DNA of 64,000 bases, taken from assembly GCF_028368995.1 (NCBI RefSeq), contig NZ_JAQNDL010000003.1:1-64000 (forward strand), written 5' to 3'. A model generated the notes under the pieces. It was not told the DNA's origin. It did not search any database and saw nothing but the letters and a program-made list of their open reading frames with translations. Below are positions 1 to 64,000 of the stretch, in pieces. The translations under genes were made by a program, and so were the position numbers. Numbering within the stretch: position 1 is the stretch's first letter; each line of letters opens with the position of its first letter. The stretch is from Nannocystis bainbridge (GTDB taxonomy: Bacteria > Myxococcota_A > Polyangia > Nannocystales > Nannocystaceae).

Positions 1-231
1 CACACACCGGGGCCCGACCGGTGTTCGGCAGCCCCCGCTTCCAGCGGCGCCGGGCGTCGATTTCAGCAGTGACGGATCGCTCGCGCGTCGATCGCTCGCT
101 CCAATGGCGCTCGCGCGGGCCGCGAGCGAGCGGCGAGCGAGCGAACCCTCGACGACGCCCGCGCCGCAGCGATCGCAGCGGCCGCGCGGCGCCTCACAGT
201 GACCGCGGCGATCGGCGCCCCGTCCGCCGGC

Positions 232-762
232 TCACTCGCCGGCGCCGCTCGCCGGCTCGCTCGTGTCGTCGCCGCGCAGCGCCACCGACTCGCCGGCGAT
301 GGTGGCCCCGCCCTCGAGGCACAGCATGCGCACGCGGCCGCTGGCGACCGGGCGCCCGTCGTCGTCGCGGATCTCGACGCCCCACACCTGCGTGCGCCGG
401 CCGCGGCTCAGCGGGGTCGCGCGGGCCCGCAGCGTGCCGCCGCGGGTGCCGTGGAGGAACGAGGTCGCGTTCTCGAGGCCGACAGTCGCCTGCCCGCGCG
501 CCATCGCCGACATCGCAGCGCCCGCGCTCGCCAGCGACTCGACGATCGTCGCGTACACGCCCCCGTGGACCAGGCCGTACGGCTGCAGCAGCTGCGGCGT
601 AACGGGCACCTCGGCCTCGACCGCGTCGGCGCTGACCGCCGTGTAGGCCAGGCCGATCAGGCGGTCGAACGCGCTGCGGTGGTCGTTGAAGATCGCCAGG
701 ACCGCGGCCGGATCGCTCCGTGCCGCGACCAGCGCTGCCAGGGCCCGGCCGGCGTCGGTCAT
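232..762 (-). CDS. PaaI-family hotdog-fold thioesterase
   Basis: QPYGLVHGGVYATIVES, VGLENATSFL, RGRRTQVWGVEI motifs; start trimmed to ATG at 762 (MTDAGRAL). Confidence 0.9.
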   Translation of the reverse strand: MTDAGRALAALVAARSDPAAVLAIFNDHRSAFDRLIGLAYTAVSADAVEAEVPVTPQLLQPYGLVHGGVYATIVESLASAGAAMSAMARGQATVGLENATSFLHGTRGGTLRARATPLSRGRRTQVWGVEIRDDDGRPVASGRVRMLCLEGGATIAGESVALRGDDTSEPASGAGE

Positions 763-838
763 CCCCGCCACCCTACGCGCAGGGCCGGGCGCCGGCAAGG
801 CCCCGGCGCGGTCCGCGTTCATTCCGCGGATCGGGCGC

Positions 839-926
839 CATGTCCTCGGAGACATGCCCCCATGAACATGCTCGAACAGACATGCTCTTTCGAACATGCT
901 CACGCAGACATGCCCCTGCGGACATG
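839..926. repeat. 14-bp-period CATG array (7 units)
   Basis: CATG starts at 839, 853, 867, 881, 895, 909, 923 with variable 10-bp spacers. Confidence 0.9.
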
Positions 927-959
927 CTCGCCAGGCAACCCCGCGGCGCGAGCGAGCGC

Positions 960-1709
960 TCAGCCGCGCGACAGCCCCGGGCGCGGCACGTCGGTGCCGA
1001 GGGTCTCGGCGCTGATCGGCGCGCCGATGGCGGCCAGGGCCTGGCGGTGCTGGGCCGGCGGGACCTTGAGCAGGGCGCGCTCGAACGCCTGCAGGCGGAC
1101 GAAGCTCGGCAGGGCCCAGGTGCGCGCCGCCAGGCCGGCGAGGCGGGGCCACCGCTCGGGGTCAGGCTCGACGCGGGCGAGGGCGGCGTTGCGCAGGAAG
1201 CTGGCGACGGCGATGTCGGCGATCGACAGCTCGCCGCAGAAGAACCCGTCCGCGGGCGCCTGCGCCTCGAGGTAGTCGAACACCGGCGGCACGTCCTCGC
1301 GGATGGTCCTCTCGATCAGCGCGGTGTCGGGCGGCTGGTTGAACACGGCCGGGCGCACCACCACCTGGGCGAACAGGCGCCACAGCAGCACCTCGCCCAT
1401 GCGCGTGTCGGCGAACTCCTCGAGCCAGCGCGCGCGGGCTCGCAGCGCCGGGGTGCGCGGCAGCAGCGGCGGCGCGGGGTGGACCTCTTCGAGGTACTCG
1501 CAGATGACGGTGGAGTCGGTGAGGGTCAGGTCGCCGTCGACGAGCACGGGGATCCGCCGCAGCGGGCTGACGGCGGAGAAGCCGTCGCCGCCGAGGAAGG
1601 GGATGATCGGGTCGATGGTGTACGCGACGCCCTTGAGGTCGAGCGCGACCAGGACCTTGCGGACGTAGGGCGAGACGTAATTGCCGACGATGTGGACCGG
1701 ACCGGGCAC
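960..1709 (-). CDS. glutathione S-transferase family protein
   Basis: SPYVRKV, SPLRRIPVL, LTDSTVICEYLEE, SIADIA motifs; GTG start inferred at 1709. Confidence 0.92.
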   Translation of the reverse strand: MPGPVHIVGNYVSPYVRKVLVALDLKGVAYTIDPIIPFLGGDGFSAVSPLRRIPVLVDGDLTLTDSTVICEYLEEVHPAPPLLPRTPALRARARWLEEFADTRMGEVLLWRLFAQVVVRPAVFNQPPDTALIERTIREDVPPVFDYLEAQAPADGFFCGELSIADIAVASFLRNAALARVEPDPERWPRLAGLAARTWALPSFVRLQAFERALLKVPPAQHRQALAAIGAPISAETLGTDVPRPGLSRG

Positions 1710-1763
1710 CGGCCGACCAGACCACCGGGGCGCGGAGCTGTCAACGTCGGCCGGCGCGGGTAC

Positions 1764-1779
1764 CTGTCCTGCGGGACAG
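1764..1779. promoter_or_regulatory. perfect palindrome CTGTCC-TGCG-GGACAG upstream of GST (member of the dispersed motif family)
   Basis: Directly visible inverted repeat; function unknown. Confidence 0.5.
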
Positions 1780-2070
1780 ATCGCAAGCGCCCGGCGCCTG
1801 GCGGCCCGCGCCGGCGTGGCAACCGGCAGCTTCGGCGTGAAAGCGCCAGTGGGTCGGCTCACGCGAGCGGCGCGCCCGCGACCGGGCGGCATCGGGGACG
1901 ATGGGCCCGTGACCGCGAGCGACCCCCACCCTCCCACGTCGGCCCAGCTGCGCGCCGCGCTCGCCAGCCTGCAGACCGCCGAGCGCGTAGCGGGGGTTCA
2001 TGCTCCGGAGTGTCGCAACGCCTCGAGACGGTGCGCGCCGTCCCGTCTCGGTCGCGCGAGGGCCCGCCCG

Positions 2071-2144
2071 CGTGCTCGACACATCATGTTCTATCGGACA
2101 TGTCTTCAAGACCATGCCCTCTCGAACATGTTCTCCTCGCCATG
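2071..2144. repeat. 14-bp-period CATG array (6 units)
   Basis: CGTG at 2071, then CATG at 2085, 2099, 2113, 2127, 2141. Confidence 0.9.
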
Positions 2145-2207
2145 AAGCTCTCGACGCGCTCGCGGGTCGCCCCGTCCTGAACAGCGCCGGCTCGACGCCC
2201 CCCCGGC

Positions 2208-2708
2208 TCAGCGCCGCCGCCGGCGCAGCAGCGCGAAGCCCAGCACCAGCCAGCCGGCACCGAGCCCCGCCTCGTCGATCGCGCACGAGCTCGTCGCCGG
2301 CTTCGGCGCCTCGGTCGCGGTCTTCGCGGGCTCGCTCTTGCCGCTCACGGGCGCGGGCGCAGGCGCAGGCGCGGACGTCGCCGTCTTGCCGTCCGGCGAC
2401 CAGCTCCCGGTCGCGCCCGGCGGACAGTACAGCTCCCTGCCGCTGTAGTTGCCGCCGTCGCGGCAGCGCTGCTGCAGCCCCTTGGCGGCGACGCTCGCCC
2501 TGCACTCCTCGCCGACGTGCTTCCACTCGGCCTCCGGCTGCCCCGGCATGAACGCGTAGTCGCAGAACTCGCCGGCGGGGCACTGTTCGGCCAGCGTGCA
2601 GTGGGCGTTCGGCGAGTTTGGATCGGGCGGGACATCGGCCCGCGCGAGCGCCGGGGTGAACGCGAACGCGATGGCCACGAGGGCGGCCCTGAAGCAGCGA
2701 ATGCTCAT
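2208..2708 (-). CDS. secreted Cys-rich protein with MYXO-CTERM-like sorting tail
   Basis: Signal peptide (ALARA-DV), Cys-rich domain, Pro/Ala linker, C-terminal SSCAIDE...WLVLGFALLRRRRR. Confidence 0.8.
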   Translation of the reverse strand: MSIRCFRAALVAIAFAFTPALARADVPPDPNSPNAHCTLAEQCPAGEFCDYAFMPGQPEAEWKHVGEECRASVAAKGLQQRCRDGGNYSGRELYCPPGATGSWSPDGKTATSAPAPAPAPVSGKSEPAKTATEAPKPATSSCAIDEAGLGAGWLVLGFALLRRRRR

Positions 2709-2917
2709 GCCGGCGATGATAGCGAATTCGCGGCGGCGCGCGCACGCGCGAGGATGCGCGCCGTGGACGCCCACCGGCCCGACTCATGGCATTCGCAGAC
2801 CTCACTGCGGGCCGCGCTGGACCTCTCAGCAATTATCGAGAGCAGGCCGCGTTCACCGCCTGCTGCTCCGCGGGCCCACGCTTCCGCACGACCTCCTGCG
2901 TGATAACCTCCCCGATC

Positions 2918-4219
2918 ATGCTGGCGACCGTGCCCTTCTTGCGCTGGTCCGACGTCGATCCGGCCGGGCACGAGTTCGATCCGGAGCCGGCGCGGCGGAT
3001 CGTCGCGCGCCACGTCGAGGCTGCCGTCGCCGGGCGCGGGGCGCACTGGCGGGACACCCCGACGGACGTGCGTGACGCGCTCGTCACCACCTTCGAGCGC
3101 GAGTTCGTCGGCGAGTACGGCGCGTGGGCGTCCGGCTGGCACTGGGCCGCCAGCGAGCCCGGCGGCGGCGGACCTGTGCGCGGCTGGTGCTGCTCGCGCG
3201 ACAGCCTGTTTCGCCGCGACGACCCCGACCCGCAGGCGACCGTCGAGCGCGTCGTCGCGGCGCTGGCCGAATGGCAGCAGTTCCTCGTCGACCTCGCCGC
3301 GACCTTCGCCGACCTGTACCAAGAGACAGCCGAGTTCCCGCTCGCGGACCAGGTCGAGCGCGCCGCGGCCCGGCTCCTGCCGCTCGTCGTCGAGCGCACC
3401 GGCACCGAGGACGCCTGGTACAACACCTTCACCCGCACGCTGCTGTGGTGCCTCGAATCGTTCGGTCGCGCCGGCTCCGAGGTCGAGCGCGCGGTCGAGG
3501 GCGTCGTCGACGGGCAGTTCTCGAGCTGGTGCGCGCCGGACGAGGACGCCGCCCGCGAGGCCTGCGCCCAGCTCGGCCTGGCCGTCGCCGAAGCGGCGCG
3601 CGAGGCCTCGGCCGCGCCTCCCGACGCCCTCGCCGCCTGGCTCGAGACCCGCGTCGCCGCGTTTCGCGAGCCCCGGCGATCGCGGCGGCGCCAGCCGCTT
3701 CACCGCGACGGTCACCTGCAATTCATCGAACAGCGCGACCGCCCCCGCGACCCCGTGCGCGCCGATCGCATGCTCGCCGCGCTGACGGCCTGCCGGGCTC
3801 ACGCGCGCTCGGGCGCGCCGCTCACCTTCGCGGCGCTCGCGTCGTGGCAAGCGCTGGTGCTCGGCGTGGCGGCGCCGCAGTTCCGCACCACCGAGGCGTT
3901 CGCCCGCGGCGGCCACGTCCGCTACGGCCTGACCGACGACACGTCCGCGCGCTTCACCGCCTGCCTCGCCGAGGCCGGCTCCGACGAACTGCTGGCGGTC
4001 CGCGCCGCCCGCGTGTACCTCGACGTCTGCTTCTTCCACCCGTTCGCCGACGGCAACGCCCGCGCCGCCCGCCTCGCCCTCGATCACGTGATCACCCGCG
4101 CCGGCCTGGCTCTGCACAGCGTCGAGCCGCTGTTCGTCATCGCCCGCGACGCCCGCGACGTCCGTGGCGCCTGGTGCCTGGCGCACGCGCTCGAGCAGTT
4201 GCTCGGCGCACCCGCGTGA
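2918..4219 (+). CDS. Fic/Doc domain protein with long N-terminal domain
   Basis: HPFADGNARAAR Fic motif near the C-terminus; ATG at 2918. Confidence 0.85.
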   Translation: MLATVPFLRWSDVDPAGHEFDPEPARRIVARHVEAAVAGRGAHWRDTPTDVRDALVTTFEREFVGEYGAWASGWHWAASEPGGGGPVRGWCCSRDSLFRRDDPDPQATVERVVAALAEWQQFLVDLAATFADLYQETAEFPLADQVERAAARLLPLVVERTGTEDAWYNTFTRTLLWCLESFGRAGSEVERAVEGVVDGQFSSWCAPDEDAAREACAQLGLAVAEAAREASAAPPDALAAWLETRVAAFREPRRSRRRQPLHRDGHLQFIEQRDRPRDPVRADRMLAALTACRAHARSGAPLTFAALASWQALVLGVAAPQFRTTEAFARGGHVRYGLTDDTSARFTACLAEAGSDELLAVRAARVYLDVCFFHPFADGNARAARLALDHVITRAGLALHSVEPLFVIARDARDVRGAWCLAHALEQLLGAPA

Positions 4220-4271
4220 GCGCGCTGCGATGTCCTCACGCGCCCGACCCGTTTGCCGGCCGTCGTGACGA

Positions 4272-5993
4272 TCACTCGCAGCTCGACGGCAGCTCCACCG
4301 GCGCTGCTGCCAGCTTGACCGCCGCGATCGCGTTGGCGCGCTCGACCGCCGCTGCGGCCAGCGAGTTGCACTTCGACGCCGCGTCGAGCAGGCGCGCGTT
4401 GTCGGGCGCCGGCGCGCGGGTGGCCGCTTCGACGAGGTCCTGGCAGCAGCGCAGGTAGTCGATGCGGATCCCCCTGCCGCCGGGCGTCTTGGCCGGCTCG
4501 CCCGCCTGTCCCGAGCGCCAGCCGAGAGCGACCTTGCCGAGATCGCCACGGTTGTGCGGCGAGGCGCCGCGGAAGCGCGGCACCGGCGGCGGCGTCTTCG
4601 AGCCGGTCGCGAATGCCGTCAGTTGCCCGTCCTTGGCGGCCACCAGCAATTCGTGTGACCCGTCGCCGTCGACGTCGGCCACCAGCGCCGACGCCTCGAT
4701 ACCGCCGCCGACGCGGGCCAACTCGCGGCGGCCGCCGTCGGCCGAGAATGCCAGCAGCAGCCCCTTCTCGGTGCCCACGATCGCCTCGAGGCGGCCGTCG
4801 TCGTCGAGGTCCATCACCACCGCGCTGGCCGACACCCGGCCCTCGAACGCGCGCGCGGTCCGGCGCTCGGCGCCGACCAGCACCACCCCGTCCTCGTTGC
4901 TGCCCCACCACGAGGTCGGCGCCACGATCACCCCCGGCTGGCCCGCCAGCGGCACTGGCGAGGCGAACAGCCCGTCGATGCCGGCGGCGTCCTGCTGGAC
5001 CTGCGTGGCCCAGCGCGGCTCGCCGGTGGCCCCGTCGTGCACGCTGAGGTCGCCGTAGGACCACGCCGCCAGCACCTCCGGCTTGCCGTCGAGATCGAAG
5101 TCGGCGACCGTCGGCGACGCGTGGATCCCCGAATCGCGCGATTGTTGCCACAACACCTCGCCCGTCTTGCCGCGATAGGCCGTGAGGATCGCGTCGCGGG
5201 ACCCGGCGATCACGTCGTCGTGGCCGTCGCCGTCGAGGTCGGCCAGCGCCGCCGCGCCGATGTAGCCCTTGGCCCCGTATTCGTTGCTGCCGCTCTGCTT
5301 CTGCCACAGCGGCGCGCCGGTCTTGCCATTCAGCGCCCGCAACATGCCCGACTCGTCGCCGATCACCACATCGACCGCGCCGTCGCCGTCGAGGTCGCCG
5401 AGCGCCGGGGCCGGCCGCACCTTGCCGCTCGCCTTGGCCGTCCACAGCAGCTCGCCCGCCAGCGACGCCGCGACGATCTGCGCGTTGTCGGTGCCGAAGT
5501 AGACCGTCTCGCCGTCGATCGCCACGCCGCCGACGTCGCGGTCACCGCCGCCGGGCGAGGCGATCAGCCGGGTCTGCTTGCCGGTCCGCGCCTCGAGCAC
5601 GTACACGCCGTCGGTCTTCTCGTTCTTGCCGTCGAGCGAACGACCGTGGGTGCCGATCACCAGCTTGCCGTCGACCACCGCCATCGTCGTGCGGAAGGTC
5701 GTCTGCCCGACCTCCGCCTTCCACAGCACCTTCAGCGCCTCGCCCTCGACGCGGCGCACCGGCGGCGTGTGGCTCTGCTCGCCCGGGACCGCCGCAGACA
5801 CCATGAACTCGCCCGCAGGCGCCTCGGCCACCGGCGGCTCGGGCGGCGCCTTCGGCTCCGCGGGGCTCGCCTTCTCCACCGCCGGCGCGACCGGCTCGAC
5901 CACCGGCGCTTTGTCCTTCGCCGGCTCGGTCGGCGTGCAACCGACGAATGCGAGGAGGAGGCCGAGGGTGACGTGCGGTCGATCGGTCGTCAT
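4272..5993 (-). CDS. lipoprotein with PQQ-like/FG-GAP (VCBS) beta-propeller repeats
   Basis: Lipobox AFVGC; repeated DLDGDG/DFDLDG/DVDGDG motifs and G..LW repeats. Confidence 0.85.
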   Translation of the reverse strand: MTTDRPHVTLGLLLAFVGCTPTEPAKDKAPVVEPVAPAVEKASPAEPKAPPEPPVAEAPAGEFMVSAAVPGEQSHTPPVRRVEGEALKVLWKAEVGQTTFRTTMAVVDGKLVIGTHGRSLDGKNEKTDGVYVLEARTGKQTRLIASPGGGDRDVGGVAIDGETVYFGTDNAQIVAASLAGELLWTAKASGKVRPAPALGDLDGDGAVDVVIGDESGMLRALNGKTGAPLWQKQSGSNEYGAKGYIGAAALADLDGDGHDDVIAGSRDAILTAYRGKTGEVLWQQSRDSGIHASPTVADFDLDGKPEVLAAWSYGDLSVHDGATGEPRWATQVQQDAAGIDGLFASPVPLAGQPGVIVAPTSWWGSNEDGVVLVGAERRTARAFEGRVSASAVVMDLDDDGRLEAIVGTEKGLLLAFSADGGRRELARVGGGIEASALVADVDGDGSHELLVAAKDGQLTAFATGSKTPPPVPRFRGASPHNRGDLGKVALGWRSGQAGEPAKTPGGRGIRIDYLRCCQDLVEAATRAPAPDNARLLDAASKCNSLAAAAVERANAIAAVKLAAAPVELPSSCE

Positions 5994-6100
5994 ACGAGCG
6001 CGACGATACAACGCCGCCGAGCCCGGCGGGACACGAACACGAACAGGCCGATTTCGCCCGCGCGGGTGCACGCGCGGCCGCTCCGGGCCATGCTGCCGGG

Positions 6101-6787
6101 GTGGCCCCCGACGAACCCGACCTGCGTCCGGGCGGCCGGCGCTTCGCCGCGCTGGTGGCCGGCGTCGCCGCGGCCGCGCTGGTGCTGCGATACGTCGTGC
6201 TGGTGGTCGGCACCCGCGACACGCTCGGGCCGCTGCGGGCCACCGCCCGCTATTTCAGCGAGTTCAGCGTGCTCAGCGGCGGCCTCGTGGCCCTGACCGC
6301 CGGGCTCGCCGCGACCGCCTCGCAGCGCCCGCTGGCCCGCCTGCTCGCGCGTCCGGCCGCGCGCGCCGGCGTCGGCCTCTACAGCGTCGTCACCGGCGGC
6401 GCCTACTTCCTGGTCCTGCGCCACCTTTGGCGCCCGCGCGGGCTGCAGTGGTGGGCCGAGGCCGGCCTGCACTACGCCGTGCCGATCTTCTACCTGGTCT
6501 GGTGGACATGTTCTTTGGGACATGGTCAACTGCAACGCCGCCACGTGCTGCTGTGGCTGCTGGTCCCGCTGGCCCACCTGGTGTGGACAATCGCCCTCGG
6601 CGTCCAGGCCGGCGAATGCCCCTACCCCTTCCTCGACGTCGGCGCCCTCGGCGTCGCCGCCGTCGCCCGCAACGCCCTCCTCGTGCTCGGCGTGTTCGCG
6701 GCCGGCGGGCTCGCGGCGCTGCGGGTCGACCGGGCGTTCGCCCGCCGCGAGGGCCCCATCCGCCCGCGCGTGGCCGCCTCGCGCTGA
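6101..6787 (+). CDS. Pr6Pr / FAR-17a-AIG1-like integral membrane protein
   Basis: About 6 TM segments, YFSEFS, LHYAVP, YPFLD motifs. Confidence 0.75.
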   Translation: MAPDEPDLRPGGRRFAALVAGVAAAALVLRYVVLVVGTRDTLGPLRATARYFSEFSVLSGGLVALTAGLAATASQRPLARLLARPAARAGVGLYSVVTGGAYFLVLRHLWRPRGLQWWAEAGLHYAVPIFYLVWWTCSLGHGQLQRRHVLLWLLVPLAHLVWTIALGVQAGECPYPFLDVGALGVAAVARNALLVLGVFAAGGLAALRVDRAFARREGPIRPRVAASR

Positions 6788-6802
6788 CGGCGAACGCGCG
6801 CC

Positions 6803-6898
6803 CGCGCTCGCTGTCCTCGCGCTCGCTGTCCTCGTGCTCCGCTGTCCTCGCGCTCCGCTGTCCTCGCGCTCCGCTGACCTCTCGCTCCGCTATCCTCG
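6803..6898. repeat. tandem repeat of about 15-16 bp (GCTGTCCTCGCGCTCC-like), about 6 copies
   Basis: Directly visible intergenic repeat. Confidence 0.75.
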
Positions 6899-6902
6899 GC
6901 GC

Positions 6903-7808
6903 ATGCGCTCGCCCCGGATCGCGTGCCTCGTCCCCGCCGCCACCGACCTGGCCGCCAGCCTGGGCCTCGAGGTCGTCGGCGTGTCGCACGAATGCGACCA
7001 CCCGATCGCGCGCGGCCTGCCGGTGCTGACGCGCAGCCGGATCGCCGCCATGCACCCGCAGGGCCCGGGTCCGGCGGAGATCGATCTGCAAGTCAGCGCC
7101 GCGGTGGCCGCGGGCGAGCCGCTGTACCAGGTCGACCGCGAGGCCCTGGCCCGCCTGGCGCCCGACCTGGTGCTGTCGCAGTCGATCTGCGACGTCTGTG
7201 CCGCGCGCGCGGACGGCTGCGATCTGCCGGCGGGGGCGCGGCTCGTCGAGCTCGCGGCGACCAGCCTCGTCGGGCTCGCCGACGACGTGCGGGCCGTGGC
7301 CGCGGCCGCCGGCGTGCCCGCGCGCGGCGAGGCCGTCCTCGCCGACATCGCCGCCCACCACGCCGCGCTGGTCCGTCCGCTCGAGCGACCGCGCGTGCTG
7401 GCCCTCGAATGGGGCCACCCGCCGTTCCTCGGCGGCCACTGGGTGCCCGAATTGGTGGCGCTGGCCGGCGGTGAGCACCTGCTCTCCGGGCCAGGTCAGC
7501 CGTCGCGCCGCGCCGCGTGGCCCGAGATCGCGGCTGCCGACCCAGACATCGTCGTGTTCATGCCGTGCGGCTACGACCTCGCCGCGGCCGCGGCCGAGGC
7601 CGCCGAGCTGTGCCAGCGCTCGCCGCTCGGCGAGCTCCGCTGCGTCCGCGACGGTCAGCTGTGGGCGGTCGACGCTGTCGATCTGTTCAGCCGCTGCACG
7701 CCGCAGAGCGTGATCGACGGGGCCGCCGTGCTGGCCGCGCTGTTTCGGGGTGACGAGCCCCCGATCGTTTGGGCCTGTCGCATCGAATCGACGCCCGCGC
7801 TCTCATGA
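6903..7808 (+). CDS. BtuF-like Fe/B12 substrate-binding-fold protein
   Basis: RIACLVPAATD, VGVSHECDHP, PDLVLSQSICDVCA, GGHWVPELVALAGG. Confidence 0.85.
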   Translation: MRSPRIACLVPAATDLAASLGLEVVGVSHECDHPIARGLPVLTRSRIAAMHPQGPGPAEIDLQVSAAVAAGEPLYQVDREALARLAPDLVLSQSICDVCAARADGCDLPAGARLVELAATSLVGLADDVRAVAAAAGVPARGEAVLADIAAHHAALVRPLERPRVLALEWGHPPFLGGHWVPELVALAGGEHLLSGPGQPSRRAAWPEIAAADPDIVVFMPCGYDLAAAAAEAAELCQRSPLGELRCVRDGQLWAVDAVDLFSRCTPQSVIDGAAVLAALFRGDEPPIVWACRIESTPALS

Positions 7809-7870
7809 ATCACGACACCCGCGATTCATGGCAGTGTTCATCGCGATCGCCGTCGCGTAGCGTGCCGGCG

Positions 7871-8620
7871 ATGCGCACCGCAGCCATTCTCGTAAGCATC
7901 TCCCTCGCGCTCGCCTGCGGCGCGGAGGCCGGCAAGGCCGGCGAAAAGAAGGTCGAGGCGGCCCCGGCGCCCGAGGTCAAGGCGCCCGAGGTCAAGGCGC
8001 CCGAGGTCCCGGCCGAGGCCAAGCCTACGCCGCTGCACCTCGACATCAGCCACGACAAGTCGGGCGTGCTGGCACGCGCGGCGTCGACGCTCGAGACCTC
8101 CGAGGCGGTCACGAACCCGGCGCTCAAGGAGCACCTGGCCGGGCTGTCGCACCACGCCGAGAAGGGCCCGACCAACGAGGCCCTGTGCGCGCACATGAGC
8201 AAGCTGCTGGCCGACAAGGCCCCGCCGGCGGTCGACTGCATCCACGCGCTCGAGCATCAGCGGGTCCACGTCGGCCCCGAGATCTTCGCCGAGGTGGCGC
8301 AGTGCGTGGTCGAGGCGCAGACGCGCGACGCGCTGCTGCGCTGCGAGGACGCCGAGAAGGAGGCCGAGCGCGAGCTGCACGTCAAGAAGCACGGCTCCGG
8401 CGTCGAGCCCGAGACGTGCACCAAGCTGTTCACGCACTTCGAGAAGCTGGCGATGGCCGACGCCGGCGACCAGGCCAGGGCGGTCGAGGAAATTTTGGAG
8501 GAGGTGCGCGCCGACATCCTCGAGGCGTGCGCCGAACAAGGCACGCGCGCCGAGGTCGACTGCGCCCTCAACGCCAAGGACATGCAGGCCCTCGGCGCCT
8601 GCCAGTCCGACATTCTTTAA
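7871..8620 (+). CDS. hypothetical lipoprotein with Cys-paired helical repeats
   Basis: Lipobox LALAC, EVKAP repeats, multiple Cys; GC-rich third positions. Confidence 0.75.
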   Translation: MRTAAILVSISLALACGAEAGKAGEKKVEAAPAPEVKAPEVKAPEVPAEAKPTPLHLDISHDKSGVLARAASTLETSEAVTNPALKEHLAGLSHHAEKGPTNEALCAHMSKLLADKAPPAVDCIHALEHQRVHVGPEIFAEVAQCVVEAQTRDALLRCEDAEKEAERELHVKKHGSGVEPETCTKLFTHFEKLAMADAGDQARAVEEILEEVRADILEACAEQGTRAEVDCALNAKDMQALGACQSDIL

Positions 8621-8698
8621 TAAAAAGTGTGCCGGCAATCGCGGCACCACCGGGGCGCCGCGATTGCCTGCTCGAGCGACGATCGCGGCGCACATTCA

Positions 8699-9158
8699 CC
8701 TGTCCCAATGGACAGCCATCATGGCGCCCGCGTCAGCCTCGGCACCTGCGCTCCGGGTGCCCACCTCGCGGCGCCTCCCGGCGCTTACGGGCGCCGCCCC
8801 CGGCGCGGCGCGAGCCGGAGATGTGGCGATGGGGTAGCTCCGCCGGCAGCCCGCGGACGCTGTGAACATGCCCGGACCCGAACCGCCGACGCGGAGGAGG
8901 TAGGCGCAAACGCGAACCGCCTGCCCCGAAGGACAGGCGGCCAGGATCGCCTTCCCGAAAGGACAGGCGCACCGCGCGGGCAGGTCCCAGGTCCCAAAGG
9001 ACAGCCATCATGACGCGCGCGCCAGCGCCCGTCAGCCTCGCCACCTGCGCTCCGGTCGCAGTACCTCGAAGGGCAATCCGGGCGCTCACGGGCGCAAACG
9101 CGAACCGCCTGCCCCGAAGGACAGGCGGCCATGATCGTCTGCCCGAACGGACAGGCGG
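8699..9158. repeat. duplicated intergenic segments carrying six palindrome sites
   Basis: About 8701-8756 resembles about 8990-9056; about 8903-8969 resembles about 9091-9157. Confidence 0.7.
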
Positions 9159-9161
9159 GCG

Positions 9162-10253
9162 CTACGCGACCGATTCGCTGGCGGCTTCGGGCGCGCGGCC
9201 TTGCAGCTCGTCGTGCAGCGTCTCGAGGTCGGGCGCGACCGGCTTCGGGCGGGCGAACACCGCGAAGATCTTCCACAGCGCCTCGCCCCAGCCCATCGTG
9301 CGATACGGGTAGCCCATGCGCTCGCAGAAGGCGCGCACGTGCGGGCTCATCTTCTTATAATAAACGTGCGAATAGTTGGGGAACAGGTGGTGCTCGATCT
9401 GGTACTGCAGCCCCGAGCAGGCGAACCCGCCGATCGGCCCCGTGCGGAAGTTGACGGTCGTGCAGGTCTGCAGCGCCAGGAAGTCCTTCGGCCACTCGCC
9501 GCGGCGCACGCACCCGGCCTCGTGCGGGTAGTGGGCCGGGGCCAGCACCGCGAACAGCGGGTAGCCGAGGAACGCGATGCGGATCGCCGATGCCAGCAGC
9601 GCCTCGGAGAACGGCATGAAAAGGCTCGGCACGCCGACCCACGCCACCCAGTACATCGACATCGCCAGCAGATCGTACCAGTGGGCCCGGCGCCGGCGGC
9701 TCGGGTCGAGCAGCGCCTTCGTCAGGAACAGCCAGCTCGACTTCTGGCGCAGGAACACGTGGACCCACAGGATCGCGGGGAAGAAGAATTTCTGCAGGTG
9801 GCGATAATAAAACCGCCCCAGGCCCCGCGCCTGCCGCATCTCCGTCTCGTTCGTCACGAACCACGGCATGAAGTCGTGGTCGTCGTCGATCCCCATCACG
9901 TTGGGCGCCGCGTGGTGGATCGTGATGTGCGCGTTACGCCAGTACGAGAGCGACAGGTTGGCGAACAGCGGATAGCCGAGGTACGACAGCAAGTCGTTGA
10001 CCCACTTCTTGTCGCTGGTGCCGTTGTGCGTCGAAGTGTGGGTGTTGGTGACGACCACCAGCGTGCCGTAGGTCGAGATCGCCATGCCCAGCCAGGCCAG
10101 CAGCCGCGACTCGCAGGCCAGGAACATCACGTAGCCGACGATGCAGACCGCGAACCCGAACAGGAGCTCCGCGACGACCGCGGCGGTGGCCTTGCGGTGC
10201 CACCCTCGAACAGCGAACTCAGCCCGGAGCGCCGCGAATTCCTCGAGATCCAT
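9162..10253 (-). CDS. membrane fatty acid desaturase (front-end type His boxes)
   Basis: HTSTH, HITIHH, QIEHHLFP. Confidence 0.9.
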   Translation of the reverse strand: MDLEEFAALRAEFAVRGWHRKATAAVVAELLFGFAVCIVGYVMFLACESRLLAWLGMAISTYGTLVVVTNTHTSTHNGTSDKKWVNDLLSYLGYPLFANLSLSYWRNAHITIHHAAPNVMGIDDDHDFMPWFVTNETEMRQARGLGRFYYRHLQKFFFPAILWVHVFLRQKSSWLFLTKALLDPSRRRRAHWYDLLAMSMYWVAWVGVPSLFMPFSEALLASAIRIAFLGYPLFAVLAPAHYPHEAGCVRRGEWPKDFLALQTCTTVNFRTGPIGGFACSGLQYQIEHHLFPNYSHVYYKKMSPHVRAFCERMGYPYRTMGWGEALWKIFAVFARPKPVAPDLETLHDELQGRAPEAASESVA

Positions 10254-10912
10254 GTGACGACACAGGTACCCCGCCCCGGGCGGCGACGGAAGCGAAGAAG
10301 CGTGAGCTTACGAGCGCGCACCAGGCGGTCCGGGCCCGCGCCCCTGGTCGCCGAAGGCCGCAGATCGATCTGTGGCGACCGATCGCTGCGGCCGCCTCCG
10401 TGGCCGCAGCGCGCGCCAGCGCGCCCCCCCGGGCAATGACCAATCTATGACAGATCTCCTCGCAGGAGGCGCATGCACCGCTCGGGGCGGACCTGTCCGC
10501 AAGGGCACCTGCCGCGACGTCGGCGTCTGGCGCCTGTGTACGGGCGGGCCGGACCACCGTCCCTGTCGCGCCGGGGTCCGCGCGTCGAGGTTCGCGGCGC
10601 ACCGCTTCGTGATCTCGATCGCTCGCAATTTCGCGGTGACCTCGTGCCTCGATCGGCGAATGTCGCGTCGGGTCATGCGATTGCAATCGCCTCTGTGTGG
10701 ATTGAGCGCCCGCCGGATCGCATTGGCAACACTGTCTCGATCCGCCTCGCCGTTCGGCACGAGGGGCGCGCGCCCGAGCGGGCTGAGCCGGCGCGACCTC
10801 TGAACATCTGCGACAGGGGCTGTGGGCCCCACATCGGCGGTCGAGGTGCGTTTCGCCGGGGTCTCCCGCGCGCTCGCGCCAATGGCTCGAGTTCGGTGTT
10901 AGCCTCGGGCTG

Positions 10913-13900
10913 GTGAGGGGCTCGACGACGGATTCGTCCGAGACGACCGAGACGACCGCGGATGGGTCCTTCGACGGGCCGCCGGGGTCGCCGCCGGGGC
11001 CTGGCGAGCGCATCGGGCCCTATCGGCTGGTCCGCTACCTCGGCGCCGGCGGCATGGGGCTGGTCTACGAGGCGGTCGACGACGAGCTCGGCGATCGGGT
11101 CGCGCTCAAGACCCTGAGCCGGATCGACCCGTGGCGGCTGTTTCGCCTCAAGCAGGAGTTTCGCACCCTCGCCGGCATCCGCCACGACAACCTGGTGCGG
11201 CACGAGGCGCTGGTGGTCGAGGACGGCGCGTGGTTCCTCGCCATGGAGTACGTCGCCGGTACGCGCCTCACCGACGCCGTCGCGGCCGACCCGGCCCTGC
11301 TGCGCCCGGTCCTGGCCCAGCTCGCCAGCGGCGTGCGGGCGCTGCACGCCGCCGGCGTGGTCCACCGCGACCTCAAGCCGGCCAACGTGCTCGTCGAGCC
11401 CGGCGGTCGCGTCGTCATCCTCGACTTCGGCCTGGCCGAGAGCGCCCTCGCCGGCGAGGCCACGCCGACCGGTCGCGCCCCGGCCGGCACCCCCGGCTAC
11501 GTCGCCCCGGAGCTGGCCCGCGGGGTCGCGCCCGCGCCCGCCAGCGACTGGTTCGCCGTCGGCGTGATCATGTTCGTGCTGCTCACCGGCGAGCTCCCGG
11601 GCCAGCGCCAGCGCCCGTCGATCTGCGCCGCCGACGTCCCGCCCGACCTCGACGACCTGTGCGCGGCGTTGCTCGCAACTGACCCGAAGGACAGGCCCGA
11701 CGGCGCCGCGATCGTCGCTCGCCTCGGCGCCACCGCGGCGGTCGCCGACGCGCTGGCGCCGCTGTTCGGCCGCGACGACGAGCGCGCGGCGTTGACGGCC
11801 GCGATCGCCGGGACCGTCGCCGGCGCGCCGGGCTTCGTGCGCGTGCACGGGGCCTCGGGCGTGGGCAAGACCCGGCTGGTGCGCGAGGTCCTCGGCGCGC
11901 TCGAGCGGGCCGGGGCGGCGCTGGTGCTGCGCGGCCGCTGCTACGAGTGCGAGTCGGTGCCCTACGGCGGCTTCGATGCTGCGATCGACGCCTTGATGCG
12001 CGCGCTGCGGGCCGGCGGACGCTGGCCCGCGGCCGACGTGGCCGCGGCCTCGACGGTGTTCCCGGTGCTGTCGGCGCTGCTGCCCGGGCCGCAGGCGCTC
12101 GCCGACGCCGACGATCGCAGCGCCGCGTTCGCCGGCGTGCGGGCGCTGCTGGCCGCGGCCGGCGACGGGCGTCCGGTCGTGCTGTTCGTCGACGACCTTC
12201 ATCACGCCGGCGCCGACACGGCCGGGCTGATGCTCGACCTGCTGCTGCCGCGCGCCGACGGCCTGGCGCTGACGATCGTCGCCACCTGCCGCAGCGACCG
12301 CGAGGCCGACAGCGCCTGCCTGCGCGAGCTCCACGCCCGCGCCGGCGCCCGCGGCCAGGCGATCGTCGAGCGGCCAGTGGCCGTCGCCGCGCTGGCGCCC
12401 GCGGCCTGCGAGGCGCTGCTGCGCCACCACCTCGGCGCCCGCGCCGAGGGGCGCATCGCCGACCTGACCCGAGAGTCAGGTGGCAACCCGTTCTTGCTCG
12501 AGGCGCTGGCCCGCGACGGCGCGGCCGGCCCGGCGCCCGCGATCGCCGAGTGGGTCCGTCGGCGCACGCACGGGCTGCCCGAGGAGGCCGCGCGGCTGCT
12601 GGCTGCGATCGCGCTGTCGGGCCAGCCGCTGCCGCAGGGGGTGCTGCTGCAGGCTGCGCAGGTCAAGCGCCCGGGGGCCGCGCTGGGGGCCCTGCGGGCG
12701 CTGTCGCTGGTCCGCATGCAGGGCTCGCGGCGGTGGGACATCGTCGAGCCGAGCCACGACCGCATCGGCGAGGGCGTGGTCGACGGCCTGGCGCCGGCGC
12801 TGCGGGCCCTGCTGCACGGGTCGATCGCCGAGGCGCTGGCGCGCGAGCGCTGGGGCAGCCCCGAGCTGCGGGCCCGCCACTGGCACGGGGCCGGCGAGCT
12901 CGATCTGGCCTGCGGGGCCGCCGAGGAGGCCGCGGCCGAGGCCGAGCAGGCGCTGGCGTTCGAACGCGCGGCCGCGCTGCTGGGCGACGCCGCGGCCTGG
13001 ATCGCCGGGCGCGACCTCGGCCGGTCCGCCGCGCTGCAGGGCCGCCAGGGCCGCGTGCTGGTCCGCGCGGGCCGCTGCGCCGCCGCGGCCGAGACGTTCC
13101 TGGCCAGCGCCGAACATGTCCCCGAGGACAGCCGACCCGAGGTCCTGCGCCAGGCCGCGGACGCGTGGATGGCCGCCGGCTACATCGACCGCGGGCTCGA
13201 CCTGCTGCGGCCGATGCTGCGCGCCGAGGGCGTGTGGTGGCCGCGCTCGCCGCTGCTGGCCGTGTTCGCGCTGCTGTGGACGTACGTGCGGCTGCGCCTG
13301 CGCGGCATCGAGATCGACGGGGCCGCGGCGCCGACCGAGGCCCAGCTGCGGCGCGTGGATCTGTGCTGGTCGGTCGGCATGGGCCTCACCAACACGATGC
13401 CGGCCGACGGCATGCTGTTCGCGGTGCGGGCCGTGCTGGCCGCGCTGCAGGCCGGCGAACCGGGCCGGGTCGGCCGCGGGCTGGCGGTGCTCGGCGCGTT
13501 CCACCGCCTCATCGGCCGCGCCGAGGTCGGGGCTCGCTTCGTCGCGCGCGCCCGCGAGATCGCCGAGGCGCGCGACGACCCGCAATTGCTCGGCCTCACC
13601 CACGTGTGCTCGGCCGCCGACGCGATGATCACCGGCGACTGGCGCGAGTGCGTCGCCCGCACCGCGCGCGGGCTCGACGCGCTGTCGGCCCCGCGCGCCG
13701 GCATGACCTGGGAGCGGGTGCTCGGGGCCTGCTTCGAGCTGACCGCGCTCGACCAATTGGGCCGCTTCGTCGAAGTCGAGCGCCGCGCCGGCGAGCACCT
13801 GCGCGACGCCGAGGCCCGCGGCGACCTCTACGGCCTGGTGGTGTTCAGCCAGTTCTTCGCGCAGGCCCGGATCGCCGCCGGCGACCTGGCCGCGGCCCGC

Positions 13901-14425
13901 CATTACGCGCGCGACAGCGTGCGCCGGTGGACCCGCCGCAGCTACACGCTGCAGCACTTCTACGCCCTGCGCGTCGAGGTCTGCTGCGACCTCTACGACG
14001 GCGAGCCCCACCGCGCCGACGCGCGGCTGCGTGAGCGCTGGCCCGACATCGTCGGCGCCGGCCTGCTGCGCAACCCGATCTCGCGGGTCGACGCGCTGCT
14101 GCTGCGGGCCCGCTGCGCCCTCGCCCGCGGCGATCGCCGGCGGGCCGCCTGCGTCGCCCGGCGCCTGGCCTGCGAGTCGCGGCCCGACGCCGGCTTGCAT
14201 GCGCGGTGGATCCGGGCCCGCGTCGCCCCCGCGCATGCGAACGCCGACGCAGAGCTCGCGGCCGCGGCCCGCGGGTTTCAGGCCGCGGGCATGACGCTCG
14301 CCGCGTGGTCGATCGAACACCGCCGCGCCGGCGCGGACCATGCGCGGCGCGTGAAAGCCGAGCAAGCGCTCCGTGAGCTAGGTGTTTCCGAGCCGGACCG
14401 CTGGCAGCGGGTGTTCCTGCCCTGA
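10913..14425 (+). CDS. Ser/Thr protein kinase with AAA ATPase and helical/TPR-like C-terminus
   Basis: LGAGGMGLVY, VALK, HRDLKPANV, DFG, GTPGYVAPE; Walker A GASGVGKT; Walker B LFVDD. Confidence 0.92.
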   Translation: MRGSTTDSSETTETTADGSFDGPPGSPPGPGERIGPYRLVRYLGAGGMGLVYEAVDDELGDRVALKTLSRIDPWRLFRLKQEFRTLAGIRHDNLVRHEALVVEDGAWFLAMEYVAGTRLTDAVAADPALLRPVLAQLASGVRALHAAGVVHRDLKPANVLVEPGGRVVILDFGLAESALAGEATPTGRAPAGTPGYVAPELARGVAPAPASDWFAVGVIMFVLLTGELPGQRQRPSICAADVPPDLDDLCAALLATDPKDRPDGAAIVARLGATAAVADALAPLFGRDDERAALTAAIAGTVAGAPGFVRVHGASGVGKTRLVREVLGALERAGAALVLRGRCYECESVPYGGFDAAIDALMRALRAGGRWPAADVAAASTVFPVLSALLPGPQALADADDRSAAFAGVRALLAAAGDGRPVVLFVDDLHHAGADTAGLMLDLLLPRADGLALTIVATCRSDREADSACLRELHARAGARGQAIVERPVAVAALAPAACEALLRHHLGARAEGRIADLTRESGGNPFLLEALARDGAAGPAPAIAEWVRRRTHGLPEEAARLLAAIALSGQPLPQGVLLQAAQVKRPGAALGALRALSLVRMQGSRRWDIVEPSHDRIGEGVVDGLAPALRALLHGSIAEALARERWGSPELRARHWHGAGELDLACGAAEEAAAEAEQALAFERAAALLGDAAAWIAGRDLGRSAALQGRQGRVLVRAGRCAAAAETFLASAEHVPEDSRPEVLRQAADAWMAAGYIDRGLDLLRPMLRAEGVWWPRSPLLAVFALLWTYVRLRLRGIEIDGAAAPTEAQLRRVDLCWSVGMGLTNTMPADGMLFAVRAVLAALQAGEPGRVGRGLAVLGAFHRLIGRAEVGARFVARAREIAEARDDPQLLGLTHVCSAADAMITGDWRECVARTARGLDALSAPRAGMTWERVLGACFELTALDQLGRFVEVERRAGEHLRDAEARGDLYGLVVFSQFFAQARIAAGDLAAARHYARDSVRRWTRRSYTLQHFYALRVEVCCDLYDGEPHRADARLRERWPDIVGAGLLRNPISRVDALLLRARCALARGDRRRAACVARRLACESRPDAGLHARWIRARVAPAHANADAELAAAARGFQAAGMTLAAWSIEHRRAGADHARRVKAEQALRELGVSEPDRWQRVFLP

Positions 14426-14439
14426 CTGCGATATCGTCC

Positions 14440-15363
14440 GTGTCCGTGGGAGCGCTCCTGGGCCTCGATACGGGGCGGGAAGAGCTGCTCCCCGCCCGCT
14501 GCCTGGTCGGCCGCTCGCGCGCGTGCGACCTGATCCTCGCGGCCCGCGACGTCTCGAGCCAGCACGCGATCGTGCAATGGACCGGCGCGGTGTGGGAGCT
14601 GCAGGACCTGGGCAGCCGCAACGGCACCATCGTCGGCGAGCACCGGCTGGCGTTCGGCGAGCGGGTGCCGCTGCGGCGCGGCCTGGTGCTCCGCTTCGGC
14701 CGCGAGGCGGGCGCATTCGAGTTCGTCGACGACGCCCCGCCGCGGCCGATGGCGATCCACCTCGACAGCGGGCGGATCCGGATCGCCGAGGCCGGGCTGC
14801 TCGCGCTGCCCGACGACGACTCGCCCGAGCTGCTGCTGTACCCCGACGGGCCCGAGCGGTGGGTCGGCGAGCGCCACGGCGAGCTGACCGAGGTGGGCGA
14901 CCGCGCCGTGGTCCTGGTCCGCGGCGAGATGTGGCGCGTGCACCTGCCCACCGGCGGCTCGGGCACCTGGGAAGAGCACGCATCGGACCTCTGCGTCGCC
15001 GACCTTCGGCTGCGGTTCTCGCACAGCTCGGACGAGGAGTACGTCGAGCTTCTGGCCCTCGCCGGCGAGCGCCGCATCGACCTCCAGGCCCGCGCGCACC
15101 ACTATCCGCTGCTGCTCCTGGCGCGCGCGCGCCTGGCCGACCAGCAGCGCGGGGTCGCCGAGCCCGAGCAGGGTTGGGTGCACCAGGACAAGCTGCTGGC
15201 GATGCTGAAGATCGAGCCGGGCCACCTCAACATCAGCATTCATCGCAGCCGCGCCCAGCTCGGGCAGGCCGGGGTGGCCGACGCGGCCCGCCTGGTCGAG
15301 CGGCGCAAGGGCACGCGGCAGCTGCGGCTCGGGGCGGCGCAGGTCGAGATCGTGCGGGTGTGA
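14440..15363 (+). CDS. FHA domain protein with C-terminal wHTH-like region
   Basis: VGRS, VSSQHA, DLGSRNGT; C-terminal LNISIHRSRAQL. Confidence 0.88.
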   Translation: MSVGALLGLDTGREELLPARCLVGRSRACDLILAARDVSSQHAIVQWTGAVWELQDLGSRNGTIVGEHRLAFGERVPLRRGLVLRFGREAGAFEFVDDAPPRPMAIHLDSGRIRIAEAGLLALPDDDSPELLLYPDGPERWVGERHGELTEVGDRAVVLVRGEMWRVHLPTGGSGTWEEHASDLCVADLRLRFSHSSDEEYVELLALAGERRIDLQARAHHYPLLLLARARLADQQRGVAEPEQGWVHQDKLLAMLKIEPGHLNISIHRSRAQLGQAGVADAARLVERRKGTRQLRLGAAQVEIVRV

Positions 15364-15445
15364 GCGGGGCCCCCGGTCGTAACGCCCGGGTAATGTACAG
15401 CCCGCCGGGGTCGTGCGAGGTTGGCCCGGCGAATCGGGCCGGTCG

Positions 15446-15985
15446 ATGAGCACTCCCTATTTATCCGCGCGCGGTCGACTGGCGGGGACCCGGATCGCGG
15501 CGGGCGCGGCGATATCTGTAGACGAAGCCGCGTCCGCCGCCCTTCCGGGGGCCCCGGGCCGAATTGTCACCACCCAGTGGCTCGATCGATTGATTCGCGC
15601 GACCCTGGGCGGGCGCCTGACCGCGGCGGCGCTGCTGCGCTTCGGCGACAGCTGCTATTATTTGCCGGCGCGGCGCGAGCTGGCGCTCATCTTGCGCGAG
15701 AGCCAGGCCGACCGCCGGGCCCACCTGATCGAGCGCTACGACTGCGACGATTTCGCCTACGCGATCAAGGGCGAGATGACGGCCCACGCCTACGACACCG
15801 GCGAGCTGCGCTACGGCCTGTGCGTCGGGCTGGCGTGGGGCCGGTTCGACTGGATGACGAGCGAGGCCCACGCGGTCAACTGGGCCGTCACCAGCGACGA
15901 GTCCGTGTGGTTCATCGAGCCGATGACCGACGACATCTACCCGTTCGAGCGCTGCCTCGGGGGCGTCGGCCTGCTCCTCGTGTGA
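15446..15985 (+). CDS. MOA (Marasmius agglutinin) C-terminal-like papain-type cysteine protease
   Basis: YDCDDFA, HAVNW and FIEP give a Cys-His-Glu triad pattern. Confidence 0.7.
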   Translation: MSTPYLSARGRLAGTRIAAGAAISVDEAASAALPGAPGRIVTTQWLDRLIRATLGGRLTAAALLRFGDSCYYLPARRELALILRESQADRRAHLIERYDCDDFAYAIKGEMTAHAYDTGELRYGLCVGLAWGRFDWMTSEAHAVNWAVTSDESVWFIEPMTDDIYPFERCLGGVGLLLV

Positions 15986-16054
15986 GTGGAGTAGCGACAT
16001 TGGCTGTAATCGCGCGGTAACTGCCGGACTCACGCCAGAGGGTACTCTTATTAC

Positions 16055-16621
16055 GTGTTGCTGTATCTCCTGACCGACTTCGCCCGCGACGCCGCCGGCG
16101 TCCGCGACCGCTTCGCCAACGACCCCGCCGCGGTGCTCGACGATTACGCCGTCGCGCCCGCCGACTACTCGGCCCTGTTGGAGCTGCCGGAGGCCATCGT
16201 CGCCCTGCTGCCCGTCGGGGTCGTCGACGCCCTGCGCACGATCAAGGAAGTCCCGCCGCCGGCCCTGATGTGGCCGGGCCCGACCCTGACGATCCGCAGC
16301 GTCGTGCCCGAAGTCGTCGTCGCCGGTGCGCCCGTCCCCCTGCAGATCACGATCGCGGTCGACCCGCCCGACGCGCTCATGGCCGGCAAGCCGTTCGCGG
16401 TCGAGGTCGTGTTCCGCAGCGGGCGCGCCGTCGTCCACGGGATCGTGAAGCGGCCGATCCACGTGCCGCCGCCGCCGGTCGAGGCGGTCACCTTCCACTG
16501 CGTCGCCTGCTTCGCCGAGCCCGGCGACTACCACGTCGAGGTCGCCGTCACGCGGCTGCAGCCGCCGCCGTACCGCAAGGTCGCGCGCTGGTTCGGCACC
16601 CTCGCGGTGCGCGGGGCCTGA
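16055..16621 (+). CDS. hypothetical protein: LigA-like helical N-terminus plus beta-sandwich domain
   Basis: RDRFANDPAAVLDDYAV...ALL N-terminus; C-terminal strands with PGDYHVEV. Confidence 0.65.
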   Translation: MLLYLLTDFARDAAGVRDRFANDPAAVLDDYAVAPADYSALLELPEAIVALLPVGVVDALRTIKEVPPPALMWPGPTLTIRSVVPEVVVAGAPVPLQITIAVDPPDALMAGKPFAVEVVFRSGRAVVHGIVKRPIHVPPPPVEAVTFHCVACFAEPGDYHVEVAVTRLQPPPYRKVARWFGTLAVRGA

Positions 16622-16623
16622 GC

Positions 16624-17652
16624 GTGCCGCCCGTCCCGCACGAGGTCCTGGCCGCCGTGCTGCCGCACGTGCCGGCCGCGCTGGTCGCTCCGGCGCAGCT
16701 GGGGGCGATCGCCGCTTGGTCGCGGCGGCTGCCGCCGGCGTTCAACTGGCTCGGCTTCGAGTGCCGGCTCGGCGACGGCGATTCACGGGTCGATTTCGCC
16801 GGCTGCTGCGAGGTGTGGGACGGCGGCCGCGACGCCCTGCTCGCGGCGCTCGCCGATGACCCCGGGCTGTGCGGCGCGGGCCCGGCGGCGCTGGTGCGCG
16901 CATGGCCCGAAGAGCATGTCCTCAAAGATAGCCCGTCGGTGTGGCTCGAGTTCGACTTCGTCGACCCCGGGCCGCCGGCCGGGTTCGCGTTCCTCTGCCT
17001 CGACCCGGCCTGCGCCAACACCTTCCGCGCCCACCGCGACGCCGAGCCGCCGCCGCTGCCCGCGGCCCTGGCCGCCGCGGCCCGCGGGGCGACATTGCTC
17101 CTGGGACATGCCCCATCGGCCATGTGCATCGATTCGCTGCGGCGCGCCGCCGAGGCCCTGCCCGCCGCCGGCCGCACCCTGCACGTCGCCGCCACCCCGC
17201 ACCGCGGCGGCGACGACCTGCGGGTCCACTTCGCCCTGCTGGCGCGCGACGTGCCGGCCTGGCTGCGCCGGATCGCCTGGCCCGGCGACCTCGTCGCGGC
17301 CGCGCGGGCGCTGGCGATCGTCGGCGACGAGTTCCGCCAGGTCGGGGTCCAGCTCGCCATCGGCGACGCGCTCCGCCCGACCCTCGGCCTCGAGGCCTAC
17401 GTGGCCCGCGGCCCGGCCGAATTCCCGGCCTGGCAGCGCACGTTCGCGGCGCTGGCCGCCGAAGGCGCCTGCGGCACGGCCAAGGCGGCGGCGCTGCTGA
17501 GCGCGTGGTGGGGCCACACGACGGTGTCGCTGCCGAGCACGCCGTGGCGCGTCGCCGTGCACCGCCAGTTCTACGTCAAGCTGACGGTCGAGGGCGAGCG
17601 CCTGCAGGCCAAGGCATACCTGGCGATCTTCCCCCGCTACACGCTGCTGTGA
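16624..17652 (+). CDS. hypothetical protein, possibly ABBA/DMATS-like prenyltransferase fold
   Basis: GFECRL, RVDF, VWLEFD, LGLE, YVKL, AKAYL; GTG 2 bp after the upstream stop. Confidence 0.6.
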   Translation: MPPVPHEVLAAVLPHVPAALVAPAQLGAIAAWSRRLPPAFNWLGFECRLGDGDSRVDFAGCCEVWDGGRDALLAALADDPGLCGAGPAALVRAWPEEHVLKDSPSVWLEFDFVDPGPPAGFAFLCLDPACANTFRAHRDAEPPPLPAALAAAARGATLLLGHAPSAMCIDSLRRAAEALPAAGRTLHVAATPHRGGDDLRVHFALLARDVPAWLRRIAWPGDLVAAARALAIVGDEFRQVGVQLAIGDALRPTLGLEAYVARGPAEFPAWQRTFAALAAEGACGTAKAAALLSAWWGHTTVSLPSTPWRVAVHRQFYVKLTVEGERLQAKAYLAIFPRYTLL

Positions 17653-17790
17653 TGGCGCGGAGACGCGGTGTCACGAGAGACCGCGATCGCCGGAGCCACG
17701 CAATCGAGGCTGACCACGGAGCACGCGATCGCGCGATGCGCTGTGTGGCTGCGTGTAAGCGCGGATGAGGGCGTGGCGTTGTCGGGGTCC

Positions 17791-18639
17791 ATGAGGGGCC
17801 TTCTCGTCCTTGCCTGCATGATGTTCCTCGTCGGTTGTCCATGGCCGTGCCCTCGCGGTACGCGCACGGACGGCGGCGGCCAGTGTATGAATTCGATGGT
17901 TCCGCGGCCGGCCGACCTGAGCCTCGTCAACGGCACCCGCGACAGGCTCGCGGTCAGCGTGCGCGTCTCGCAAAGGCCCTTGTTCTGCAGCGCCATCGGG
18001 CCCGACGACGCGCCCGCGGTGATCGCAACCCTGTTTTTTCAGGGCGACGGCGGCTCGGTGCCCGAGCGTTACGCCCGCGCGACGTGGTCCGGAGATCTGG
18101 AGGAATTCAAGAGCTGGGACTACGAGACCGGAGCGCGTTGCAGCGCGGTTCGCATCTGGATCGGCGACGAATACGAGGGCCACGATGTAATCGCGCATGC
18201 GAACACGACACTCACGATCGTCCCGGGTCCGGAGCCAGGCACCTACGCGATCCAGGGCGCCGACGAGGTGCAACCGGCGCTCCCGCAATTCTGCCCCACG
18301 ACGATGCAGGACCACGCGCTCGCCGCTCTCGCCGCGCTGGTGTCGCGCCCGGCGCTGTCGCTCGGCGAGCCGACCGGCCCGGCCTGCAAGCTCGGTGACG
18401 CCCTGGTTCGTCCAGCCGTCTTGCAGACGAGCGCCGCCGTAGCGACTGCCGTCGCCCCGGGCACCAAGGTGCGCTCCCACCCGGCCTGCCACGGCTGTCC
18501 TGGCGAATACGAGCTGCTCAGCGGCGTGCGCGTGCTGGTCCCGGCGAGTCTCTCCGTGTCTCCGCCGCGGTCCGACAACGACGAGCGCCAGTTCTTCGAA
18601 GCAGCGCTGGTTCAGCGCAACGACAAGGCAGCGCCGTAG
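17791..18639 (+). CDS. hypothetical lipoprotein
   Basis: Lipobox FLVGC after a hydrophobic stretch; Cys-rich. Confidence 0.65.
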   Translation: MRGLLVLACMMFLVGCPWPCPRGTRTDGGGQCMNSMVPRPADLSLVNGTRDRLAVSVRVSQRPLFCSAIGPDDAPAVIATLFFQGDGGSVPERYARATWSGDLEEFKSWDYETGARCSAVRIWIGDEYEGHDVIAHANTTLTIVPGPEPGTYAIQGADEVQPALPQFCPTTMQDHALAALAALVSRPALSLGEPTGPACKLGDALVRPAVLQTSAAVATAVAPGTKVRSHPACHGCPGEYELLSGVRVLVPASLSVSPPRSDNDERQFFEAALVQRNDKAAP

Positions 18640-18843
18640 CCGAGTTGACTGATTCACTGCACCCGCGAGGGTCGCGGTGCCGCGGGGGCCGGAGATGCTG
18701 CTCCTGGCTGGGACGGACGCGCGAGCGGTTCAGGGCAATGACGAGGCAGCGCCATCGCCGGGCGACTGATTCACCGTACCCGCGAGGATCGCAGTGCCGC
18801 GGGGGCCGGAGATGCTTCTCCTGTCTGGGACGGACGCGCGAGC
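18609..18843. repeat. tandem duplication of about 118 bp (2 diverged copies)
   Basis: 18609-18726 aligns with 18727-18843. Confidence 0.85.
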
Positions 18844-19380
18844 ATGGACGCAGCGGCCGCGTCGGAGGCGAGCGCCCGGGGTCCGAGGCGATAAATGCCG
18901 CGCAGCGGCGATGAGCAGCGCCAGAATCAGCACGGTCAGCGCGGCAGCGAGGGCGCCCCAGACCTGGCCCACGGCGACGGCCGTGGCCACGCCCCCGAAT
19001 GCTGCCAGCACCCAATAAAGCCGGCGGCCCGACGGGGACGTGATCAGGTCGGGCGGGCTCGCCTGGTCGAGCGCTTCGCCGACCTCGGCCCCGGCGAGTT
19101 CGCGGCGACGGAGCTCGCTCCGGATGTGGCGCTCGATGAGTCCGAGAGCCACGTACGGCGGGAAGGTGCTGCTCACGGCGATCAGCAAGAAGTGGAGCTG
19201 AAACCGGATGACGAGGAAGAACGTCAGCGGAATCAGCGGCAGCGACAGCAGCAGCACGAGCGGGAGCGCGAGGCGATACCGCTCAGGGTCATTCCAGAAC
19301 CACCACGTCGGGACGAGGCCGAGCCGCTGCGGCCGGTCCAGGAGAGCGCGAGGCGACGACGGAACATGAACGGGTTGCAC
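18730..19380 (-). CDS. hypothetical membrane protein (about 4 TM)
   Basis: Two pairs of hydrophobic segments; starts 13 bp after the upstream gene. Confidence 0.6.
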   Translation of the reverse strand: MQPVHVPSSPRALLDRPQRLGLVPTWWFWNDPERYRLALPLVLLLSLPLIPLTFFLVIRFQLHFLLIAVSSTFPPYVALGLIERHIRSELRRRELAGAEVGEALDQASPPDLITSPSGRRLYWVLAAFGGVATAVAVGQVWGALAAALTVLILALLIAAARHLSPRTPGARLRRGRCVHARASVPDRRSISGPRGTAILAGTVNQSPGDGAASSLP

Positions 19381-19393
19381 GTTGCGAGCTTCC

Positions 19394-20209
19394 TCAGTCG
19401 AGACAGCTCACGATCGAACACGCGACAGAGAGGGCGCACACTCCTGCGCCGTGGACACAGCTGCCTGCCGCAGGCATGAACCCGGCCGCGGCGGCGGTGC
19501 AAGTAATGGCAGCACCCCCGCACGTGAACGCCTGATTGGTGATACTCTTCTTGACGCCCCACCAGCGCGGGCTCGGGACCGCGACGGTCGTCGCCACCTC
19601 GAGGCCCAGTTCGCCCATGTCGGCGAGCGCGAGCGTCAACGCGTACGCGTCCTGCCACGCGGCCGAGGCGGCCAGGGCAGGCGCGTAGCGCTCGTTGACG
19701 AGGGCGGCGTCGCCATCCGCCGCCAACACCTCGCCCGCGAGATCGACCTCGACGCGGGCCGCCACATCGGTCGTATCGGCCGCGAAGTGGAGCGACCCGA
19801 CCGGCAGGTCGCCGGTCCCGTCGAGCATCGCGGCGTGGTGGATGCTGCCCACCCCGGAGAACTGACCCGCGATCTCGAGGCCGAACACCGCACGGTCGCG
19901 CGTGAACGTGACATTGACGCTCGCGTCGGGCTCGGCCAGCTCGATCGCTACCTGGCCCGCGAAGCACACGCAACGGAGGCTGCTCGAAGCTCTGTCTCCC
20001 GTGAAGCCGGAGCTGCCGGCTTCGAGGATATAGCCGAGGGATCCGGCGACCTCGCCGAGGCGCGCGAGCGTGTCGTCGCAAAATTCGGTCGGCACCGCTC
20101 CGGCGAGCGGCGCGGAGGCCCTGGCCGCCGCGGGGGCCACGATGAGCGAACAGGCAGCGCCGAACGCGAAGCGCGCGGCCCGGCAGGTGCGGAGCAAAGC
20201 GAGAGACAT
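19394..20209 (-). CDS. secreted protein with Cys-rich hydrophobic C-terminal peptide
   Basis: Signal-like N-terminus; tail with 6 Cys ending ...ACSIVSCLD; start uncertain. Confidence 0.65.
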   Translation of the reverse strand: MSLALLRTCRAARFAFGAACSLIVAPAAARASAPLAGAVPTEFCDDTLARLGEVAGSLGYILEAGSSGFTGDRASSSLRCVCFAGQVAIELAEPDASVNVTFTRDRAVFGLEIAGQFSGVGSIHHAAMLDGTGDLPVGSLHFAADTTDVAARVEVDLAGEVLAADGDAALVNERYAPALAASAAWQDAYALTLALADMGELGLEVATTVAVPSPRWWGVKKSITNQAFTCGGAAITCTAAAAGFMPAAGSCVHGAGVCALSVACSIVSCLD

Positions 20210-20865
20210 GACGGGCACGTGACCGAGGAGCGCCAACAAGGCAATGGCTGCGAGCGGCGGCGGCATCACCCCGCGATTGGCTCGGCATGCAGCGAAGCGG
20301 GCTCAGGCCGGCGAGCGGGCGACCCGATGTGCCACTCCAGGGGGCGGGGCTGGCACCGTCGGACGCCGCGCGCCGGGCCCGCCTTGCGGCTGCAAGCCGC
20401 GAGCGGGGACGTCGAGCGCCGGTGCGAGTCGAAGACGAGGTGCCGATGGTTCAGAGACCACGGGCCCGCGCGATGCTCCGTGAGCCCGCCAAACGGCGGG
20501 AGCAATTATCTGGGTGGACAGTGCATCGTCGCACGCACGACACATCGGTGATTCAACGAGAAGCGATGGGACCCGCTCTATTTTCATTTCTCGCGCCGCG
20601 GGTGGCCCACTTAGCGTCCTGCTCTCGACATACCATCCCGCTCGCCGGTGAGCGGGGCGAATGCGCCGCCATATCGCGCTTCGCAGAATACCCGGGCGCA
20701 CCCCCGAGCCCCGGGGCGCGAATGATAGCAGGACCGCCGCGAGAATCAGCGGTCCACGAGCAGCTACCGAGGTCACGAGCGATCCCGAATGCTCCTCACA
20801 GGCAGCGCCCCAATTGGTGAGACTCGAGTAATCACCGTTCAAGCACGAATGCCACCAGCCCCGAA

Positions 20866-23800
20866 TCACCGCTCCCCGAGCAGCGATTGCCACGCCGGGT
20901 CCTCGCTCATCCGCGACGCGAACGCCGGCTCGCGGCGCAGGCGGTCGCGCACCAGCTCCGGTGCAGGGTCGCTGGCGACAGCCTGCCCTGCGTGGATCAG
21001 CGCGGCGGCCGGGTCGACCTCGGCCAGCAGCAGCGCCAGCGCCAGGTGCGTCTCTGCGCGCTCTGGCCCGTCGGCGTCGGCTTGCTGCGGTCCGCTGGCG
21101 TCGCCCGGCTCATCCCCGAGGGCTGCCAGGGCCGCCTCGAAGTCGCGGCGGGCCAGCGTGGTGGCGCCGAGTTCGCGGTAGATCATCGCCCGGCCGTGCA
21201 GCAGGGCCCGCAGGGCCTGGCGCGCCGCCGCGTCGGGCGCGGCCAGGGCTTCCACCCCCGCCAGCGCCGCCAGCATCGCCTGCTGCACCATCGGGTCGTC
21301 GACGTGATGGCGGGCCAGCACCGGCCAGGTCGCGGCCAGCAGCTCCAGCTCGCGCGGTCCCACGGCTGCGCGCAGCGTCGGCGCCAGGCCGGGGCGGGTC
21401 CGCAGCAGGTGCAGCGCATCGGCGTCGTCGAGCCCCGGCAGCGCCAGCGCGGCCATGCGGGTCATGCCGGCCACGTCCTGCAGCGCGTCGTGGGCCAGCA
21501 GCGCCAGCAGGGCGTGGCGGGGCGAAGCGCCTGCCCGGTCGCCGAGGGCCGCCAGCGCCGCCAGCGGCTCGCCGCCGACCAGCGCCCGGGCCGCGCGGGC
21601 CGCGGGTTCGTCGTCCTCGCTCGGCGCGTCGAGCCGGTCGGCGGCGGGTTCGTCGTCCTCGCTCGGCCCGTCGAGTTGGCCGTCGTCCGCGGTCGGTGCG
21701 TCGATCCGGGCCCCGTGCAAGGAGATCCGGCGGATCTCGGCGACGATCCGGTTGGGCGCGAACACGTCGCCCTCGTGGCCGAGCACGAGGGTGTAGCGGC
21801 CCGCGGCCGGCCTGGCGGTGGCGCGGTGCTCCGCGAGCGCGCGCAGGCCGTCGTCCTCGGCGGCGCACAGGGTCGCGTCGCGGTCGGGGAAGTAGGTCGC
21901 GCGCACGATCACGCGGCGGCGGGTGGCGGCGGTCGCCACCTGGCGGGAGGTCAGCTCTCGCCGCTCGCGAGCGACCGGCAGGCAGTGGGTGCCGTGGTCG
22001 CGGTAGCGGCGGTCGCCGCGGGCGTTGACGCCGACGCCGAGCAGCGGCTGGCCGTCGGCGTCGTGGAGCGCGACCCGCAGGTCGGTGTGGTACTCGGCGT
22101 GGGTCACCTCGAGCTCGAGCTCGAGCTCGAGCGGGCCGCCGTCCCAGCGCACCGGCAGGGTCGCCAGTCGGGTCTGGGCCCCGAGCGCGTCGACCTGCAG
22201 GCCGCCCGACAGCGGGTCGAGCCGCAGCGCCGCCGGCCGCTCGAGCCGCCACGCCGGGTCGAGCGCGCCGCCGGCGAAGCGCAGCTCGACCGACTCGCGG
22301 GCGTCGAGCAGCGGCGCCAGGCGGCCCACCACGTCGCTCGCCGCCGCCGCCTGGGCCGGGCTGCGCCGCGGGTGCGCCTCGAGCCGGCGGGCCGCCTCCA
22401 GCGCCTCGCGGTGGCGACCGAGCTCGGTCAGCAGCTCGGCGCGCCGCAGCCACGCGGCCGGGGCCAGCTCGGGGTCGTCGAGGCTGCCGCGGTCGAGCGC
22501 GAGCGCCTCCTCGGCCTGGCCGGCGACCGCGTGCAGGGCCGCGGCCCGGTCGGTGAAGCGCCGGCGCACCGCCTCGTCGGCGACCAGCGGCGCCGCCGCG
22601 CGCAGGACCTCGGCGGCGCTGGCCGGCAGCCCGCCGGCGGCCAGCTCGTCGGCGCGGGTCCAGCGGTCGCGCAGCAGCTCGTCGTCGAGGCCGGCCGGCG
22701 GGGGCGCGGACGCGGGCGCCGGGGTCGGCGCGGGCGGCAGCGCGACGTCGCCGACCCCGAGCCCCCACAGCGCGTGGTGGTCGTCGGCCAGCAGCAGCGC
22801 GCGCCCCGGCCCGTCGCCGGCGCGCACCGCCGCCAGCGGCGCGCCGTGGCCGAGCACCAGCGGCAGCAGCTCGCCGTCGTCGCCCTGGTGGATCAGCAGG
22901 GTGTGGATCAGCCCCCCGCCGCGGATCGGCAGCGCCAGCTCCTCGCGCGCGTCGCCGTCGAGGTCGGCCGCGATCAGCACCCCGTCGCGCAGCTCGAGCG
23001 CGAGCCCCTCCGGCGGCGGCATGTGCGAGGCCGTCACCAGCGCGGCGCCGTCCCAGCGCAGCAGGTGCACGCCGGGCGCCTCGCCGATGTGCGGCGGCTC
23101 GGGGAACACGTCGGCGTTGACGCCGAGCCCGTCGCGCACGGCCACCAGCACCAGCTCGCCGTCCGGCCGCCGCAGCAGGCCCAGGCTCTGGACCCACCCG
23201 AACTGGCGCCGGCCGACCAGCTGCAGTTGCCCGTCGTCGTCGGCGTGAAACACCCGCAGATCGAAGGCACGCGGCGGCCCGAACGCGGCCACGATCTCCT
23301 GCACGCCGTCGCCGTCGAGGTCACCCGCGATCAGATCCTCGAGATCGGAGCCGTTCCGCGCGCTGGCCGGGTGGGCCTCGCGCGGCGCGGCGCCGTCGGC
23401 CTCGACCGCGTGGAAGCCCCGCAGCGGCCAGCGGTACTCGAAGTACAGCTCGGGCCCGCCGTCGCCGTCGGCGTCGACGATCCCGCGCGGCAGCAGCTCG
23501 GCCGCCGCGGGGAAGCGCGCCAGCGGCTCCTGCGGCGCGCGCAGGTCGAGCAGCGCGGCGCTGCCCTGGCGGAACGTCACCCCCCACGGCGCCGCCCCGT
23601 TCGCCAGGTAGACCCTCGCCTCGGCCTGCCAGCGCGGCCCCGGCTGCAGCGCTTCGTCGAGCAGCACCACGCCGCTGCCGCCGGCGTCGATCACCGCCGC
23701 GCGCCACGGCCCGCCTGGCGGCAGCGCGACCGCCCCGCTCGCGCTGGTGTCGATCGCCCGGGCCCGCGCCAGGTGCTGCAGCAGCGGCCGCACCGCGGCC

Positions 23801-25329
23801 AGCCGGGCCGGCGCCGCCTCGCCCAGCAGCTCCACCGCGGCCGGCAGGTCGCGCCGGCGCAGCGCCGCGTGGAAGTGCAGCGCGTGGTCCTGCGGGTCGC
23901 CGGGCGCGTCCGGCAGCGCCTGGACCACCCGCGTCAGCGCGGCCGTGTCCCAGCCCTCGAGGTGGAGCTCGGCGATCCGCCGCAGAGCCGCGTGGGCGTC
24001 GGCGGGCGCGGTCGCGTCGGCGTAGGCGCGGGCGTAGTCGGCCAGCGCCCCCTCGCGCTCGCCCGCGGCGTGGCGCCGGTCGCCGCGCTGCTGCCAGGCC
24101 CGCACCAGCGCCTGCGTGCCCTGGTGCGCCGGGTCGTCGAGGAACGCCTGGAAGGCCGCCGCCGCGCGCTCCGGGTCGGCCTCGCCGGCGACCGCCGCCA
24201 GGTGCTCGGCCGCCAAATCCTCGATGCGCTCGCGGGTCCACGTGCGCCGCAGGTGCAGCGCCGCCAACGTGGCGACCAGCGTCACCGCGGCGATCGCCAG
24301 CGCCAGCCCGGCCCGCCGCAGCCGCACCCGCCGGCGCACCGCCGGGTCGGCCGCCAGCGCCGCCAGCAATTGCGACATCGTCTGCCAGCGCCGCTCCGGG
24401 TCGACCCGCAGCCCGCGCAGCACCACCGCCCGCAGCCACGCCGGCACCTGCGCGTGCGCGGGCGGCCGCACCGCGCCGGCCAGCGACGCGGCGCGCAGCG
24501 TCTCGTAGCTGGCGGCGGCGAACGGCCGCTCGCCGTACAGCGCCTCGTACAGCGAGGCGCAGAAGCTGAACACGTCGCTGCGCGCGTCGGCCCGGGCCCC
24601 GCGGTGCTGCTCGGGGGCCATGTACGCCGGCGTCCCGAGCACGCTGCCGGTCGCGGTCAGGTCGAGCGAGGCCATGCGGCGGTCGTCCGGATCGGGGGCC
24701 GCCTCGGTGCCGTCGTCGCCCACCAGCCCGAAATCCAGCAGCAGGACCCGCCCGTCCTCGCCGACCATCACGTTGTCGGGCTTGAAGTCGCGGTGGACCA
24801 GCCCGGCCCGGTGCACCTCCGCCAGGCCGCGCCCGGCCGCCACGAACAGCTCGACGATCCGCGAATACGTCGCCTCCGGCTCGACCTCCGCCAGCTGCTG
24901 GCGCAGCGTCCGCCCGCGCACGTACTCCATCGCCAGGAACACCCGCCCCGCCGAGGTGCTCACGTCGTAGATCTGGACGATGTTGAGGTGCGACACGCGG
25001 GCCAGCGCCTTGGCCTCGCGGATGAACCGCCCCACCACCGCCGCGCTGCTGCAGTCGGTGCGCAGCATCTTGAGCGCGACGACGCGGTCGAGCACGTCGT
25101 CGTAGGCGGCGTGGACCACCCCGACTCCCCCCTGCCCGAGCACGCGCAGCAGCCGGTAGCGGCCGAGCTGCGGCGAAGTCGGCGACGACTCGGCCGGCCC
25201 GCGCGGCCCGCTGCCCAGCGGCCCTCCGTCCTGCGACCCGTCCCACGTCTCGGCCAGCGCCTGGCCGGGCGCCTGGCTGAGCGTGCGCAGCGGTTCGTCC
25301 CCGGCCACGTGGCGAGTATGCCCCGACAT
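20866..25329 (-). CDS. membrane Ser/Thr protein kinase with FG-GAP and TPR-like C-terminal region
   Basis: LGQGGVGVV, HRDFKPDNV, DFG, GTPAYMAPE, TM helix, DLDGDG repeats; ATG at 25329. Confidence 0.9.
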   Translation of the reverse strand: MSGHTRHVAGDEPLRTLSQAPGQALAETWDGSQDGGPLGSGPRGPAESSPTSPQLGRYRLLRVLGQGGVGVVHAAYDDVLDRVVALKMLRTDCSSAAVVGRFIREAKALARVSHLNIVQIYDVSTSAGRVFLAMEYVRGRTLRQQLAEVEPEATYSRIVELFVAAGRGLAEVHRAGLVHRDFKPDNVMVGEDGRVLLLDFGLVGDDGTEAAPDPDDRRMASLDLTATGSVLGTPAYMAPEQHRGARADARSDVFSFCASLYEALYGERPFAAASYETLRAASLAGAVRPPAHAQVPAWLRAVVLRGLRVDPERRWQTMSQLLAALAADPAVRRRVRLRRAGLALAIAAVTLVATLAALHLRRTWTRERIEDLAAEHLAAVAGEADPERAAAAFQAFLDDPAHQGTQALVRAWQQRGDRRHAAGEREGALADYARAYADATAPADAHAALRRIAELHLEGWDTAALTRVVQALPDAPGDPQDHALHFHAALRRRDLPAAVELLGEAAPARLAAVRPLLQHLARARAIDTSASGAVALPPGGPWRAAVIDAGGSGVVLLDEALQPGPRWQAEARVYLANGAAPWGVTFRQGSAALLDLRAPQEPLARFPAAAELLPRGIVDADGDGGPELYFEYRWPLRGFHAVEADGAAPREAHPASARNGSDLEDLIAGDLDGDGVQEIVAAFGPPRAFDLRVFHADDDGQLQLVGRRQFGWVQSLGLLRRPDGELVLVAVRDGLGVNADVFPEPPHIGEAPGVHLLRWDGAALVTASHMPPPEGLALELRDGVLIAADLDGDAREELALPIRGGGLIHTLLIHQGDDGELLPLVLGHGAPLAAVRAGDGPGRALLLADDHHALWGLGVGDVALPPAPTPAPASAPPPAGLDDELLRDRWTRADELAAGGLPASAAEVLRAAAPLVADEAVRRRFTDRAAALHAVAGQAEEALALDRGSLDDPELAPAAWLRRAELLTELGRHREALEAARRLEAHPRRSPAQAAAASDVVGRLAPLLDARESVELRFAGGALDPAWRLERPAALRLDPLSGGLQVDALGAQTRLATLPVRWDGGPLELELELEVTHAEYHTDLRVALHDADGQPLLGVGVNARGDRRYRDHGTHCLPVARERRELTSRQVATAATRRRVIVRATYFPDRDATLCAAEDDGLRALAEHRATARPAAGRYTLVLGHEGDVFAPNRIVAEIRRISLHGARIDAPTADDGQLDGPSEDDEPAADRLDAPSEDDEPAARAARALVGGEPLAALAALGDRAGASPRHALLALLAHDALQDVAGMTRMAALALPGLDDADALHLLRTRPGLAPTLRAAVGPRELELLAATWPVLARHHVDDPMVQQAMLAALAGVEALAAPDAAARQALRALLHGRAMIYRELGATTLARRDFEAALAALGDEPGDASGPQQADADGPERAETHLALALLLAEVDPAAALIHAGQAVASDPAPELVRDRLRREPAFASRMSEDPAWQSLLGER

Positions 25330-25950
25330 CGCCGCGCTCCGACGCCGATCCTCCGGCAACGGGTGCGCGCCAGCGCGAGTCACCGCCCGGACGCAGAGGA
25401 CTCCTCGCAGCGCGCGCCCGCAGTCCCATGAATTCCTCCGCAAGGTCCTCGCCCCGCCGGCACACATTCGCCGCGGACGAATGACCACGCGTCCCCCCGC
25501 GCGACCGGACACTTGCAACCCCGCACCGGCCACCGGCAAACCCTGATGACAACCCAGCCGCCGCCCCTGTCCCCGCCCGTATCCAGCCGGACGCGGCTCT
25601 CGCCGTGAGTTCCTTCGTTTCAAGCCAAAACCGGCGGACGTTGCATCTGCCAGCAAGCCCCGCGAACTACAATCATACGAGTCGCCGCGACGATTCCGTA
25701 GCGACGCACCATCGCCCCCAAATCCCCGCAGCGAGAGTGCCACCATTCTCGTCAGACTCGCGGGCGATTCACCAGAGACGCTCGCGCCGTCGACTCGCCC
25801 CCCGTGCCGCGAGACTCGCCCTCACAGCACGTATAGGATGGCTTGAGCCGGGCGGCCGGCTCCGAGCAAGCGGTATTCTCGTGAAGCGGCCCACGGCACG
25901 AGGCGTGTCGCCGATGCCCGCATCGACCCGCGTGAACCATGCTGTCACCC

Positions 25951-27000
<1,050 letters not shown>

Positions 27001-27044
27001 CACCCCGCGAGTATGAAGCCCGGCGCGCGCCCGCGTAACCCAGG

Positions 27045-27061
27045 ACAGTGCAACGCACTGT
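27045..27061. promoter_or_regulatory. inverted repeat ACAGTGC-AAC-GCACTGT between divergent genes; possible operator
   Basis: Perfect 7-bp arms about 45 bp upstream of the pirin start. Confidence 0.35.
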
Positions 27062-27207
27062 TCCAGCTCCGACAACAGTGGCCTGCAGCGGCCCGTACAC
27101 CCGTCCGCGCGCGTTCCAGCGCGGTCCCGCGAGGCCCGCGGCCGCCCCTCTCGCGCAGCCGGCGCGGCGGCTTGTGACGGGCCCGGGCGGCGCGTACTGT
27201 GCCCGCC

Positions 27208-28170
27208 ATGCGTAAAATGACCTTCTCTGGCCCCCAGCTCTGCCGCCTCGTCGGCGCCGCCGTGGGCCTGCTGGCGGCCTGCAGCGACGACGGCCGCGAC
27301 TCGGGCACCGCCAGCGCCGGCGTCACCGCCAGCGCCGGCATCACCACCGCCTCGACCACCGCCCCCGGCACCACCACCGCCCCCGGCACCACCACCGGCG
27401 ACGACGGCACCGGCACCAGCACCGACGCCGTCGCCACCACCGGCCCGACCACCACCGACGCCTCGACCACCACCGCCGAGCCCATCACCACCAGCGGCGG
27501 CGCCAAGTTCGACCTCGGGGCCATGCCGGACGTCGGCATGACCGAGTGCGTCGATTGTGCCCTCACCATCGATTCGCAGCAGTCGGGCACCCTGGCGATC
27601 CTCGGCCCGAACGTGTTCGCCACCGCCGAGCTCGACGGCGAGATCGTCTACGCGCTCGGCAACGCCGGCCCTGGCCGCTTCATCGCCACCGCCGACAGCA
27701 GCCTCCCCTTCAACGAGCAGTCCGACTGCCCGATCCGCGAATGGCTGGCCGGCAGCCCCGACCCGAACCCCAAGCTGTTCTGGTTCGGCTGGGGAGAGTC
27801 CGACGGCCCCGCCAATTGGAACTACCCCGGCGAATCCTCGCTCTACCACCTGCCCCCGCAGTACGTCGGCAACCCGGCCCAGCTCAAAGCCGACTACGAC
27901 ATCGTCATGTACCTCGAGGGCTCGGGGCAATTTGACGACGGCGACCAGCCCACCGATCAGGAGATGCAGACGCTGCTCGAGTTCGTCACCGTCTACGGCG
28001 GCGGCGCCTACATCAGCTCGGAGTTCGCCGGTTACCTCAAGGCCGCCGACTACGCCAGCGTCAACCGCGTGCTGACGCCGCTCGGGGTCCAGGCGCTCGA
28101 GGTCAACCTCAACTGGGGCGACGTGAACGGCGCCATCGAGTTCACCTGTTTCCCCGCGCCGGTGGGCTGA
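27208..28170 (+). CDS. lipoprotein with Thr-rich linker and unknown C-terminal domain
   Basis: Lipobox LAAC, TTTAPG repeats, KFDLG motif, globular C-terminal domain. Confidence 0.8.
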
Positions 28171-28270
28171 GCTCGCTGCGGGCCCGCGCGATCCTCACGC
28201 CCGCGGGCCCGCTGCGTCGGCCTTGGAGTCGGCCGCGCCGCGATGCTATCCTCCGACGCTCCGAGGCCCG

Positions 28271-28873
28271 GTGACCGATCCCCACGACCGTCCCTCCGCC
28301 GACGCGGTAATCCCCCCGATGATGGAAGCCGTCACCACGCTGCTGCGTGGAGTCGGCGAGGACCCTGGCCGCGACGGCCTCGAGCGCACGCCCGAGCGCG
28401 TCGCCAAGGCGCTGCAGTTCCTCACCAGCGGCTACGACCAGTCGCTCGAGGTCCTGCTGAACGGCGCGATCTTCGACGTCGGCCACGACGAGATGGTGGT
28501 CGTCCGCGACATCGACCTGTTCAGCCTGTGCGAGCACCACATGCTGCCGTTCATCGGCCGCGCGCACATCGGCTACATCCCCGACCGCAAGGTCGTCGGC
28601 CTGTCCAAGCTGGCCCGCGTGGTCGAGATGTTCGCCCGCCGCCTGCAGGTCCAGGAGCGGCTCACGCGGCAGATCGCCGAGGCCATCCAGGAGGTGCTGC
28701 AGCCGCACGGCGTCGGCGTCGTCATCGAGGCCAGCCACATGTGCATGATCATGCGCGGGGTGCAGAAGCCCAACTCGTGGACGGTGACCTCGTCGATGGT
28801 CGGGGTGTTCCGCGACAACCTCAACACGCGGCAGGAGTTCCTCAACCTCATCCGCCACAAGGTCGTGTTCTGA
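28271..28873 (+). CDS. folE: GTP cyclohydrolase I
   Basis: [42 protein letters not shown]; start uncertain. Confidence 0.97.
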
Positions 28874-28883
28874 GGGGCCACCG

Positions 28884-29249
28884 ATGGAGATCTTCCGCGT
28901 CTACCACTTCGAGGCCGCGCACCGCCTGCCGGCCGTCCCGCCCGGTCACAAGTGCTTCCGCCTGCACGGCCACTCGTACGAGATCGACATCCGCGTGCGC
29001 GGCCCGGTCGGCGCCGACACCGGCTGGATCATGGACCTGGGCGACCTCGACATCGCCTGGGAGCCGCTGCACCGGGTCCTCGACCACCACTATCTGAACG
29101 AGGTCGAGGGCCTGGAGAACCCGACCAGCGAGCACCTGGCGCGGTGGATCTGGCGCCGCCTCAAGCCGTCGCTGCCGCTCCTGAGCGAGGTCGGCGTGCG
29201 CGAGACCTGCACCTGCGGCTGCATCTACCGCGGCGAAGACGAGACCTGA
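28884..29249 (+). CDS. queD: 6-carboxytetrahydropterin synthase (PTPS-I/QueD)
   Basis: FEAAHRLP, CFRLHGHSY, LDHHYLNE, NPTSEHLA. Confidence 0.9.
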   Translation: MEIFRVYHFEAAHRLPAVPPGHKCFRLHGHSYEIDIRVRGPVGADTGWIMDLGDLDIAWEPLHRVLDHHYLNEVEGLENPTSEHLARWIWRRLKPSLPLLSEVGVRETCTCGCIYRGEDET

Positions 29250-29256
29250 GGCCCTG

Positions 29257-29781
29257 ATGACCGCCAGCACCGTCGACGCCCCCGAGTTCACCGAGCTCAC
29301 CACCATCGAGCTCTTCAAAGAAGCGATGAAGTTCTCGGCCGGGCACTTCACGATCTTCTCGAAGGACCGGCGCGAGCGGCTGCACGGCCACAACTTCGCG
29401 GTCCAGGTCAGCATCACCGGCGAGCTCGACGACAACGGGATGATGGGCGACTACGGCGAGTTCAAGCGCATCGCCTTCGACCTGTGCCGCAGCCTCGACG
29501 AGTGGACGCTGCTGCCCGGCCGCTCGCCGTACCTCACGCTGCGCGAGGACGGCCCCTACGTGTTCGCCGAATTCGCCGGCGAGACGATCCCGTTCCTGCG
29601 CAGCGACGTGCAGGTGCTGCCGCTGCGCAACATCACCGTCGAGGAGCTGGCGCGCCACCTGTGCCACCGCCTGGTCGACGAGGGCAAGATCCTCGCGGTC
29701 GCGCCGATCCACCGCCTCGAGGTCAAGGTCTCGTCCGGCCCGGGTCAGCTCGGGGCCGCCGGCTGGCGGAGGGGCGCATGA
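29257..29781 (+). CDS. PTPS family protein, PTPS-III-like
   Basis: FSAGHFT, ERLHGHNF (ExxHGH), NITVEELA. Confidence 0.85.
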   Translation: MTASTVDAPEFTELTTIELFKEAMKFSAGHFTIFSKDRRERLHGHNFAVQVSITGELDDNGMMGDYGEFKRIAFDLCRSLDEWTLLPGRSPYLTLREDGPYVFAEFAGETIPFLRSDVQVLPLRNITVEELARHLCHRLVDEGKILAVAPIHRLEVKVSSGPGQLGAAGWRRGA

Positions 29782-30491
29782 GCGCCGCCGCCGACACCGT
29801 CGTGCTCACCGGCGGCAGCGCCGGCATCGGCCAGGCGATCGCCGCCCGCGCGCGCGCTGACGGCCGCTGCGTCATCAACCTGTCCCGCAGGCCATGTCCG
29901 GTCGACGGCGTCACCAACCTCGCGGTCGACCTCGGCGACGCCGCCGCGGTCGCCGACGCGATGACCCGCGTGCGCGACCTGCTCGGCGCGCCCGGCCGCG
30001 TCCACCTGATCCACAACGCCGCCTTCCCGATCGCCGACGCCGTCACCGCCTTCGACGCCCGCGCCTGCGAGCAGGCCATGCGCGTCAACGTCGTCACGCC
30101 GGCCGAGCTGACCGCCGGCCTGCTGCCGAGCATGGCGCCCGGCTCGTCGGTGATCTTCATCGGCTCGACGCTCTCGGAGAAGGGCGTGCCCGGCCGCCTG
30201 ACTTATTGCGCGACCAAGCACGCGCTGGTCGGCCTGCTGCGCGCCACGGTCCAGGACCTGTTCGGCGCCGGCATCCACGCGGTGTGCGTGTGCCCCGGCT
30301 TCGTCGACACGCCCCTGCTCGACCCGCTGCGCGCGCGCGGCCCCGAGGTGATCCAGCAGGTGCTCGGCATGGTCTCGTACGGCCGCTTCCTCAGCCCCGA
30401 GGAGGTCGCCGACATCGTCGCGTTCGCGCTCGAGCGACCGTCGCTGAACGGCGCGATCATCCACGCCAACCTCGGCCAGCGCGAGGGCTGA
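29778..30491 (+). CDS. short-chain dehydrogenase/reductase, possibly a pterin reductase
   Basis: TGGSAGIG, HNAA, YCATK, PGFVDT; ATGA overlap with the upstream gene. Confidence 0.88.
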   Translation: MSAAADTVVLTGGSAGIGQAIAARARADGRCVINLSRRPCPVDGVTNLAVDLGDAAAVADAMTRVRDLLGAPGRVHLIHNAAFPIADAVTAFDARACEQAMRVNVVTPAELTAGLLPSMAPGSSVIFIGSTLSEKGVPGRLTYCATKHALVGLLRATVQDLFGAGIHAVCVCPGFVDTPLLDPLRARGPEVIQQVLGMVSYGRFLSPEEVADIVAFALERPSLNGAIIHANLGQREG

Positions 30492-30583
30492 GCCGCGGAT
30501 CGCCACGATCCGAGCCTCGGCTCGCCCGCGCAATGCCTCGATGTCCTCCGCGACCGAGGCACGCGCCGGTGAGGGCAGCGCGC

Positions 30584-30946
30584 TCAGGCCCCGAACACCG
30601 GGCGGAAGATCATCGCCGCCAGCACCCCGAGGATCAGCGCCGCGAACCCGACCACGTGGGCCCGCCGGGCCCCGCGCTCGGCCGCGCTGACGACCACCAC
30701 GTGGGCCGCCAGCGACAGCCCGAGGCCGAGCATGATCCACAGCTCGCTCAGCGGGATCGCCGACAGCGTCGCCAGCGCGAACCCACCCGACCAGGTGATG
30801 AACAGCCCGGTCGAGGCGATGCGGTGCGTCGCCTGGCGCCGCTCCTCGCGGGTCCTCGCCAGCAGCGACGCGCCCGAGCCGGCGATGAAGAGCATCACAC
30901 CGGCGAATTTCGCCAGCAGCACCAGATGAACGGCGGGTGTCTCCAT
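30584..30946 (-). CDS. small 4-TM membrane protein (DUF2269-like)
   Basis: Four hydrophobic segments ending MIFRP. Confidence 0.65.
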   Translation of the reverse strand: METPAVHLVLLAKFAGVMLFIAGSGASLLARTREERRQATHRIASTGLFITWSGGFALATLSAIPLSELWIMLGLGLSLAAHVVVVSAAERGARRAHVVGFAALILGVLAAMIFRPVFGA

Positions 30947-31300
30947 GTCCCGCGAGGATATCCGAGCGAACTCGGCGGCGCGCCCGCGACGAACCGTCGC
31001 AGCCGCTATGATCATAGCGGCGGGGCGCCCGCCCCGCTGCGACCCTGGGCCGCAGGAGATCGACCCGCCCGCAGGACGACACAGAGCCGAGCGGCCGAAT
31101 GGCACAAGGCGCGCGCCCTGCTCGAGGTCATCGTTGGCATCGTCCTGACGGCGAGCCGGCTCGCTTCGAGCCCCATGAAGTTCGGATAGCCGCGGAGCAT
31201 CGCCGCGACGGCGCCGCTGGCAGAGAATCATCGCACCCCGGTGGACGCGCCGCGCGCTCCGGCTCCGGGCAGCCCCTCACGCGCTCCGCGTCACGCCAGC

Positions 31301-31410
31301 CCCGGCGGCGCGAGCGAATCATCGCACGCGCCGCGCACTCCTTCCCACTCCAGGCAGGTCCATCGCGCCGCTCGCCCGGCGGCGCGAGCGAATCATCGCC
31401 CGCGCCGCCG
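31301..31410. repeat. direct repeat CCCGGCGGCGCGAGCGAATCATCGC (2 copies, partial third near 31222)
   Basis: Copies near 31301 and 31375. Confidence 0.6.
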
Positions 31411-31418
31411 GACGCCGT

Positions 31419-32528
31419 TCAGAACTTCAGCGTCGCCACCGCCCCGATCTGCGCCTTGCTGACCTTTTTAAAGCTCGCGCGCATCAGCTCTCCGGCCGCG
31501 CAGTTCGCCAGCGTCGGGTTGCCCGCGTCGTCCTGCGGCGCCGACGACAGCACCGTGCCCTCCGGGCCGGCGATCGACAGCTTGATCGTCACCTTCTCGC
31601 CGCCGCGCGCGTGGCTGCGGCAGCGGTCCAGCGCCGCGGCCTTGGCCGCGCGGGTGCCGTCGGCGATGTCGCCCGGCTCGAGCTTCTCCGGCAAGCTGGC
31701 CGAAGAGACAGCCGGCGCATCGACCTTCACCGGCGCCGCTGGCTTGGTCTTGCACCCCTCCGGCGCCAGCAGGCACTCGACGCTGTCGGCCGCCGGCCCG
31801 GACGGGGCCGCCGGCGTCACCACCTTCGGCGCTGCGGGCTTGTCGGCGCTCGGCGTCGCCGGCTTGTTCACCGGCTTGCGCGGTCGCTTGCTGCTCGTCG
31901 GCGGCTCGGGCGCATCGGCGGTGACCACGGGGATCACTGCCTCGATCGCCGGCTCCGCCGCCTCCGCCGCCTCCTCTGGCTCCGGCGCCGCGGCCACCAC
32001 CATCGGCGCCTGGCTGATGTGACGCTCGATGATCACCGGCGCCGGCGTCGCCCCGCGCGTCACCACGAAGCCCGCCAGTCCCATCATTCCGAGCGCCGCC
32101 ACCCCGATCATCACATACAACGGCATCGGCGGCGGCGCCGACCGGGCCCGCGCCCGCACCGGCGTCGGCGCGATCGGCAGCGGCCCCGCCGCCAGTTCGC
32201 TGAACCGGGCCGCCCGCGGCCGTTCGGCCTGAACCGTGCCACCGAGCGCTCGCACGTCGATCAGCCCCGAGCCGTCCTCCGGCTCCGGCTCCGGCCGCCG
32301 CGCCACCGCCAAACGTACCGGCGCCTCCGCGACGCGGCCGACGTCCAGCGGGCCCAGGCTGGCCAGCGAGAACAGCACCGAATCTTCGTTGCGGGCGCCC
32401 ATCATCCGGCCCGCCCCTCGAACCTCACGGCTAGCGAGGGATTCGCCGCACCGGCTGCACCGCGAGGTCGAGGACGCGCCCGCGGCGGACAGGATCAGGG
32501 CACCATGGTGATCGCATACGAGGTTCAT
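31419..32528 (-). CDS. myxobacterial single-TM protein with Pro-rich linker and TonB-C-like domain (AgmX/GltJ-like architecture)
   Basis: Cys/His N-terminus, RNEDSVLFSL and GSGLIDVRAL motifs, TM helix, C-terminal Cys pair. Confidence 0.7.
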   Translation of the reverse strand: MNLVCDHHGALILSAAGASSTSRCSRCGESLASREVRGAGRMMGARNEDSVLFSLASLGPLDVGRVAEAPVRLAVARRPEPEPEDGSGLIDVRALGGTVQAERPRAARFSELAAGPLPIAPTPVRARARSAPPPMPLYVMIGVAALGMMGLAGFVVTRGATPAPVIIERHISQAPMVVAAAPEPEEAAEAAEPAIEAVIPVVTADAPEPPTSSKRPRKPVNKPATPSADKPAAPKVVTPAAPSGPAADSVECLLAPEGCKTKPAAPVKVDAPAVSSASLPEKLEPGDIADGTRAAKAAALDRCRSHARGGEKVTIKLSIAGPEGTVLSSAPQDDAGNPTLANCAAGELMRASFKKVSKAQIGAVATLKF

Positions 32529-32677
32529 GACGGCGTGCCTTCCATTCGCCGCAGCTCGCCGTGACGGACAGGATCGTCCGATCGCCGTCGCGCGAGTGCG
32601 CCGAAAAAATGGTTGCTGTCTCCCCCAACGACCCCGCCGCGCGATCGATCTACGCCGCGGGGCTCATGCCCCCCGCC

Positions 32678-34963
32678 TCATCGCGGCGAGACCTGGAGCA
32701 GCACGAATTCCTGGTCGTCCGGGCGCCCGTCGCCGCGGTGGCGCCCGACGCTGAACGGCAGGTTGTTGTCGTTGCCCACCAACATCCGGCCCTGCGGCAG
32801 CAGCACCAGGCTCTCGATGGTGACGAACGGCATGGCGAACACCCCGCCACCCACACCGACATCCCCCGCGCTCGCCGGCGCGAGGCTGTGCGGGTCGGCG
32901 ATCCTCAGCAGGTCGACCCGCGCGCCGGCCTCGACCGTCGCACCCGGCGCCGCCAGCGTGATCGTGCGGACCACCTTTTTAAAAGCGTCACCGAGCTCGC
33001 CCTCCGAATCGTCGCGCTCGATCACGAACCCGCGCCCATCGGCGTCGAGCTGGAAATCCGTCACCGCGACCGCGCCCGCTTCGAGGCGGTGGCGCCAGCG
33101 CCTCTCGGTATATGTCCTTTGTGACAGGTCATACTCGTGGATCCACACCTCGCCCGCCGGCGCACCCACGATCGGCTTCTCGAGGATCGGCAGCAGCGCC
33201 GGCGGCGAGCTCCGCAGCGCCATGCCCTCGAACCCGCCGCTGGTCGCCACCGCCAGCGGCTGCGTCCGCGCCGTCACCCCGTGCGGCCAGCCGAGCCCCG
33301 CCAGCCACCGGCTCGGCGCGCCGCCCAGCACCGGCAAATTGGTCCCGTCGGCCAGCAAGAACACGGTCCCGAGCGCCGGCGCCCGGTCCTGCACCTGCAG
33401 CAGCGTGCGATAATCGAAGCTCTGCACCCACGCCCGCTCGGTCGCGCCGGCGGCGACGATCGCCGCGCTCACGCGCTCGGCGAACACCGCCGCGAACGGA
33501 TCGTCCGGCGTCAACTTCGTCTCCACGCTCAGCCGCACCCGGCGCGCGTTGGCGGCCCGCCGCGCCGCCTCGGGGTGCCCCGCCCCGGGCCCCGCGGCAT
33601 AATAATCACCATACGCGGCGACGAAGCCCAGCCACTGCGCCAGCGTCGGCGGCGTGTACGGATCGGCCAGTCCCTCCGCGCTGGCGAACGCGACCACCAC
33701 CGGTGACAGGGTGCGGTCATTCGCCTGTTCGGCCCCGCGCACCAGCCCGTCGCACACGAATCGCCGCTGCAGCGCCGCGATCGTCAGCGCCCGCACCCGC
33801 CGCGCGCCACCTTCCACGTCGCGACACTTACGCGCGTCGAGCTCCAGATCGTGCCCGAGCACCGGCACGTCGTCGGCCGTGAGCACGACATCGGTCTCGA
33901 GCGTCGTCATCAGCTGATCGAGCGCCGCCTCCATCGCCGGCAGCGTGTTCTCGGGCCGCAGGTCGCGCGCGCCGCGATGCCCTTGCAGATCGATGCGCTC
34001 GCGCCGCACCAGCCCGTCGGCGTCGACGAAATCAGACACCCCGTCGCCGTCGCCGTCGAAGCTGCGCGCCGCCTGATACAGCAGATCGGGCCGGTCGGAG
34101 ATGATGCCGTCGACTCCGAGGCGCATCAGCGCGTGCATGCGCGCGACTTCGTTGACGGTCCACACCACCACCGGAAACCCGGCCGCGCGCAGCGAGTCGA
34201 TCGCGAACAGCTCGCGCCCGTCCTCCCCCGGCGCTTCGTCCTTCACCATCGCGTGGTGCGGCGAGAACACCGGCGGCCGGATCGCCCCGCGCTGCCGCCC
34301 GCGCCAGGCGACCGCGTTCATCAGCCGCAGCGCCGCGCCCTCCTCGTTGTTCGGGTTCTGCGGCGCGCGCAGCTCGAGCCCGGGCCGGTCGAGATCCGGC
34401 AACCCGATGGGCGGCTCCAGCACGACGCCGTCGGCCGCGGTGTGCAGCAAGAACGGCCCGAACTCGTCGCCGAACCACAGCGTCCCGTCGGGCGCGCGCT
34501 GCATCGACTCCGGATCGAAGTCCGCCCCGGTCAAGACGCGGGCGTCGCTGAATTGCTGGACGATCGGGAATCCGATCTTGCGGTCCGGATCGCGCAGCTC
34601 GATTTGCCCGAGCACCTCGACCCCGCCGCTCCCGCCCGCCGCCGTGCGCAGGTCGAGCCGCAATGTATAGACCCGCAGGTGAAAATCGGCCGAGTTCTCG
34701 ATCTTGCCATAACCGTTGTCGACGAGCCCGAGGTACGTCCCGTCGTCATTGGCAAGCAGCGCCGAGAACCCCTGCACCGGCTGCGACGCGAACGGCACCG
34801 CCTGCCCGTGGATCGGCCCCGACCCCAGGCGCTCGCCCGACGCCGGCCCGGCCGCGAACGTGCCCGCCGGCAGCACCGCGCGCCCGAGCAGCGTCGCTGG
34901 CGGCGCAGCGACCGGCGAACCGCAGGCCGCCGCGAATGCCAGCACCAGCGCCGACCTACGCAT
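32678..34963 (-). CDS. lipoprotein: phytase-like esterase with inserted glycerophosphodiester phosphodiesterase domain
   Basis: VQGFSAL, DNGYG, FDPES, DEFGP, GFEGMA, NDNN; GHRGAR.PENT, QSFD, WTVN, DGIISD. Confidence 0.85.
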   Translation of the reverse strand: MRRSALVLAFAAACGSPVAAPPATLLGRAVLPAGTFAAGPASGERLGSGPIHGQAVPFASQPVQGFSALLANDDGTYLGLVDNGYGKIENSADFHLRVYTLRLDLRTAAGGSGGVEVLGQIELRDPDRKIGFPIVQQFSDARVLTGADFDPESMQRAPDGTLWFGDEFGPFLLHTAADGVVLEPPIGLPDLDRPGLELRAPQNPNNEEGAALRLMNAVAWRGRQRGAIRPPVFSPHHAMVKDEAPGEDGRELFAIDSLRAAGFPVVVWTVNEVARMHALMRLGVDGIISDRPDLLYQAARSFDGDGDGVSDFVDADGLVRRERIDLQGHRGARDLRPENTLPAMEAALDQLMTTLETDVVLTADDVPVLGHDLELDARKCRDVEGGARRVRALTIAALQRRFVCDGLVRGAEQANDRTLSPVVVAFASAEGLADPYTPPTLAQWLGFVAAYGDYYAAGPGAGHPEAARRAANARRVRLSVETKLTPDDPFAAVFAERVSAAIVAAGATERAWVQSFDYRTLLQVQDRAPALGTVFLLADGTNLPVLGGAPSRWLAGLGWPHGVTARTQPLAVATSGGFEGMALRSSPPALLPILEKPIVGAPAGEVWIHEYDLSQRTYTERRWRHRLEAGAVAVTDFQLDADGRGFVIERDDSEGELGDAFKKVVRTITLAAPGATVEAGARVDLLRIADPHSLAPASAGDVGVGGGVFAMPFVTIESLVLLPQGRMLVGNDNNLPFSVGRHRGDGRPDDQEFVLLQVSPR

Positions 34964-34967
34964 GCAC

Positions 34968-35138
34968 GCACCTCACGAACGAGGCGTCATGCATCACGCA
35001 CGAGGCGGCACGCCTCACGAACGAGGCGTCACTCACGAACGAGGCGTCACGCCCCACGCATGATGCGTCACGAATCAAGAACCACGCGTCACGCCTCACG
35101 AACAATGCGTCACGCCTCAAGAACGACGCGCCACGCTC
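34968..35138. repeat. degenerate tandem repeat of about 21 bp (GCCTCACGAACGAGGCGTCAC), about 8 copies
   Basis: Directly visible, abutting the start codon at 34963. Confidence 0.8.
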
Positions 35139-35338
35139 CGCACCGGAGCACGCGCCACGCTCCACACGATACAGCTCCCGAGCGCTCCCGAGTCTCACGA
35201 AACGCGCAGTCACGCCATTCGCCGCTCGCGCGCCCACTCCCGCGAAGATCGGTCGCTCGCCGACCCTCGCCTCGAACCTCGGCCTGCCGTGCATGCGCAC
35301 GCGCGATCTGGCCCGCGCCCGCGCCCGCTGTCAAGCGC

Positions 35339-36001
35339 TCAGGCCGCCATCGCCGCCGTGCGCACGTGCTCCGGCGAGATCCCGAAGTGTTCCCGCACCT
35401 GCTCGATCGGCCAGGTCAGCATCGCCGCCCAGTCGGCCCCGAACAGCGGCCGCGTCGTCTGGCCCAGGCGCCAGCCGCGGGTGATCGCCTCCATGCGCCG
35501 GTCGCCGTCCTCGTACTGGAACAGCATCCCGTTGAGCAGCCCCGCCGACAGCAGCAGGTGCCCGAGCGGCGACTGCAGCTGGGCGATGTAGAACGCCTGC
35601 AGCCCCAGCTCGCCCGCCACGTCGGTGTCGAAGCCGAGCACCGTGTGCCACAGATCGTGGCTGCGCTCGAGGTGCAGCTTCATCAGCGCCGCGTCGCCGA
35701 CCGTGTCGGCCGCGCTGTGATAGACCCCGTTCGGGTCGAGCTTGCGCGCGTCGAGGAAGCGGGCGAACTCGCGGCCCAGGCTGCCCTCCGGCAGCGTTCG
35801 CAGCGCCTCGAGCTTCAGCTGCAGCGGCGCCAGCGGGCGCTCCAGGTAGGTCTTCACTTCGGGGCGGGCCAGCATGCGCCGCAGCCCCGGTGAGTCGTCG
35901 AACGCGTCGGCGAGGGCGAACACCAGGTCGAGGCGATCGGTGTCACGGACGAGGCGGACGTAGGTGCTGGCGAAGCGGAACAGGCCGACGATCTTGCGCA
36001 T
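35339..36001 (-). CDS. Coq4 family protein
   Basis: LPEGSLGREF, HDLWHTVLGF, GELGLQAF. Confidence 0.88.
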   Translation of the reverse strand: MRKIVGLFRFASTYVRLVRDTDRLDLVFALADAFDDSPGLRRMLARPEVKTYLERPLAPLQLKLEALRTLPEGSLGREFARFLDARKLDPNGVYHSAADTVGDAALMKLHLERSHDLWHTVLGFDTDVAGELGLQAFYIAQLQSPLGHLLLSAGLLNGMLFQYEDGDRRMEAITRGWRLGQTTRPLFGADWAAMLTWPIEQVREHFGISPEHVRTAAMAA

Positions 36002-36033
36002 GCGAATCACTCCCTGCGGGCTTGCGGAGAAGA

Positions 36034-36047
36034 TGAGTCTTTGCTCA
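36034..36047. promoter_or_regulatory. candidate TetR operator TGAG-N6-CTCA
   Basis: Short inverted repeat in the 70-bp divergent intergenic region. Confidence 0.3.
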
Positions 36048-36071
36048 GATCCTCGCCACTCGCTTTTCCGC

Positions 36072-36710
36072 ATGGCCGCCCCCGCCCGCAAAAAGCCCGT
36101 CAAACGGCGCCGCAGCCCGATTCAGAGCCGAGGTCAGGTCACCGTCGACGCCATCGTCGAGGCGGCCGCTCAGATCTTGGCCAAGAAAGGTCCGGCGGCC
36201 GCGACCACCAACGCCGTCGCCGCGCGCGCCGGCGTCAGCATCGGCACCCTCTACCAGTACTTCGCCGACCGCGAGGCCCTGCTGCGCGAGATCGGTCGCC
36301 GTCACGTCGCCGAGATGCAGGCCGTGCTCGCCGGCGCCCTCACCGGCATGGAGGGCCTGGCGCTGCCGGCCGCCGTCGATCGCCTCGTCTCCGCGATCGT
36401 CGCCATGCACCGCGTCGCCCCGCGGCTGCACCAGGCGCTGCATCAATCGCTGGCCCGCGACCACCTCGACACCATCGACGCCTTCGAGGTCGCCGTCGAG
36501 GCGATGGTCGCCAGCGCCCTCGTCGGCCGCGGCGACGACCTCGACCTGCCCCACCCCGAGCTCACCGCCACCGTGCTGGTCCGCGGCCTCGGCGGCCTGA
36601 TCCGCACCACCCTCCGCCGCGAGCCCGAGCGCCTCGACGACCCCGCCCTCGCCCTCGCCATGCGCGCGATGATCCTCGGCACCCTCGGCGAGAGCCGCCG
36701 CAAGGGCTGA
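36072..36710 (+). CDS. TetR/AcrR family regulator
   Basis: PIQSRG, TTNAVAARAGVSIGTLYQYF HTH. Confidence 0.93.
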   Translation: MAAPARKKPVKRRRSPIQSRGQVTVDAIVEAAAQILAKKGPAAATTNAVAARAGVSIGTLYQYFADREALLREIGRRHVAEMQAVLAGALTGMEGLALPAAVDRLVSAIVAMHRVAPRLHQALHQSLARDHLDTIDAFEVAVEAMVASALVGRGDDLDLPHPELTATVLVRGLGGLIRTTLRREPERLDDPALALAMRAMILGTLGESRRKG

Positions 36711-36852
36711 CGGGCGCCAGTAAAGCTCGCAATCCCTCGTGACGCCCACGGCGCCGCTTCGCCACGGGCCCATCGCTCGCCGCGTGGCGACGCCCTCTCC
36801 AAGCCCTCTCACGGATCCGCGTGACGGCGCTCCCGCCTGGCCGCACCAGCAT

Positions 36853-36940
36853 CATGTCGAATAGAACATGTCTTAAAAAGCATGTTCATTAAGACATGTC
36901 CATTAGAGCATTCCCGTTCGAGCATGCTCGTTCGGCCATC
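36853..36940. repeat. 14-bp-period CATG array (7 units)
   Basis: CATG at 36853, 36867, 36881, 36895, 36923; CATT at 36909; CATC at 36937; in-phase CATG also at 36993. Confidence 0.9.
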
Positions 36941-37010
36941 CTCGCCCGACACGGCACCCAGCCCCACGATCGGCGCTGGGCTCGGCTTCGGACATGCCCT
37001 TTCAATCAGA

Positions 37011-38495
37011 TCATTCGCTCGCCCGGCGCAGCACGAACAGCCTCGCCGCCGGCGCCGCGGTCGGGCCTGGCAGCGTGCTCGCGGCCTCACGCTCGAGCGT
37101 GAACGCCGGCGCGAACGGCCCCGCGATCGTCTCCTTCGCGTACGGCGTCACCCCGGCGGCCGGTTCGGCCAGCGTCTTCACGATCAGCGCCCCGCCGGGG
37201 GCGACCAGCCGGGCCATCGCCGCCGCATGGCGCTCGGCCTCCGCCGGCGCCAGCAGGTGCAGGCACGCGCGATCGATCGCCGCGTCGAACCGGCCCTGCA
37301 GGCGCGTCGCCGTGATGTCGTCGCTCAGCCAGATCGCCCGGCTCGTCGGCGCACGGGCGCGGGCCTGCGCGAGCGCGGCCGCCGAGATGTCGGTGGCGAC
37401 CACCGTGTGACCGCGGCTCGCCAGCGCCACCGCCAGCGCGCCCAGGCCCGTCCCGACCTCGAGCACGGACAAGCCCGTCGCGCCCTCGCGCTCGACCGCC
37501 GCCAGCAGGTCCGCGTCGGCCTCGTCGTGCTGCCACGGCAGCTCGGCCGGCGCGTGCGTGCGGTACAGCCGGTCCCAGCCCTCGGCCCCGCGCGGCGCCT
37601 GGGCCAGCCCCGCGCTCGCGCGCTCGCGCACGATCGCCTCGAGCAGCTGCACCACCACCTCGGGCGGCGGCGCCCCGCCCAGCATCGGCGTGCGCATCGC
37701 CGGCGGATCGGCGACCTCCAGCGCGCGCGCCGGGTGGGCCACGTGCAGCCCGTCCGCGATCAGCTGCGCCAGGTTGCGCTGCACCGCCGGCTCCGCGTAC
37801 ATCGCGGGGTTCATCGACGGCACCACCAGCACCGGCGCGCGCGTCGCCAGGGCGATCGCCGCCACCGCCGACGCGTGGTCCCCCGTCGCCAGCCGCGCGA
37901 TCGTCGTCGCCGACGCCGGGCACACCAGCACCGCGTCGGCCCACTGCGCCAGCTCGATGTGCGGCACCCGATGCACCTGGCTCTCGGGCCAGATCGCCGT
38001 CACCACCGGCGCGTGCGTCAACGCCTCGAGCGCCTCGACCCGCACGAACCGCAGCGCGCTCTCCGTGACCGCCGCGCGCACCTCGAAGCCGCGCGCCTGC
38101 AGCCGCTGGATCAGCGCCGGCGCGTGCATCGTCGCCGCCGCCCCCGTCAACCCCACCACCACCCGCGGCCCGGCCGTGCGCCCTGCCCGTGACGGCCCCG
38201 TCGTCACCGCCTCGAGCGCCCCCGTGCGCCGCAGCAGCGCCAGCAGCTCGCCGATCACCTCGGGCCGCTCGATCGGCGCCCCGGCCAGCGCCTCGACGTG
38301 GGCCAGCACCTCCGCCCCCGAGCGCGGCATCGCCAGGAACGCCAGCACCGCCGACGCCAGCGCCGCCGAGTCGCCGGTCAGCGCGTGGCCCTCGCCGTCC
38401 GGGCCCAGCGCCACCAGGCGCTCGCCGCATTCGTAGATCCGCACCACCGAGGCGCGGCGGAGGTTCCATTCGGTCCAGCGCTCGGGGTCCGTCAT
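37011..38495 (-). CDS. three-domain fusion: RRE/PqqD-like + HFCD flavoprotein + class I SAM methyltransferase
   Basis: VGLTG, PHIELA, PASATT, PSMNPAMY; VLEVGTGLG, DIS, DRACLH. Confidence 0.85.
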   Translation of the reverse strand: MTDPERWTEWNLRRASVVRIYECGERLVALGPDGEGHALTGDSAALASAVLAFLAMPRSGAEVLAHVEALAGAPIERPEVIGELLALLRRTGALEAVTTGPSRAGRTAGPRVVVGLTGAAATMHAPALIQRLQARGFEVRAAVTESALRFVRVEALEALTHAPVVTAIWPESQVHRVPHIELAQWADAVLVCPASATTIARLATGDHASAVAAIALATRAPVLVVPSMNPAMYAEPAVQRNLAQLIADGLHVAHPARALEVADPPAMRTPMLGGAPPPEVVVQLLEAIVRERASAGLAQAPRGAEGWDRLYRTHAPAELPWQHDEADADLLAAVEREGATGLSVLEVGTGLGALAVALASRGHTVVATDISAAALAQARARAPTSRAIWLSDDITATRLQGRFDAAIDRACLHLLAPAEAERHAAAMARLVAPGGALIVKTLAEPAAGVTPYAKETIAGPFAPAFTLEREAASTLPGPTAAPAARLFVLRRASE

Positions 38496-38541
38496 CGTCG
38501 TCCTGAGTTCTCGCAGCCCGACCGGGCCGCCCGGGATGCTA

Positions 38542-39000
38542 TCATATGATCAGCAGCCGACACTCACCGTCGATCCACGCGCACAGCTGCTGCACCCCGC
38601 AGACCGCCTCGTCGGTGATCTGCGAGCAGTCGACCGTGCATTGCACGATCTCCGGCGGCCACACGCACAGCGGCGTCGCCTCGCACGTCGGCTGGTCCTC
38701 GATCTCGTCGCAGTCCGGGACGCCGTCGGTCTCGGCGTCGGTCGTCACCGACGTCGCCACTGTCGGATCGGTCGTCGAGGTCGTCGGCCCGCTGGCCGTC
38801 GTGGTCGTGCTCGTCGGGCCGTCGGTCGAAGTCCCGGGGGTCGTGTTCGTGGTCGATTCCGTCGGGTCGTCGGTCGCCCCGGAGGTCACGACCGTCGTCG
38901 ACGGCTTGTCGTCGCCGTCGTTGCAGGCCGGCGCCGCGGTCACCGAGGACACCGCGAGGATCGCCGGCACGCACAGTCTTCGTCCGATGTCGGGTCGCAC
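38542..39000 (-). CDS. lipoprotein with Thr-rich linker and two Cys-rich repeats
   Basis: Signal ending APAC; DC..I.D...C.....C.W......C twice. Confidence 0.75.
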   Translation of the reverse strand: MRPDIGRRLCVPAILAVSSVTAAPACNDGDDKPSTTVVTSGATDDPTESTTNTTPGTSTDGPTSTTTTASGPTTSTTDPTVATSVTTDAETDGVPDCDEIEDQPTCEATPLCVWPPEIVQCTVDCSQITDEAVCGVQQLCAWIDGECRLLII

Positions 39001-39119
39001 GCCTGCAGCCTATCACGCCCCTCCTCGCGCGGATCGCGGCAGCCTGCGGCCGGCGCCCCCCAGAGCGGACGCGCAAGCTCGAGCACCAGGCTGCGCCCGA
39101 CGGCAGGCCGACGCGCGGA

Positions 39120-39193
39120 CAGGCCCGATCCGACATGCCCCGACCGCCATGCTCTCAAGATCATGTCCTATGCGACATGTCCTTTGATGCAGG
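39120..39193. repeat. 14-bp-period CATG array (6 units)
   Basis: CAGG at 39120, CATG at 39134, 39148, 39162, 39176, CAGG at 39190. Confidence 0.88.
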
Positions 39194-39429
39194 TATCCGA
39201 TCCTTGCGATCGCCACGATGCCGCCGAAGATCAATGTCGGCACTGCGCGCCGCGCGACCGAAATGCCCGGTGCGCTCGCGGCGGCCGCCGCCCGCGGGGC
39301 CCTGTGCGCGGCTCCCCGTGAGCGCTGCGACGAATCGAAAAAACGCGACGAATCATCGTTCCGTAACAGTTCCACCGGCGAATCCGCTTCCCAGCCCCGG
39401 CCCACGCCCCCTCGGGCTATGCTCGCGCG

Positions 39430-40638
39430 ATGGAGCCCGAGTACCCGATCCTCTCCGAGGCCTTCTTCGCCGATCCCTATCCGCTGCTCCGCCAGCTCCG
39501 CGAAGAGTGCCCCGTCTATTATCATGCCCCGCTCGGCGCGTGGTTCCTCGCCCGCCACGACCACTGCGAGATGGCGGTCCGCGATCGTCGTCTGAGCAAT
39601 GCTCGCGCCCGCGAGCTGCTTTCGACGCTGATGCCGACGCTGCGCGGGACCGGCGAGCTCGAGGCGATGATCGGCCAGTGGTCGCGCCTGTTGTGGTTCC
39701 TCGATCCGCCGAAGCACACGCGCAGCCGCGGGCTGGTGATGCGGGGCTTCAGCGCCGCGGCGATCGAGCGCGTGCGCGGCGAGGTGCGCGCCAGCGTCGA
39801 ACAAGCGCTGGCGAACGTCGCCGGCGGCGGCGAGATCGACGTGGTGTGGCAATTGGCCGACCCGGTCGCGCTCGACGTCCTCTGCGCGATCTTCGGCCTC
39901 CCGCACGACCAGCGGGCCGAGTTTCGCCGCTGGACCACCGACATCATGCAGGCCGCCGGCGCCGGCGCCATGGACGAAGATCCGGCGATGCGGGCCAAGG
40001 AGTCCTCCTTCAAGCTGTTCGGCCTGCTCTCGGCGATCGTGCACGAGCGGTGCGCGCGGCCGGGCGACGACATGATCAGCCGCTTCCTCGGCGACGAGCG
40101 CGGCGATCCGGCGGTGATCGAGGAGGTCACGATCCAGTGCTTCCAGATGGTCGGCGCCGGCTACGTCACCTCGCGCAACCAGATCGCCTGCGCCGTGCTG
40201 GCCCTGCTCGAGCACCCGGACGAGCTCGCCCGCCTGCGCACCGACCCGCGCCTGCTGGTCCCGGCGATCGAGGAGCTGCTGCGCTTCGCGCCCTCGGTGC
40301 TGACCACCAACCGGCTCGCCGCCGAGGACCTCGAGATCGGCGGCAAGCAGATCCGCCAGGGTCAGCTGGTGTTCCCGATCCTCGCCTCCGCCAACCGCGA
40401 TCCCGCCGCCTACGTCGAGCCCGACCGCCTCGACCTCGCCCGCGGCGGCCGGCCGATGACCTTCAGCGTCGGCCCTCACTATTGCCCGGGCGGCCCGCTG
40501 GCGCGGCTCGAGCTCGAGGAGGCGCTGGCGGGCCTGCTGCGATTCTCGTCGTGGCAGCAGCTCGGCGATTTCGACTACCGCGGCGCCAGCCTGCAGGACC
40601 GCGGCCCCTCCCAGCTGCGCGTGCAGCTCGGGGTCTGA
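39430..40638 (+). CDS. cytochrome P450
   Basis: DPPKHTR, EELLR, ANRDP, FSVGPHYCPG. Confidence 0.95.
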   Translation: MEPEYPILSEAFFADPYPLLRQLREECPVYYHAPLGAWFLARHDHCEMAVRDRRLSNARARELLSTLMPTLRGTGELEAMIGQWSRLLWFLDPPKHTRSRGLVMRGFSAAAIERVRGEVRASVEQALANVAGGGEIDVVWQLADPVALDVLCAIFGLPHDQRAEFRRWTTDIMQAAGAGAMDEDPAMRAKESSFKLFGLLSAIVHERCARPGDDMISRFLGDERGDPAVIEEVTIQCFQMVGAGYVTSRNQIACAVLALLEHPDELARLRTDPRLLVPAIEELLRFAPSVLTTNRLAAEDLEIGGKQIRQGQLVFPILASANRDPAAYVEPDRLDLARGGRPMTFSVGPHYCPGGPLARLELEEALAGLLRFSSWQQLGDFDYRGASLQDRGPSQLRVQLGV

Positions 40639-40758
40639 CCGCGGCCGCGTCCGCTCCGCGTCCCGCGCCAATCGCGGCCCGCGCCACCGCCGGCGCCGCG
40701 TGCCGCGATTGGCGTGCCTGCGGCTGGGCGAGCGGCTCGCCCTCCCTACACTGATCGC

Positions 40759-41073
40759 ATGCGCAACGACAACCCGAAGCTCGCCCCGCGCGAGCCCGAC
40801 GCCCCTTCCAACCTCGAGAAGGACCCCGACGATTGGGTCACCGGCGACGAGCGGATGACCGACGCCCAGGCCTCGTACCTCAAGACCCTCTCCGAGGAGG
40901 CCCACGAGGAGTTCGACCCGACGCTGACCAAGGCCGAGGCTTCGAAGCGGATCGACGCGCTGCAGCATGTCACCGGCCGCGGCCGCCACGACGACGCCGC
41001 CGACGCCCCGGCCAGGCCGCCGACGCGCGGCCGGCCCGAGGCGGACGACAGCCCCGAAGACCTCGACGAATGA
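40759..41073 (+). CDS. DUF3072-like small protein
   Basis: KDPDDWVTGDERMTDAQASYLKTL, LTKAEASKRID. Confidence 0.85.
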   Translation: MRNDNPKLAPREPDAPSNLEKDPDDWVTGDERMTDAQASYLKTLSEEAHEEFDPTLTKAEASKRIDALQHVTGRGRHDDAADAPARPPTRGRPEADDSPEDLDE

Positions 41074-41141
41074 CGCACGGCGCCGGCGCGATCACCTGAG
41101 CCTGCATGCGCCGGCGATCGCCTCGCCTCACAATCGGTCCC

Positions 41142-41351
41142 ATGACCGCCGCCAGGAAGATCCACGGCCCGCACGATCCGTCCAGGATCGACCTCGACCA
41201 CGACTGGGAGCTCGACTACTGGACCCGCGAGCTCGGCGTCACCGAGCTCGAGCTGCGCGCGGCGATCCGCTCGGTCGGCAGCGACGACACCGAGCGGGTC
41301 CGCAAGCACCTCATGGGCGCGCGCCCCGGGCAGATCGTCGACCGCGGCTGA
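41142..41351 (+). CDS. DUF3606-like small protein
   Basis: DPSRIDL..DWELDYWTRELGV...LRAAI..VG. Confidence 0.8.
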   Translation: MTAARKIHGPHDPSRIDLDHDWELDYWTRELGVTELELRAAIRSVGSDDTERVRKHLMGARPGQIVDRG

Positions 41352-41442
41352 CGACCTGCGCCTTCGGCCAGATCGACGGGCCGGCGCTCCGGGCGTTTGT
41401 CGCTCGCGCCGCGAGGTCGGGTCCGCTAGCATCCGCGCCCCC

Positions 41443-41889
41443 ATGGACCTCGCCGCCGAGTTCATCAAGCACTTCCCGATCGCCTCTGGCCGGTTCTCCC
41501 TCGAGCTGGTCCCCGACACCGTCGTCGAGGCGCAGCCCGACGGCTGGAGGACGCCGATCCGCCTGTTCTTGTGGGACACGCTCGACGACGGCAAGCGGGC
41601 CATCCGCGACATCCGCGAGCAGGAGGTGCAATGGCTGCCCGCCGAGGCCGCCGACGATCCGCGGGTCGCCGCCTACCTCGAGGGCTGGGCCGCGGCCGTG
41701 CGCGCCATCTTCGAGCGCCACGAGGAGCGGCTGGCCGCCGGCGCGGAGATCGACAAGAGCAACTACTTCGACCTCCCGGCGGACCTGGTCTGCCCCGAGG
41801 TCCTGCAGCTGCGCCGGCCGCAGACCGCCGACGAGTTCACCGAGACGCTGCTCGCCAGCAAGCAGCGCCTCGGCCGGTTTCTGCCGTAG
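41443..41889 (+). CDS. hypothetical protein
   Basis: Globular composition, typical codon usage. Confidence 0.7.
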   Translation: MDLAAEFIKHFPIASGRFSLELVPDTVVEAQPDGWRTPIRLFLWDTLDDGKRAIRDIREQEVQWLPAEAADDPRVAAYLEGWAAAVRAIFERHEERLAAGAEIDKSNYFDLPADLVCPEVLQLRRPQTADEFTETLLASKQRLGRFLP

Positions 41890-41900
41890 CGGCGCGCGCC

Positions 41901-43031
41901 TCAGCGCCCGTCGGGGTTCGATTCGCTGCAGTAGCGCAGGGCGTCCTGCAGCGAGCGCAGCGTGTGAAGCCGGCTGAGGTCGAGGCCGAGCTCGGCCATG
42001 ATTCGGGCGATCGGCGGGCGGATGCCGGTGATGATCGCCTGGGCGCCGAGCAGGCGCACGCTGTGGATGATGCGCACCAGGTGCTCGGCCGAGGTCGGGT
42101 CCACCGTGTCGACGCCGGTCAGGTCGAGGATGGCGAAGCGGGCCCGCTTGCTCGCGATCGCCTGGAGCAGCTCGTGAAGGATGCTGGTCGCCCGCTGCTC
42201 GTCGAGCGAGCCGACCAGCGGGACCGCCAGCGCGTCGTGCCCGACCTCGATGATCGGGCTCGACAGGCGCACGATGGCCTCCTTCTGCTCCTGAATGATG
42301 CGCACCTGCGAGCGCAGCAGCTCCTCGGTGCGCCGACGCTCGGTGATGTCGGAGGCGATGCAATAGGCCCCGGCGTTGTTGCCGTGGGCGTCGCGGCGCG
42401 GCAGCGTGATCTGGCTGTAGAGCGACTCGCCGAAGCCGAACTCGATCACGCGCGTCTCGCCGCGGAAGGCCGCGCTCATGGCCAGGCCGATGTCGGGGAT
42501 GAGGGTGTTGTAGGCTTCGAACACGTTGACGCCGACGTTCTGCCCCGGTTTGAGGCCGATCTGCGCCAGCAGGCCGCCCTCGGAGACCTCGCAGACGCCG
42601 CGGGTGTCGACCGCGAACACGTTGGTCGGGACGTTGTTGACCAGCTCGCGCAGCAGCTCGGCCTGACGCACGGTGGTGAGGTCGCGGGTGACGTCGAGGG
42701 CGAGCATCGCGGCGCCGACGATCGCGCCGTCCGGTCCGCGCAGCGGGTAGAACGAATGCAGCCAGTACGCCTGGCCGTGGACGCTCTCGACCCGCACTTG
42801 CTCGCCCTGAAGGCTGCGGCGGAAATGCTCGAGCACGCCGGGTTGCCCGGCGAACGCCTGCGCCAGCGAGGCGCCGACGGTCGCGGTCGCGGCGACCCCC
42901 ATGGCCTCGAGCCCCCTGCCCTCGGCCAGCGTCAACACCTCGCCGGCGTCGATGCCGATCAGCGTCGTGCTCTCGGACTCGAGCAGCCCGGTCAGGACCT
43001 GAAACTTGAGAGCAGGATCTGCGGTCGCCAT
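41901..43031 (-). CDS. PAS-PAS-STAS protein (RsbR-like)
   Basis: Two PAS/PAC (LDVT, SDITER); LSSPII, PLVGSLD, ILDLTGV, TGIRP. Confidence 0.9.
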   Translation of the reverse strand: MATADPALKFQVLTGLLESESTTLIGIDAGEVLTLAEGRGLEAMGVAATATVGASLAQAFAGQPGVLEHFRRSLQGEQVRVESVHGQAYWLHSFYPLRGPDGAIVGAAMLALDVTRDLTTVRQAELLRELVNNVPTNVFAVDTRGVCEVSEGGLLAQIGLKPGQNVGVNVFEAYNTLIPDIGLAMSAAFRGETRVIEFGFGESLYSQITLPRRDAHGNNAGAYCIASDITERRRTEELLRSQVRIIQEQKEAIVRLSSPIIEVGHDALAVPLVGSLDEQRATSILHELLQAIASKRARFAILDLTGVDTVDPTSAEHLVRIIHSVRLLGAQAIITGIRPPIARIMAELGLDLSRLHTLRSLQDALRYCSESNPDGR

Positions 43032-43240
43032 CGGGCCGCACTATATCGGAGCGGCGGCGCGACTGCACCGACCTCTACCGGTCGGAACAGCGACTCGCGC
43101 CCGTGCGGCCGGCCATGCGCGATTCCGGGACCCGCCGGCAATGGCGTGACCCGGGACCCCACGAGGCTCGATTCAGCGCAGAACCGAGCCTCGTGCGATA
43201 CGGCGCAGCCGGAGCGTCTTCATCCGGCGGCGCCCGTCGA

Positions 43241-45973
43241 TCACCAGAAGCACCACTCGACCTCGTCGCCGTTGAGCGTGCCGTCGAGGTCGCGGTCGAG
43301 CGCCACCCGCTGGCCCGAGCCGCGCGGGACGCAGGTGAAGGTCAGCTCCTGCTGGGGGAGCAGCGCGCGGGCCCGCAGCTGCGCCTCGGTGAGCGCCGGC
43401 TTGAGCCGCTGGTCCTGCACGAACGCGGTGCCGTTCCACAGGTAGCCGCGCCGCTCACCCAGGTACGAGCCGTGGGCCACCAGGTCGCAGTCGCCGGCGC
43501 TCGCGCGGGCCCGCAGCAGCGTGATCCGCGACGAGACGACGGTGCTGTTGCTGCTGGTGAGGGTGATCTGCTGGCCGACGCTCGGGGCCATGTTGGAGTC
43601 GAAGGCGAGCACGAACGCCTCGACCTGGCGCCGCTCGGTCGGGGTGTCGGACTCGAGCCCGCCGGGGTTGAAGATCGGGTCCTCGACGAAGCCGATCTGG
43701 CTGAGGAAGCCGAACACCGAGTCCATCGAGCCCTCGTGGGTGTAGCCGAAGCCGCGAATCTGGTCGCCGAGGAAGCTGTCGTCCTCCTGGGGGTTGATGG
43801 AGGTGTTGCGCGGCAGGCCGAACTTGCCGATCTTCGTATAGGCGTTGCGCAGGTGCGGGACCTTCATGGTCTGCACGAACTCGGTGCCGACGTACGAGCC
43901 GTCGGAGCCGAAGAAGCCCGGGCGTTCGACGCCGTACTGGGCGTTGCCGGCCGGATCGAGCACGTGACAGAAATTGCAGGTCATGCCGAGCGTGGCCGGC
44001 TTGTTCATGTATAGGTCGCGACCGGCGGCCTGGAACGGGGTCAGCGAGTTGTCGAGGTTGCGCACCGGGTTCGGCGGGTAGGTCAGCTGCATCGCGAAGT
44101 CGGTGAACTTCTGCATGTCGGTCGCGGGGATCTCCTGCGTCCGGCCCATGACCTCGACGAACGTCTTGTTGAACTGCTTGAACGCGGTGAGCTCGTCGAA
44201 CGAACCCTGGTTCGGCTGCGCGTTCGGCGGGAAGTTCGGGCTGGTCTTGTCGCCGCGCCAGTGCATCGCGCCATGGTTGGCCATGCCGCGCAGGCTCTGG
44301 GTCGTCATCGGCCCCTTCATCGGGTGGAAATCGATCGGGAAGTCGGGCAGGAAGATGGTCTTGAACGGCCCGGGCGCGATGGTGACGTCGCCGTCGGGGT
44401 TGCCGAGGTCCCACGCCAGGTGGTCGACGTCGCCGTACACGTGACAGCTCGCGCAGGCCGAGTCGCCGCGGCCCGAGGTGTAGGTCGCGTCGTAAAGGAA
44501 GCGGCGGCCCTCGGTCACGCTCGCCGGCTCCGGGTTGTGCATCGCCAGGTGCTGGATCTCGTCGCCGTCGTCGGTGTCGATGATCGAGACCGCGTTGTCG
44601 AAGCGGGTCATCACATACAGACGGTCGCGTGACTCGTCGAGCAGCACCGCCGTCGGTCCGCCGCCGGCGACCTGGATCTGCTCACACGGGTCGGGCCAGA
44701 AGGTGTTGTTCTCGAGCGCGGCGGTGTCGTACACGCCGATCTTGTCGGACCCGAGGGCGGCGACGTAGAGGGTGTTGCCGTCGGCCGAGATGGCCATGCC
44801 CTGCGGCAGCGCGAGGCTGAGCTCGGCGTCCTCGTTCGGCAGCGGCTGGAACGGCGCCTCGAAGTCGAGGTGCGGGTTCAGGTGGCGGGTCGTGACCGTG
44901 TTGCCCTGCGGGTTCAGGATCGAGATGTTGTTCTCGGCGAAGTGGCCGTTGACATTGGTCTCGGCGAACACGCCCGGCCCCGCGAAGCGGACCTCGTTGC
45001 GCGCGGAGGTGTTGCTGACGTAGATCTTCCCACTCACCGGGTTGACGATCATGTTGTAGAGGATGGCGCCGACGCCGGTGTAGAAGCCGGCGGCCCCGGT
45101 GACCTGCGTCGGGGTCGCGGCGTTGGCGTCGATGACGAACACGTCCTTGTCGGGCAGGCTGAACTTGACGTCCTCGTCCCACTGGACGCCGCGCTCGTCG
45201 ACCCAGTGCTGCCCGTCGTACTTGACGATCAGCGGGTTGCCCGGCGCGGCGACGCCGGCGTGGTTGGTGTTCGGCTCCGGGGTGTCGCCGCCGACCAGCA
45301 CCGAGTCGATCGTGGTCGTGCGATTGCCGGAGAAGTGCGCGGCCGCGTACACCTTCGAGCCGTCGGGGGACGTCGCCAGCGCCCGCGGGGTGTCGGCGAA
45401 CAGGGTGATGACCGTCTTGGGCGTGCCGCCGGCGCTCGCGCCGAGGTTGTTCGCGTCGAACACCCAGACATCGGCCCGGCCGACGCTCGGGGTCGTCAGC
45501 TGCGGGTCGAAGCCGATGTTCTGCCCCCGGTGGGCGGTGGTGATGAACGCCCGGTTCTTGCCCGGGCCGGCGAACACGATGTCGCGCGGCTCGTCGCCGA
45601 CCAGGAGCGTCCGCGTGACGCGATTGGCGGCGGCGGTGCCGACATAGACGACACTGACACTGTCCGACACGTGATTGACGACCCACACCTCGGTGTTGCT
45701 GCGGGCCGCCACGGCGACCGGCTCGACGCCGACGGGGATCGAGGTCCGGTGCGACAGGCCCCACCAGGTCACGTCGTAGACCTCGAGCTGACCGTCGGGC
45801 GTGTTGACCGCGAATAACGTCTTCTTGTCGGGCGAGAGGGCAAGCGGACGGACCTGTCCGCTTTCGAACAGGGTGTACGAAGGAGGAGCCGTCGCCCCTG
45901 CCGTCCCCGCCGTCCCCAACATCAACCCGAGACCTACCGACCACGAAAGTACGCGCACGCCTATCGAGAGCAT
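43241..45973 (-). CDS. secreted YVTN/YncE beta-propeller fused to a diheme cytochrome c domain
   Basis: Signal peptide, propeller repeats, CASCH and CNFCH, KVPHLRN. Confidence 0.88.
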   Translation of the reverse strand: MLSIGVRVLSWSVGLGLMLGTAGTAGATAPPSYTLFESGQVRPLALSPDKKTLFAVNTPDGQLEVYDVTWWGLSHRTSIPVGVEPVAVAARSNTEVWVVNHVSDSVSVVYVGTAAANRVTRTLLVGDEPRDIVFAGPGKNRAFITTAHRGQNIGFDPQLTTPSVGRADVWVFDANNLGASAGGTPKTVITLFADTPRALATSPDGSKVYAAAHFSGNRTTTIDSVLVGGDTPEPNTNHAGVAAPGNPLIVKYDGQHWVDERGVQWDEDVKFSLPDKDVFVIDANAATPTQVTGAAGFYTGVGAILYNMIVNPVSGKIYVSNTSARNEVRFAGPGVFAETNVNGHFAENNISILNPQGNTVTTRHLNPHLDFEAPFQPLPNEDAELSLALPQGMAISADGNTLYVAALGSDKIGVYDTAALENNTFWPDPCEQIQVAGGGPTAVLLDESRDRLYVMTRFDNAVSIIDTDDGDEIQHLAMHNPEPASVTEGRRFLYDATYTSGRGDSACASCHVYGDVDHLAWDLGNPDGDVTIAPGPFKTIFLPDFPIDFHPMKGPMTTQSLRGMANHGAMHWRGDKTSPNFPPNAQPNQGSFDELTAFKQFNKTFVEVMGRTQEIPATDMQKFTDFAMQLTYPPNPVRNLDNSLTPFQAAGRDLYMNKPATLGMTCNFCHVLDPAGNAQYGVERPGFFGSDGSYVGTEFVQTMKVPHLRNAYTKIGKFGLPRNTSINPQEDDSFLGDQIRGFGYTHEGSMDSVFGFLSQIGFVEDPIFNPGGLESDTPTERRQVEAFVLAFDSNMAPSVGQQITLTSSNSTVVSSRITLLRARASAGDCDLVAHGSYLGERRGYLWNGTAFVQDQRLKPALTEAQLRARALLPQQELTFTCVPRGSGQRVALDRDLDGTLNGDEVEWCFW

Positions 45974-46321
45974 CCCCACCTCCAACTGCACAGAGCCGAT
46001 TTTCAACGATCGTCCCCCCCCAGGGTCCGATCCCATTGTCGCGTGTCCGTCAGACCGTGCCGCGCACGGCGCCGACGTATTAGTGCATGTTAGCAGGTCA
46101 ACAGATCCTAGGGCTACGATTAATTCATGGATTTAAATCGTGGCCGCTCTCGGGTCTCGATGTCCCACCGCACCCGACTCGGCTCTCGGGGGCCGAAGGC
46201 CGCGCGGGTGGCTGTATGTACAATCGCCACAGCGAAGACCGCGCGTCTCGACAATTGCCGAACCCCGCCGAGCGAGGCTGCGGCGGGGTGTCGCGGGGGG
46301 CGGCCGGGCGGCGAGCGGCCG

Positions 46322-47569
46322 TCAGGCGGAGGTCATCGTGATCGGCAGCGACTTGAAGCCGCGGACCATCATGCTCGGCAACCATTCGAGCGGCGCGTCG
46401 CTGGCGAGGCGCAGGTCGGAGAAGGTCCGGAGCAGCGTTTGAATGGCCAGACGTCCCTCGAGCCGCGACAGCGCCGCGCCCGGGCAAGTGTGGATACCAG
46501 AACTGAAGGACAGGTGACGTACGTCCTGGCGCTCGATGTCGAACCGGTCGGGATCGGGGAATCGATGACCGTCTCGGTTCGCGGAGCAGAGGACGCTCAG
46601 CACATAGTCGCCGGCGGGGATCCGGCCCCCCGGCAGATCGGTGATGTCCACGAGCGCGCGGCGGAAGGTGCCGAACGTCGGGCCGTCGAACCGCATCAGC
46701 TCCTCGAGCGCGTTGTCGAGGAGGCGCGGCTCCTGGCGCAGGCGCTGCGCCTGCTCGGGCCGGCGCACGAGGATGTTGACCGCGTTGGCCACCATGTACA
46801 GCGTCGTCTCCTGGCTGGCCAGGAACAGGGTCACGCACATCGCCACGAGCTCGGTGTCGGTCATGCCGACGCCGTCGACGCGCGCCTCGACCAGCTTGCT
46901 CAGCAGGTCCTCGGTCGAGCGGCTGCGCCGCGCGGCGATGTGCGCGTTGAAGTATTCGTAGTAGCTCATGACGCCGCGGTACGCCGACTCGACAGCCTCG
47001 GCGGTGGCGATGCCCGCGCCGAACAGCGACATCACGATCAGCGCGTCCTCCCGCAGCCGCTCGCCGTCCTCGCGCGGGATGCCCATGAGCTCGCTGAACA
47101 CGATCATCGGCAGCTGCGCGGCGAAGTCGGCCACCACGTCCATGCGCCCGCGCGGGCGCACGGCCGCCAGCAATTCGTCGATCGCGTGCTGGATCCGCGG
47201 CCGCAGCCGCTCGACCGCCTGGACCGTGAACGCGCGGGAGATCAGCGCGCGCAGCCGCGTGTGGTTCGGCGGGTCCATGAACGCGACCCAGCTCGACACG
47301 AACGTGTTGAACACCTCGAGCTTGTCACGCACGCTCTCGGGCGCGCCGACGCCGTACTGTTCGACCTTCGAGTTGGAGAACTCCGACTTGCTGTCGCGTA
47401 GGACCCGCTGGACGTCGGCGTAGCGGGTGAGGACCCAGCTCTTGAGCAAGGGGTGCCAAAATACCGGCTCTTCCTCGCGCATGCGCGCCAGCGTCGGATA
47501 GGGGTCGGCGAAGAAAGCTGGGCTGAGAATGTCGAACTTGACGGGGGGCGCGGTCGGTTGATGAGACAT
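46322..47569 (-). CDS. cytochrome P450
   Basis: DPPNHTRLR, EELMR, ANRD, FSSGIHTCPG; ATG at 47569. Confidence 0.95.
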   Translation of the reverse strand: MSHQPTAPPVKFDILSPAFFADPYPTLARMREEEPVFWHPLLKSWVLTRYADVQRVLRDSKSEFSNSKVEQYGVGAPESVRDKLEVFNTFVSSWVAFMDPPNHTRLRALISRAFTVQAVERLRPRIQHAIDELLAAVRPRGRMDVVADFAAQLPMIVFSELMGIPREDGERLREDALIVMSLFGAGIATAEAVESAYRGVMSYYEYFNAHIAARRSRSTEDLLSKLVEARVDGVGMTDTELVAMCVTLFLASQETTLYMVANAVNILVRRPEQAQRLRQEPRLLDNALEELMRFDGPTFGTFRRALVDITDLPGGRIPAGDYVLSVLCSANRDGHRFPDPDRFDIERQDVRHLSFSSGIHTCPGAALSRLEGRLAIQTLLRTFSDLRLASDAPLEWLPSMMVRGFKSLPITMTSA

Positions 47570-47946
47570 CGGCGAGGGCTCCGAGGCCGTGGCGGCGACG
47601 GGGCGGCCGGGCCCGTCGACGGCGGTCGAGATGCTTGAGCATACATCGCCGCGCCACGGTGGAGAATGGGCGCTGGGGACCCTTCTGCGAGTGCCGTGGT
47701 GCGCGTGCGACTGGTGCATCGTCGAACGCGTGTGAACGCTGCGGATGGAGCAAGGCGCGGTTTCGTGCCGTTTGCGCGCCATGGCCCGCGGACGATTGTT
47801 CGTGCGTCATCGCCGCCAGGGCGGCAAGGGCCGACCTCGCCTGCGGGCGTGGCCCTGCGCGCCGCGCGAATGCAGGGGTGACGACAAGGACGCCGCCAGC
47901 GCGGCCAGACGGTATGATACGACGGTTCGGCTCAGCGACGCTCGAC

Positions 47947-50900
47947 ATGGACGCCTCTCCACGGTTCTCGCTCAAGCAACGGCTCCACGAGGGGCAGAAC
48001 TCGATCATCTTCCGCGGCGTCCGCGAAGACGAGCAGACCCCCGTCGTCATCAAGGTGCTGAAGGGCGAGTACCCCAGCCCCCGCGCATTGAGACAGTTGC
48101 GCCGCGAGTTCGTCACGCTGCGCGAGCTCGAGGTGCCGGGGGTCGTGCGCGTCTATTCGCTCGAGAACTACGGCAACGGGCTCGCGCTGGTGATGGAGGA
48201 CGACGGCGGCGTGCCGCTCAGCGACGTCATCCACGGCGAGGCGCTGCAGCTGCGGCGGGCGCTCGAGCTGGGCGTGGCGCTGGCCGACACCCTGGCGCGC
48301 CTGCACGCGCGGGCGATCATCCACAAGGACATCAAGCCGCACAACATCCTCGTCAATTCGACGACCGGCAGCGTCAAGCTGATCGACTTCGGCATCGCTA
48401 CCAACCTGGCCCATGAGACAGCCCAGGTCTCGAGCCCCGAGGCGCTCGAGGGCACGCTGATGTACATGTCGCCCGAGCAGAGCGGGCGGGTCAACCGGAT
48501 CGTCGACCAGCGCACCGACCTCTACTCGCTCGGCGTCACGCTCTACGAGATGCTGACGGGCGCGGTCCCGTTCAACGCCAACGACGCGATGGAGCTGGTC
48601 CACAGCCACATCGCCCGCACGCCGGTGCCGCCGTGGGTGCGCACGCCGACGGTCCCCCGCGCGGTCTCCGACATCGTCATGAAGCTGCTGGCCAAGGGGC
48701 CGGAGGACCGCTACCAGCACGCGCTCGGGCTGTCGGCCGACCTCGCCCGCTGCCTGGCGGCGCTCGACGAGACCGGCGAGATCGAGGCGTTCGAGCTCGG
48801 CCAGCGCGACCGCGCCGACGTGCTGCGCATCCCGCAGAAGCTGTACGGCCGCGAGGCCGACATCCGCGCCCTGACCGAGGCGTTCGGGCGGGTCCAGGAC
48901 GGCCGCCCCGAGCTGGTGCTGGTCGGCGGCGGCGCGGGCGTCGGCAAGTCGATGCTGGCCCACGAGGTCCACCGCGTGATCGCCCGCGGCGGCGGCCGCT
49001 TCGTCACCGGCAAGTTCGACCTGGTCCAGCGCAACATCCCGTTCAGCGCCCTGGCGGCGGCCCTGTCCGACCTGCTGCGCCAGCTGCTGACCGAGTCGTC
49101 GCGCACGCTGGCGGAGTGGCGCACGCGCATCCAGCTGGCCGTCGGCAGCAGCGGCCAGCTGGTCGTCGACCTCGTGCCCGAGCTCGAGCGGATCCTCGGC
49201 AAGCAGCCGCCGCTGCCGCCGCTGCGCCCGACCGAGTCGCAGAACCGCTTCGGCCTGGTGATGCAGAACTTCGTGCGCGCCCTGTGCCCGCGCACGTCGC
49301 CGCTGGTGATCTTCCTCGACGACCTGCAGTGGGCCGACGCCGGCTCTCTGTCGCTGCTGCGGCTCATCCTCACCGATCCCGACGGCGGCCACCTGCTGCT
49401 GGTCGGGGCCTATCGCGACGGCGAGGTGGACCTCGCCCACCCGCTGCGCGCGACGGTCACCCAGCTGCGCAAGGACGGCGTGGCCCTCACCGAGCTCGCG
49501 CTCGGCCCGCTCGACCGCGCCAGCGTGCGCGCGCTGCTGGCCGAGACGCTGCTCCGCGAGCGCCCCGGGTCGCCGCCGCCGCGCGAAGAGGTCGAGCGGC
49601 TCGAGAGCCTCGCCACGCTGGTGTTCGACAAGACCCACGGCAACCCGTTCTTCCTGACGCAGTTCCTGACGATGCTGCATCGGAACGGGCAGATCCGCTT
49701 CGACGCGACCACCGGCGGGTGGGCGTGGGACACGGCCGCGGTGGCCGCGGCCCCGATCACCGAGAACGTGGCCGAGCTGATGTCGGAGCGGCTGCGCGAG
49801 TTCCCGGGCGACACCCAGCGCCTGCTCGCCGTCGCCGCCTGCGTCGGCCACGAGTTCGACGTCGTGACCCTGGCGCGGATCGCCGAGCGCAGCACCGGCC
49901 GCGTCGCCGCCACGCTGTGGCCGGCGCTGCAGGCCGGCCTGGTCGTGCCGCTCGACTCCAACTACCGCCTGCTCGAGGCGATCGACGACGGCGCGCCCGA
50001 GGCGAATGAGACAGTGGAGCTGGTGGTCGCCTGCCGGTTCCTCCACGACCGCGTGCAGCAGGCCGCGCTGTCGCTCAGCACGCCCGAGGCGCTGCACGAG
50101 GTCCACCTGCGGATCGGTCGCAGCCTGCAGGCCGCCCACGTCGGCGAGCTCCGCGGCGACGCGCTGTTCGACGTGGTCCGCCACCTCAACGCCGGCGCGC
50201 CGCGCCTCGACGACCCCGGCGAGCGCCTGCATTTGGCCCGCGCCAACCTCGAGGCCGCGCGCGCGGCCAAGCGCGCCACCGCCTACGCCGCCGGCGCCGC
50301 GTTCGCCTCGGCCGGCATCGCGGTGCTGCCGACGGACGCGTGGGACTCGCAGTACGCGCTGACGCTCGCGCTGCACCGCGAGCAGGCCGAGTGCGACTAC
50401 ATGTGCGGCCGCGTCGACCGGGCCGACGCCAAGCTCGCGGACCTGATCGGTCGCGCCCGCTCGCCGGTCGAGCAGGCCGACCTGTTCGCCCTGCGGGTGA
50501 TGCTGCTGTCGTCGCAGGGCCGCTTCGCCGAGGGCCTGGCGGCCAGCCGCGTCGGTCTACAGCAGTTCGGCGAGCTGCTGCCGGAGACGCCCGAGGCGAC
50601 GATGGCGACCTTCGGCGCGGTCTACGGCGAGATCGAGGCGACGCTGGCCGGCCGCACGGTCGAGTCGCTGGCCGACGCGCCGGCGATGCGCGACCCGGCC
50701 CACAGCGCGGTGCTCCGCCTGCTCAACGAGGCGTTCGGCGCCGGCTTCGTGGTCGACGCCCGCCTCGGCTCGGTCGTCATCCTCAAGCACGTCCTGCTGT
50801 CGCTCACCCGCGGCCCGGGCGAGCTGTCGGCCTTCGGCTACGCGACCTTCGGCTACCTGCTGGTCGGCCCGCTCGGCCGCCCCGCCGACGCGCTGCGCTA

Positions 50901-53205
50901 CGGCCGGCTGGCGCTGCAATTGCTAGAGCGCTTCACGTCGACCGAGGTCGCCAGCCGCGTGCACTTCATGGTCGGCTTCTACACCGGCCACACCCGCCCG
51001 CTGCGCGACAGCCTGCACCACCTCCACCAGGCCCGCGTGCTCGGGCTCGAGACGGGCGACTTCATGTACGCCTCGCAAGGGGCGGTGTTCCACGCGCTGG
51101 CCAACCTGCGCCGCGGCGAGGACCTGTCGGCGGTCCGCGAGGAGATCGATCAAGGCCTGGCGCTGATGGTCCGCACGCGCGACGCGATGTCGACCGCGCA
51201 GCTGGTGCTGCTCGGCAACGTGGTCGACGCGCTGCAGCACGAGCAGTGGTTCCACGGGCCGCTGGTCGGCGACAACGAGGGCGAGACCGAGTGGCTGCGC
51301 GGGGTCGACGCGAGCGGGCTCGTGATCGTCCGCTTCCTCCATCACGTCAGCAAGCTGATGACGGCGACGCTGTTCGAGGCGTACCCGGAGGCGCTGGCGC
51401 TGGCCGCCGCGGCCCAGCCGTTCATGGCGGTCGCCGTCGGCGGGCCGCACACCGCCGACCTGCCGTTTTACGCCGCGCTGGCGCTGGCGGCCAGCCACGC
51501 GACCGCGGCCGACGAGGCCGAGCGCGCGGCGCTGATGGCCCAGCTGCTGGCGCACCGGGCGACCACGGCCCAGTGGGCGCTGCTGTGCCCCGAGAACGAG
51601 CAGCACCGCCTGCACATCCTCGACGCCGAGATCGCCCGCATCCGCGGCCAGGACCTGGTCGCGCTCGACGAGTACGACCGCGCGATCGAGTGGGCCCGCC
51701 GCAGCCAGTTCATCCACCACGAGGCGATCGCCAACGAGCTGTGCGGCCGCTTCCACCAGGCCCGCGGCCGGGCCCAGATCGCCCGCGTGTACCTCGGCCA
51801 GGCCCGCTACGGCTACGAGCGCTGGGGCGCGCTGGCGAAGGTGCGCGCGCTCGACGTCAAGTACCCGCACCTGGCCGCCCGCGCCGAGAGCGTCGGCACG
51901 ACGATCACCGCCAGCAGCAACCGCGCGCTCATCACCAGCTCGCTGTCGACCACCGGCAACCAGGGCCTGGACCTCACCAGCGTGATCAAGGCCGCGCAGG
52001 CGCTGACGGCCGAGATCGCGGTCGAGCCGCTGCTCGAGAAGATCATCCAGATCATGATCGAGAACGCCGGGGCCCGCCGCGGCGTGCTGCTGCTCGAGCG
52101 CGAGGGCCAGCTGAGCGTGGTCGCCGAGTCGTCGGTCGACACCGGGTCATACACGCTGAAGCAGCCGCTGCCGCTGGCCGAGGCGGCGTCGGTGCCGGTG
52201 TCGATCGTCAACTACGTGGTCCACACCACCGACAGCGTGGTGCTCGAGGACGCCGCCCGCGCCGGGCCGTTCACCACCGACACGTACGTGGCCCGCAGCG
52301 GGATGCGCTCGGTGCTGTGCACGCCGCTGGTCCACCAGACCAAGCTGACCGGGGTGCTGTACCTCGAGAACGAGCTGATCCCGTCGGTGTTCCCCGAGGC
52401 CCGGCTGCACACGCTCAAGCTGATCGCGTCGCAGGCGGCGATCTCGATCGAGAACGCCAACCTGTACGCGAACATGGAGCGGCTGGTGCAGAAGCGCACC
52501 GACGAGCTGCACCGCGTCAATCAATCGCTGACGGCCAGCAACGCCGAGCTCGACGCGTTCGCCCGCACGGTCGCCCACGACCTCAAGAACCCGCTCGGGG
52601 CGATGGTCGGCTACTCGGAGTACCTGCTCGAGCACATCGACGAGGTCGACTCCGACGAGGTCGAACGCGTGGTCGAGAACATCCGCCGGGCGTCGCACAC
52701 GGCCACCAACATCATCGACGAGCTGCTGCTGCTGGCCGGAGTGCGCAAGCAGCAGATCCAGACCAGCCGCCTCGACATGGCGGCGATCATGCGCCAGGTC
52801 GAGCAGCGCATGGACTACATGCTGCGCGAGTACGGCGGCGAGATCGCGGCGCCCCAGGCGTGGCCGTCGGCGCTCGGCTACGCGCCGTGGATCGAAGAGG
52901 CGTGGACGAACTACATCAGCAACGGGCTGAAGTACGGCGGGTCGCCGCCGCGGCTGCAGCTCGGCGCCGACGCGATCGAGGGCAAGGTCCGCTTCTGGGT
53001 CCGCGACAACGGGCCAGGCATCGACCAGGAGGCGCAAGCGAAGCTGTTCGCGGAGTTCTCCCGGCTCGATACGGTGCGCGCGGAAGGCCACGGGTTGGGG
53101 CTGTCGATCGTGCGCCGCATCATCGAGCGCCTGGGCGGCAGCGTGGGGGTCGAGAGCGAACTCGGCGGCGGCAGCCTGTTCTTCTTCACGCTGCCAGCTG
53201 CGTGA
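47947..53205 (+). CDS. hybrid Ser/Thr kinase-AAA ATPase-GAF-histidine kinase
   Basis: HKDIKPHN, DFG, GGAGVGKS, DDLQWAD, GAF (LYLEN), AHDLKNPL, DNGPGI, GLGLSI. Confidence 0.95.
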   Translation: MDASPRFSLKQRLHEGQNSIIFRGVREDEQTPVVIKVLKGEYPSPRALRQLRREFVTLRELEVPGVVRVYSLENYGNGLALVMEDDGGVPLSDVIHGEALQLRRALELGVALADTLARLHARAIIHKDIKPHNILVNSTTGSVKLIDFGIATNLAHETAQVSSPEALEGTLMYMSPEQSGRVNRIVDQRTDLYSLGVTLYEMLTGAVPFNANDAMELVHSHIARTPVPPWVRTPTVPRAVSDIVMKLLAKGPEDRYQHALGLSADLARCLAALDETGEIEAFELGQRDRADVLRIPQKLYGREADIRALTEAFGRVQDGRPELVLVGGGAGVGKSMLAHEVHRVIARGGGRFVTGKFDLVQRNIPFSALAAALSDLLRQLLTESSRTLAEWRTRIQLAVGSSGQLVVDLVPELERILGKQPPLPPLRPTESQNRFGLVMQNFVRALCPRTSPLVIFLDDLQWADAGSLSLLRLILTDPDGGHLLLVGAYRDGEVDLAHPLRATVTQLRKDGVALTELALGPLDRASVRALLAETLLRERPGSPPPREEVERLESLATLVFDKTHGNPFFLTQFLTMLHRNGQIRFDATTGGWAWDTAAVAAAPITENVAELMSERLREFPGDTQRLLAVAACVGHEFDVVTLARIAERSTGRVAATLWPALQAGLVVPLDSNYRLLEAIDDGAPEANETVELVVACRFLHDRVQQAALSLSTPEALHEVHLRIGRSLQAAHVGELRGDALFDVVRHLNAGAPRLDDPGERLHLARANLEAARAAKRATAYAAGAAFASAGIAVLPTDAWDSQYALTLALHREQAECDYMCGRVDRADAKLADLIGRARSPVEQADLFALRVMLLSSQGRFAEGLAASRVGLQQFGELLPETPEATMATFGAVYGEIEATLAGRTVESLADAPAMRDPAHSAVLRLLNEAFGAGFVVDARLGSVVILKHVLLSLTRGPGELSAFGYATFGYLLVGPLGRPADALRYGRLALQLLERFTSTEVASRVHFMVGFYTGHTRPLRDSLHHLHQARVLGLETGDFMYASQGAVFHALANLRRGEDLSAVREEIDQGLALMVRTRDAMSTAQLVLLGNVVDALQHEQWFHGPLVGDNEGETEWLRGVDASGLVIVRFLHHVSKLMTATLFEAYPEALALAAAAQPFMAVAVGGPHTADLPFYAALALAASHATAADEAERAALMAQLLAHRATTAQWALLCPENEQHRLHILDAEIARIRGQDLVALDEYDRAIEWARRSQFIHHEAIANELCGRFHQARGRAQIARVYLGQARYGYERWGALAKVRALDVKYPHLAARAESVGTTITASSNRALITSSLSTTGNQGLDLTSVIKAAQALTAEIAVEPLLEKIIQIMIENAGARRGVLLLEREGQLSVVAESSVDTGSYTLKQPLPLAEAASVPVSIVNYVVHTTDSVVLEDAARAGPFTTDTYVARSGMRSVLCTPLVHQTKLTGVLYLENELIPSVFPEARLHTLKLIASQAAISIENANLYANMERLVQKRTDELHRVNQSLTASNAELDAFARTVAHDLKNPLGAMVGYSEYLLEHIDEVDSDEVERVVENIRRASHTATNIIDELLLLAGVRKQQIQTSRLDMAAIMRQVEQRMDYMLREYGGEIAAPQAWPSALGYAPWIEEAWTNYISNGLKYGGSPPRLQLGADAIEGKVRFWVRDNGPGIDQEAQAKLFAEFSRLDTVRAEGHGLGLSIVRRIIERLGGSVGVESELGGGSLFFFTLPAA

Positions 53206-53206
53206 G

Positions 53207-53403
53207 GCGGGCTCTCGCTGCGCGGGCGGGCTCGCTTGCTGCGGCGGGCGGCATCGGGCTCTCGGTGCGGCGGGCTCTTGCTGCGCGGGTGGTTCAGGAT
53301 GCCCGGCAGGCTCGGGGCCTTGCTGCGCGGGCGGGCCCGAGCTCTTGCTTCGCGGGCGGGCTCGAGCTCTTGCTTCGCGGGGGGCTCGAGCTCTTGCTTC
53401 GCG
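53207..53403. repeat. degenerate short repeats (GCGGGCTCGAGCTCTTGCTTCGCG-like)
   Basis: Three near-identical copies at about 53330-53403, weaker copies upstream. Confidence 0.6.
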
Positions 53404-53425
53404 AATTGCCGACCGCGCCTCGCGG

Positions 53426-53526
53426 GGGGTTCGGGGAAGGGCCGGCCGCGAGTTAACCGGCAGATGGATGCTCGTTCCTCGCACCCATCCCGCCTCTAAT
53501 TCGCGGCCGGCCCTTCCCCGAACCCC
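53426..53526. repeat. about 100-bp long inverted repeat (REP/MITE-like hairpin)
   Basis: Arms GGGGTTCGGGGAAGGGCCGGCCGCGA and TCGCGGCCGGCCCTTCCCCGAACCCC plus an inner stem. Confidence 0.8.
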
Positions 53527-53699
53527 TTGCACGGCTGCAGCCGTGAGAGGCCGACTCGCCGTCGTCGGCTCCGCTGCGGGATTGTGTTCGCGGAGATCGT
53601 GGGGCGCCTGTTCGACGGCCAGGACTGGCCGCCGAACAGACGCTTTCTCGCGTCAATAACGGCGTGTCTCCCCGCGCGGCGAGGTCTGCCGCGTCCGCG

Positions 53700-54270
53700 G
53701 CGCTCCTCTTCGTGTCGCGAGGCCTCCGCGTGCCCGGCGACTCTCACCGCGCAACGACGGGTCTCGCGTGCAGGCGACTCTCTTCACGCGACGATGTCTC
53801 TCGCGTTGCACGACGACTCTCTTCGCGCGACGAGGCTTCCCGTGCACGTTGACTCTCGGCGCGCGACTTCCCGTGCGTGCACGACGACCCTCTTCGCGCG
53901 ACGAGGCCTCCCGTGCACGATGACTCTCGGCGCGTGACGACTTCCCGTGCGTGCACGACGACCCTCTTCGCGCGACGACATCTCTCGCGCACGACGACTC
54001 TCTTCGCGCGCCGATGCCTCCCGCGTGCACCGCAATTCTCTTCGCGCGACGACGGCTCCTGCGTGCCCCATGACTCCCTTCGCGCGCCGATGCCTCCCGC
54101 GTGTACGGCAACTCTCTTCGCGGGACGACGGCTCCTGCGTGCCCCGTGACTCTCTTCGCGCGCCGATGCCTCCCGCGTGTACGGCAACTCTCTTCGCGGG
54201 ACGACGGCTCCTGCGTGCCCCGTGACTCTCTTCGCGCGACGACGTCTTCCGCGCGCGACGACGACTCGCG
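53700..54270. repeat. tandem repeat array of about 36-38 bp, core GACTCTCTTCGCGCGACGA, about 15 units
   Basis: Directly visible; alternating A/B units give a 76-bp higher-order repeat. Confidence 0.85.
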
Positions 54271-54359
54271 CCTCACGGCTCTCATGCATGGCCGCAGGGC
54301 TTCAGAGCCGCTCAGCCGCTGTCATGAGCGCATGGGCCCGCCGGAGCGCGTGCGAGCCG

Positions 54360-54884
54360 TCAGCGGGCGCGTACGCCGTAGAGGAAGCGGGCGTAGCCGA
54401 TCTCGGCGGCGTTCTTCATCAGCTCGACGTTGGCCCACGCGAGCACGTCGGCGAATGGGCGGTCCGGGAACGGCCAGCGGGTGCGCTGCGGGGAGCGCAG
54501 GTCGTCGTCGTCGAGCGCCTCGACGGCGGCGCGCCAGCTCGACTGGAGGCGGCCGAGCCGTTCGCGCACGCTCTCGGCGTCGCCGGGCCAGGCGACGTCC
54601 TCGCGCATCAGCGTGGCGGCGCCGAAGGAGTGGTCGAGCGCCATCGACCACCAGAAGCCGATGTGCCAGGTCAGCCAGGCGATGCTCGGCGGGCCGATGT
54701 CGTAACCCTCGTGCTCGGGCCAGTCGGCGCGCCAGCGGCCATCGACCGCGCGGTGGACGTGCAACCCGACGTGCGCCGGTCGCCACAGGCACTCCTCCGT
54801 GGTGAGGCCGTCGAGGTGATACTGGGCCAGCATCCACGCGGTGTCGAGCTGCCGCAGCAGGATGTCGCGGGCTTCGGTGGGCAT
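54360..54884 (-). CDS. DinB family protein
   Basis: GLTTEECLWRP, SIAWLTWH, ELMKNAAEIG. Confidence 0.85.
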   Translation of the reverse strand: MPTEARDILLRQLDTAWMLAQYHLDGLTTEECLWRPAHVGLHVHRAVDGRWRADWPEHEGYDIGPPSIAWLTWHIGFWWSMALDHSFGAATLMREDVAWPGDAESVRERLGRLQSSWRAAVEALDDDDLRSPQRTRWPFPDRPFADVLAWANVELMKNAAEIGYARFLYGVRAR

Positions 54885-55297
54885 CGCCGGAGATCTTCGA
54901 GAAGAGCGCCGCAGAAATCAAGCCGGCGCACCGGCGACGCCAAAAGACGGCACATCCCTCCTGTGCGCGAGGCCTGCCCTGCCGGCCCTCGATTCATGAA
55001 TCCGATGGCCGCAGGCAGGCCCGTGCAGGGCTCGCGGATGAGATGTCCCGAGAGACAGATCGTGATTCAAGCCCGAGCACACCGTCGCGGCCCGACGCAG
55101 CGGTCCTCGACCGACACGACCGTGCCGCTGATCTCGCGGGCCTCAGCAGCGCCCTCTCACCCACGCGGCCGTCTCGCGGTCTCGGCCCGCCCGCCCGCGT
55201 GACAGCCCCACTGGCTCGCTGGCCTCGACAGCGCTCCTCTGACGACACGGCGTCGCGCCCGTCCTCGCGGTCCTCGGCCGCGCCGGCGCGGCGAGCC

Positions 55298-56545
55298 TCA
55301 GCCCAGCTCCACGTAGTTGCCGGGCACGGCGGGTGGCAGCATGGCGCCGTCGCGTAGCATCGAGAACAGCAGCTCCATGGTGTTCGCGCCGTGCGACTCG
55401 ACGACGCGGCGGCCGTATGTGCCCGTGCCGATGTAGTAGCGCCGATCGGGCGAGACGATCGCGTCGAGGACCATGCGTCCTTCGTCATCGCGCAGCTCGA
55501 CTTGCTCCCACCCGAGCGCCGTGCAGACCCGCTCGCCCCAGGCCGCCCCGACCACGCGGTGAAACCTGCGCTGCGCGAACTCGCCAGCGATGAACCGATC
55601 GACCCGCGCCGCGAGCTCGCGGATCGCCGCGACCGGATCGGCAGGCGGTAACGCGTCGAACGCCCGCCAATCGAGCTCCTCGATCGCAGCCGGCACGCGC
55701 GCACGGGACCGCTCGCGCAACCTCCCGCCCGGCACGACCCGCTCCCACCCGCCCTCCGACGACCACGTCGCCTGCGCCACCCTGGTCGAGCGCCCCGCGA
55801 CCTTCTTCGCCGCCTGCGCCGTGCTTCTCGCGGCCTTCTTCGTCCCCGAGCGGTTCGTCGTCCTCCCCGCGGCGTTCTTCACCGACGACTTCCTCGTCGT
55901 GCTTCCCGCGGCCTCCTTCGCCGACGACTTCTGCGCCGTACTCTCCGCAACTTTTTTCGCCGACGACTTCTGCGCCGTACTCTCCGCGCCCTTCTTCGCC
56001 GGCGAGCTCTTCGTCGTGCTTACCGCAGTCTTCTTCGCCGCCGCCGTCTTCGCCGTACTTCCCGCGGTCTCCTGCGACGACGCCTTCTTCGTCGTACTTC
56101 CCGCGGTCTTCTTCGTCGACGACTTCTTCGTCGTCCTCCCCGCGGCCCCCTTCGCCGCCCCCTTCTTCGTCGTCCTCCCCGCGGCCCTCTTCGCCGCCGA
56201 CGTCTTCGTCGCGCCCCCCGCGGCCTTCTTCGCCGCCGACGTCTTCGTCACGCGCCCCGCGGCCTTCTTCGCAGCCGTCGTCTTCGTCGCGGCGCTTCCC
56301 GCGGCCTTCTTCGCAGCCGACGACCTCTTCGCCGTGCGTCCTGTCTTCTTGTGTGCCGACGACTTCTTCGCCGCGCTTCCCACGGCCTTCTTCTCCGACG
56401 ACCGCTTCGCCGCACTCCCCGCCCCAACTGTCTGCGGCGACCCCCCCGCGGCCTTCTCCGTGCCGGTCTCGCGCTCCGCCGAATGTCGCCTCGCTGCCCT
56501 CTTCGCACCAGCCGCGGGCTTCTTCTGCGTCGCCGTCGTCTTCAC
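55298..56545 (-). CDS. histone-H1-like Lys/Ala-rich repeat protein with C-terminal globular domain
   Basis: 13-aa repeats such as AAGRTTKKSSTKK; GGAG 5 nt before GTG at 56545. Confidence 0.7.
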   Translation of the reverse strand: MKTTATQKKPAAGAKRAARRHSAERETGTEKAAGGSPQTVGAGSAAKRSSEKKAVGSAAKKSSAHKKTGRTAKRSSAAKKAAGSAATKTTAAKKAAGRVTKTSAAKKAAGGATKTSAAKRAAGRTTKKGAAKGAAGRTTKKSSTKKTAGSTTKKASSQETAGSTAKTAAAKKTAVSTTKSSPAKKGAESTAQKSSAKKVAESTAQKSSAKEAAGSTTRKSSVKNAAGRTTNRSGTKKAARSTAQAAKKVAGRSTRVAQATWSSEGGWERVVPGGRLRERSRARVPAAIEELDWRAFDALPPADPVAAIRELAARVDRFIAGEFAQRRFHRVVGAAWGERVCTALGWEQVELRDDEGRMVLDAIVSPDRRYYIGTGTYGRRVVESHGANTMELLFSMLRDGAMLPPAVPGNYVELG

Positions 56546-57299
56546 GCCTGCTCCACTCCTCGTCGTCGTCTTCAAATCGTCTCGCGCCCCGTCGTCTTCT
56601 TCATCGCTGATTTCCTCGCCGTTGTCTCGCACCCTGGTTCGCGCCAGCAGTCGCGCTTCCGCAGTGAACCTCGCACACCTCCGCCCCGGACGCTCCGCTG
56701 AGCGCACGCGGGTCGGCGGCGGTCGACTCGCCGCAGTCGAGCATCAAGCGACCTGGATCTCCACAGACTGCCCGCCGACCGAGTGAGGGCACAGCTCTCG
56801 ACCGCGCGACACTTGCCGCAAGAACCATCCGGCCTGGACGTCTCGCATCGCTATCTGTCTTCAAAGACAGCTCACGCCGACCTACGCAACCCAGCACGCG
56901 GCACGAAGAACCAACTCGGTTCATGCCCCCAGGCACACCGGGCCTGAGCGATGCACCCGCTCGATCTGGCCTGGCTTCGAGAAGCCATCACGAGCACGAG
57001 GGGTCTGCAGAACTGATCTGTCCTTTCGAACAGCCCTATCCCGAACGGTCTCCGCCCGGCGAAGCGCGGGGCTCGCGACGATCCTCGCAGGCGGGCACGG
57101 AGCGGCGGAGTGGGACGCAGGTGGGACGGAGCCTGTTTCACCGCGCGCAGGCGCCAACGCTCGCCGTTCACGCCCTGGCCTGCGCGCTGGCCGATCTGCC
57201 TTCAAGGACAGATGGCGCCGAGCACGTGAGGGCGCCCGCCGTCGCGAGGGACCCACTCCGCCGCTCCGTGCCCGCCGTCACCCGGTTCTCCGCGCCCCG

Positions 57300-57546
57300 C
57301 GCCCCCGCACACGCCCCGTTCCTCGCCCCTCGCCAAACTCGCCCCGCGCCCCCGTACACGCCCCGTTCCTCGACCCTCGCCAAACGCGCCCACGCCCCCG
57401 CACACGCCCCGTTCCCCGCCCCTCGCCAAACTCGCCCGCGCCCCCGCTCCTCGACCCGCCGATCTCTCGAACACGCTCCATCACTCGACCGAGCCCCCGC
57501 ACACGCTCCGGCCCTCGACCGAGCCGAGACCGAGACCGAGACCGAC
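57300..57546. repeat. tandem repeat of about 46 bp (3 copies) followed by GACCGA microsatellite
   Basis: CGCCCCCGCACACGCCCCGTTCCTCGCCCCTCGCCAAAC near 57300, 57347, 57393. Confidence 0.75.
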
Positions 57547-57598
57547 CCCCGACCTCTCATGCGCGCGACTCCAGCTCTCCGGAGCCGCGCGCGCAGCC

Positions 57599-60500
57599 TC
57601 ACCGTCGCAGATGCCGGTCGATCAGCCGCGCCAGCGTCTCCACCCACGGCTCGTCCATCATCGTGAAGTGGTCGCCTGGAGTTCGGTACAGCGAGAACGG
57701 CCCTTCCACCAGGTCCAGCCAGTACATCCCTGCGTGTGTGTCGCGGGTGTCGCGTTGTTCGTTCGCTGCGAAGTACACCACCTCGGCCGCGATCGGCTGC
57801 GGCTTGTAGCGTTGCTCGGCCAGGCACGTCGCCAGCACGATCTGTCGCAGCGCTGCGTCCGTCTCGAGCGCCGCCACGAAGCTCTGGTACGACGGTGACT
57901 CGCACGAAGCGAACGCCTCGTGGCTGCGGAGGAAATCCTCGATCGTCAGGATCACGTCCTCGTACACTGCCGGCATCGACGGCGCATCCAGGATCAGCAG
58001 GCGCACCGTGTGGCCGCGGCTTTCCAGCTGGCGGGCCACCTCGTACGCCGTGATCCCGCCTGCCGAGTGCCCGCCCACGATGAACGGCCCCTCTGGTTGT
58101 TCGCGCAGGATCTCCGCCACATAGCGCTCGGCCATCGCGGGCACCTCGTCGAGCACTGGCTCGCCCGCGTCCGTGCCTGACGCTCGCACCCCGAAGATCG
58201 CCGCCCCGCCCGCATCCAGGTGGCGGCTCAGCGGCAGGTACGTGTACACCGTCCCCCCGATCGGCTGGACCAGGAAGATCGGCCGCGTCCCTGGCTTGCC
58301 TGGCCGCAGCGGCACCAGCAGCGAGCGCTCGCCCTCCTCTGCTCCCCCGCCGATCAGGCTGCGCAGCGCCGCCACGAACTCGGCGAAGTTCGGGTGCTCG
58401 AGCAGCGCGTGGACTGGCGTCGTCACCCCGAAGCGTTCGCGGACGCGGGCCCGGATCTTCACAGCCGTCAGCGACGTCCCGCCGAGGTCGAAGAAGTTGT
58501 CCGAATCGTGCACCCGCGTCACTCCCAGCGCCTCGCGCCAGATCTCCGCCACGATCGCCGCCAGCCCGTCGCGCGGCGCCTCCTCCCGCGCCTCGCTCGA
58601 GTTCGCCGCCGGCTCTGGCGTCGGGGCTGCAAGCACCAGCGTCGGCCCGGCCGGTCGCACCTCGATCGCGTGGCGCGTGCGCGCGAACGGGTACGTCGGC
58701 AGCGGCAGCTTGCGCCGCGGCTCCTCCCCCGCGAACGCTTGCCAGTCGATCGGCGCCCCTGCGCACCACAGCTGCCCGAGCGCCAGCAGCAGCGCCTCGA
58801 GCTCGCTGCGACCCGCGCGCGGGTGGGCCATCGCCGCCACCACCAGCCGGTCCGGCCCCGCATCCGGGTGATTGCGGATGAAGCTCGCCAGGTGCCCGCC
58901 CGGGCCCACCTCGAGGCACACCGTATCCGGGTCCGCGTGCAGCGTCGCCGTCCCGTCGGCGAAGCGGACCGTCTGGCGCAGGTGGCGGCCCCAGTAGCCC
59001 GGGTCGCACAGCTCCGCCCCGATCCACTCCCCCGTCATCCCCGACACCATCCGGATCTGCGGCGGCGAGAACTCCACCGCGCGCGCCCGCTCCACCAGTC
59101 GTTCGACCAGCGGCTCCATCAGCGCCGAGTGCGACGCCGTGGCGATCGGCAGTCGGCGGGCCTCGATGCCTGCCTCCACCAGCGCCGCCAGGAACGGCTC
59201 CATCGCCGTCATCGCCCCTGCCACCACGCACGACTCCGGCCCGTTGATGGCCGCCAGCGACAGCCCAGGCACCAGCCGCGCCGCCGCGGCCGCCGGCGCC
59301 AGCGGCACCGCCACCATCGCCGCCGGCGGGGCCGCGTCGCACAGCGCCCCGCGGATCGCCACCAGCGCCACCGCGTCGGCCAGCGAGAACACCCCCGCCA
59401 CCGCCGCCGCCACGTACTCCCCGAGGCTGTGGCCGAACAGCGCCGCCGGGCGCACGCCCCAGTCGATCAGCACCTGCGCCAGCGCGTACTCGACCGCGAA
59501 GATCGTCGCCATGTTGCGCGACGGCGCCAGCAGCCGCTGCTTCGCCGCCTCGTACCCGCCCGGCGGCGGATACATCGCCGTCCGGATGTCCTCCCCCAGC
59601 TCGGCCACGAACAGCTCCGCGCACGCGTCGAGGGCCGCGCGGAACACCGGCAGCTCCGCGTACAGCTCGCGGCCCATGTCGACGTGCTGACTACCGCCGC
59701 CGGGGAACACGAACACCACCTGCGGCGCGCGGGCGCGCACCTGCCCGCGGACCATCTGGCCCGGGCTGCGGCCGGCCAGGGCCGCCTGCGCCCCGGCCCC
59801 TTCGCGGCAGACCACCACCGCGCGCGCCGGCGCCAGCGCCGTCCGCTGCTGCAGCGTGTACGCCACGTCGGCCAGCGGCAGCGTCGGCCGCTCGCCCAGG
59901 TGCGCCGCCAGCAGCTCCGCGCGCGAGCCCAGGGCGGCGCTCGTGCGCGCCGACAGGGGCAACATCTGCCACGCCCGGCCCGGCCCGCCCGGCCCCGGGT
60001 TCGGCGCCGCCTCGAGCACCACGTGCGCATTCGTCCCGCCCACCCCGAACGCGCTCACCCCCGCGCGCCGCGGCCCTGCCTGCTCCGGCCACGCCACCGC
60101 CGTCGCCGGCACGAAGAACGGGCTCTCTGCCAGCCGCAGCTCCGGGCTCGGCGCCGTGAAGTGCAGCGTCCCCGGGATCTGGCCGCGCTCCAGCGCCAGC
60201 GTCGCCTTGATCAGCCCCGTCACCCCCGCCGCCGCGCTGAGGTGGCCCAGGTTGCTCTTGATCGATCCCAGCGCGCACCCGCCGATCCGCGCCTCCGCGG
60301 CCGCGAACACCCGCGTCAGCGCCGCGACCTCGATCGGGTCGCCCAGCCGCGTCGCCGTCCCGTGGGCCTCGACCAGCCCCACGCTCGCCGGCGACACCTC
60401 GGCCGCCGCGTAGGCCCGGCGCAGCACGTCGACCTGGCCCTGCAGCCCTGGCGCCGTGTAGCCGACCTTGTCCGCCCCGTCGTTGCCGATCGCCGAGCCG

Positions 60501-63500
60501 CGGATCACCGCCCGGATCGCGTCGCCGTCGCGCAACGCGTCGCCCAGGCGCTTCAGCACCACCACCCCGACCCCGCTGGCCGCCACCGTGCCCGCGGCCG
60601 CGGCGTCGAACGGCCGGCAGTGCCCGTCGGGCGACAGGATCGATCCATCCTCGTGGACGTGGCCCAGCACCGTCGCCGGCGCCACCGCGGCCCCGCCGGC
60701 CAGGGCCACGTCGCACTCGCCCGCGCGCAGGCTCTGGCTGGCCAGGTGGACCGCCACCAGCGACGTCGAGCACGCCGACAGCACCGTCACCGCCGGCCCG
60801 CGCAGCCCCAGCTTGTAGGCCACGCGCGACGTCAGGTTGTCGGGGATGTTGGCCACCCCGCGCTGGAACTCGTCGATCCCGCCCGCGCCGCCGCCGAGCG
60901 CCAGCCAGTGGCGCGGCGCGTCGCAGCCGCCGAACACCCCCACGCGGTCCGACCCGCGCGACGGATCGCAGGCCGCGTCCTCGAGCGCCGCGAACGCGGC
61001 CTCGAGGAACACCCGCTGCTGCGGATCCATCAGCCGCGCCTCCTGCGGGCTGTAGCCGAAGAACCCCGCGTCGAAGCAGAACGCGTCGCTCATCACCCCG
61101 AACGCCGGCACGAAGCCCGGCACCCGTTCGACGCCCGCCGCCGCCAGCGCCTCGTCATCGGAGAAATGAATGCCCTCGACCCCGGCGAGCAGGTTGTGCC
61201 ACAGCGCCTCGACGTCGTCGGCCCCGGGGAAGCGCCCCGCCATGCCGACGATCGCGATCGCTTCGACACTCGCCTGCGGACGGATCGCGATCGCAGCGCT
61301 CGCCACCTCCGGCACCGCCCCCGCCAGCCGCCCTGCCAGGCTGCGGATCGTCGGGTGCTGGAACAGCTCGACCATGTCGAGCCGGCGCCCGAACTTCGCC
61401 TCGATCGCCGTGCGCACCCGCGCCAGCAGCAGCGAGTGCCCGCCGAGCTCGAAGAACGCCTCGTCGATCCCGACCTCCGCCAGCCCCAGCGCCTCGCGCC
61501 AGATCTCCGCCAGCCCCCGCTCCACCTGCGAGCGCGGCAGCGCGATCGTCCGCGCCTCTGCTCGCGGGCTGCGGTCCGCCAGCGCCTGCACGTCGACCTT
61601 GCCGTTCGGCAGCGTCGGCAGCGAAGCCACCGGCACCACCGCCGACGGCACCATGTGCCCCGGCAGCCGCGCCCGCGCGAACTCTCGCACCGCCCCTGCC
61701 AGCTCCGCTTCGGGCTCGCGCGGCACCACGTACGCCACCAGCTCCTGGCGGACCACCACCACCGCCGCGTCGCTCACCTCCGGGTGGGCGCGGACCACCG
61801 CCTCGACCTCGCCGAGCTCGATGCGGAACCCGCGGAGCTTCACCTGGCGATCGAGGCGCCCCGCGAACTCGAGCTGCCCGTCGGCCCGCCAGCGCACGCG
61901 GTCGCCGGTGCGGTACAGCCGGGCCCCTGGCGCCGCCGAGAACGGGTCCGGCACGAAGCGCTCGGCCGTCAGCCCTGGCCGCCCCAGGTACCCGCGCGCC
62001 ACCCCGGCGCCGCCGACGTGGAGCTCGCCGAACACCCCGATCGGCGCCGGCTCGCCCGCCGGGTCGAGCACGTACACCTGCACGCCCGCCAGCGGCCCCC
62101 CGATCGGCGGCGGGCCCTCGCCCGGCTCGCACGCCGCCGCCGTCGCGCACACCGTCGTCTCGGTCGGCCCGTAGGCGTTGACGAACCGGCGCCCGCGGCC
62201 CCAGCGGCGCACCAGCTCGGCGCTGCAGGCCTCGCCCGCCGCCACCACGTGCACCAGGTCCGGCAGCGGCTCGTCGCCCATCGCCGCCAGCAGCGACGGC
62301 GGCAGCACGCACATCGACACCCGTTGCTCGCGCAGCAGCGCCGCGAACTCCGGCCCTGGCACCGGCAGCCCTGGCGGCACCAGGCACAGCGTCGCCCCCG
62401 CGCCCCACGCCAGCAGCAGCTCGAACACGAACGCGTCGAAGCTCAGCGCCGAGAACTGCAGCACCACGCTGCCGTCCGTCAGCCCGAACAGCCCCCGCTG
62501 CGCCCGCGCCAGGTTGATCGCGCTGCGGTGCTCGATCACCACCCCCTTCGGCCGGCCCGTCGAGCCCGACGTGTAGATCACATAGGCCGCGCGCCCCGGA
62601 TCGTCGCTCACCGTCACGTCCGTCGCCTCGGCCGCGATCGCCTCGTGATCGGCGTCGAGCCGGATCACCTGGCGCCCCGCGAACCGCTCCGCCAGGCGCG
62701 CCTGCGTCAGCACCACCTGCGCCCCGCTGTCGGCCAGCATGAACTGCAGCCGCTCCGCCGGGTACGCCGGGTCGAGCGGCAAAAACGCCGCCCCGGCCTT
62801 GAGCACCGCCACCACCGCGATCACCAGCTCGAGCGAGCGCTCGACGCTGATCGCCACCAGCGACTCCGCTCCCACGCCGCGGGCCGCCAGGTGGCGCGCC
62901 AGCAGCTCCGCGCGCCGCTCGAGCTCCCCGTACGTCAGCCGCGCCGCCCCGAGCATCACCGCCACTCGCAGCGGATCGCTGGCGGCCGCCTCGGCCACCA
63001 GCGCGTGCATCATCGCCGCCCCGCCCTGCGCCAGCGCCGGCGTCGCATTCCAGCGCGTCACCACCTCGGCCCGCTCCTCCGGCCCGAGCAGCGGCGCCTG
63101 CGACACCCGCCCTTGCGGCCGCGCGATCGCCCCGCGCAGCAGCGCCAGCAGGTGCTCGCCCATGCGCTCGATCGTCGCCCGCTCGAACAGGTCCGCGCTG
63201 TACTCGAGCAGCGCCGACAGCTCGCCGTCCTCGTCGCGCACGTAAAGCGTCAGGTCGAACACCGCCCGCGGCACGTCCGCCTCGACGCTCTCGACCTCCA
63301 GCCCCGCCAGCCGCAGCTCGCGGGCCCCCGGGGGCTGCGGCGCGAAGCCGACCTGCACGATCGGGTTGTGGCTCAGCGTCCGCTCGGGCCGCAGCTCCTG
63401 GACGATGCGGTCGAACGGCACCGCGTCGTGATCGTAGGCCGCCAGCGTCGTCTTGCGCACCTGCGTCAGCAGCTCGGCGAAGCTCGGGTCGCTGGCCAGG

Positions 63501-64000
63501 TCGACGCGGATCGGCAGCGTATTGACGAAGAACCCGACCAGCCCCTCGAGCTCGACCCGATCGCGGGCCGCCGTCGGCACCCCGAGCACGATCGTCGATT
63601 CACCGGCGTAGCGGTGCAGCAGCGCCGCGAACCCGGCCAGCAGCACCAGCGTCGGCGACAGCCCCGCCGGCGCGCCCAGGCGGCGCAGCCCCGCGCTGAC
63701 CTCGGCCCCCGGCCGCAGCGCGACCGCCCCGCCGCGGAAGCTCTGCACGCTCGGCCGCGGCCGGTCGGTCGGCAGCGACAACAGCCGTGGCGCCCCCGCC
63801 AGCGCCTCGCGCCACCACGCGATCGACCGCTCCAGCCCCTGCTGCAGGCGCCCGCGCTCCCACGCCGCGTAGTCGGCGAACTGCAGCCCCAGCGGCACCA
63901 GCCCGGCCGCCATCCCCCGGCGCTCCGCCTCGTAAAGGGCCGCCAGCTCGTCGAGCAGCAGCCGCATCGACCACCCGTCGACGACGATGTGGTGCAGGTC
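57599..64000 (-). CDS. hybrid NRPS-PKS, 5' truncated by the window edge (C-A-T-KS-AT-ACP-TE)
   Basis: In-frame HHIVVDG at the edge; YTSGSTGRPKG, YGPTE, GGHSL; KS SACSTS/HGT/NLGH; AT GHSLGE; ACP GGTSL; TE GHSAGG. Confidence 0.96.
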   Translation of the reverse strand, partial: DLHHIVVDGWSMRLLLDELAALYEAERRGMAAGLVPLGLQFADYAAWERGRLQQGLERSIAWWREALAGAPRLLSLPTDRPRPSVQSFRGGAVALRPGAEVSAGLRRLGAPAGLSPTLVLLAGFAALLHRYAGESTIVLGVPTAARDRVELEGLVGFFVNTLPIRVDLASDPSFAELLTQVRKTTLAAYDHDAVPFDRIVQELRPERTLSHNPIVQVGFAPQPPGARELRLAGLEVESVEADVPRAVFDLTLYVRDEDGELSALLEYSADLFERATIERMGEHLLALLRGAIARPQGRVSQAPLLGPEERAEVVTRWNATPALAQGGAAMMHALVAEAAASDPLRVAVMLGAARLTYGELERRAELLARHLAARGVGAESLVAISVERSLELVIAVVAVLKAGAAFLPLDPAYPAERLQFMLADSGAQVVLTQARLAERFAGRQVIRLDADHEAIAAEATDVTVSDDPGRAAYVIYTSGSTGRPKGVVIEHRSAINLARAQRGLFGLTDGSVVLQFSALSFDAFVFELLLAWGAGATLCLVPPGLPVPGPEFAALLREQRVSMCVLPPSLLAAMGDEPLPDLVHVVAAGEACSAELVRRWGRGRRFVNAYGPTETTVCATAAACEPGEGPPPIGGPLAGVQVYVLDPAGEPAPIGVFGELHVGGAGVARGYLGRPGLTAERFVPDPFSAAPGARLYRTGDRVRWRADGQLEFAGRLDRQVKLRGFRIELGEVEAVVRAHPEVSDAAVVVVRQELVAYVVPREPEAELAGAVREFARARLPGHMVPSAVVPVASLPTLPNGKVDVQALADRSPRAEARTIALPRSQVERGLAEIWREALGLAEVGIDEAFFELGGHSLLLARVRTAIEAKFGRRLDMVELFQHPTIRSLAGRLAGAVPEVASAAIAIRPQASVEAIAIVGMAGRFPGADDVEALWHNLLAGVEGIHFSDDEALAAAGVERVPGFVPAFGVMSDAFCFDAGFFGYSPQEARLMDPQQRVFLEAAFAALEDAACDPSRGSDRVGVFGGCDAPRHWLALGGGAGGIDEFQRGVANIPDNLTSRVAYKLGLRGPAVTVLSACSTSLVAVHLASQSLRAGECDVALAGGAAVAPATVLGHVHEDGSILSPDGHCRPFDAAAAGTVAASGVGVVVLKRLGDALRDGDAIRAVIRGSAIGNDGADKVGYTAPGLQGQVDVLRRAYAAAEVSPASVGLVEAHGTATRLGDPIEVAALTRVFAAAEARIGGCALGSIKSNLGHLSAAAGVTGLIKATLALERGQIPGTLHFTAPSPELRLAESPFFVPATAVAWPEQAGPRRAGVSAFGVGGTNAHVVLEAAPNPGPGGPGRAWQMLPLSARTSAALGSRAELLAAHLGERPTLPLADVAYTLQQRTALAPARAVVVCREGAGAQAALAGRSPGQMVRGQVRARAPQVVFVFPGGGSQHVDMGRELYAELPVFRAALDACAELFVAELGEDIRTAMYPPPGGYEAAKQRLLAPSRNMATIFAVEYALAQVLIDWGVRPAALFGHSLGEYVAAAVAGVFSLADAVALVAIRGALCDAAPPAAMVAVPLAPAAAAARLVPGLSLAAINGPESCVVAGAMTAMEPFLAALVEAGIEARRLPIATASHSALMEPLVERLVERARAVEFSPPQIRMVSGMTGEWIGAELCDPGYWGRHLRQTVRFADGTATLHADPDTVCLEVGPGGHLASFIRNHPDAGPDRLVVAAMAHPRAGRSELEALLLALGQLWCAGAPIDWQAFAGEEPRRKLPLPTYPFARTRHAIEVRPAGPTLVLAAPTPEPAANSSEAREEAPRDGLAAIVAEIWREALGVTRVHDSDNFFDLGGTSLTAVKIRARVRERFGVTTPVHALLEHPNFAEFVAALRSLIGGGAEEGERSLLVPLRPGKPGTRPIFLVQPIGGTVYTYLPLSRHLDAGGAAIFGVRASGTDAGEPVLDEVPAMAERYVAEILREQPEGPFIVGGHSAGGITAYEVARQLESRGHTVRLLILDAPSMPAVYEDVILTIEDFLRSHEAFASCESPSYQSFVAALETDAALRQIVLATCLAEQRYKPQPIAAEVVYFAANEQRDTRDTHAGMYWLDLVEGPFSLYRTPGDHFTMMDEPWVETLARLIDRHLRR

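Follow-up and report, generated by a model that had tools for sequence, protein, structure and literature searches.

The CATG arrays described here are a real, apparently undescribed and selected genome-wide element for which a testable candidate reader can be named and, judging from sequence comparisons, we lean towards viewing them as rows of binding sites for a clade-specific XRE protein, with a proposed role as a barrier at gene ends or in chromosome folding. They were noticed in the window, by which we mean the whole 64-kb stretch analyzed (C2:1-64000 of G000, the source Nannocystis genome of 11.05 Mb and ~71.5% GC).

Phased arrays, their unit and their placement

The seven CATG words reported for array 1 lie exactly 14 bp apart, at 839, 853, 867, 881, 895, 909 and 923, with a single off-register CATG at 861. 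The 14-bp period that the initial annotation saw at three more loci is likewise real, save that some end positions are degenerate and not CATG: array 2 has five exact words (2085-2141) and CGTG at 2071, array 3 has exact words from 36853 to 36895 and at 36923, with CATT at 36909 and CATC at 36937, and array 4 has exact words from 39134 to 39176, with CAGG at 39120 and 39190. Within the window 19 CATG pairs occur at lag 14, whereas ten other lags give 0-2 each and 200 hexamer shuffles average 0.54 (maximum 3), and units scoring at least 9 bits number 48, that is, they extend beyond the four loci (Table 1). Array 1 begins ~25 bases past the stop of the glutathione S-transferase gene and has an orthologue with different spacers in each of four genomes (G001, G005, G007 and G010), the last three of which also hold arrays in the gap matching that of array 3. 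Two copies of positions 1-3617 of the window, inverted relative to each other and 99.9% identical, close contig C5 (710378-713923 and 713911-717528); a fold-back error of the assembly is the probable cause. The window also contains very long open reading frames at 57599-64000 (-), 47914-53205 (+) and 20866-25746 (-), of ~1,500 to >2,100 aa within it.

Table 1. Arrays, units and genes discussed in the text; coordinates are those of the window unless a contig is named
Feature	Position	Strand	Remarks
Array 1	834..938	.	six full units (841-924) and degenerate end units; between two minus-strand genes
Array 2	2080..2146	.	four units (2087-2142); ~60 bases past stop of 2208-2708 gene
Array 3	36848..36940	.	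six AT-rich units (36855-36938); convergent gap
Array 4	39115..39193	.	four to five units; divergent gap, the rare class
Two-unit array	6495..6529	.	overlooked by the initial annotation
Isolated unit	1765..1778	.	one of the 48 window units, score at least 9
Further units, examples	3315, 8701, 8922, 9110, 13117, 33113, 55044, 56856, 57019		score at least 9
Thioesterase (4HBT) gene	232..762	-	downstream of array 1; context only
Glutathione S-transferase gene	960..1709	-	Pfam GST_N_3; stop precedes array 1; context only
TetR regulator gene	36072..36710	+	faces 37011-38495 (-) across array 3; context only
Candidate XRE reader, 126 aa	G000 C1:4266693-4267073	-	outside window; cluster includes WP_224197158.1
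XRE paralog (b)	G000 C3:1091678-1092055	+	Nannocystis duplication

Genome-wide, the suspected excess of CATG at lag 14 is borne out by 3,736 pairs, compared with ~110 at same-frame lags, and chains of at least three CATG at this lag number 954, compared with 1-6 at six control lags. A profile finds ~1,700 arrays in G000 (1,733-1,735), 387 of them on contig C3, where shuffling leaves 0, and ~11,000-11,400 units scoring at least 10 bits, with ~6% expected by chance. The spacers, of which G000 has 2,328 distinct ones, begin with pyrimidines and finish with purines as originally described, and neighbors do share bases, but CATG is not itself the repeat unit: what repeats is TG-YCC-N4-GGR-CA, and CATG arises where two such units meet. 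This follows from the excess of TGTCC-N4-GGACA (1,987 exact copies in G000 versus 0-16 with other spacer lengths) and from the 1,222 of 3,785 relaxed units that lack a flanking CATG altogether. In isolated units TG tends to be preceded by R-S-C and CA to be followed by its mirror image; neighbors therefore overlap at RCATGY, in agreement with the shared CATG proposed at the outset, and the full site is ~20 bp. The flanks of isolated units are constrained and do not pair with each other, and the CCTG and CAGG junctions may represent a compromise between overlapping neighbor sites. General avoidance of the RCATGY palindrome was considered, and none is seen outside arrays.

Conserved phase had been taken to argue against slippage. 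Slippage indeed does not explain the arrays fully, yet units are at times duplicated in register: identical neighboring spacers make up 25 of 2,351 in G000, and some metagenome arrays contain runs of identical units. A fold-back origin was rejected, neighboring spacers not being reverse complements of one another (4.09 of 10, versus 4.21 at random), and loop inversions amount to 2/36, 1/34 and 0/31. Restriction to a chromosome domain was rejected as well, arrays being present in every 200-kb bin. The longest array (C3:1237911-1238190, 20 units) is unusually AT-rich and degenerate and has a small conserved gene on one side and a threonine-synthase-like gene on the other, both named from their sequences.

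Placement was counted on 7,264 filtered gene calls from a purpose-made caller (534 of 7,798 dropped). Arrays are found in 561 of 978 convergent gaps (57%), in 427 of 2,577 co-oriented gaps and in only 44 of 1,002 divergent gaps (4%). Units are sparse within genes (0.3/kb), reach 8.65/kb over the 25 bases that follow the stop codon and fall to 1-2/kb further out, the peak lying within the first 75 bases. Because arrays are depleted in promoter regions and most frequent just past stop codons, a global regulator acting on promoters is unlikely, and a gene-end barrier or nucleoid role fits their placement better. Inside genes 931 units are found, compared with 94-100 after synonymous shuffles, together with 91 in-frame arrays. 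Genes of high codon bias are followed by arrays less often (36% vs 52%). Placement in the genera g2 and g4 (see below) rests on 15 loci. Two array-free stretches of G000 with slightly lower GC, C1:1098832-1299351 (200 kb) and C5:390990-510970 (120 kb), are probably acquired DNA.

Conservation and distribution

The arrays are old, selected loci and not fresh insertions. In 400-kb stretches of three relatives, orthologous convergent gaps agree in array presence or absence in 26/27, 13/14 and 10/10 cases, and across species arrays retain their position and their TG/CA while the inner bases are replaced. With units picked in an outgroup, TG/CA shows 0 substitutions at 172 positions, the arms 30 at 258 and the centers 29 at 172, against an intergenic background of 6.9%, so that the centers change faster than background. 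Genic units keep the rare third-position A/T in 19/22, 14/16 and 17/19 cases, compared with 62%, 41% and 30%. Stable positions, unchanged TG/CA, retained genic A/T and the lack of RAYT matches (see below) together indicate that the arrays have long been under selection.

Arrays of four CATG occur in 10/10 other Nannocystis and 0/20 other genomes, and 400 genomes of the phylum hold 0-18 copies of the exact unit. The related CTGTY-N6-RACAG is present at 61-920 copies in the 11 Nannocystis genomes (g1), 77-138 in 5 g2 genomes and 68-477 in 7 g4 genomes, and at background level, 1-23 copies, in the other 50 genomes of the family; control counts for this 16-bp form are higher in two low-GC g2 genomes (32 and 46). 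One g4 genome, G457, holds 129 strict arrays where its relatives hold 1-15, a second, independent expansion. Among the genomes listed as matching the array pattern (80 of at least 103), 58 are Nannocystis; the 22 others listed are mostly simple repeats, and two of them had only 1-2 exact units genome-wide. Viral contigs gave 0 matches to the pattern, and of 71 metagenome matches 57 matched G000 by blastn, the remainder being mostly simple repeats. Two lower-GC g2 genomes, G011 and G453, have another iterated dyad, TGYA-NN-TRCA, dispersed singly, mostly genic and unphased; TGTANNTRCA has ~2,100 matches per strand in both, compared with 6-123 in the other 71 genomes. Our literature search, which covered main texts and few subscription papers, found no description of the motif, of the XRE protein or of Rho loss in Nannocystaceae.

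A candidate reader and rival explanations

That the arrays form a protein lattice is, we believe, very probable, and granted such a lattice the XRE protein is its probable reader. The row of overlapping sites for an oligomerizing dimeric protein envisaged in the initial annotation is thereby the best-supported reading, now with a candidate protein, with CATG recast as a junction and a global role at promoters unlikely. The candidate was the second to be tested for distribution from among 145 small proteins with ribosomal-type codon bias, its own codon-bias rank being 12 of 7,264. It carries a Cro/C1 helix-turn-helix (HTH_3, PF01381, E 1.6e-12), and its structural model (pLDDT 83) comprises the helix-turn-helix with its basic loop and, at the C-terminus, a pair of helices, the closest folds being SinR, C.AhdI, C.BclI, BldD and DdrO; a sequence search of the PDB gave no match, and the homodimer prediction scored 0.23. 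The helix-turn-helix is nearly invariant, its columns being 0.97 conserved compared with 0.64 towards the C-terminus. With 35 matches the family is narrow, and its gene is syntenic, lying behind the same upstream gene. Two copies are present in 11/11 Nannocystis genomes and one in 4/5 g2 and 5/7 g4 genomes, hence in 20/23 genomes of the three motif-enriched genera versus 0/50 others of the family, and none was found in 400 further genomes of the phylum; the three motif-rich MAGs in which it was not found, G452, G454 and G457, are 60-67% complete. In an unrooted RpoB tree of 22 rows the three genera lie on one side of a branch (SH-aLRT 99), so the co-distribution of XRE and motif counts as one evolutionary event, which many genes could share.

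Sites near the XRE gene itself point the same way. In 4/5 g4 genomes a strict three-unit array is found between 20 and 65 bases upstream of the gene, and in these such arrays number 1 (G458), 2 (G456), 7 (G459) and 7 (G013) genome-wide, the one in G458 being the sole strict array of that genome; the four are orthologous and no independent cases. Their arms are consensus-like (7-8 of 12) and their ends are TGA/TCA (3-4 of 6), an end type seen in only 9/1,735 arrays of G000 and resembling the operators beside the MarR-like family discussed below. Upstream of the Nannocystis copies there is a consensus unit, at 60-100 bases, or a set of phased units at a greater distance, those of paralog b lying in a divergent gap, and the g2 genes have only one or two weak units upstream. 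Neither XRE copy of G000 has a strict array upstream, nor does the gene in G455 (15 genome-wide), where its sites are weak, or in G450 (1 genome-wide), and no sigma-70 promoter was found upstream of it in G013. XRE-less control genomes gave 0, 0, 0, 1, 1, 2 and 12 strict matches, the 12 being mostly simple repeats. The protein could be a target and not the reader.

Several other candidates were considered. LexA was set aside, inspection by eye showing no unit upstream of lexA. Genes adjoining the longest or densest arrays are of no recurring kind on inspection, and inspection of the 81 genes with an array at most 150 bases upstream in divergent gaps revealed no evident regulator; the XRE paralog is missing from this list because of the score cut-off and a mis-set start. 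A basic 183-aa protein (G000 C3:1107326-1107877) with a lysine-rich linker, a C-terminal winged helix and strong codon bias, with paralogs at C1:1867104, C2:1707015 and C2:756542, is possibly an uncharacterized nucleoid protein or silencer; as reader it was rejected, being family-wide (71/73 genomes) with no sites nearby. G000 also encodes a 65-aa histone-fold protein (C1:1377114-1377311) with a weak Pfam CBFD_NFYB_HMF match (E 0.004) and strong codon bias. A different reader, such as the small MarR-like winged-helix family or another clade-specific factor, with XRE merely a target, is the strongest competitor and still unlikely. Genes of this family directly adjoin AT-rich, 14-bp-phased CATG arrays at their own start in four genomes (G013, G456, G441 and G432), so such a fold can accompany a 14-bp lattice; G000 has two members, the g4 arrays upstream of XRE have the TGA/TCA ends in common with these arrays, and only a handful of ~7,300 proteins were tested as readers. 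However, G441 and G432 are motif-poor and XRE-less, the adjoining arrays match only 1, 5, 1 and 1 of 12 CC/GG arm bases where 7-10 are typical of G000, and no phased CATG lies upstream of the 9 members inspected (G000, G001, G009, G010, G457 and G458). The arrays of the MarR-like family are probably its own operator.

Readings that dispense with a protein lattice are less probable still. Arrays acting as RNA, as REP-like 3' stem-loops that stabilize mRNA ends or pause polymerase, would account for their position directly past stops, for the weak covariation of partner positions in the unit (odds ratios 1.28, 1.82 and 1.91), for folding slightly better than column shuffles (-5.80 versus -5.48 kcal/mol per unit), for the -62.6 versus -33.6 kcal/mol of the sense strand of array 1, and for a G-T over C-A bias of 3.1 where sense is the leading strand. 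Against this, stem partners share no more than 0.01 bit of mutual information, the bias tracks the replication strand (0.82 where sense is lagging), flanks are unpaired, junction partners anti-covary (0.36), Rfam gives no match within the window, and RNA stems need neither exact pitch nor single units kept inside genes. We consider this reading improbable; double-stranded recognition of the unit fits best, with a minor RNA or template-switch component possible. Somewhat more remote is a self-DNA marker like DUS/USS or HIP1, built up by biased uptake or methylation-directed repair: copies do run to thousands, genic and intergenic, low-GC3 and probably foreign DNA is poorest in arrays (29% vs 77% of convergent gaps), ComEC is present in 5/5 genomes, and two g2 genomes have a different iterated dyad, but neither drive predicts the strict 14-bp pitch or the sharp peak past stops, and the motif-poor G240 also has ComEC. 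The least credible reading is that of footprints of a non-autonomous REP/MITE-type mobile element, which the initial annotation had named among the findings that would overturn its proposal. The positions of the arrays, behind genes and in convergent gaps, resemble those of REP elements (PMC3733652), yet Y1_Tnp (PF01797, RAYT family) is found in 0/11 Nannocystis genomes (64-91% complete), the 2,328 distinct spacers come with no long copies in common, positions are stable between species and the read bases are under purifying selection, so that this reading is largely refuted already.

A possible role at gene ends and comparison with known systems

Returning to the XRE lattice, we propose that an XRE dimer would read TG-YCC-N4-GGR-CA, with neighboring dimers having the RCATGY junction in common, and that cooperative packing would fix the 14-bp pitch (~120 degrees per step). 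Arrays would lengthen through in-register duplication, with all bases free to drift other than those read, and the protein would probably repress its own gene via the sites just upstream. Just behind stop codons the lattice would be a two-way barrier, stalling RNA polymerase that lacks a pushing ribosome and leaving its release to Mfd, and would so limit read-through and antisense transcription in a family where Rho is not found. A barrier in that position would act from either direction and halt transcription only where it is untranslated, in keeping with the peak at stops, the bias towards convergent gaps and the tolerance inside genes. Mfd is reported to terminate transcription at protein roadblocks and, in modeling, ribosome-trailed polymerase is more resistant to them (PMC10310618). 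Rho (PF07497) is found in 0/25 Nannocystaceae genomes, one of them single-contig, and in 13/16 other genomes of the class; Mfd scores over the cut-off in 4/5 genomes. Only 62/853 convergent gaps have canonical terminators outside arrays, and the unit consensus, which has no T tract, lacks the U tract that an intrinsic terminator carries behind its GC hairpin.

Within the XRE model a barrier is the likeliest job, if one we hold tentatively, and chromosome folding or supercoil control by array bridging comes next as a plausible but less favored one; a SinR-like tail that bridges arrays, or control of supercoiling at convergent ends, comes close to the barrier in likelihood. Counting against the barrier, the apparent loss of Rho is family-wide and older than the motif, 14 genera get by with no arrays, the presence of an array does not preclude a canonical terminator once free length is matched, and both the arrays inside genes and their scarcity after high-codon-bias genes sit awkwardly with it. 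The most far-reaching version, in which a phage-repressor-like XRE would be a genome-wide, sequence-coded termination barrier on phased dyads, with Mfd doing Rho's job, grown from ~100 sites in sister genera to >10,000 and expanded at least twice (Nannocystis and G457), is rather unlikely. Were the barrier model true, it would be a third general bacterial way of ending transcription and would explain how read-through is controlled in some members of a GC-rich family that apparently lacks Rho and has few intrinsic terminators; a nucleoid lattice would instead be a chromatin layer coded in sequence, at a scale for which the literature searched offered no match. Highly iterated words such as HIP1 have been without a reader for decades, and a named candidate protein, cultured species and graded genomes (~100 to >10,000 sites) make the role of such words directly testable.

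Among known systems, Noc, SlmA, MatP and RacA bind tens of sites confined to chromosome domains. The arrays resemble these in having 12-14-bp palindromic sites spread over the chromosome and differ in that their units run to thousands, occupy every 200-kb bin and are tied to gene ends. MetJ on its met-boxes, TrpR, the R-M controller proteins C.AhdI and C.BclI, SinR and the 434 repressor are dimers on short dyads that pack cooperatively at fixed pitch. The XRE protein is like such tandem-operator repressors in its fold (the SinR, C.AhdI and C.BclI matches) and in the sites upstream of its own gene; their targets, however, are between one and a few dozen promoters, as opposed to the ~11,000 units found here, most of which lie at gene ends. 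DUS/USS are non-palindromic uptake words that raise transformation. As with these and with HIP1, a lineage-specific, over-represented short word is kept by selection in genic and intergenic DNA; unlike both, the array units peak at stop codons and have a candidate transcription-factor reader, and unlike DUS/USS the motif is palindromic. HIP1 of cyanobacteria, for which a role in chromosome structure has been proposed (PMC5861425 and PMC4390886), is of the contiguous 5-8-bp palindrome type, dispersed singly, whereas the array unit is a spaced 14-bp dyad in phased rows.

REP/BIME copies are palindromic and lie mostly just past genes, between convergent or co-oriented genes (PMC3733652 and PMC12306157; see also PMC2817692). 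The arrays share with them hundreds to thousands of palindromic copies, REP-type placement and some copies inside genes, but have no conserved 20-40-nt hairpin, no GTAG/CGTC tag and no near-identical copies; they form, moreover, a strict 14-bp lattice of variable units at stable positions in 11 genomes without RAYT. Closest in mechanism to the proposed barrier are CcpA, CodY, LacI and C.Kpn2I, natural roadblock terminators in which RNA polymerase is halted by the bound protein and set free by Mfd, against the resistance of trailing ribosomes (PMC10310618). Use of roadblock termination genome-wide at gene ends was not found in the literature searched: these roadblocks are gene-specific, whereas the proposed array barrier would act genome-wide at gene ends.

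Follow-up and report, generated by a model that had tools for sequence, protein, structure and literature searches.

A three-domain RRE-like, HFCD and methyltransferase enzyme of Nannocystis bainbridge and the small lipoprotein-type gene upstream of it

The locus and the three-domain enzyme

The window analysed here is a stretch of 64,000 nucleotides of Nannocystis bainbridge (contig NZ_JAQNDL010000003.1, assembly GCF_028368995.1). Its reverse strand carries a gene for a large fused enzyme, preceded by a co-oriented gene for a small lipoprotein-type protein. An NRPS-PKS module lies in the same window at 57599-64000, some 19 kb from the enzyme gene. The features of the enzyme gene are listed below.

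37011-38495, (-): three-domain enzyme gene, 494 aa, stop codon at 37011-37013 (open reading frame and translation)
38202-38495, (-): RRE-like winged-helix domain, residues 1-98 (AlphaFold2 model and structural matches)
37608-38168, (-): HFCD flavoprotein domain, residues 110-296, with H179, PSMN (N229) and a clamp free of Cys (E260-V-A-D ... R268 ... G273)
37014-37589, (-): class I SAM methyltransferase domain, TPMT-like, residues 303-494, with W307, W321, GxGxG 348-352, D369, D392-D393 and D408-R409

The reading frame has a GC3 of 0.96, the level of real genes in the window. The original prediction had read the 494-aa protein as an RRE-like part, a LanD-like Cys decarboxylase and a methyltransferase in one polypeptide; this three-part architecture is borne out by Pfam domains, and all strings quoted for it (LLALLRRTGALE, PHIELA, PASATT, PSMNPAMY, ALEVAD, LPW, LEVGTGLG and DRACLH) are present in the translation. 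The best 120 relatives listed share 49-86% identity with the enzyme, with a query coverage of 95% or more in 119. A single-protein scan of genome contigs gave five loci, all of Nannocystis, and a scan of metagenome contigs gave 80, of which L047-L059 belong to the enzyme family and 67 are ordinary CoaBC because flavoprotein patterns were used in that scan. No description of an RRE-HFCD or HFCD-methyltransferase fusion was found in the literature, including the available text of PMC12710340, PMC7470986 and PMC11162475, the supplements of which may list such fusions.

The central domain is the most readily assigned. Pfam family PF02441 (Flavoprotein) covers residues 111-253 with an E-value of 4.6e-27 (95 bits against a cut-off of 22.7), and among PDB sequences the domain matches CoaBC (6tgv, 2e-21), TvaF (6jls, 4.2e-20) and SpaF (7cfu, 4.9e-18), and more weakly MrsD (9e-11) and EpiD (3.1e-6). 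The roles of the active-site His and of the PxMNxxM Asn come from work on EpiD and CoaC, where the Asn binds the carboxylate of the substrate. Both are present here, and H179, M228, N229, E260, A262, R268 and G273 are invariant in 38 aligned relatives, together with the SAM motifs; all of these are retained in the 34 of 34 enzymes that reach those columns, regardless of the type of partner. The clamp Cys is absent from all 38 aligned family members, and the equivalent site of the genome's own CoaBC reads LACG, so that alignment and comparison agree with the claim of an HFCD domain having His and Asn and lacking the clamp Cys of CoaC. The best NCBIfam match, TIGR00521, reaches 133.9 bits, under its cut-off of 219.7, and aligns over profile positions 4-154 of 392 only, no CoaB part being found in the enzyme. 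The curated LanD family model NF033753 (CypD family) gives 35.3 bits against a cut-off of 215. As a full CoaBC (324.9 bits against the same TIGR00521 cut-off) and a UbiX are encoded elsewhere in the genome, the enzyme gene is a paralogue, and the earlier view that it is not the CoaC of the cell is upheld.

The C-terminal domain had been called reminiscent of thiol and TPMT-like enzymes, which fits both the score of TPMT family PF05724 (34.1 bits against a cut-off of 26, residues 305-450) and the structural neighbours, namely Ecm18 (4nec), Rv0560c and halide methyltransferases. Methyltransf_25 is matched at residues 344-435 (E 5.1e-15). The SAM-binding glycines G348, G350 and G352 are invariant in the 38 relatives and D369 is nearly so. 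By sequence the domain matches thiol methyltransferase 1 (9h0d, 2.8e-5), and weakly also NodS, CypM and a daptide methyltransferase; to judge from these matches, N- or O-methylation by the TPMT-like domain may also be considered.

The N-terminal domain is recognised by its fold. No Pfam family, PqqD included, was found at E <= 1 over residues 1-105, and a profile search with the domain gave no sequence link to any known RRE family, returning only the enzyme family and a weak tail. Sixteen positions are conserved at 90% or more in 80 alignment rows. The AlphaFold2 model of residues 1-108, made from the 80-row alignment, has a mean pLDDT of 87.3 and four short strands with three helices behind them, in agreement with the winged helix of a three-stranded sheet and then three helices by which a RiPP recognition element (RRE) is defined. 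The first ten Foldseek rows for the model are RRE-bearing proteins, namely TbiB1, LynD-type heterocyclases, TruD, 3dee, TbtB, ThcOx and TigE, with a best E-value of 4.0e-3 and all RRE matches above 0.001. In an independent VIA-align search (all-against-48,161), all seven chains at Z >= 8 are RRE-type domains, that is PbtF RRE (Z 9.5, rmsd 2.7, 84 aligned), MccB (9.4), TigE (9.0), BmdC, MibB and TbiB1 (8.8 each) and lasso B1 (8.1), bearing in mind that unmatched models commonly reach a best Z of 7-8. On the strength of the model and the two structural searches it holds that the enzyme N-terminus is predicted to fold like an RRE, as originally proposed.

It could be argued that the function of such a winged helix is DNA binding or sensing, by which the enzyme or the operon would be regulated, with no peptide binding at all. 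The weak tail of the profile search does consist of ArsR/HTH_20-type regulators (E 1e-6 to 5e-5), and the plain winged-helix regulators MecI, Fur and PadR match the model at Z 5-6. The RRE domains nevertheless rank above these, with 80-90 residues aligned including the sheet against about 60 for the regulators, and a regulatory role would leave the conserved signal-peptide motif encoded next door (see below) unexplained, which makes this explanation very improbable.

Another explanation places the enzyme in small-molecule metabolism, as a CoaC-derived catalyst of oxidative decarboxylation and S-methylation of a cysteinyl metabolite or a non-ribosomal Cys-peptide, with the RRE-like fold being vestigial or serving for docking and the lipoprotein being unrelated. 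The HFCD domain shares 40% identity over 164 residues with the genome's own CoaBC, TIGR00521 is its best NCBIfam match, and BmdC, found among the fold matches of the N-terminal domain, is an NRPS-docking oxidase. In holomycin biosynthesis a LanD-like decarboxylase acts on a Cys-Cys dipeptide, and the holomycin thiols can be S-methylated. The NRPS-PKS module of the window could be cited as well, but it is distant and no such neighbour recurs at distant loci. The N-terminal domain is moreover well conserved and always joined to an HFCD domain among the strong profile matches: PF02441 was found in 16 of 21 proteins scanned, the others being one 125-aa protein with no Pfam family and four members of the weak tail. 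With the evidence of the gene pair and of the motif also standing against it, this explanation is considered quite unlikely.

The upstream gene and its signal-peptide motif

The gene upstream of the enzyme had been overlooked in the original prediction. Its features are as follows.

38496-38541, (-): spacer of 46 bp between the partner and enzyme genes, with no terminator-like site
38542-39000, (-): partner gene for a 152-aa lipoprotein-type protein, GTG start, stop codon at 38542-38544 (translation)
38923-39000, (-): signal peptide of the partner, residues 1-26, ending at the lipobox Cys C26 (translation)
38944-38979, (-): conserved motif, partner residues R8-S19 including P12 and L15 (alignment of partner N-termini)
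38545-38727, (-): C-terminal domain of the partner, residues 92-152, with eight Cys, behind a Thr/Pro-rich linker (translation)

The partner frame has a GC3 of 0.90-0.92. A terminator scan of 36600-39500 gave a single site (39358-39346), upstream of the partner, and a promoter scan at the locus found nothing. A search for RNA evidence listed no RNA run carrying the locus; two metagenomic runs share 0.07 of its words. No Pfam family was found in any of the six partner proteins scanned. A homologous partner frame is present at all five Nannocystis loci (58-67% identity), and the eight-Cys pattern recurs in partners from other Nannocystaceae loci. The window partner ends in ...LLII and thus has no terminal Cys. 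The statement that no Cys-terminated precursor lies near the enzyme is right for the window; as to the idea of a Cys-terminated peptide as the substrate, comparative genomics points instead to the upstream small lipoprotein as the candidate.

The gene pair was surveyed in relatives with 56 distinct enzyme N-domains, three of which have too little upstream DNA, leaving 53 assessable. A co-oriented small lipoprotein-type frame ends 2-102 bp upstream of the enzyme in 28 of the 56; two others have a Sec-signal frame ending in Cys-Cys and a further two have partial Cys-rich frames. The pair-positive relatives span 13 of 20 genera and six GTDB families by our own mapping, related genomes being non-independent samples in these counts. 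The upstream partner gene is absent in 21 of the 53. One of the upstream genes, that of L137, codes for a 446-aa MYXO-CTERM-type protein; since this protein has no motif, it was rejected as a partner and the locus counted as having none. In three partnerless genomes (G270, G285 and G120) a search with the profile described below gave background only, with best scores of 18.6-21.5 bits, and the best small match in G120 was discarded as an ordinary lipoprotein with no motif. It follows from the 21 loci and the three genomes that the enzyme can exist without a recognisable partner.

The mature parts of the partners are unrelated, and what they share lies in the signal peptide: R-x-L-x-[LV]-P-[AT]-x-L-[AT]-V, or in its fuller form R-x-L-x-[LV]-P-[AT]-x-L-[AT]-V-[ST]-[ST]. 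P12 and L15 are conserved at 90% or more in an alignment of 27 partner N-termini (A4). The pattern [LIVMF]P..L occurs in 25 of the 27 partners, compared with 58 of 1116 generic lipoprotein-like frames, and [LIVM]P[ATV].L[ATSG][VIL] in 17 of 27 against three of 1116. The strict motif has a single occurrence in the six frames of the 11.05-Mb genome, and a profile of A4 run against this genome scores the window partner at 63.8 bits and the next best at 23.7.

The partners also differ according to the enzyme. Those of methyltransferase-bearing enzymes are lipobox proteins whose lipobox has stayed normal, with a small residue preceding the Cys; this Cys lies 14 residues past the motif Pro and is the only one common to all of them, and in 7 of 28 it is the sole Cys. 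The relatives L046 and L171, which belong to one genus and lack the methyltransferase, have partners without a lipobox that end in Cys-Cys, as classical substrates of LanD-type enzymes do. By length, 17 of 134 representatives fall into a methyltransferase-less subfamily of roughly 285-312 aa. The notion of a Cys-terminated substrate thus finds support for the methyltransferase-less enzymes of this one genus and is not supported for the window gene.

A model of the complex of enzyme residues 1-300 with partner residues 1-48 was built in ESMFold2. It scores 0.37 (runs of 0.49, 0.37 and 0.29), the best of three controls scoring 0.00; contact agreement between runs is 57% or higher, and the partner has a pLDDT of 51 or above. 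In calibration, 116 of 157 solved complexes attained the mark, as against 2 of 215 mismatched pairs; 18 of the 157 and both passing mismatches did so with a score of 0.60 or less. These counts hold roughly for the present complex, which was built from its own alignments. The model lends weak support to a complex between these two stretches of enzyme and partner.

The gene pair has also to be weighed against a model in which the substrate is a ribosomal peptide encoded at another place in the genome, with its C-terminal Cys decarboxylated and S-methylated by the enzyme, and in which the lipoprotein is a co-transcribed bystander or has a role in export, immunity or reception of the product. The HFCD His and Asn are conserved as such a reaction would have it, the methyltransferase is TPMT-like, and the clamp lacks the Cys needed in the plant PPC decarboxylase to pass the enethiol stage; the PDB title of 1mvn is that of a C175S mutant with bound pantothenoylaminoethenethiol. 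The absence of the upstream gene in many relatives and the Cys-Cys ends of the partners of methyltransferase-less enzymes speak in the same direction. The search of homologue neighbourhoods for short frames ending in Cys, which had been put forward as a check, nevertheless gave 19 such frames within 4 kb in 25 loci and no plausible small precursor among them, under a filter of GC3 > 0.75 that left out the L046 frame (GC3 0.73). Eighteen of the 19 were rejected as resembling out-of-frame Arg/Ser/Pro-rich junk, which leaves one frame, coding for a 218-aa protein of L057 with a Cys-Cys end. BLAST clustering of 8 genome and 13 metagenome loci found no recurrent neighbour besides the enzyme, having taken frames of at least 70-80 aa with a GC3 filter, by which the small partner genes are left out. 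The model also leaves unexplained why conservation in the partner is confined to a signal-peptide motif that has a single occurrence in the genome. A peptide encoded elsewhere is consequently regarded as unlikely, though it deserves to be kept in mind.

Relation to known systems

The HFCD domain shares with the LanD-type enzymes (EpiD, MrsD, CypD, TvaF and SpaF) the fold, the His, the PxMN Asn and the lack of a clamp Cys; target-normalised TM-scores to TvaF, SpaF, MrsD and EpiD are 0.82-0.88, and identity to TvaF is 35% over 147 columns. LanD-type enzymes, however, stand alone at about 170-200 aa and have neither RRE nor methyltransferase, whereas the window domain carries a fused domain at either end. 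Their substrates are short Cys-terminated precursors, and their clusters include dehydratases or cyclases; at the window locus no dehydratase is found close by, and the likely partner, a lipoprotein of 152 aa, lacks Cys as its last residue. A co-encoded ribosomal peptide ending in Cys was found only for the methyltransferase-less L046 and L171. Overall the best sequence matches are to CoaC (6tgv, TIGR00521 and the genome's own CoaBC), from which the enzyme differs in falling below the equivalog cut-off, in having no CoaB domain and in carrying EVAD in place of LACG. The TPMT-like thiol and halide methyltransferases and Ecm18, the PDB title of which (4nec) speaks of turning a disulfide into a thioacetal, resemble the C-terminal domain by PF05724 score and structure, the difference being its fusion to a flavoprotein in the window enzyme.

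In its logic the locus resembles the bufferins (BufA, the MNIO BufB and the DUF2063-RRE protein BufC), where, according to the available text of PMC12452194, a small Cys precursor with a signal peptide is likewise encoded upstream of a cytoplasmic RRE-using enzyme and has its Cys modified ahead of export. In the accessible parts of PMC12452194 and PMC12710340, bufferin precursors are described as having Sec signal peptides, of the lipoprotein kind in about 16% of Buf2; the precursor gene precedes the enzyme gene, Cys residues are modified with the help of an RRE-bearing partner protein, and the authors suspect that the signal peptide belongs to the recognition sequence. One of the fold matches of the window N-domain, 3dee, is of the BufC family. 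The chemistry differs, as bufferins rely on a multinuclear iron oxidase and the window enzyme on an FMN-HFCD domain and a SAM methyltransferase with the RRE fused; no MNIO (DUF692) domain was found in the enzyme or the neighbours scanned. Window-type partners also have a specific signal-peptide motif, whereas the available text of the RRE survey gives no specific motif for DUF2282 precursors (PMC12710340). The proposed window cassette would work like the bufferin system without being a member of it.

A possible route of cysteine modification before export

The reading preferred here, held at about even odds (roughly 50%), is that the enzyme and the upstream lipoprotein form a two-gene cassette in which the RRE docks on the signal peptide and a Cys is modified before export; the small lipoprotein is probably the substrate. 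The partner would be made with an N-terminal signal peptide bearing the conserved, cassette-specific motif, and in the cytoplasm, before export, the RRE-like domain would bind this signal peptide as a leader. As the domain families suggest, the FMN-dependent HFCD domain would then oxidise the thiol of one of the partner's Cys residues, after which the resulting sulfur nucleophile would be methylated from SAM by the TPMT-like domain. Finally the modified partner would be exported, as might be expected from its signal peptide and Cys-rich mature domain.

Because the lipobox Cys is the only one common to the partners of methyltransferase-bearing enzymes, the target would be an internal Cys or a trimmed near-C-terminal one: either the lipobox Cys itself, oxidised without decarboxylation, or a near-C-terminal Cys exposed by trimming. 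The originally proposed decarboxylation followed by S-methylation of an enethiol remains a chemical guess for the window enzyme, as the candidate substrate has no terminal Cys. In the boldest variant the RRE would grip the signal peptide of the pre-lipoprotein in the cytoplasm, the flavin domain would oxidise the lipobox Cys without decarboxylating it, giving a thioaldehyde or enethiol, and the methyltransferase would cap the sulfur. This is improbable; if true, it would mean a new HFCD reaction, a new fate for the lipobox Cys, and a new residue at the processing site instead of a lipid anchor.

Several points count against the cassette. Among them are the 21 of 53 assessable relatives that lack the upstream gene, the missing sequence link of the N-domain to known RRE families, the Foldseek E-values above 0.001 and the weak verdict on the complex. 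The kept lipobox suggests, at sequence level, an ordinary lipidation of its Cys, which S-methylation would block. The invariance in the enzyme family of the carboxylate-binding Asn was likewise counted against it. The known HFCD enzymes treated in the available text of PMC10989515 and 10.1101/2020.08.21.260323 act on a C-terminal Cys, contrary to an internal target.

Should the cassette model be correct, the locus points to an undescribed route by which a protein Cys is modified ahead of export. LanD-type decarboxylases are familiar as small separate enzymes that form aminovinyl-cysteine rings; fused to leader-binding and methyltransferase parts and coupled to exported lipoprotein-like partners, such a domain would bring a cysteine modification new to RiPP and protein chemistry. 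It would also be the second case, bufferins being the first, of a signal peptide doubling as a recognition leader. Comprising only two genes, the cassette makes this a directly testable question. The signal-peptide motif would serve as a simple rule for locating more cassettes; the A4 profile gives 63.8 and 54.5 bits on true partners and at most 23.7 on anything else.

Domain composition of the enzyme

The original prediction, an RRE-like domain, a LanD-like Cys decarboxylase and a methyltransferase joined in one polypeptide, was confirmed as an observation, and its interpretation is partly supported. Every sequence string quoted in it is found in the translation of the enzyme gene, the third-position G+C of which (0.96) is like that of other real genes of the window (window G+C 73%).

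37011-38495, minus strand: enzyme gene, 494-codon open frame, ATG start
enzyme residues 111-253: Flavoprotein (HFCD) domain (Pfam, E 4.6e-27)
enzyme residues 305-450: TPMT family match (Pfam, 34.1 bits against a cut-off of 26)
enzyme residues 344-435: class I methyltransferase, generic models (Pfam)

The top NCBIfam match of the enzyme is the CoaC half of CoaBC, at 133.9 bits under the cut-off of 219.7 and over profile positions 4-154 of 392 only. The genome (11.05 Mb, 5 contigs) carries three PF02441 genes, namely a full CoaBC (324.9 bits against 219.7), UbiX and the enzyme gene; the enzyme is not the cell's CoaC. Its flavoprotein domain is 40% identical to the genome's own CoaBC over 164 residues, and among solved structures it matches in sequence, roughly level, CoaBC (2e-21) and the thioamitide peptidyl-cysteine decarboxylases TvaF (6jls, 4.2e-20) and SpaF (7cfu, 4.9e-18), followed by MrsD, EpiD and CypD. 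In the full-length AlphaFold2 model (mean pLDDT 88.9) this part superposes on plant phosphopantothenoylcysteine decarboxylase, TvaF, SpaF, MrsD and EpiD with target-normalised TM of 0.78-0.88; the structural neighbours of the last domain are Ecm18, Rv0560c and halide methyltransferases. The Asn that holds the substrate carboxylate in EpiD and CoaC is invariant in the family. The clamp reads LEVAD in the enzyme and LACG in the genome's own CoaBC. It had been proposed that an enethiol would be left after decarboxylation, and this is reasonable because no Cys occurs in the clamp columns among 38 relatives and because, going by the title of PDB entry 1mvn, the plant enzyme keeps the enethiol when its equivalent Cys is mutated to Ser.

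No Pfam family was matched by residues 1-105 at E <= 1. The model of residues 1-108, built on an 80-row alignment (pLDDT 87.3), consists of short strands followed by three helices. A Foldseek search of the PDB gave nothing at E <= 0.001; its list is headed by RRE-bearing proteins, namely TbiB1 (E 4.0e-3), LynD-type heterocyclases, TruD, TbtB, ThcOx, TigE, NisB, MadB, MibB, PqqD, PbtF, lasso B1, McbB and MccB. An independent structure search of 48,161 chains yielded seven at Z >= 8, each with an RRE-type domain (PbtF 9.5, MccB 9.4, TigE 9.0, BmdC 8.8, MibB 8.8, TbiB1 8.8, lasso B1 8.1). Aligned length was 80-90 residues for RRE-type chains, whereas plain winged-helix regulators aligned over about 60 residues at Z 5-6. 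Since unmatched models often reach a best Z of 7-8 in this search, the matches establish an RRE-type fold for the predicted domain but no function. When the domain was run as a profile against 1.84 billion representatives, 134 proteins came back at E <= 0.001. Of 21 scanned with Pfam, 16 have a flavoprotein domain directly after the N-domain, a single one of 125 aa has no Pfam family, and the other four, which all belong to the weak tail, are HTH or other proteins unrelated to the enzyme, so the N-domain is specific to the enzyme's family, with no sequence link to PqqD.

The upstream gene and its signal peptide

The DNA upstream of the enzyme contains a small ORF, which the original prediction had left out.

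38542-39000, minus strand: partner gene, 152-codon ORF, GC3 about 0.9

It stops 46 bp before the enzyme ATG, with no terminator-like site between the two genes. The encoded protein comprises a signal peptide up to the lipobox Cys (C26), a Thr/Pro-rich linker and an eight-Cys C-terminal domain ending in LLII.

DNA upstream of the enzyme at genome and metagenome loci representing 56 distinct N-domains (counts, not a statistical test; related genomes are not independent)
28/56: co-oriented small ORF with lipoprotein-type signal peptide, ending 2-102 bp before the enzyme
2/56: Sec-type signal ORF with Cys-Cys end, stop overlapping the enzyme start (genus g37, enzyme lacking the methyltransferase)
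2/56: partial Cys-rich ORF
3/56: upstream DNA too short to assess
21/56: no upstream partner ORF

With loci mapped to genus codes, the lipoprotein-type gene is found in 13 of 20 genera and 6 GTDB families. In three genomes with a partner-less enzyme, the partner profile found no partner elsewhere. Individual loci show further features: in one metagenome locus (L057:1078-1734, plus strand) a 218-aa Cys-Cys-ended protein lies directly upstream of the partner-enzyme pair; in a Nannocystaceae genome (L137:145-1485, plus strand) the gene directly bordering the enzyme start encodes 446 aa, its product having a MYXO-CTERM-like tail (Cys motif, hydrophobic stretch, Arg run), and there is no lipoprotein partner; and at L150 a Cys-rich partner-like ORF about 36 bp upstream has only its C-terminal half in frame, the N-terminal part being disrupted, possibly a decaying partner or an assembly error.

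The mature parts of the partners are of several kinds, unrelated to one another. Those of Nannocystaceae have an eight-Cys domain, two other families have small forms with six Cys, and the rest have acidic low-complexity tails. None of six proteins scanned has a Pfam family. Common to the partners is a signal-peptide motif, R-x-L-x-[LV]-P-[AT]-x-L-[AT]-V-[ST]-[ST], in which the Pro and the Leu three residues on are at least 90% conserved over 27 aligned N-termini; the Pro stands 13-21 residues before the lipobox Cys (14 in the window's partner). The form [LIVMF]P..L is present in 25/27 partners as against 58/1116 generic lipoprotein-like ORFs, and [LIVM]P[ATV].L[ATSG][VIL] in 17/27 as against 3/1116, and on these counts the motif is atypical of lipoprotein signals in Nannocystis bainbridge. 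Across all six reading frames of the genome its strict form occurs exactly once, and this is in the partner gene. An N-terminus profile gave 63.8 bits for the true partner of this genome and 54.5 bits for that of a second one (G275), everything else there scoring at most 23.7. Conservation of the N-terminus alone, while the rest of the protein varies freely, is what a leader peptide shows.

Proposed modification of the partner

The nearest precedent for the pair is provided by bufferins. As described in PMC12452194 and PMC12710340, their precursors are small, contain Cys and carry Sec signal peptides, or, in about 16% of Buf2, those of lipoproteins. The precursor gene directly precedes that of a cytoplasmic enzyme, which works with an RRE-bearing protein and modifies Cys before export; the signal peptide is suspected by the authors to be part of the recognition sequence. 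Structure 3dee, from that RRE-bearing family, is among the fold matches of the N-domain. Because of this analogy it is proposed that the RRE-like domain would bind the partner's signal peptide, the HFCD domain would oxidise a Cys and the TPMT-like domain would methylate the sulfur.

When enzyme residues 1-300 were modelled in complex with partner residues 1-48, the score was 0.37 (runs 0.49, 0.37 and 0.29), the best of three controls scoring 0.00, with contact agreement between runs of at least 57% and partner pLDDT of at least 51. The mark for this score is reached by 116/157 solved complexes and 2/215 mismatches, counts which are rough for the custom alignments used here, and at 0.60 or under it is reached by only 18/157 solved complexes and by both passing mismatches. 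The model thus lends weak support to binding.

Several points do not fit the mechanism. Known HFCD enzymes need a C-terminal Cys, as stated in PMC10989515 and 10.1101/2020.08.21.260323. The carboxylate-holding Asn is invariant here. Cys-ended partners occur only with the two enzymes lacking the methyltransferase. Most enzymes bear the methyltransferase, and their partners all share a single Cys, the internal lipobox Cys (the sole Cys in 7/28); the ordinary lipobox around it suggests normal lipidation. In several partners the last Cys lies five to seven residues from the C-terminus and could be exposed by trimming; seven partners have no such Cys. Moreover, 21 relatives have no partner gene, yet keep the catalytic residues, as do all enzymes of any partner class. 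We put the chance that the upstream protein is the enzyme's substrate at about one half, and any particular reaction on it is considerably less probable. The pair would make up a novel form of leader-guided cysteine modification, for which the upstream protein is a concrete candidate substrate. No published RRE-HFCD fusion, HFCD-methyltransferase fusion or S-methylated LanD-type enethiol was found among literature search listings or in main-text passages from two surveys of RREs, a paper on LanD mining and a review of Cys modification.

Distribution and neighbouring genes

The best 120 relatives are 49-86% identical to the enzyme and 119 of them cover at least 95% of it; the named ones belong to Nannocystis, Enhygromyxa, Nannocystaceae and 'Myxococcales'. 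Across 401 genomes sampled evenly from the phylum, matches extending past the flavoprotein/methyltransferase part occur only in the window's genome and eight others of the same class. By the N-domain profile, the family is present in 47/401 genomes of the class (the tally takes in the window's genome and one unpublished genome, G687, which is used for this tally alone) and in 20/162 genera. By length, 17/134 representatives are of the shorter form lacking the methyltransferase (about 285-312 aa). Seven partner-less enzymes (loci L050, L053, L161, L162, L165, L167, L169) share changes of R240 to A/D/Q, W389 to F/L and C411 to L (enzyme alignment, P0001 numbering) and may form a subfamily that acts on another substrate.

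Within Nannocystis, synteny extends over the whole neighbourhood; in distant relatives, none of the genes of at least 70-80 aa is found repeatedly beside the enzyme. A Coq4-like gene and a divergent TetR regulator, predicted ORFs overlapping by about 140 bp, are syntenic with the enzyme in 5/5 Nannocystis loci and not outside the genus. Other genes of the window are listed with them.

35339-36103, minus strand: Coq4-like gene
35964-36710, plus strand: TetR regulator
10787-14425, plus strand: giant Ser/Thr protein kinase, AAA_16/STAND NTPase fusion
20866-25821, minus strand: giant Ser/Thr protein kinase
47542-53205, plus strand: giant Ser/Thr protein kinase, AAA_16/STAND NTPase fusion, additionally with GAF, HisKA and HATPase domains
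28127-28873, plus strand: GTP cyclohydrolase I
29185-29781, plus strand: 6-pyruvoyl-tetrahydropterin synthase-like gene, adjoining the former (pterin or queuosine-type pair)
57599-64000, minus strand: hybrid NRPS-PKS module C-A-T-KS-AT-ACP-TE, about 19 kb from the enzyme and running past the window end
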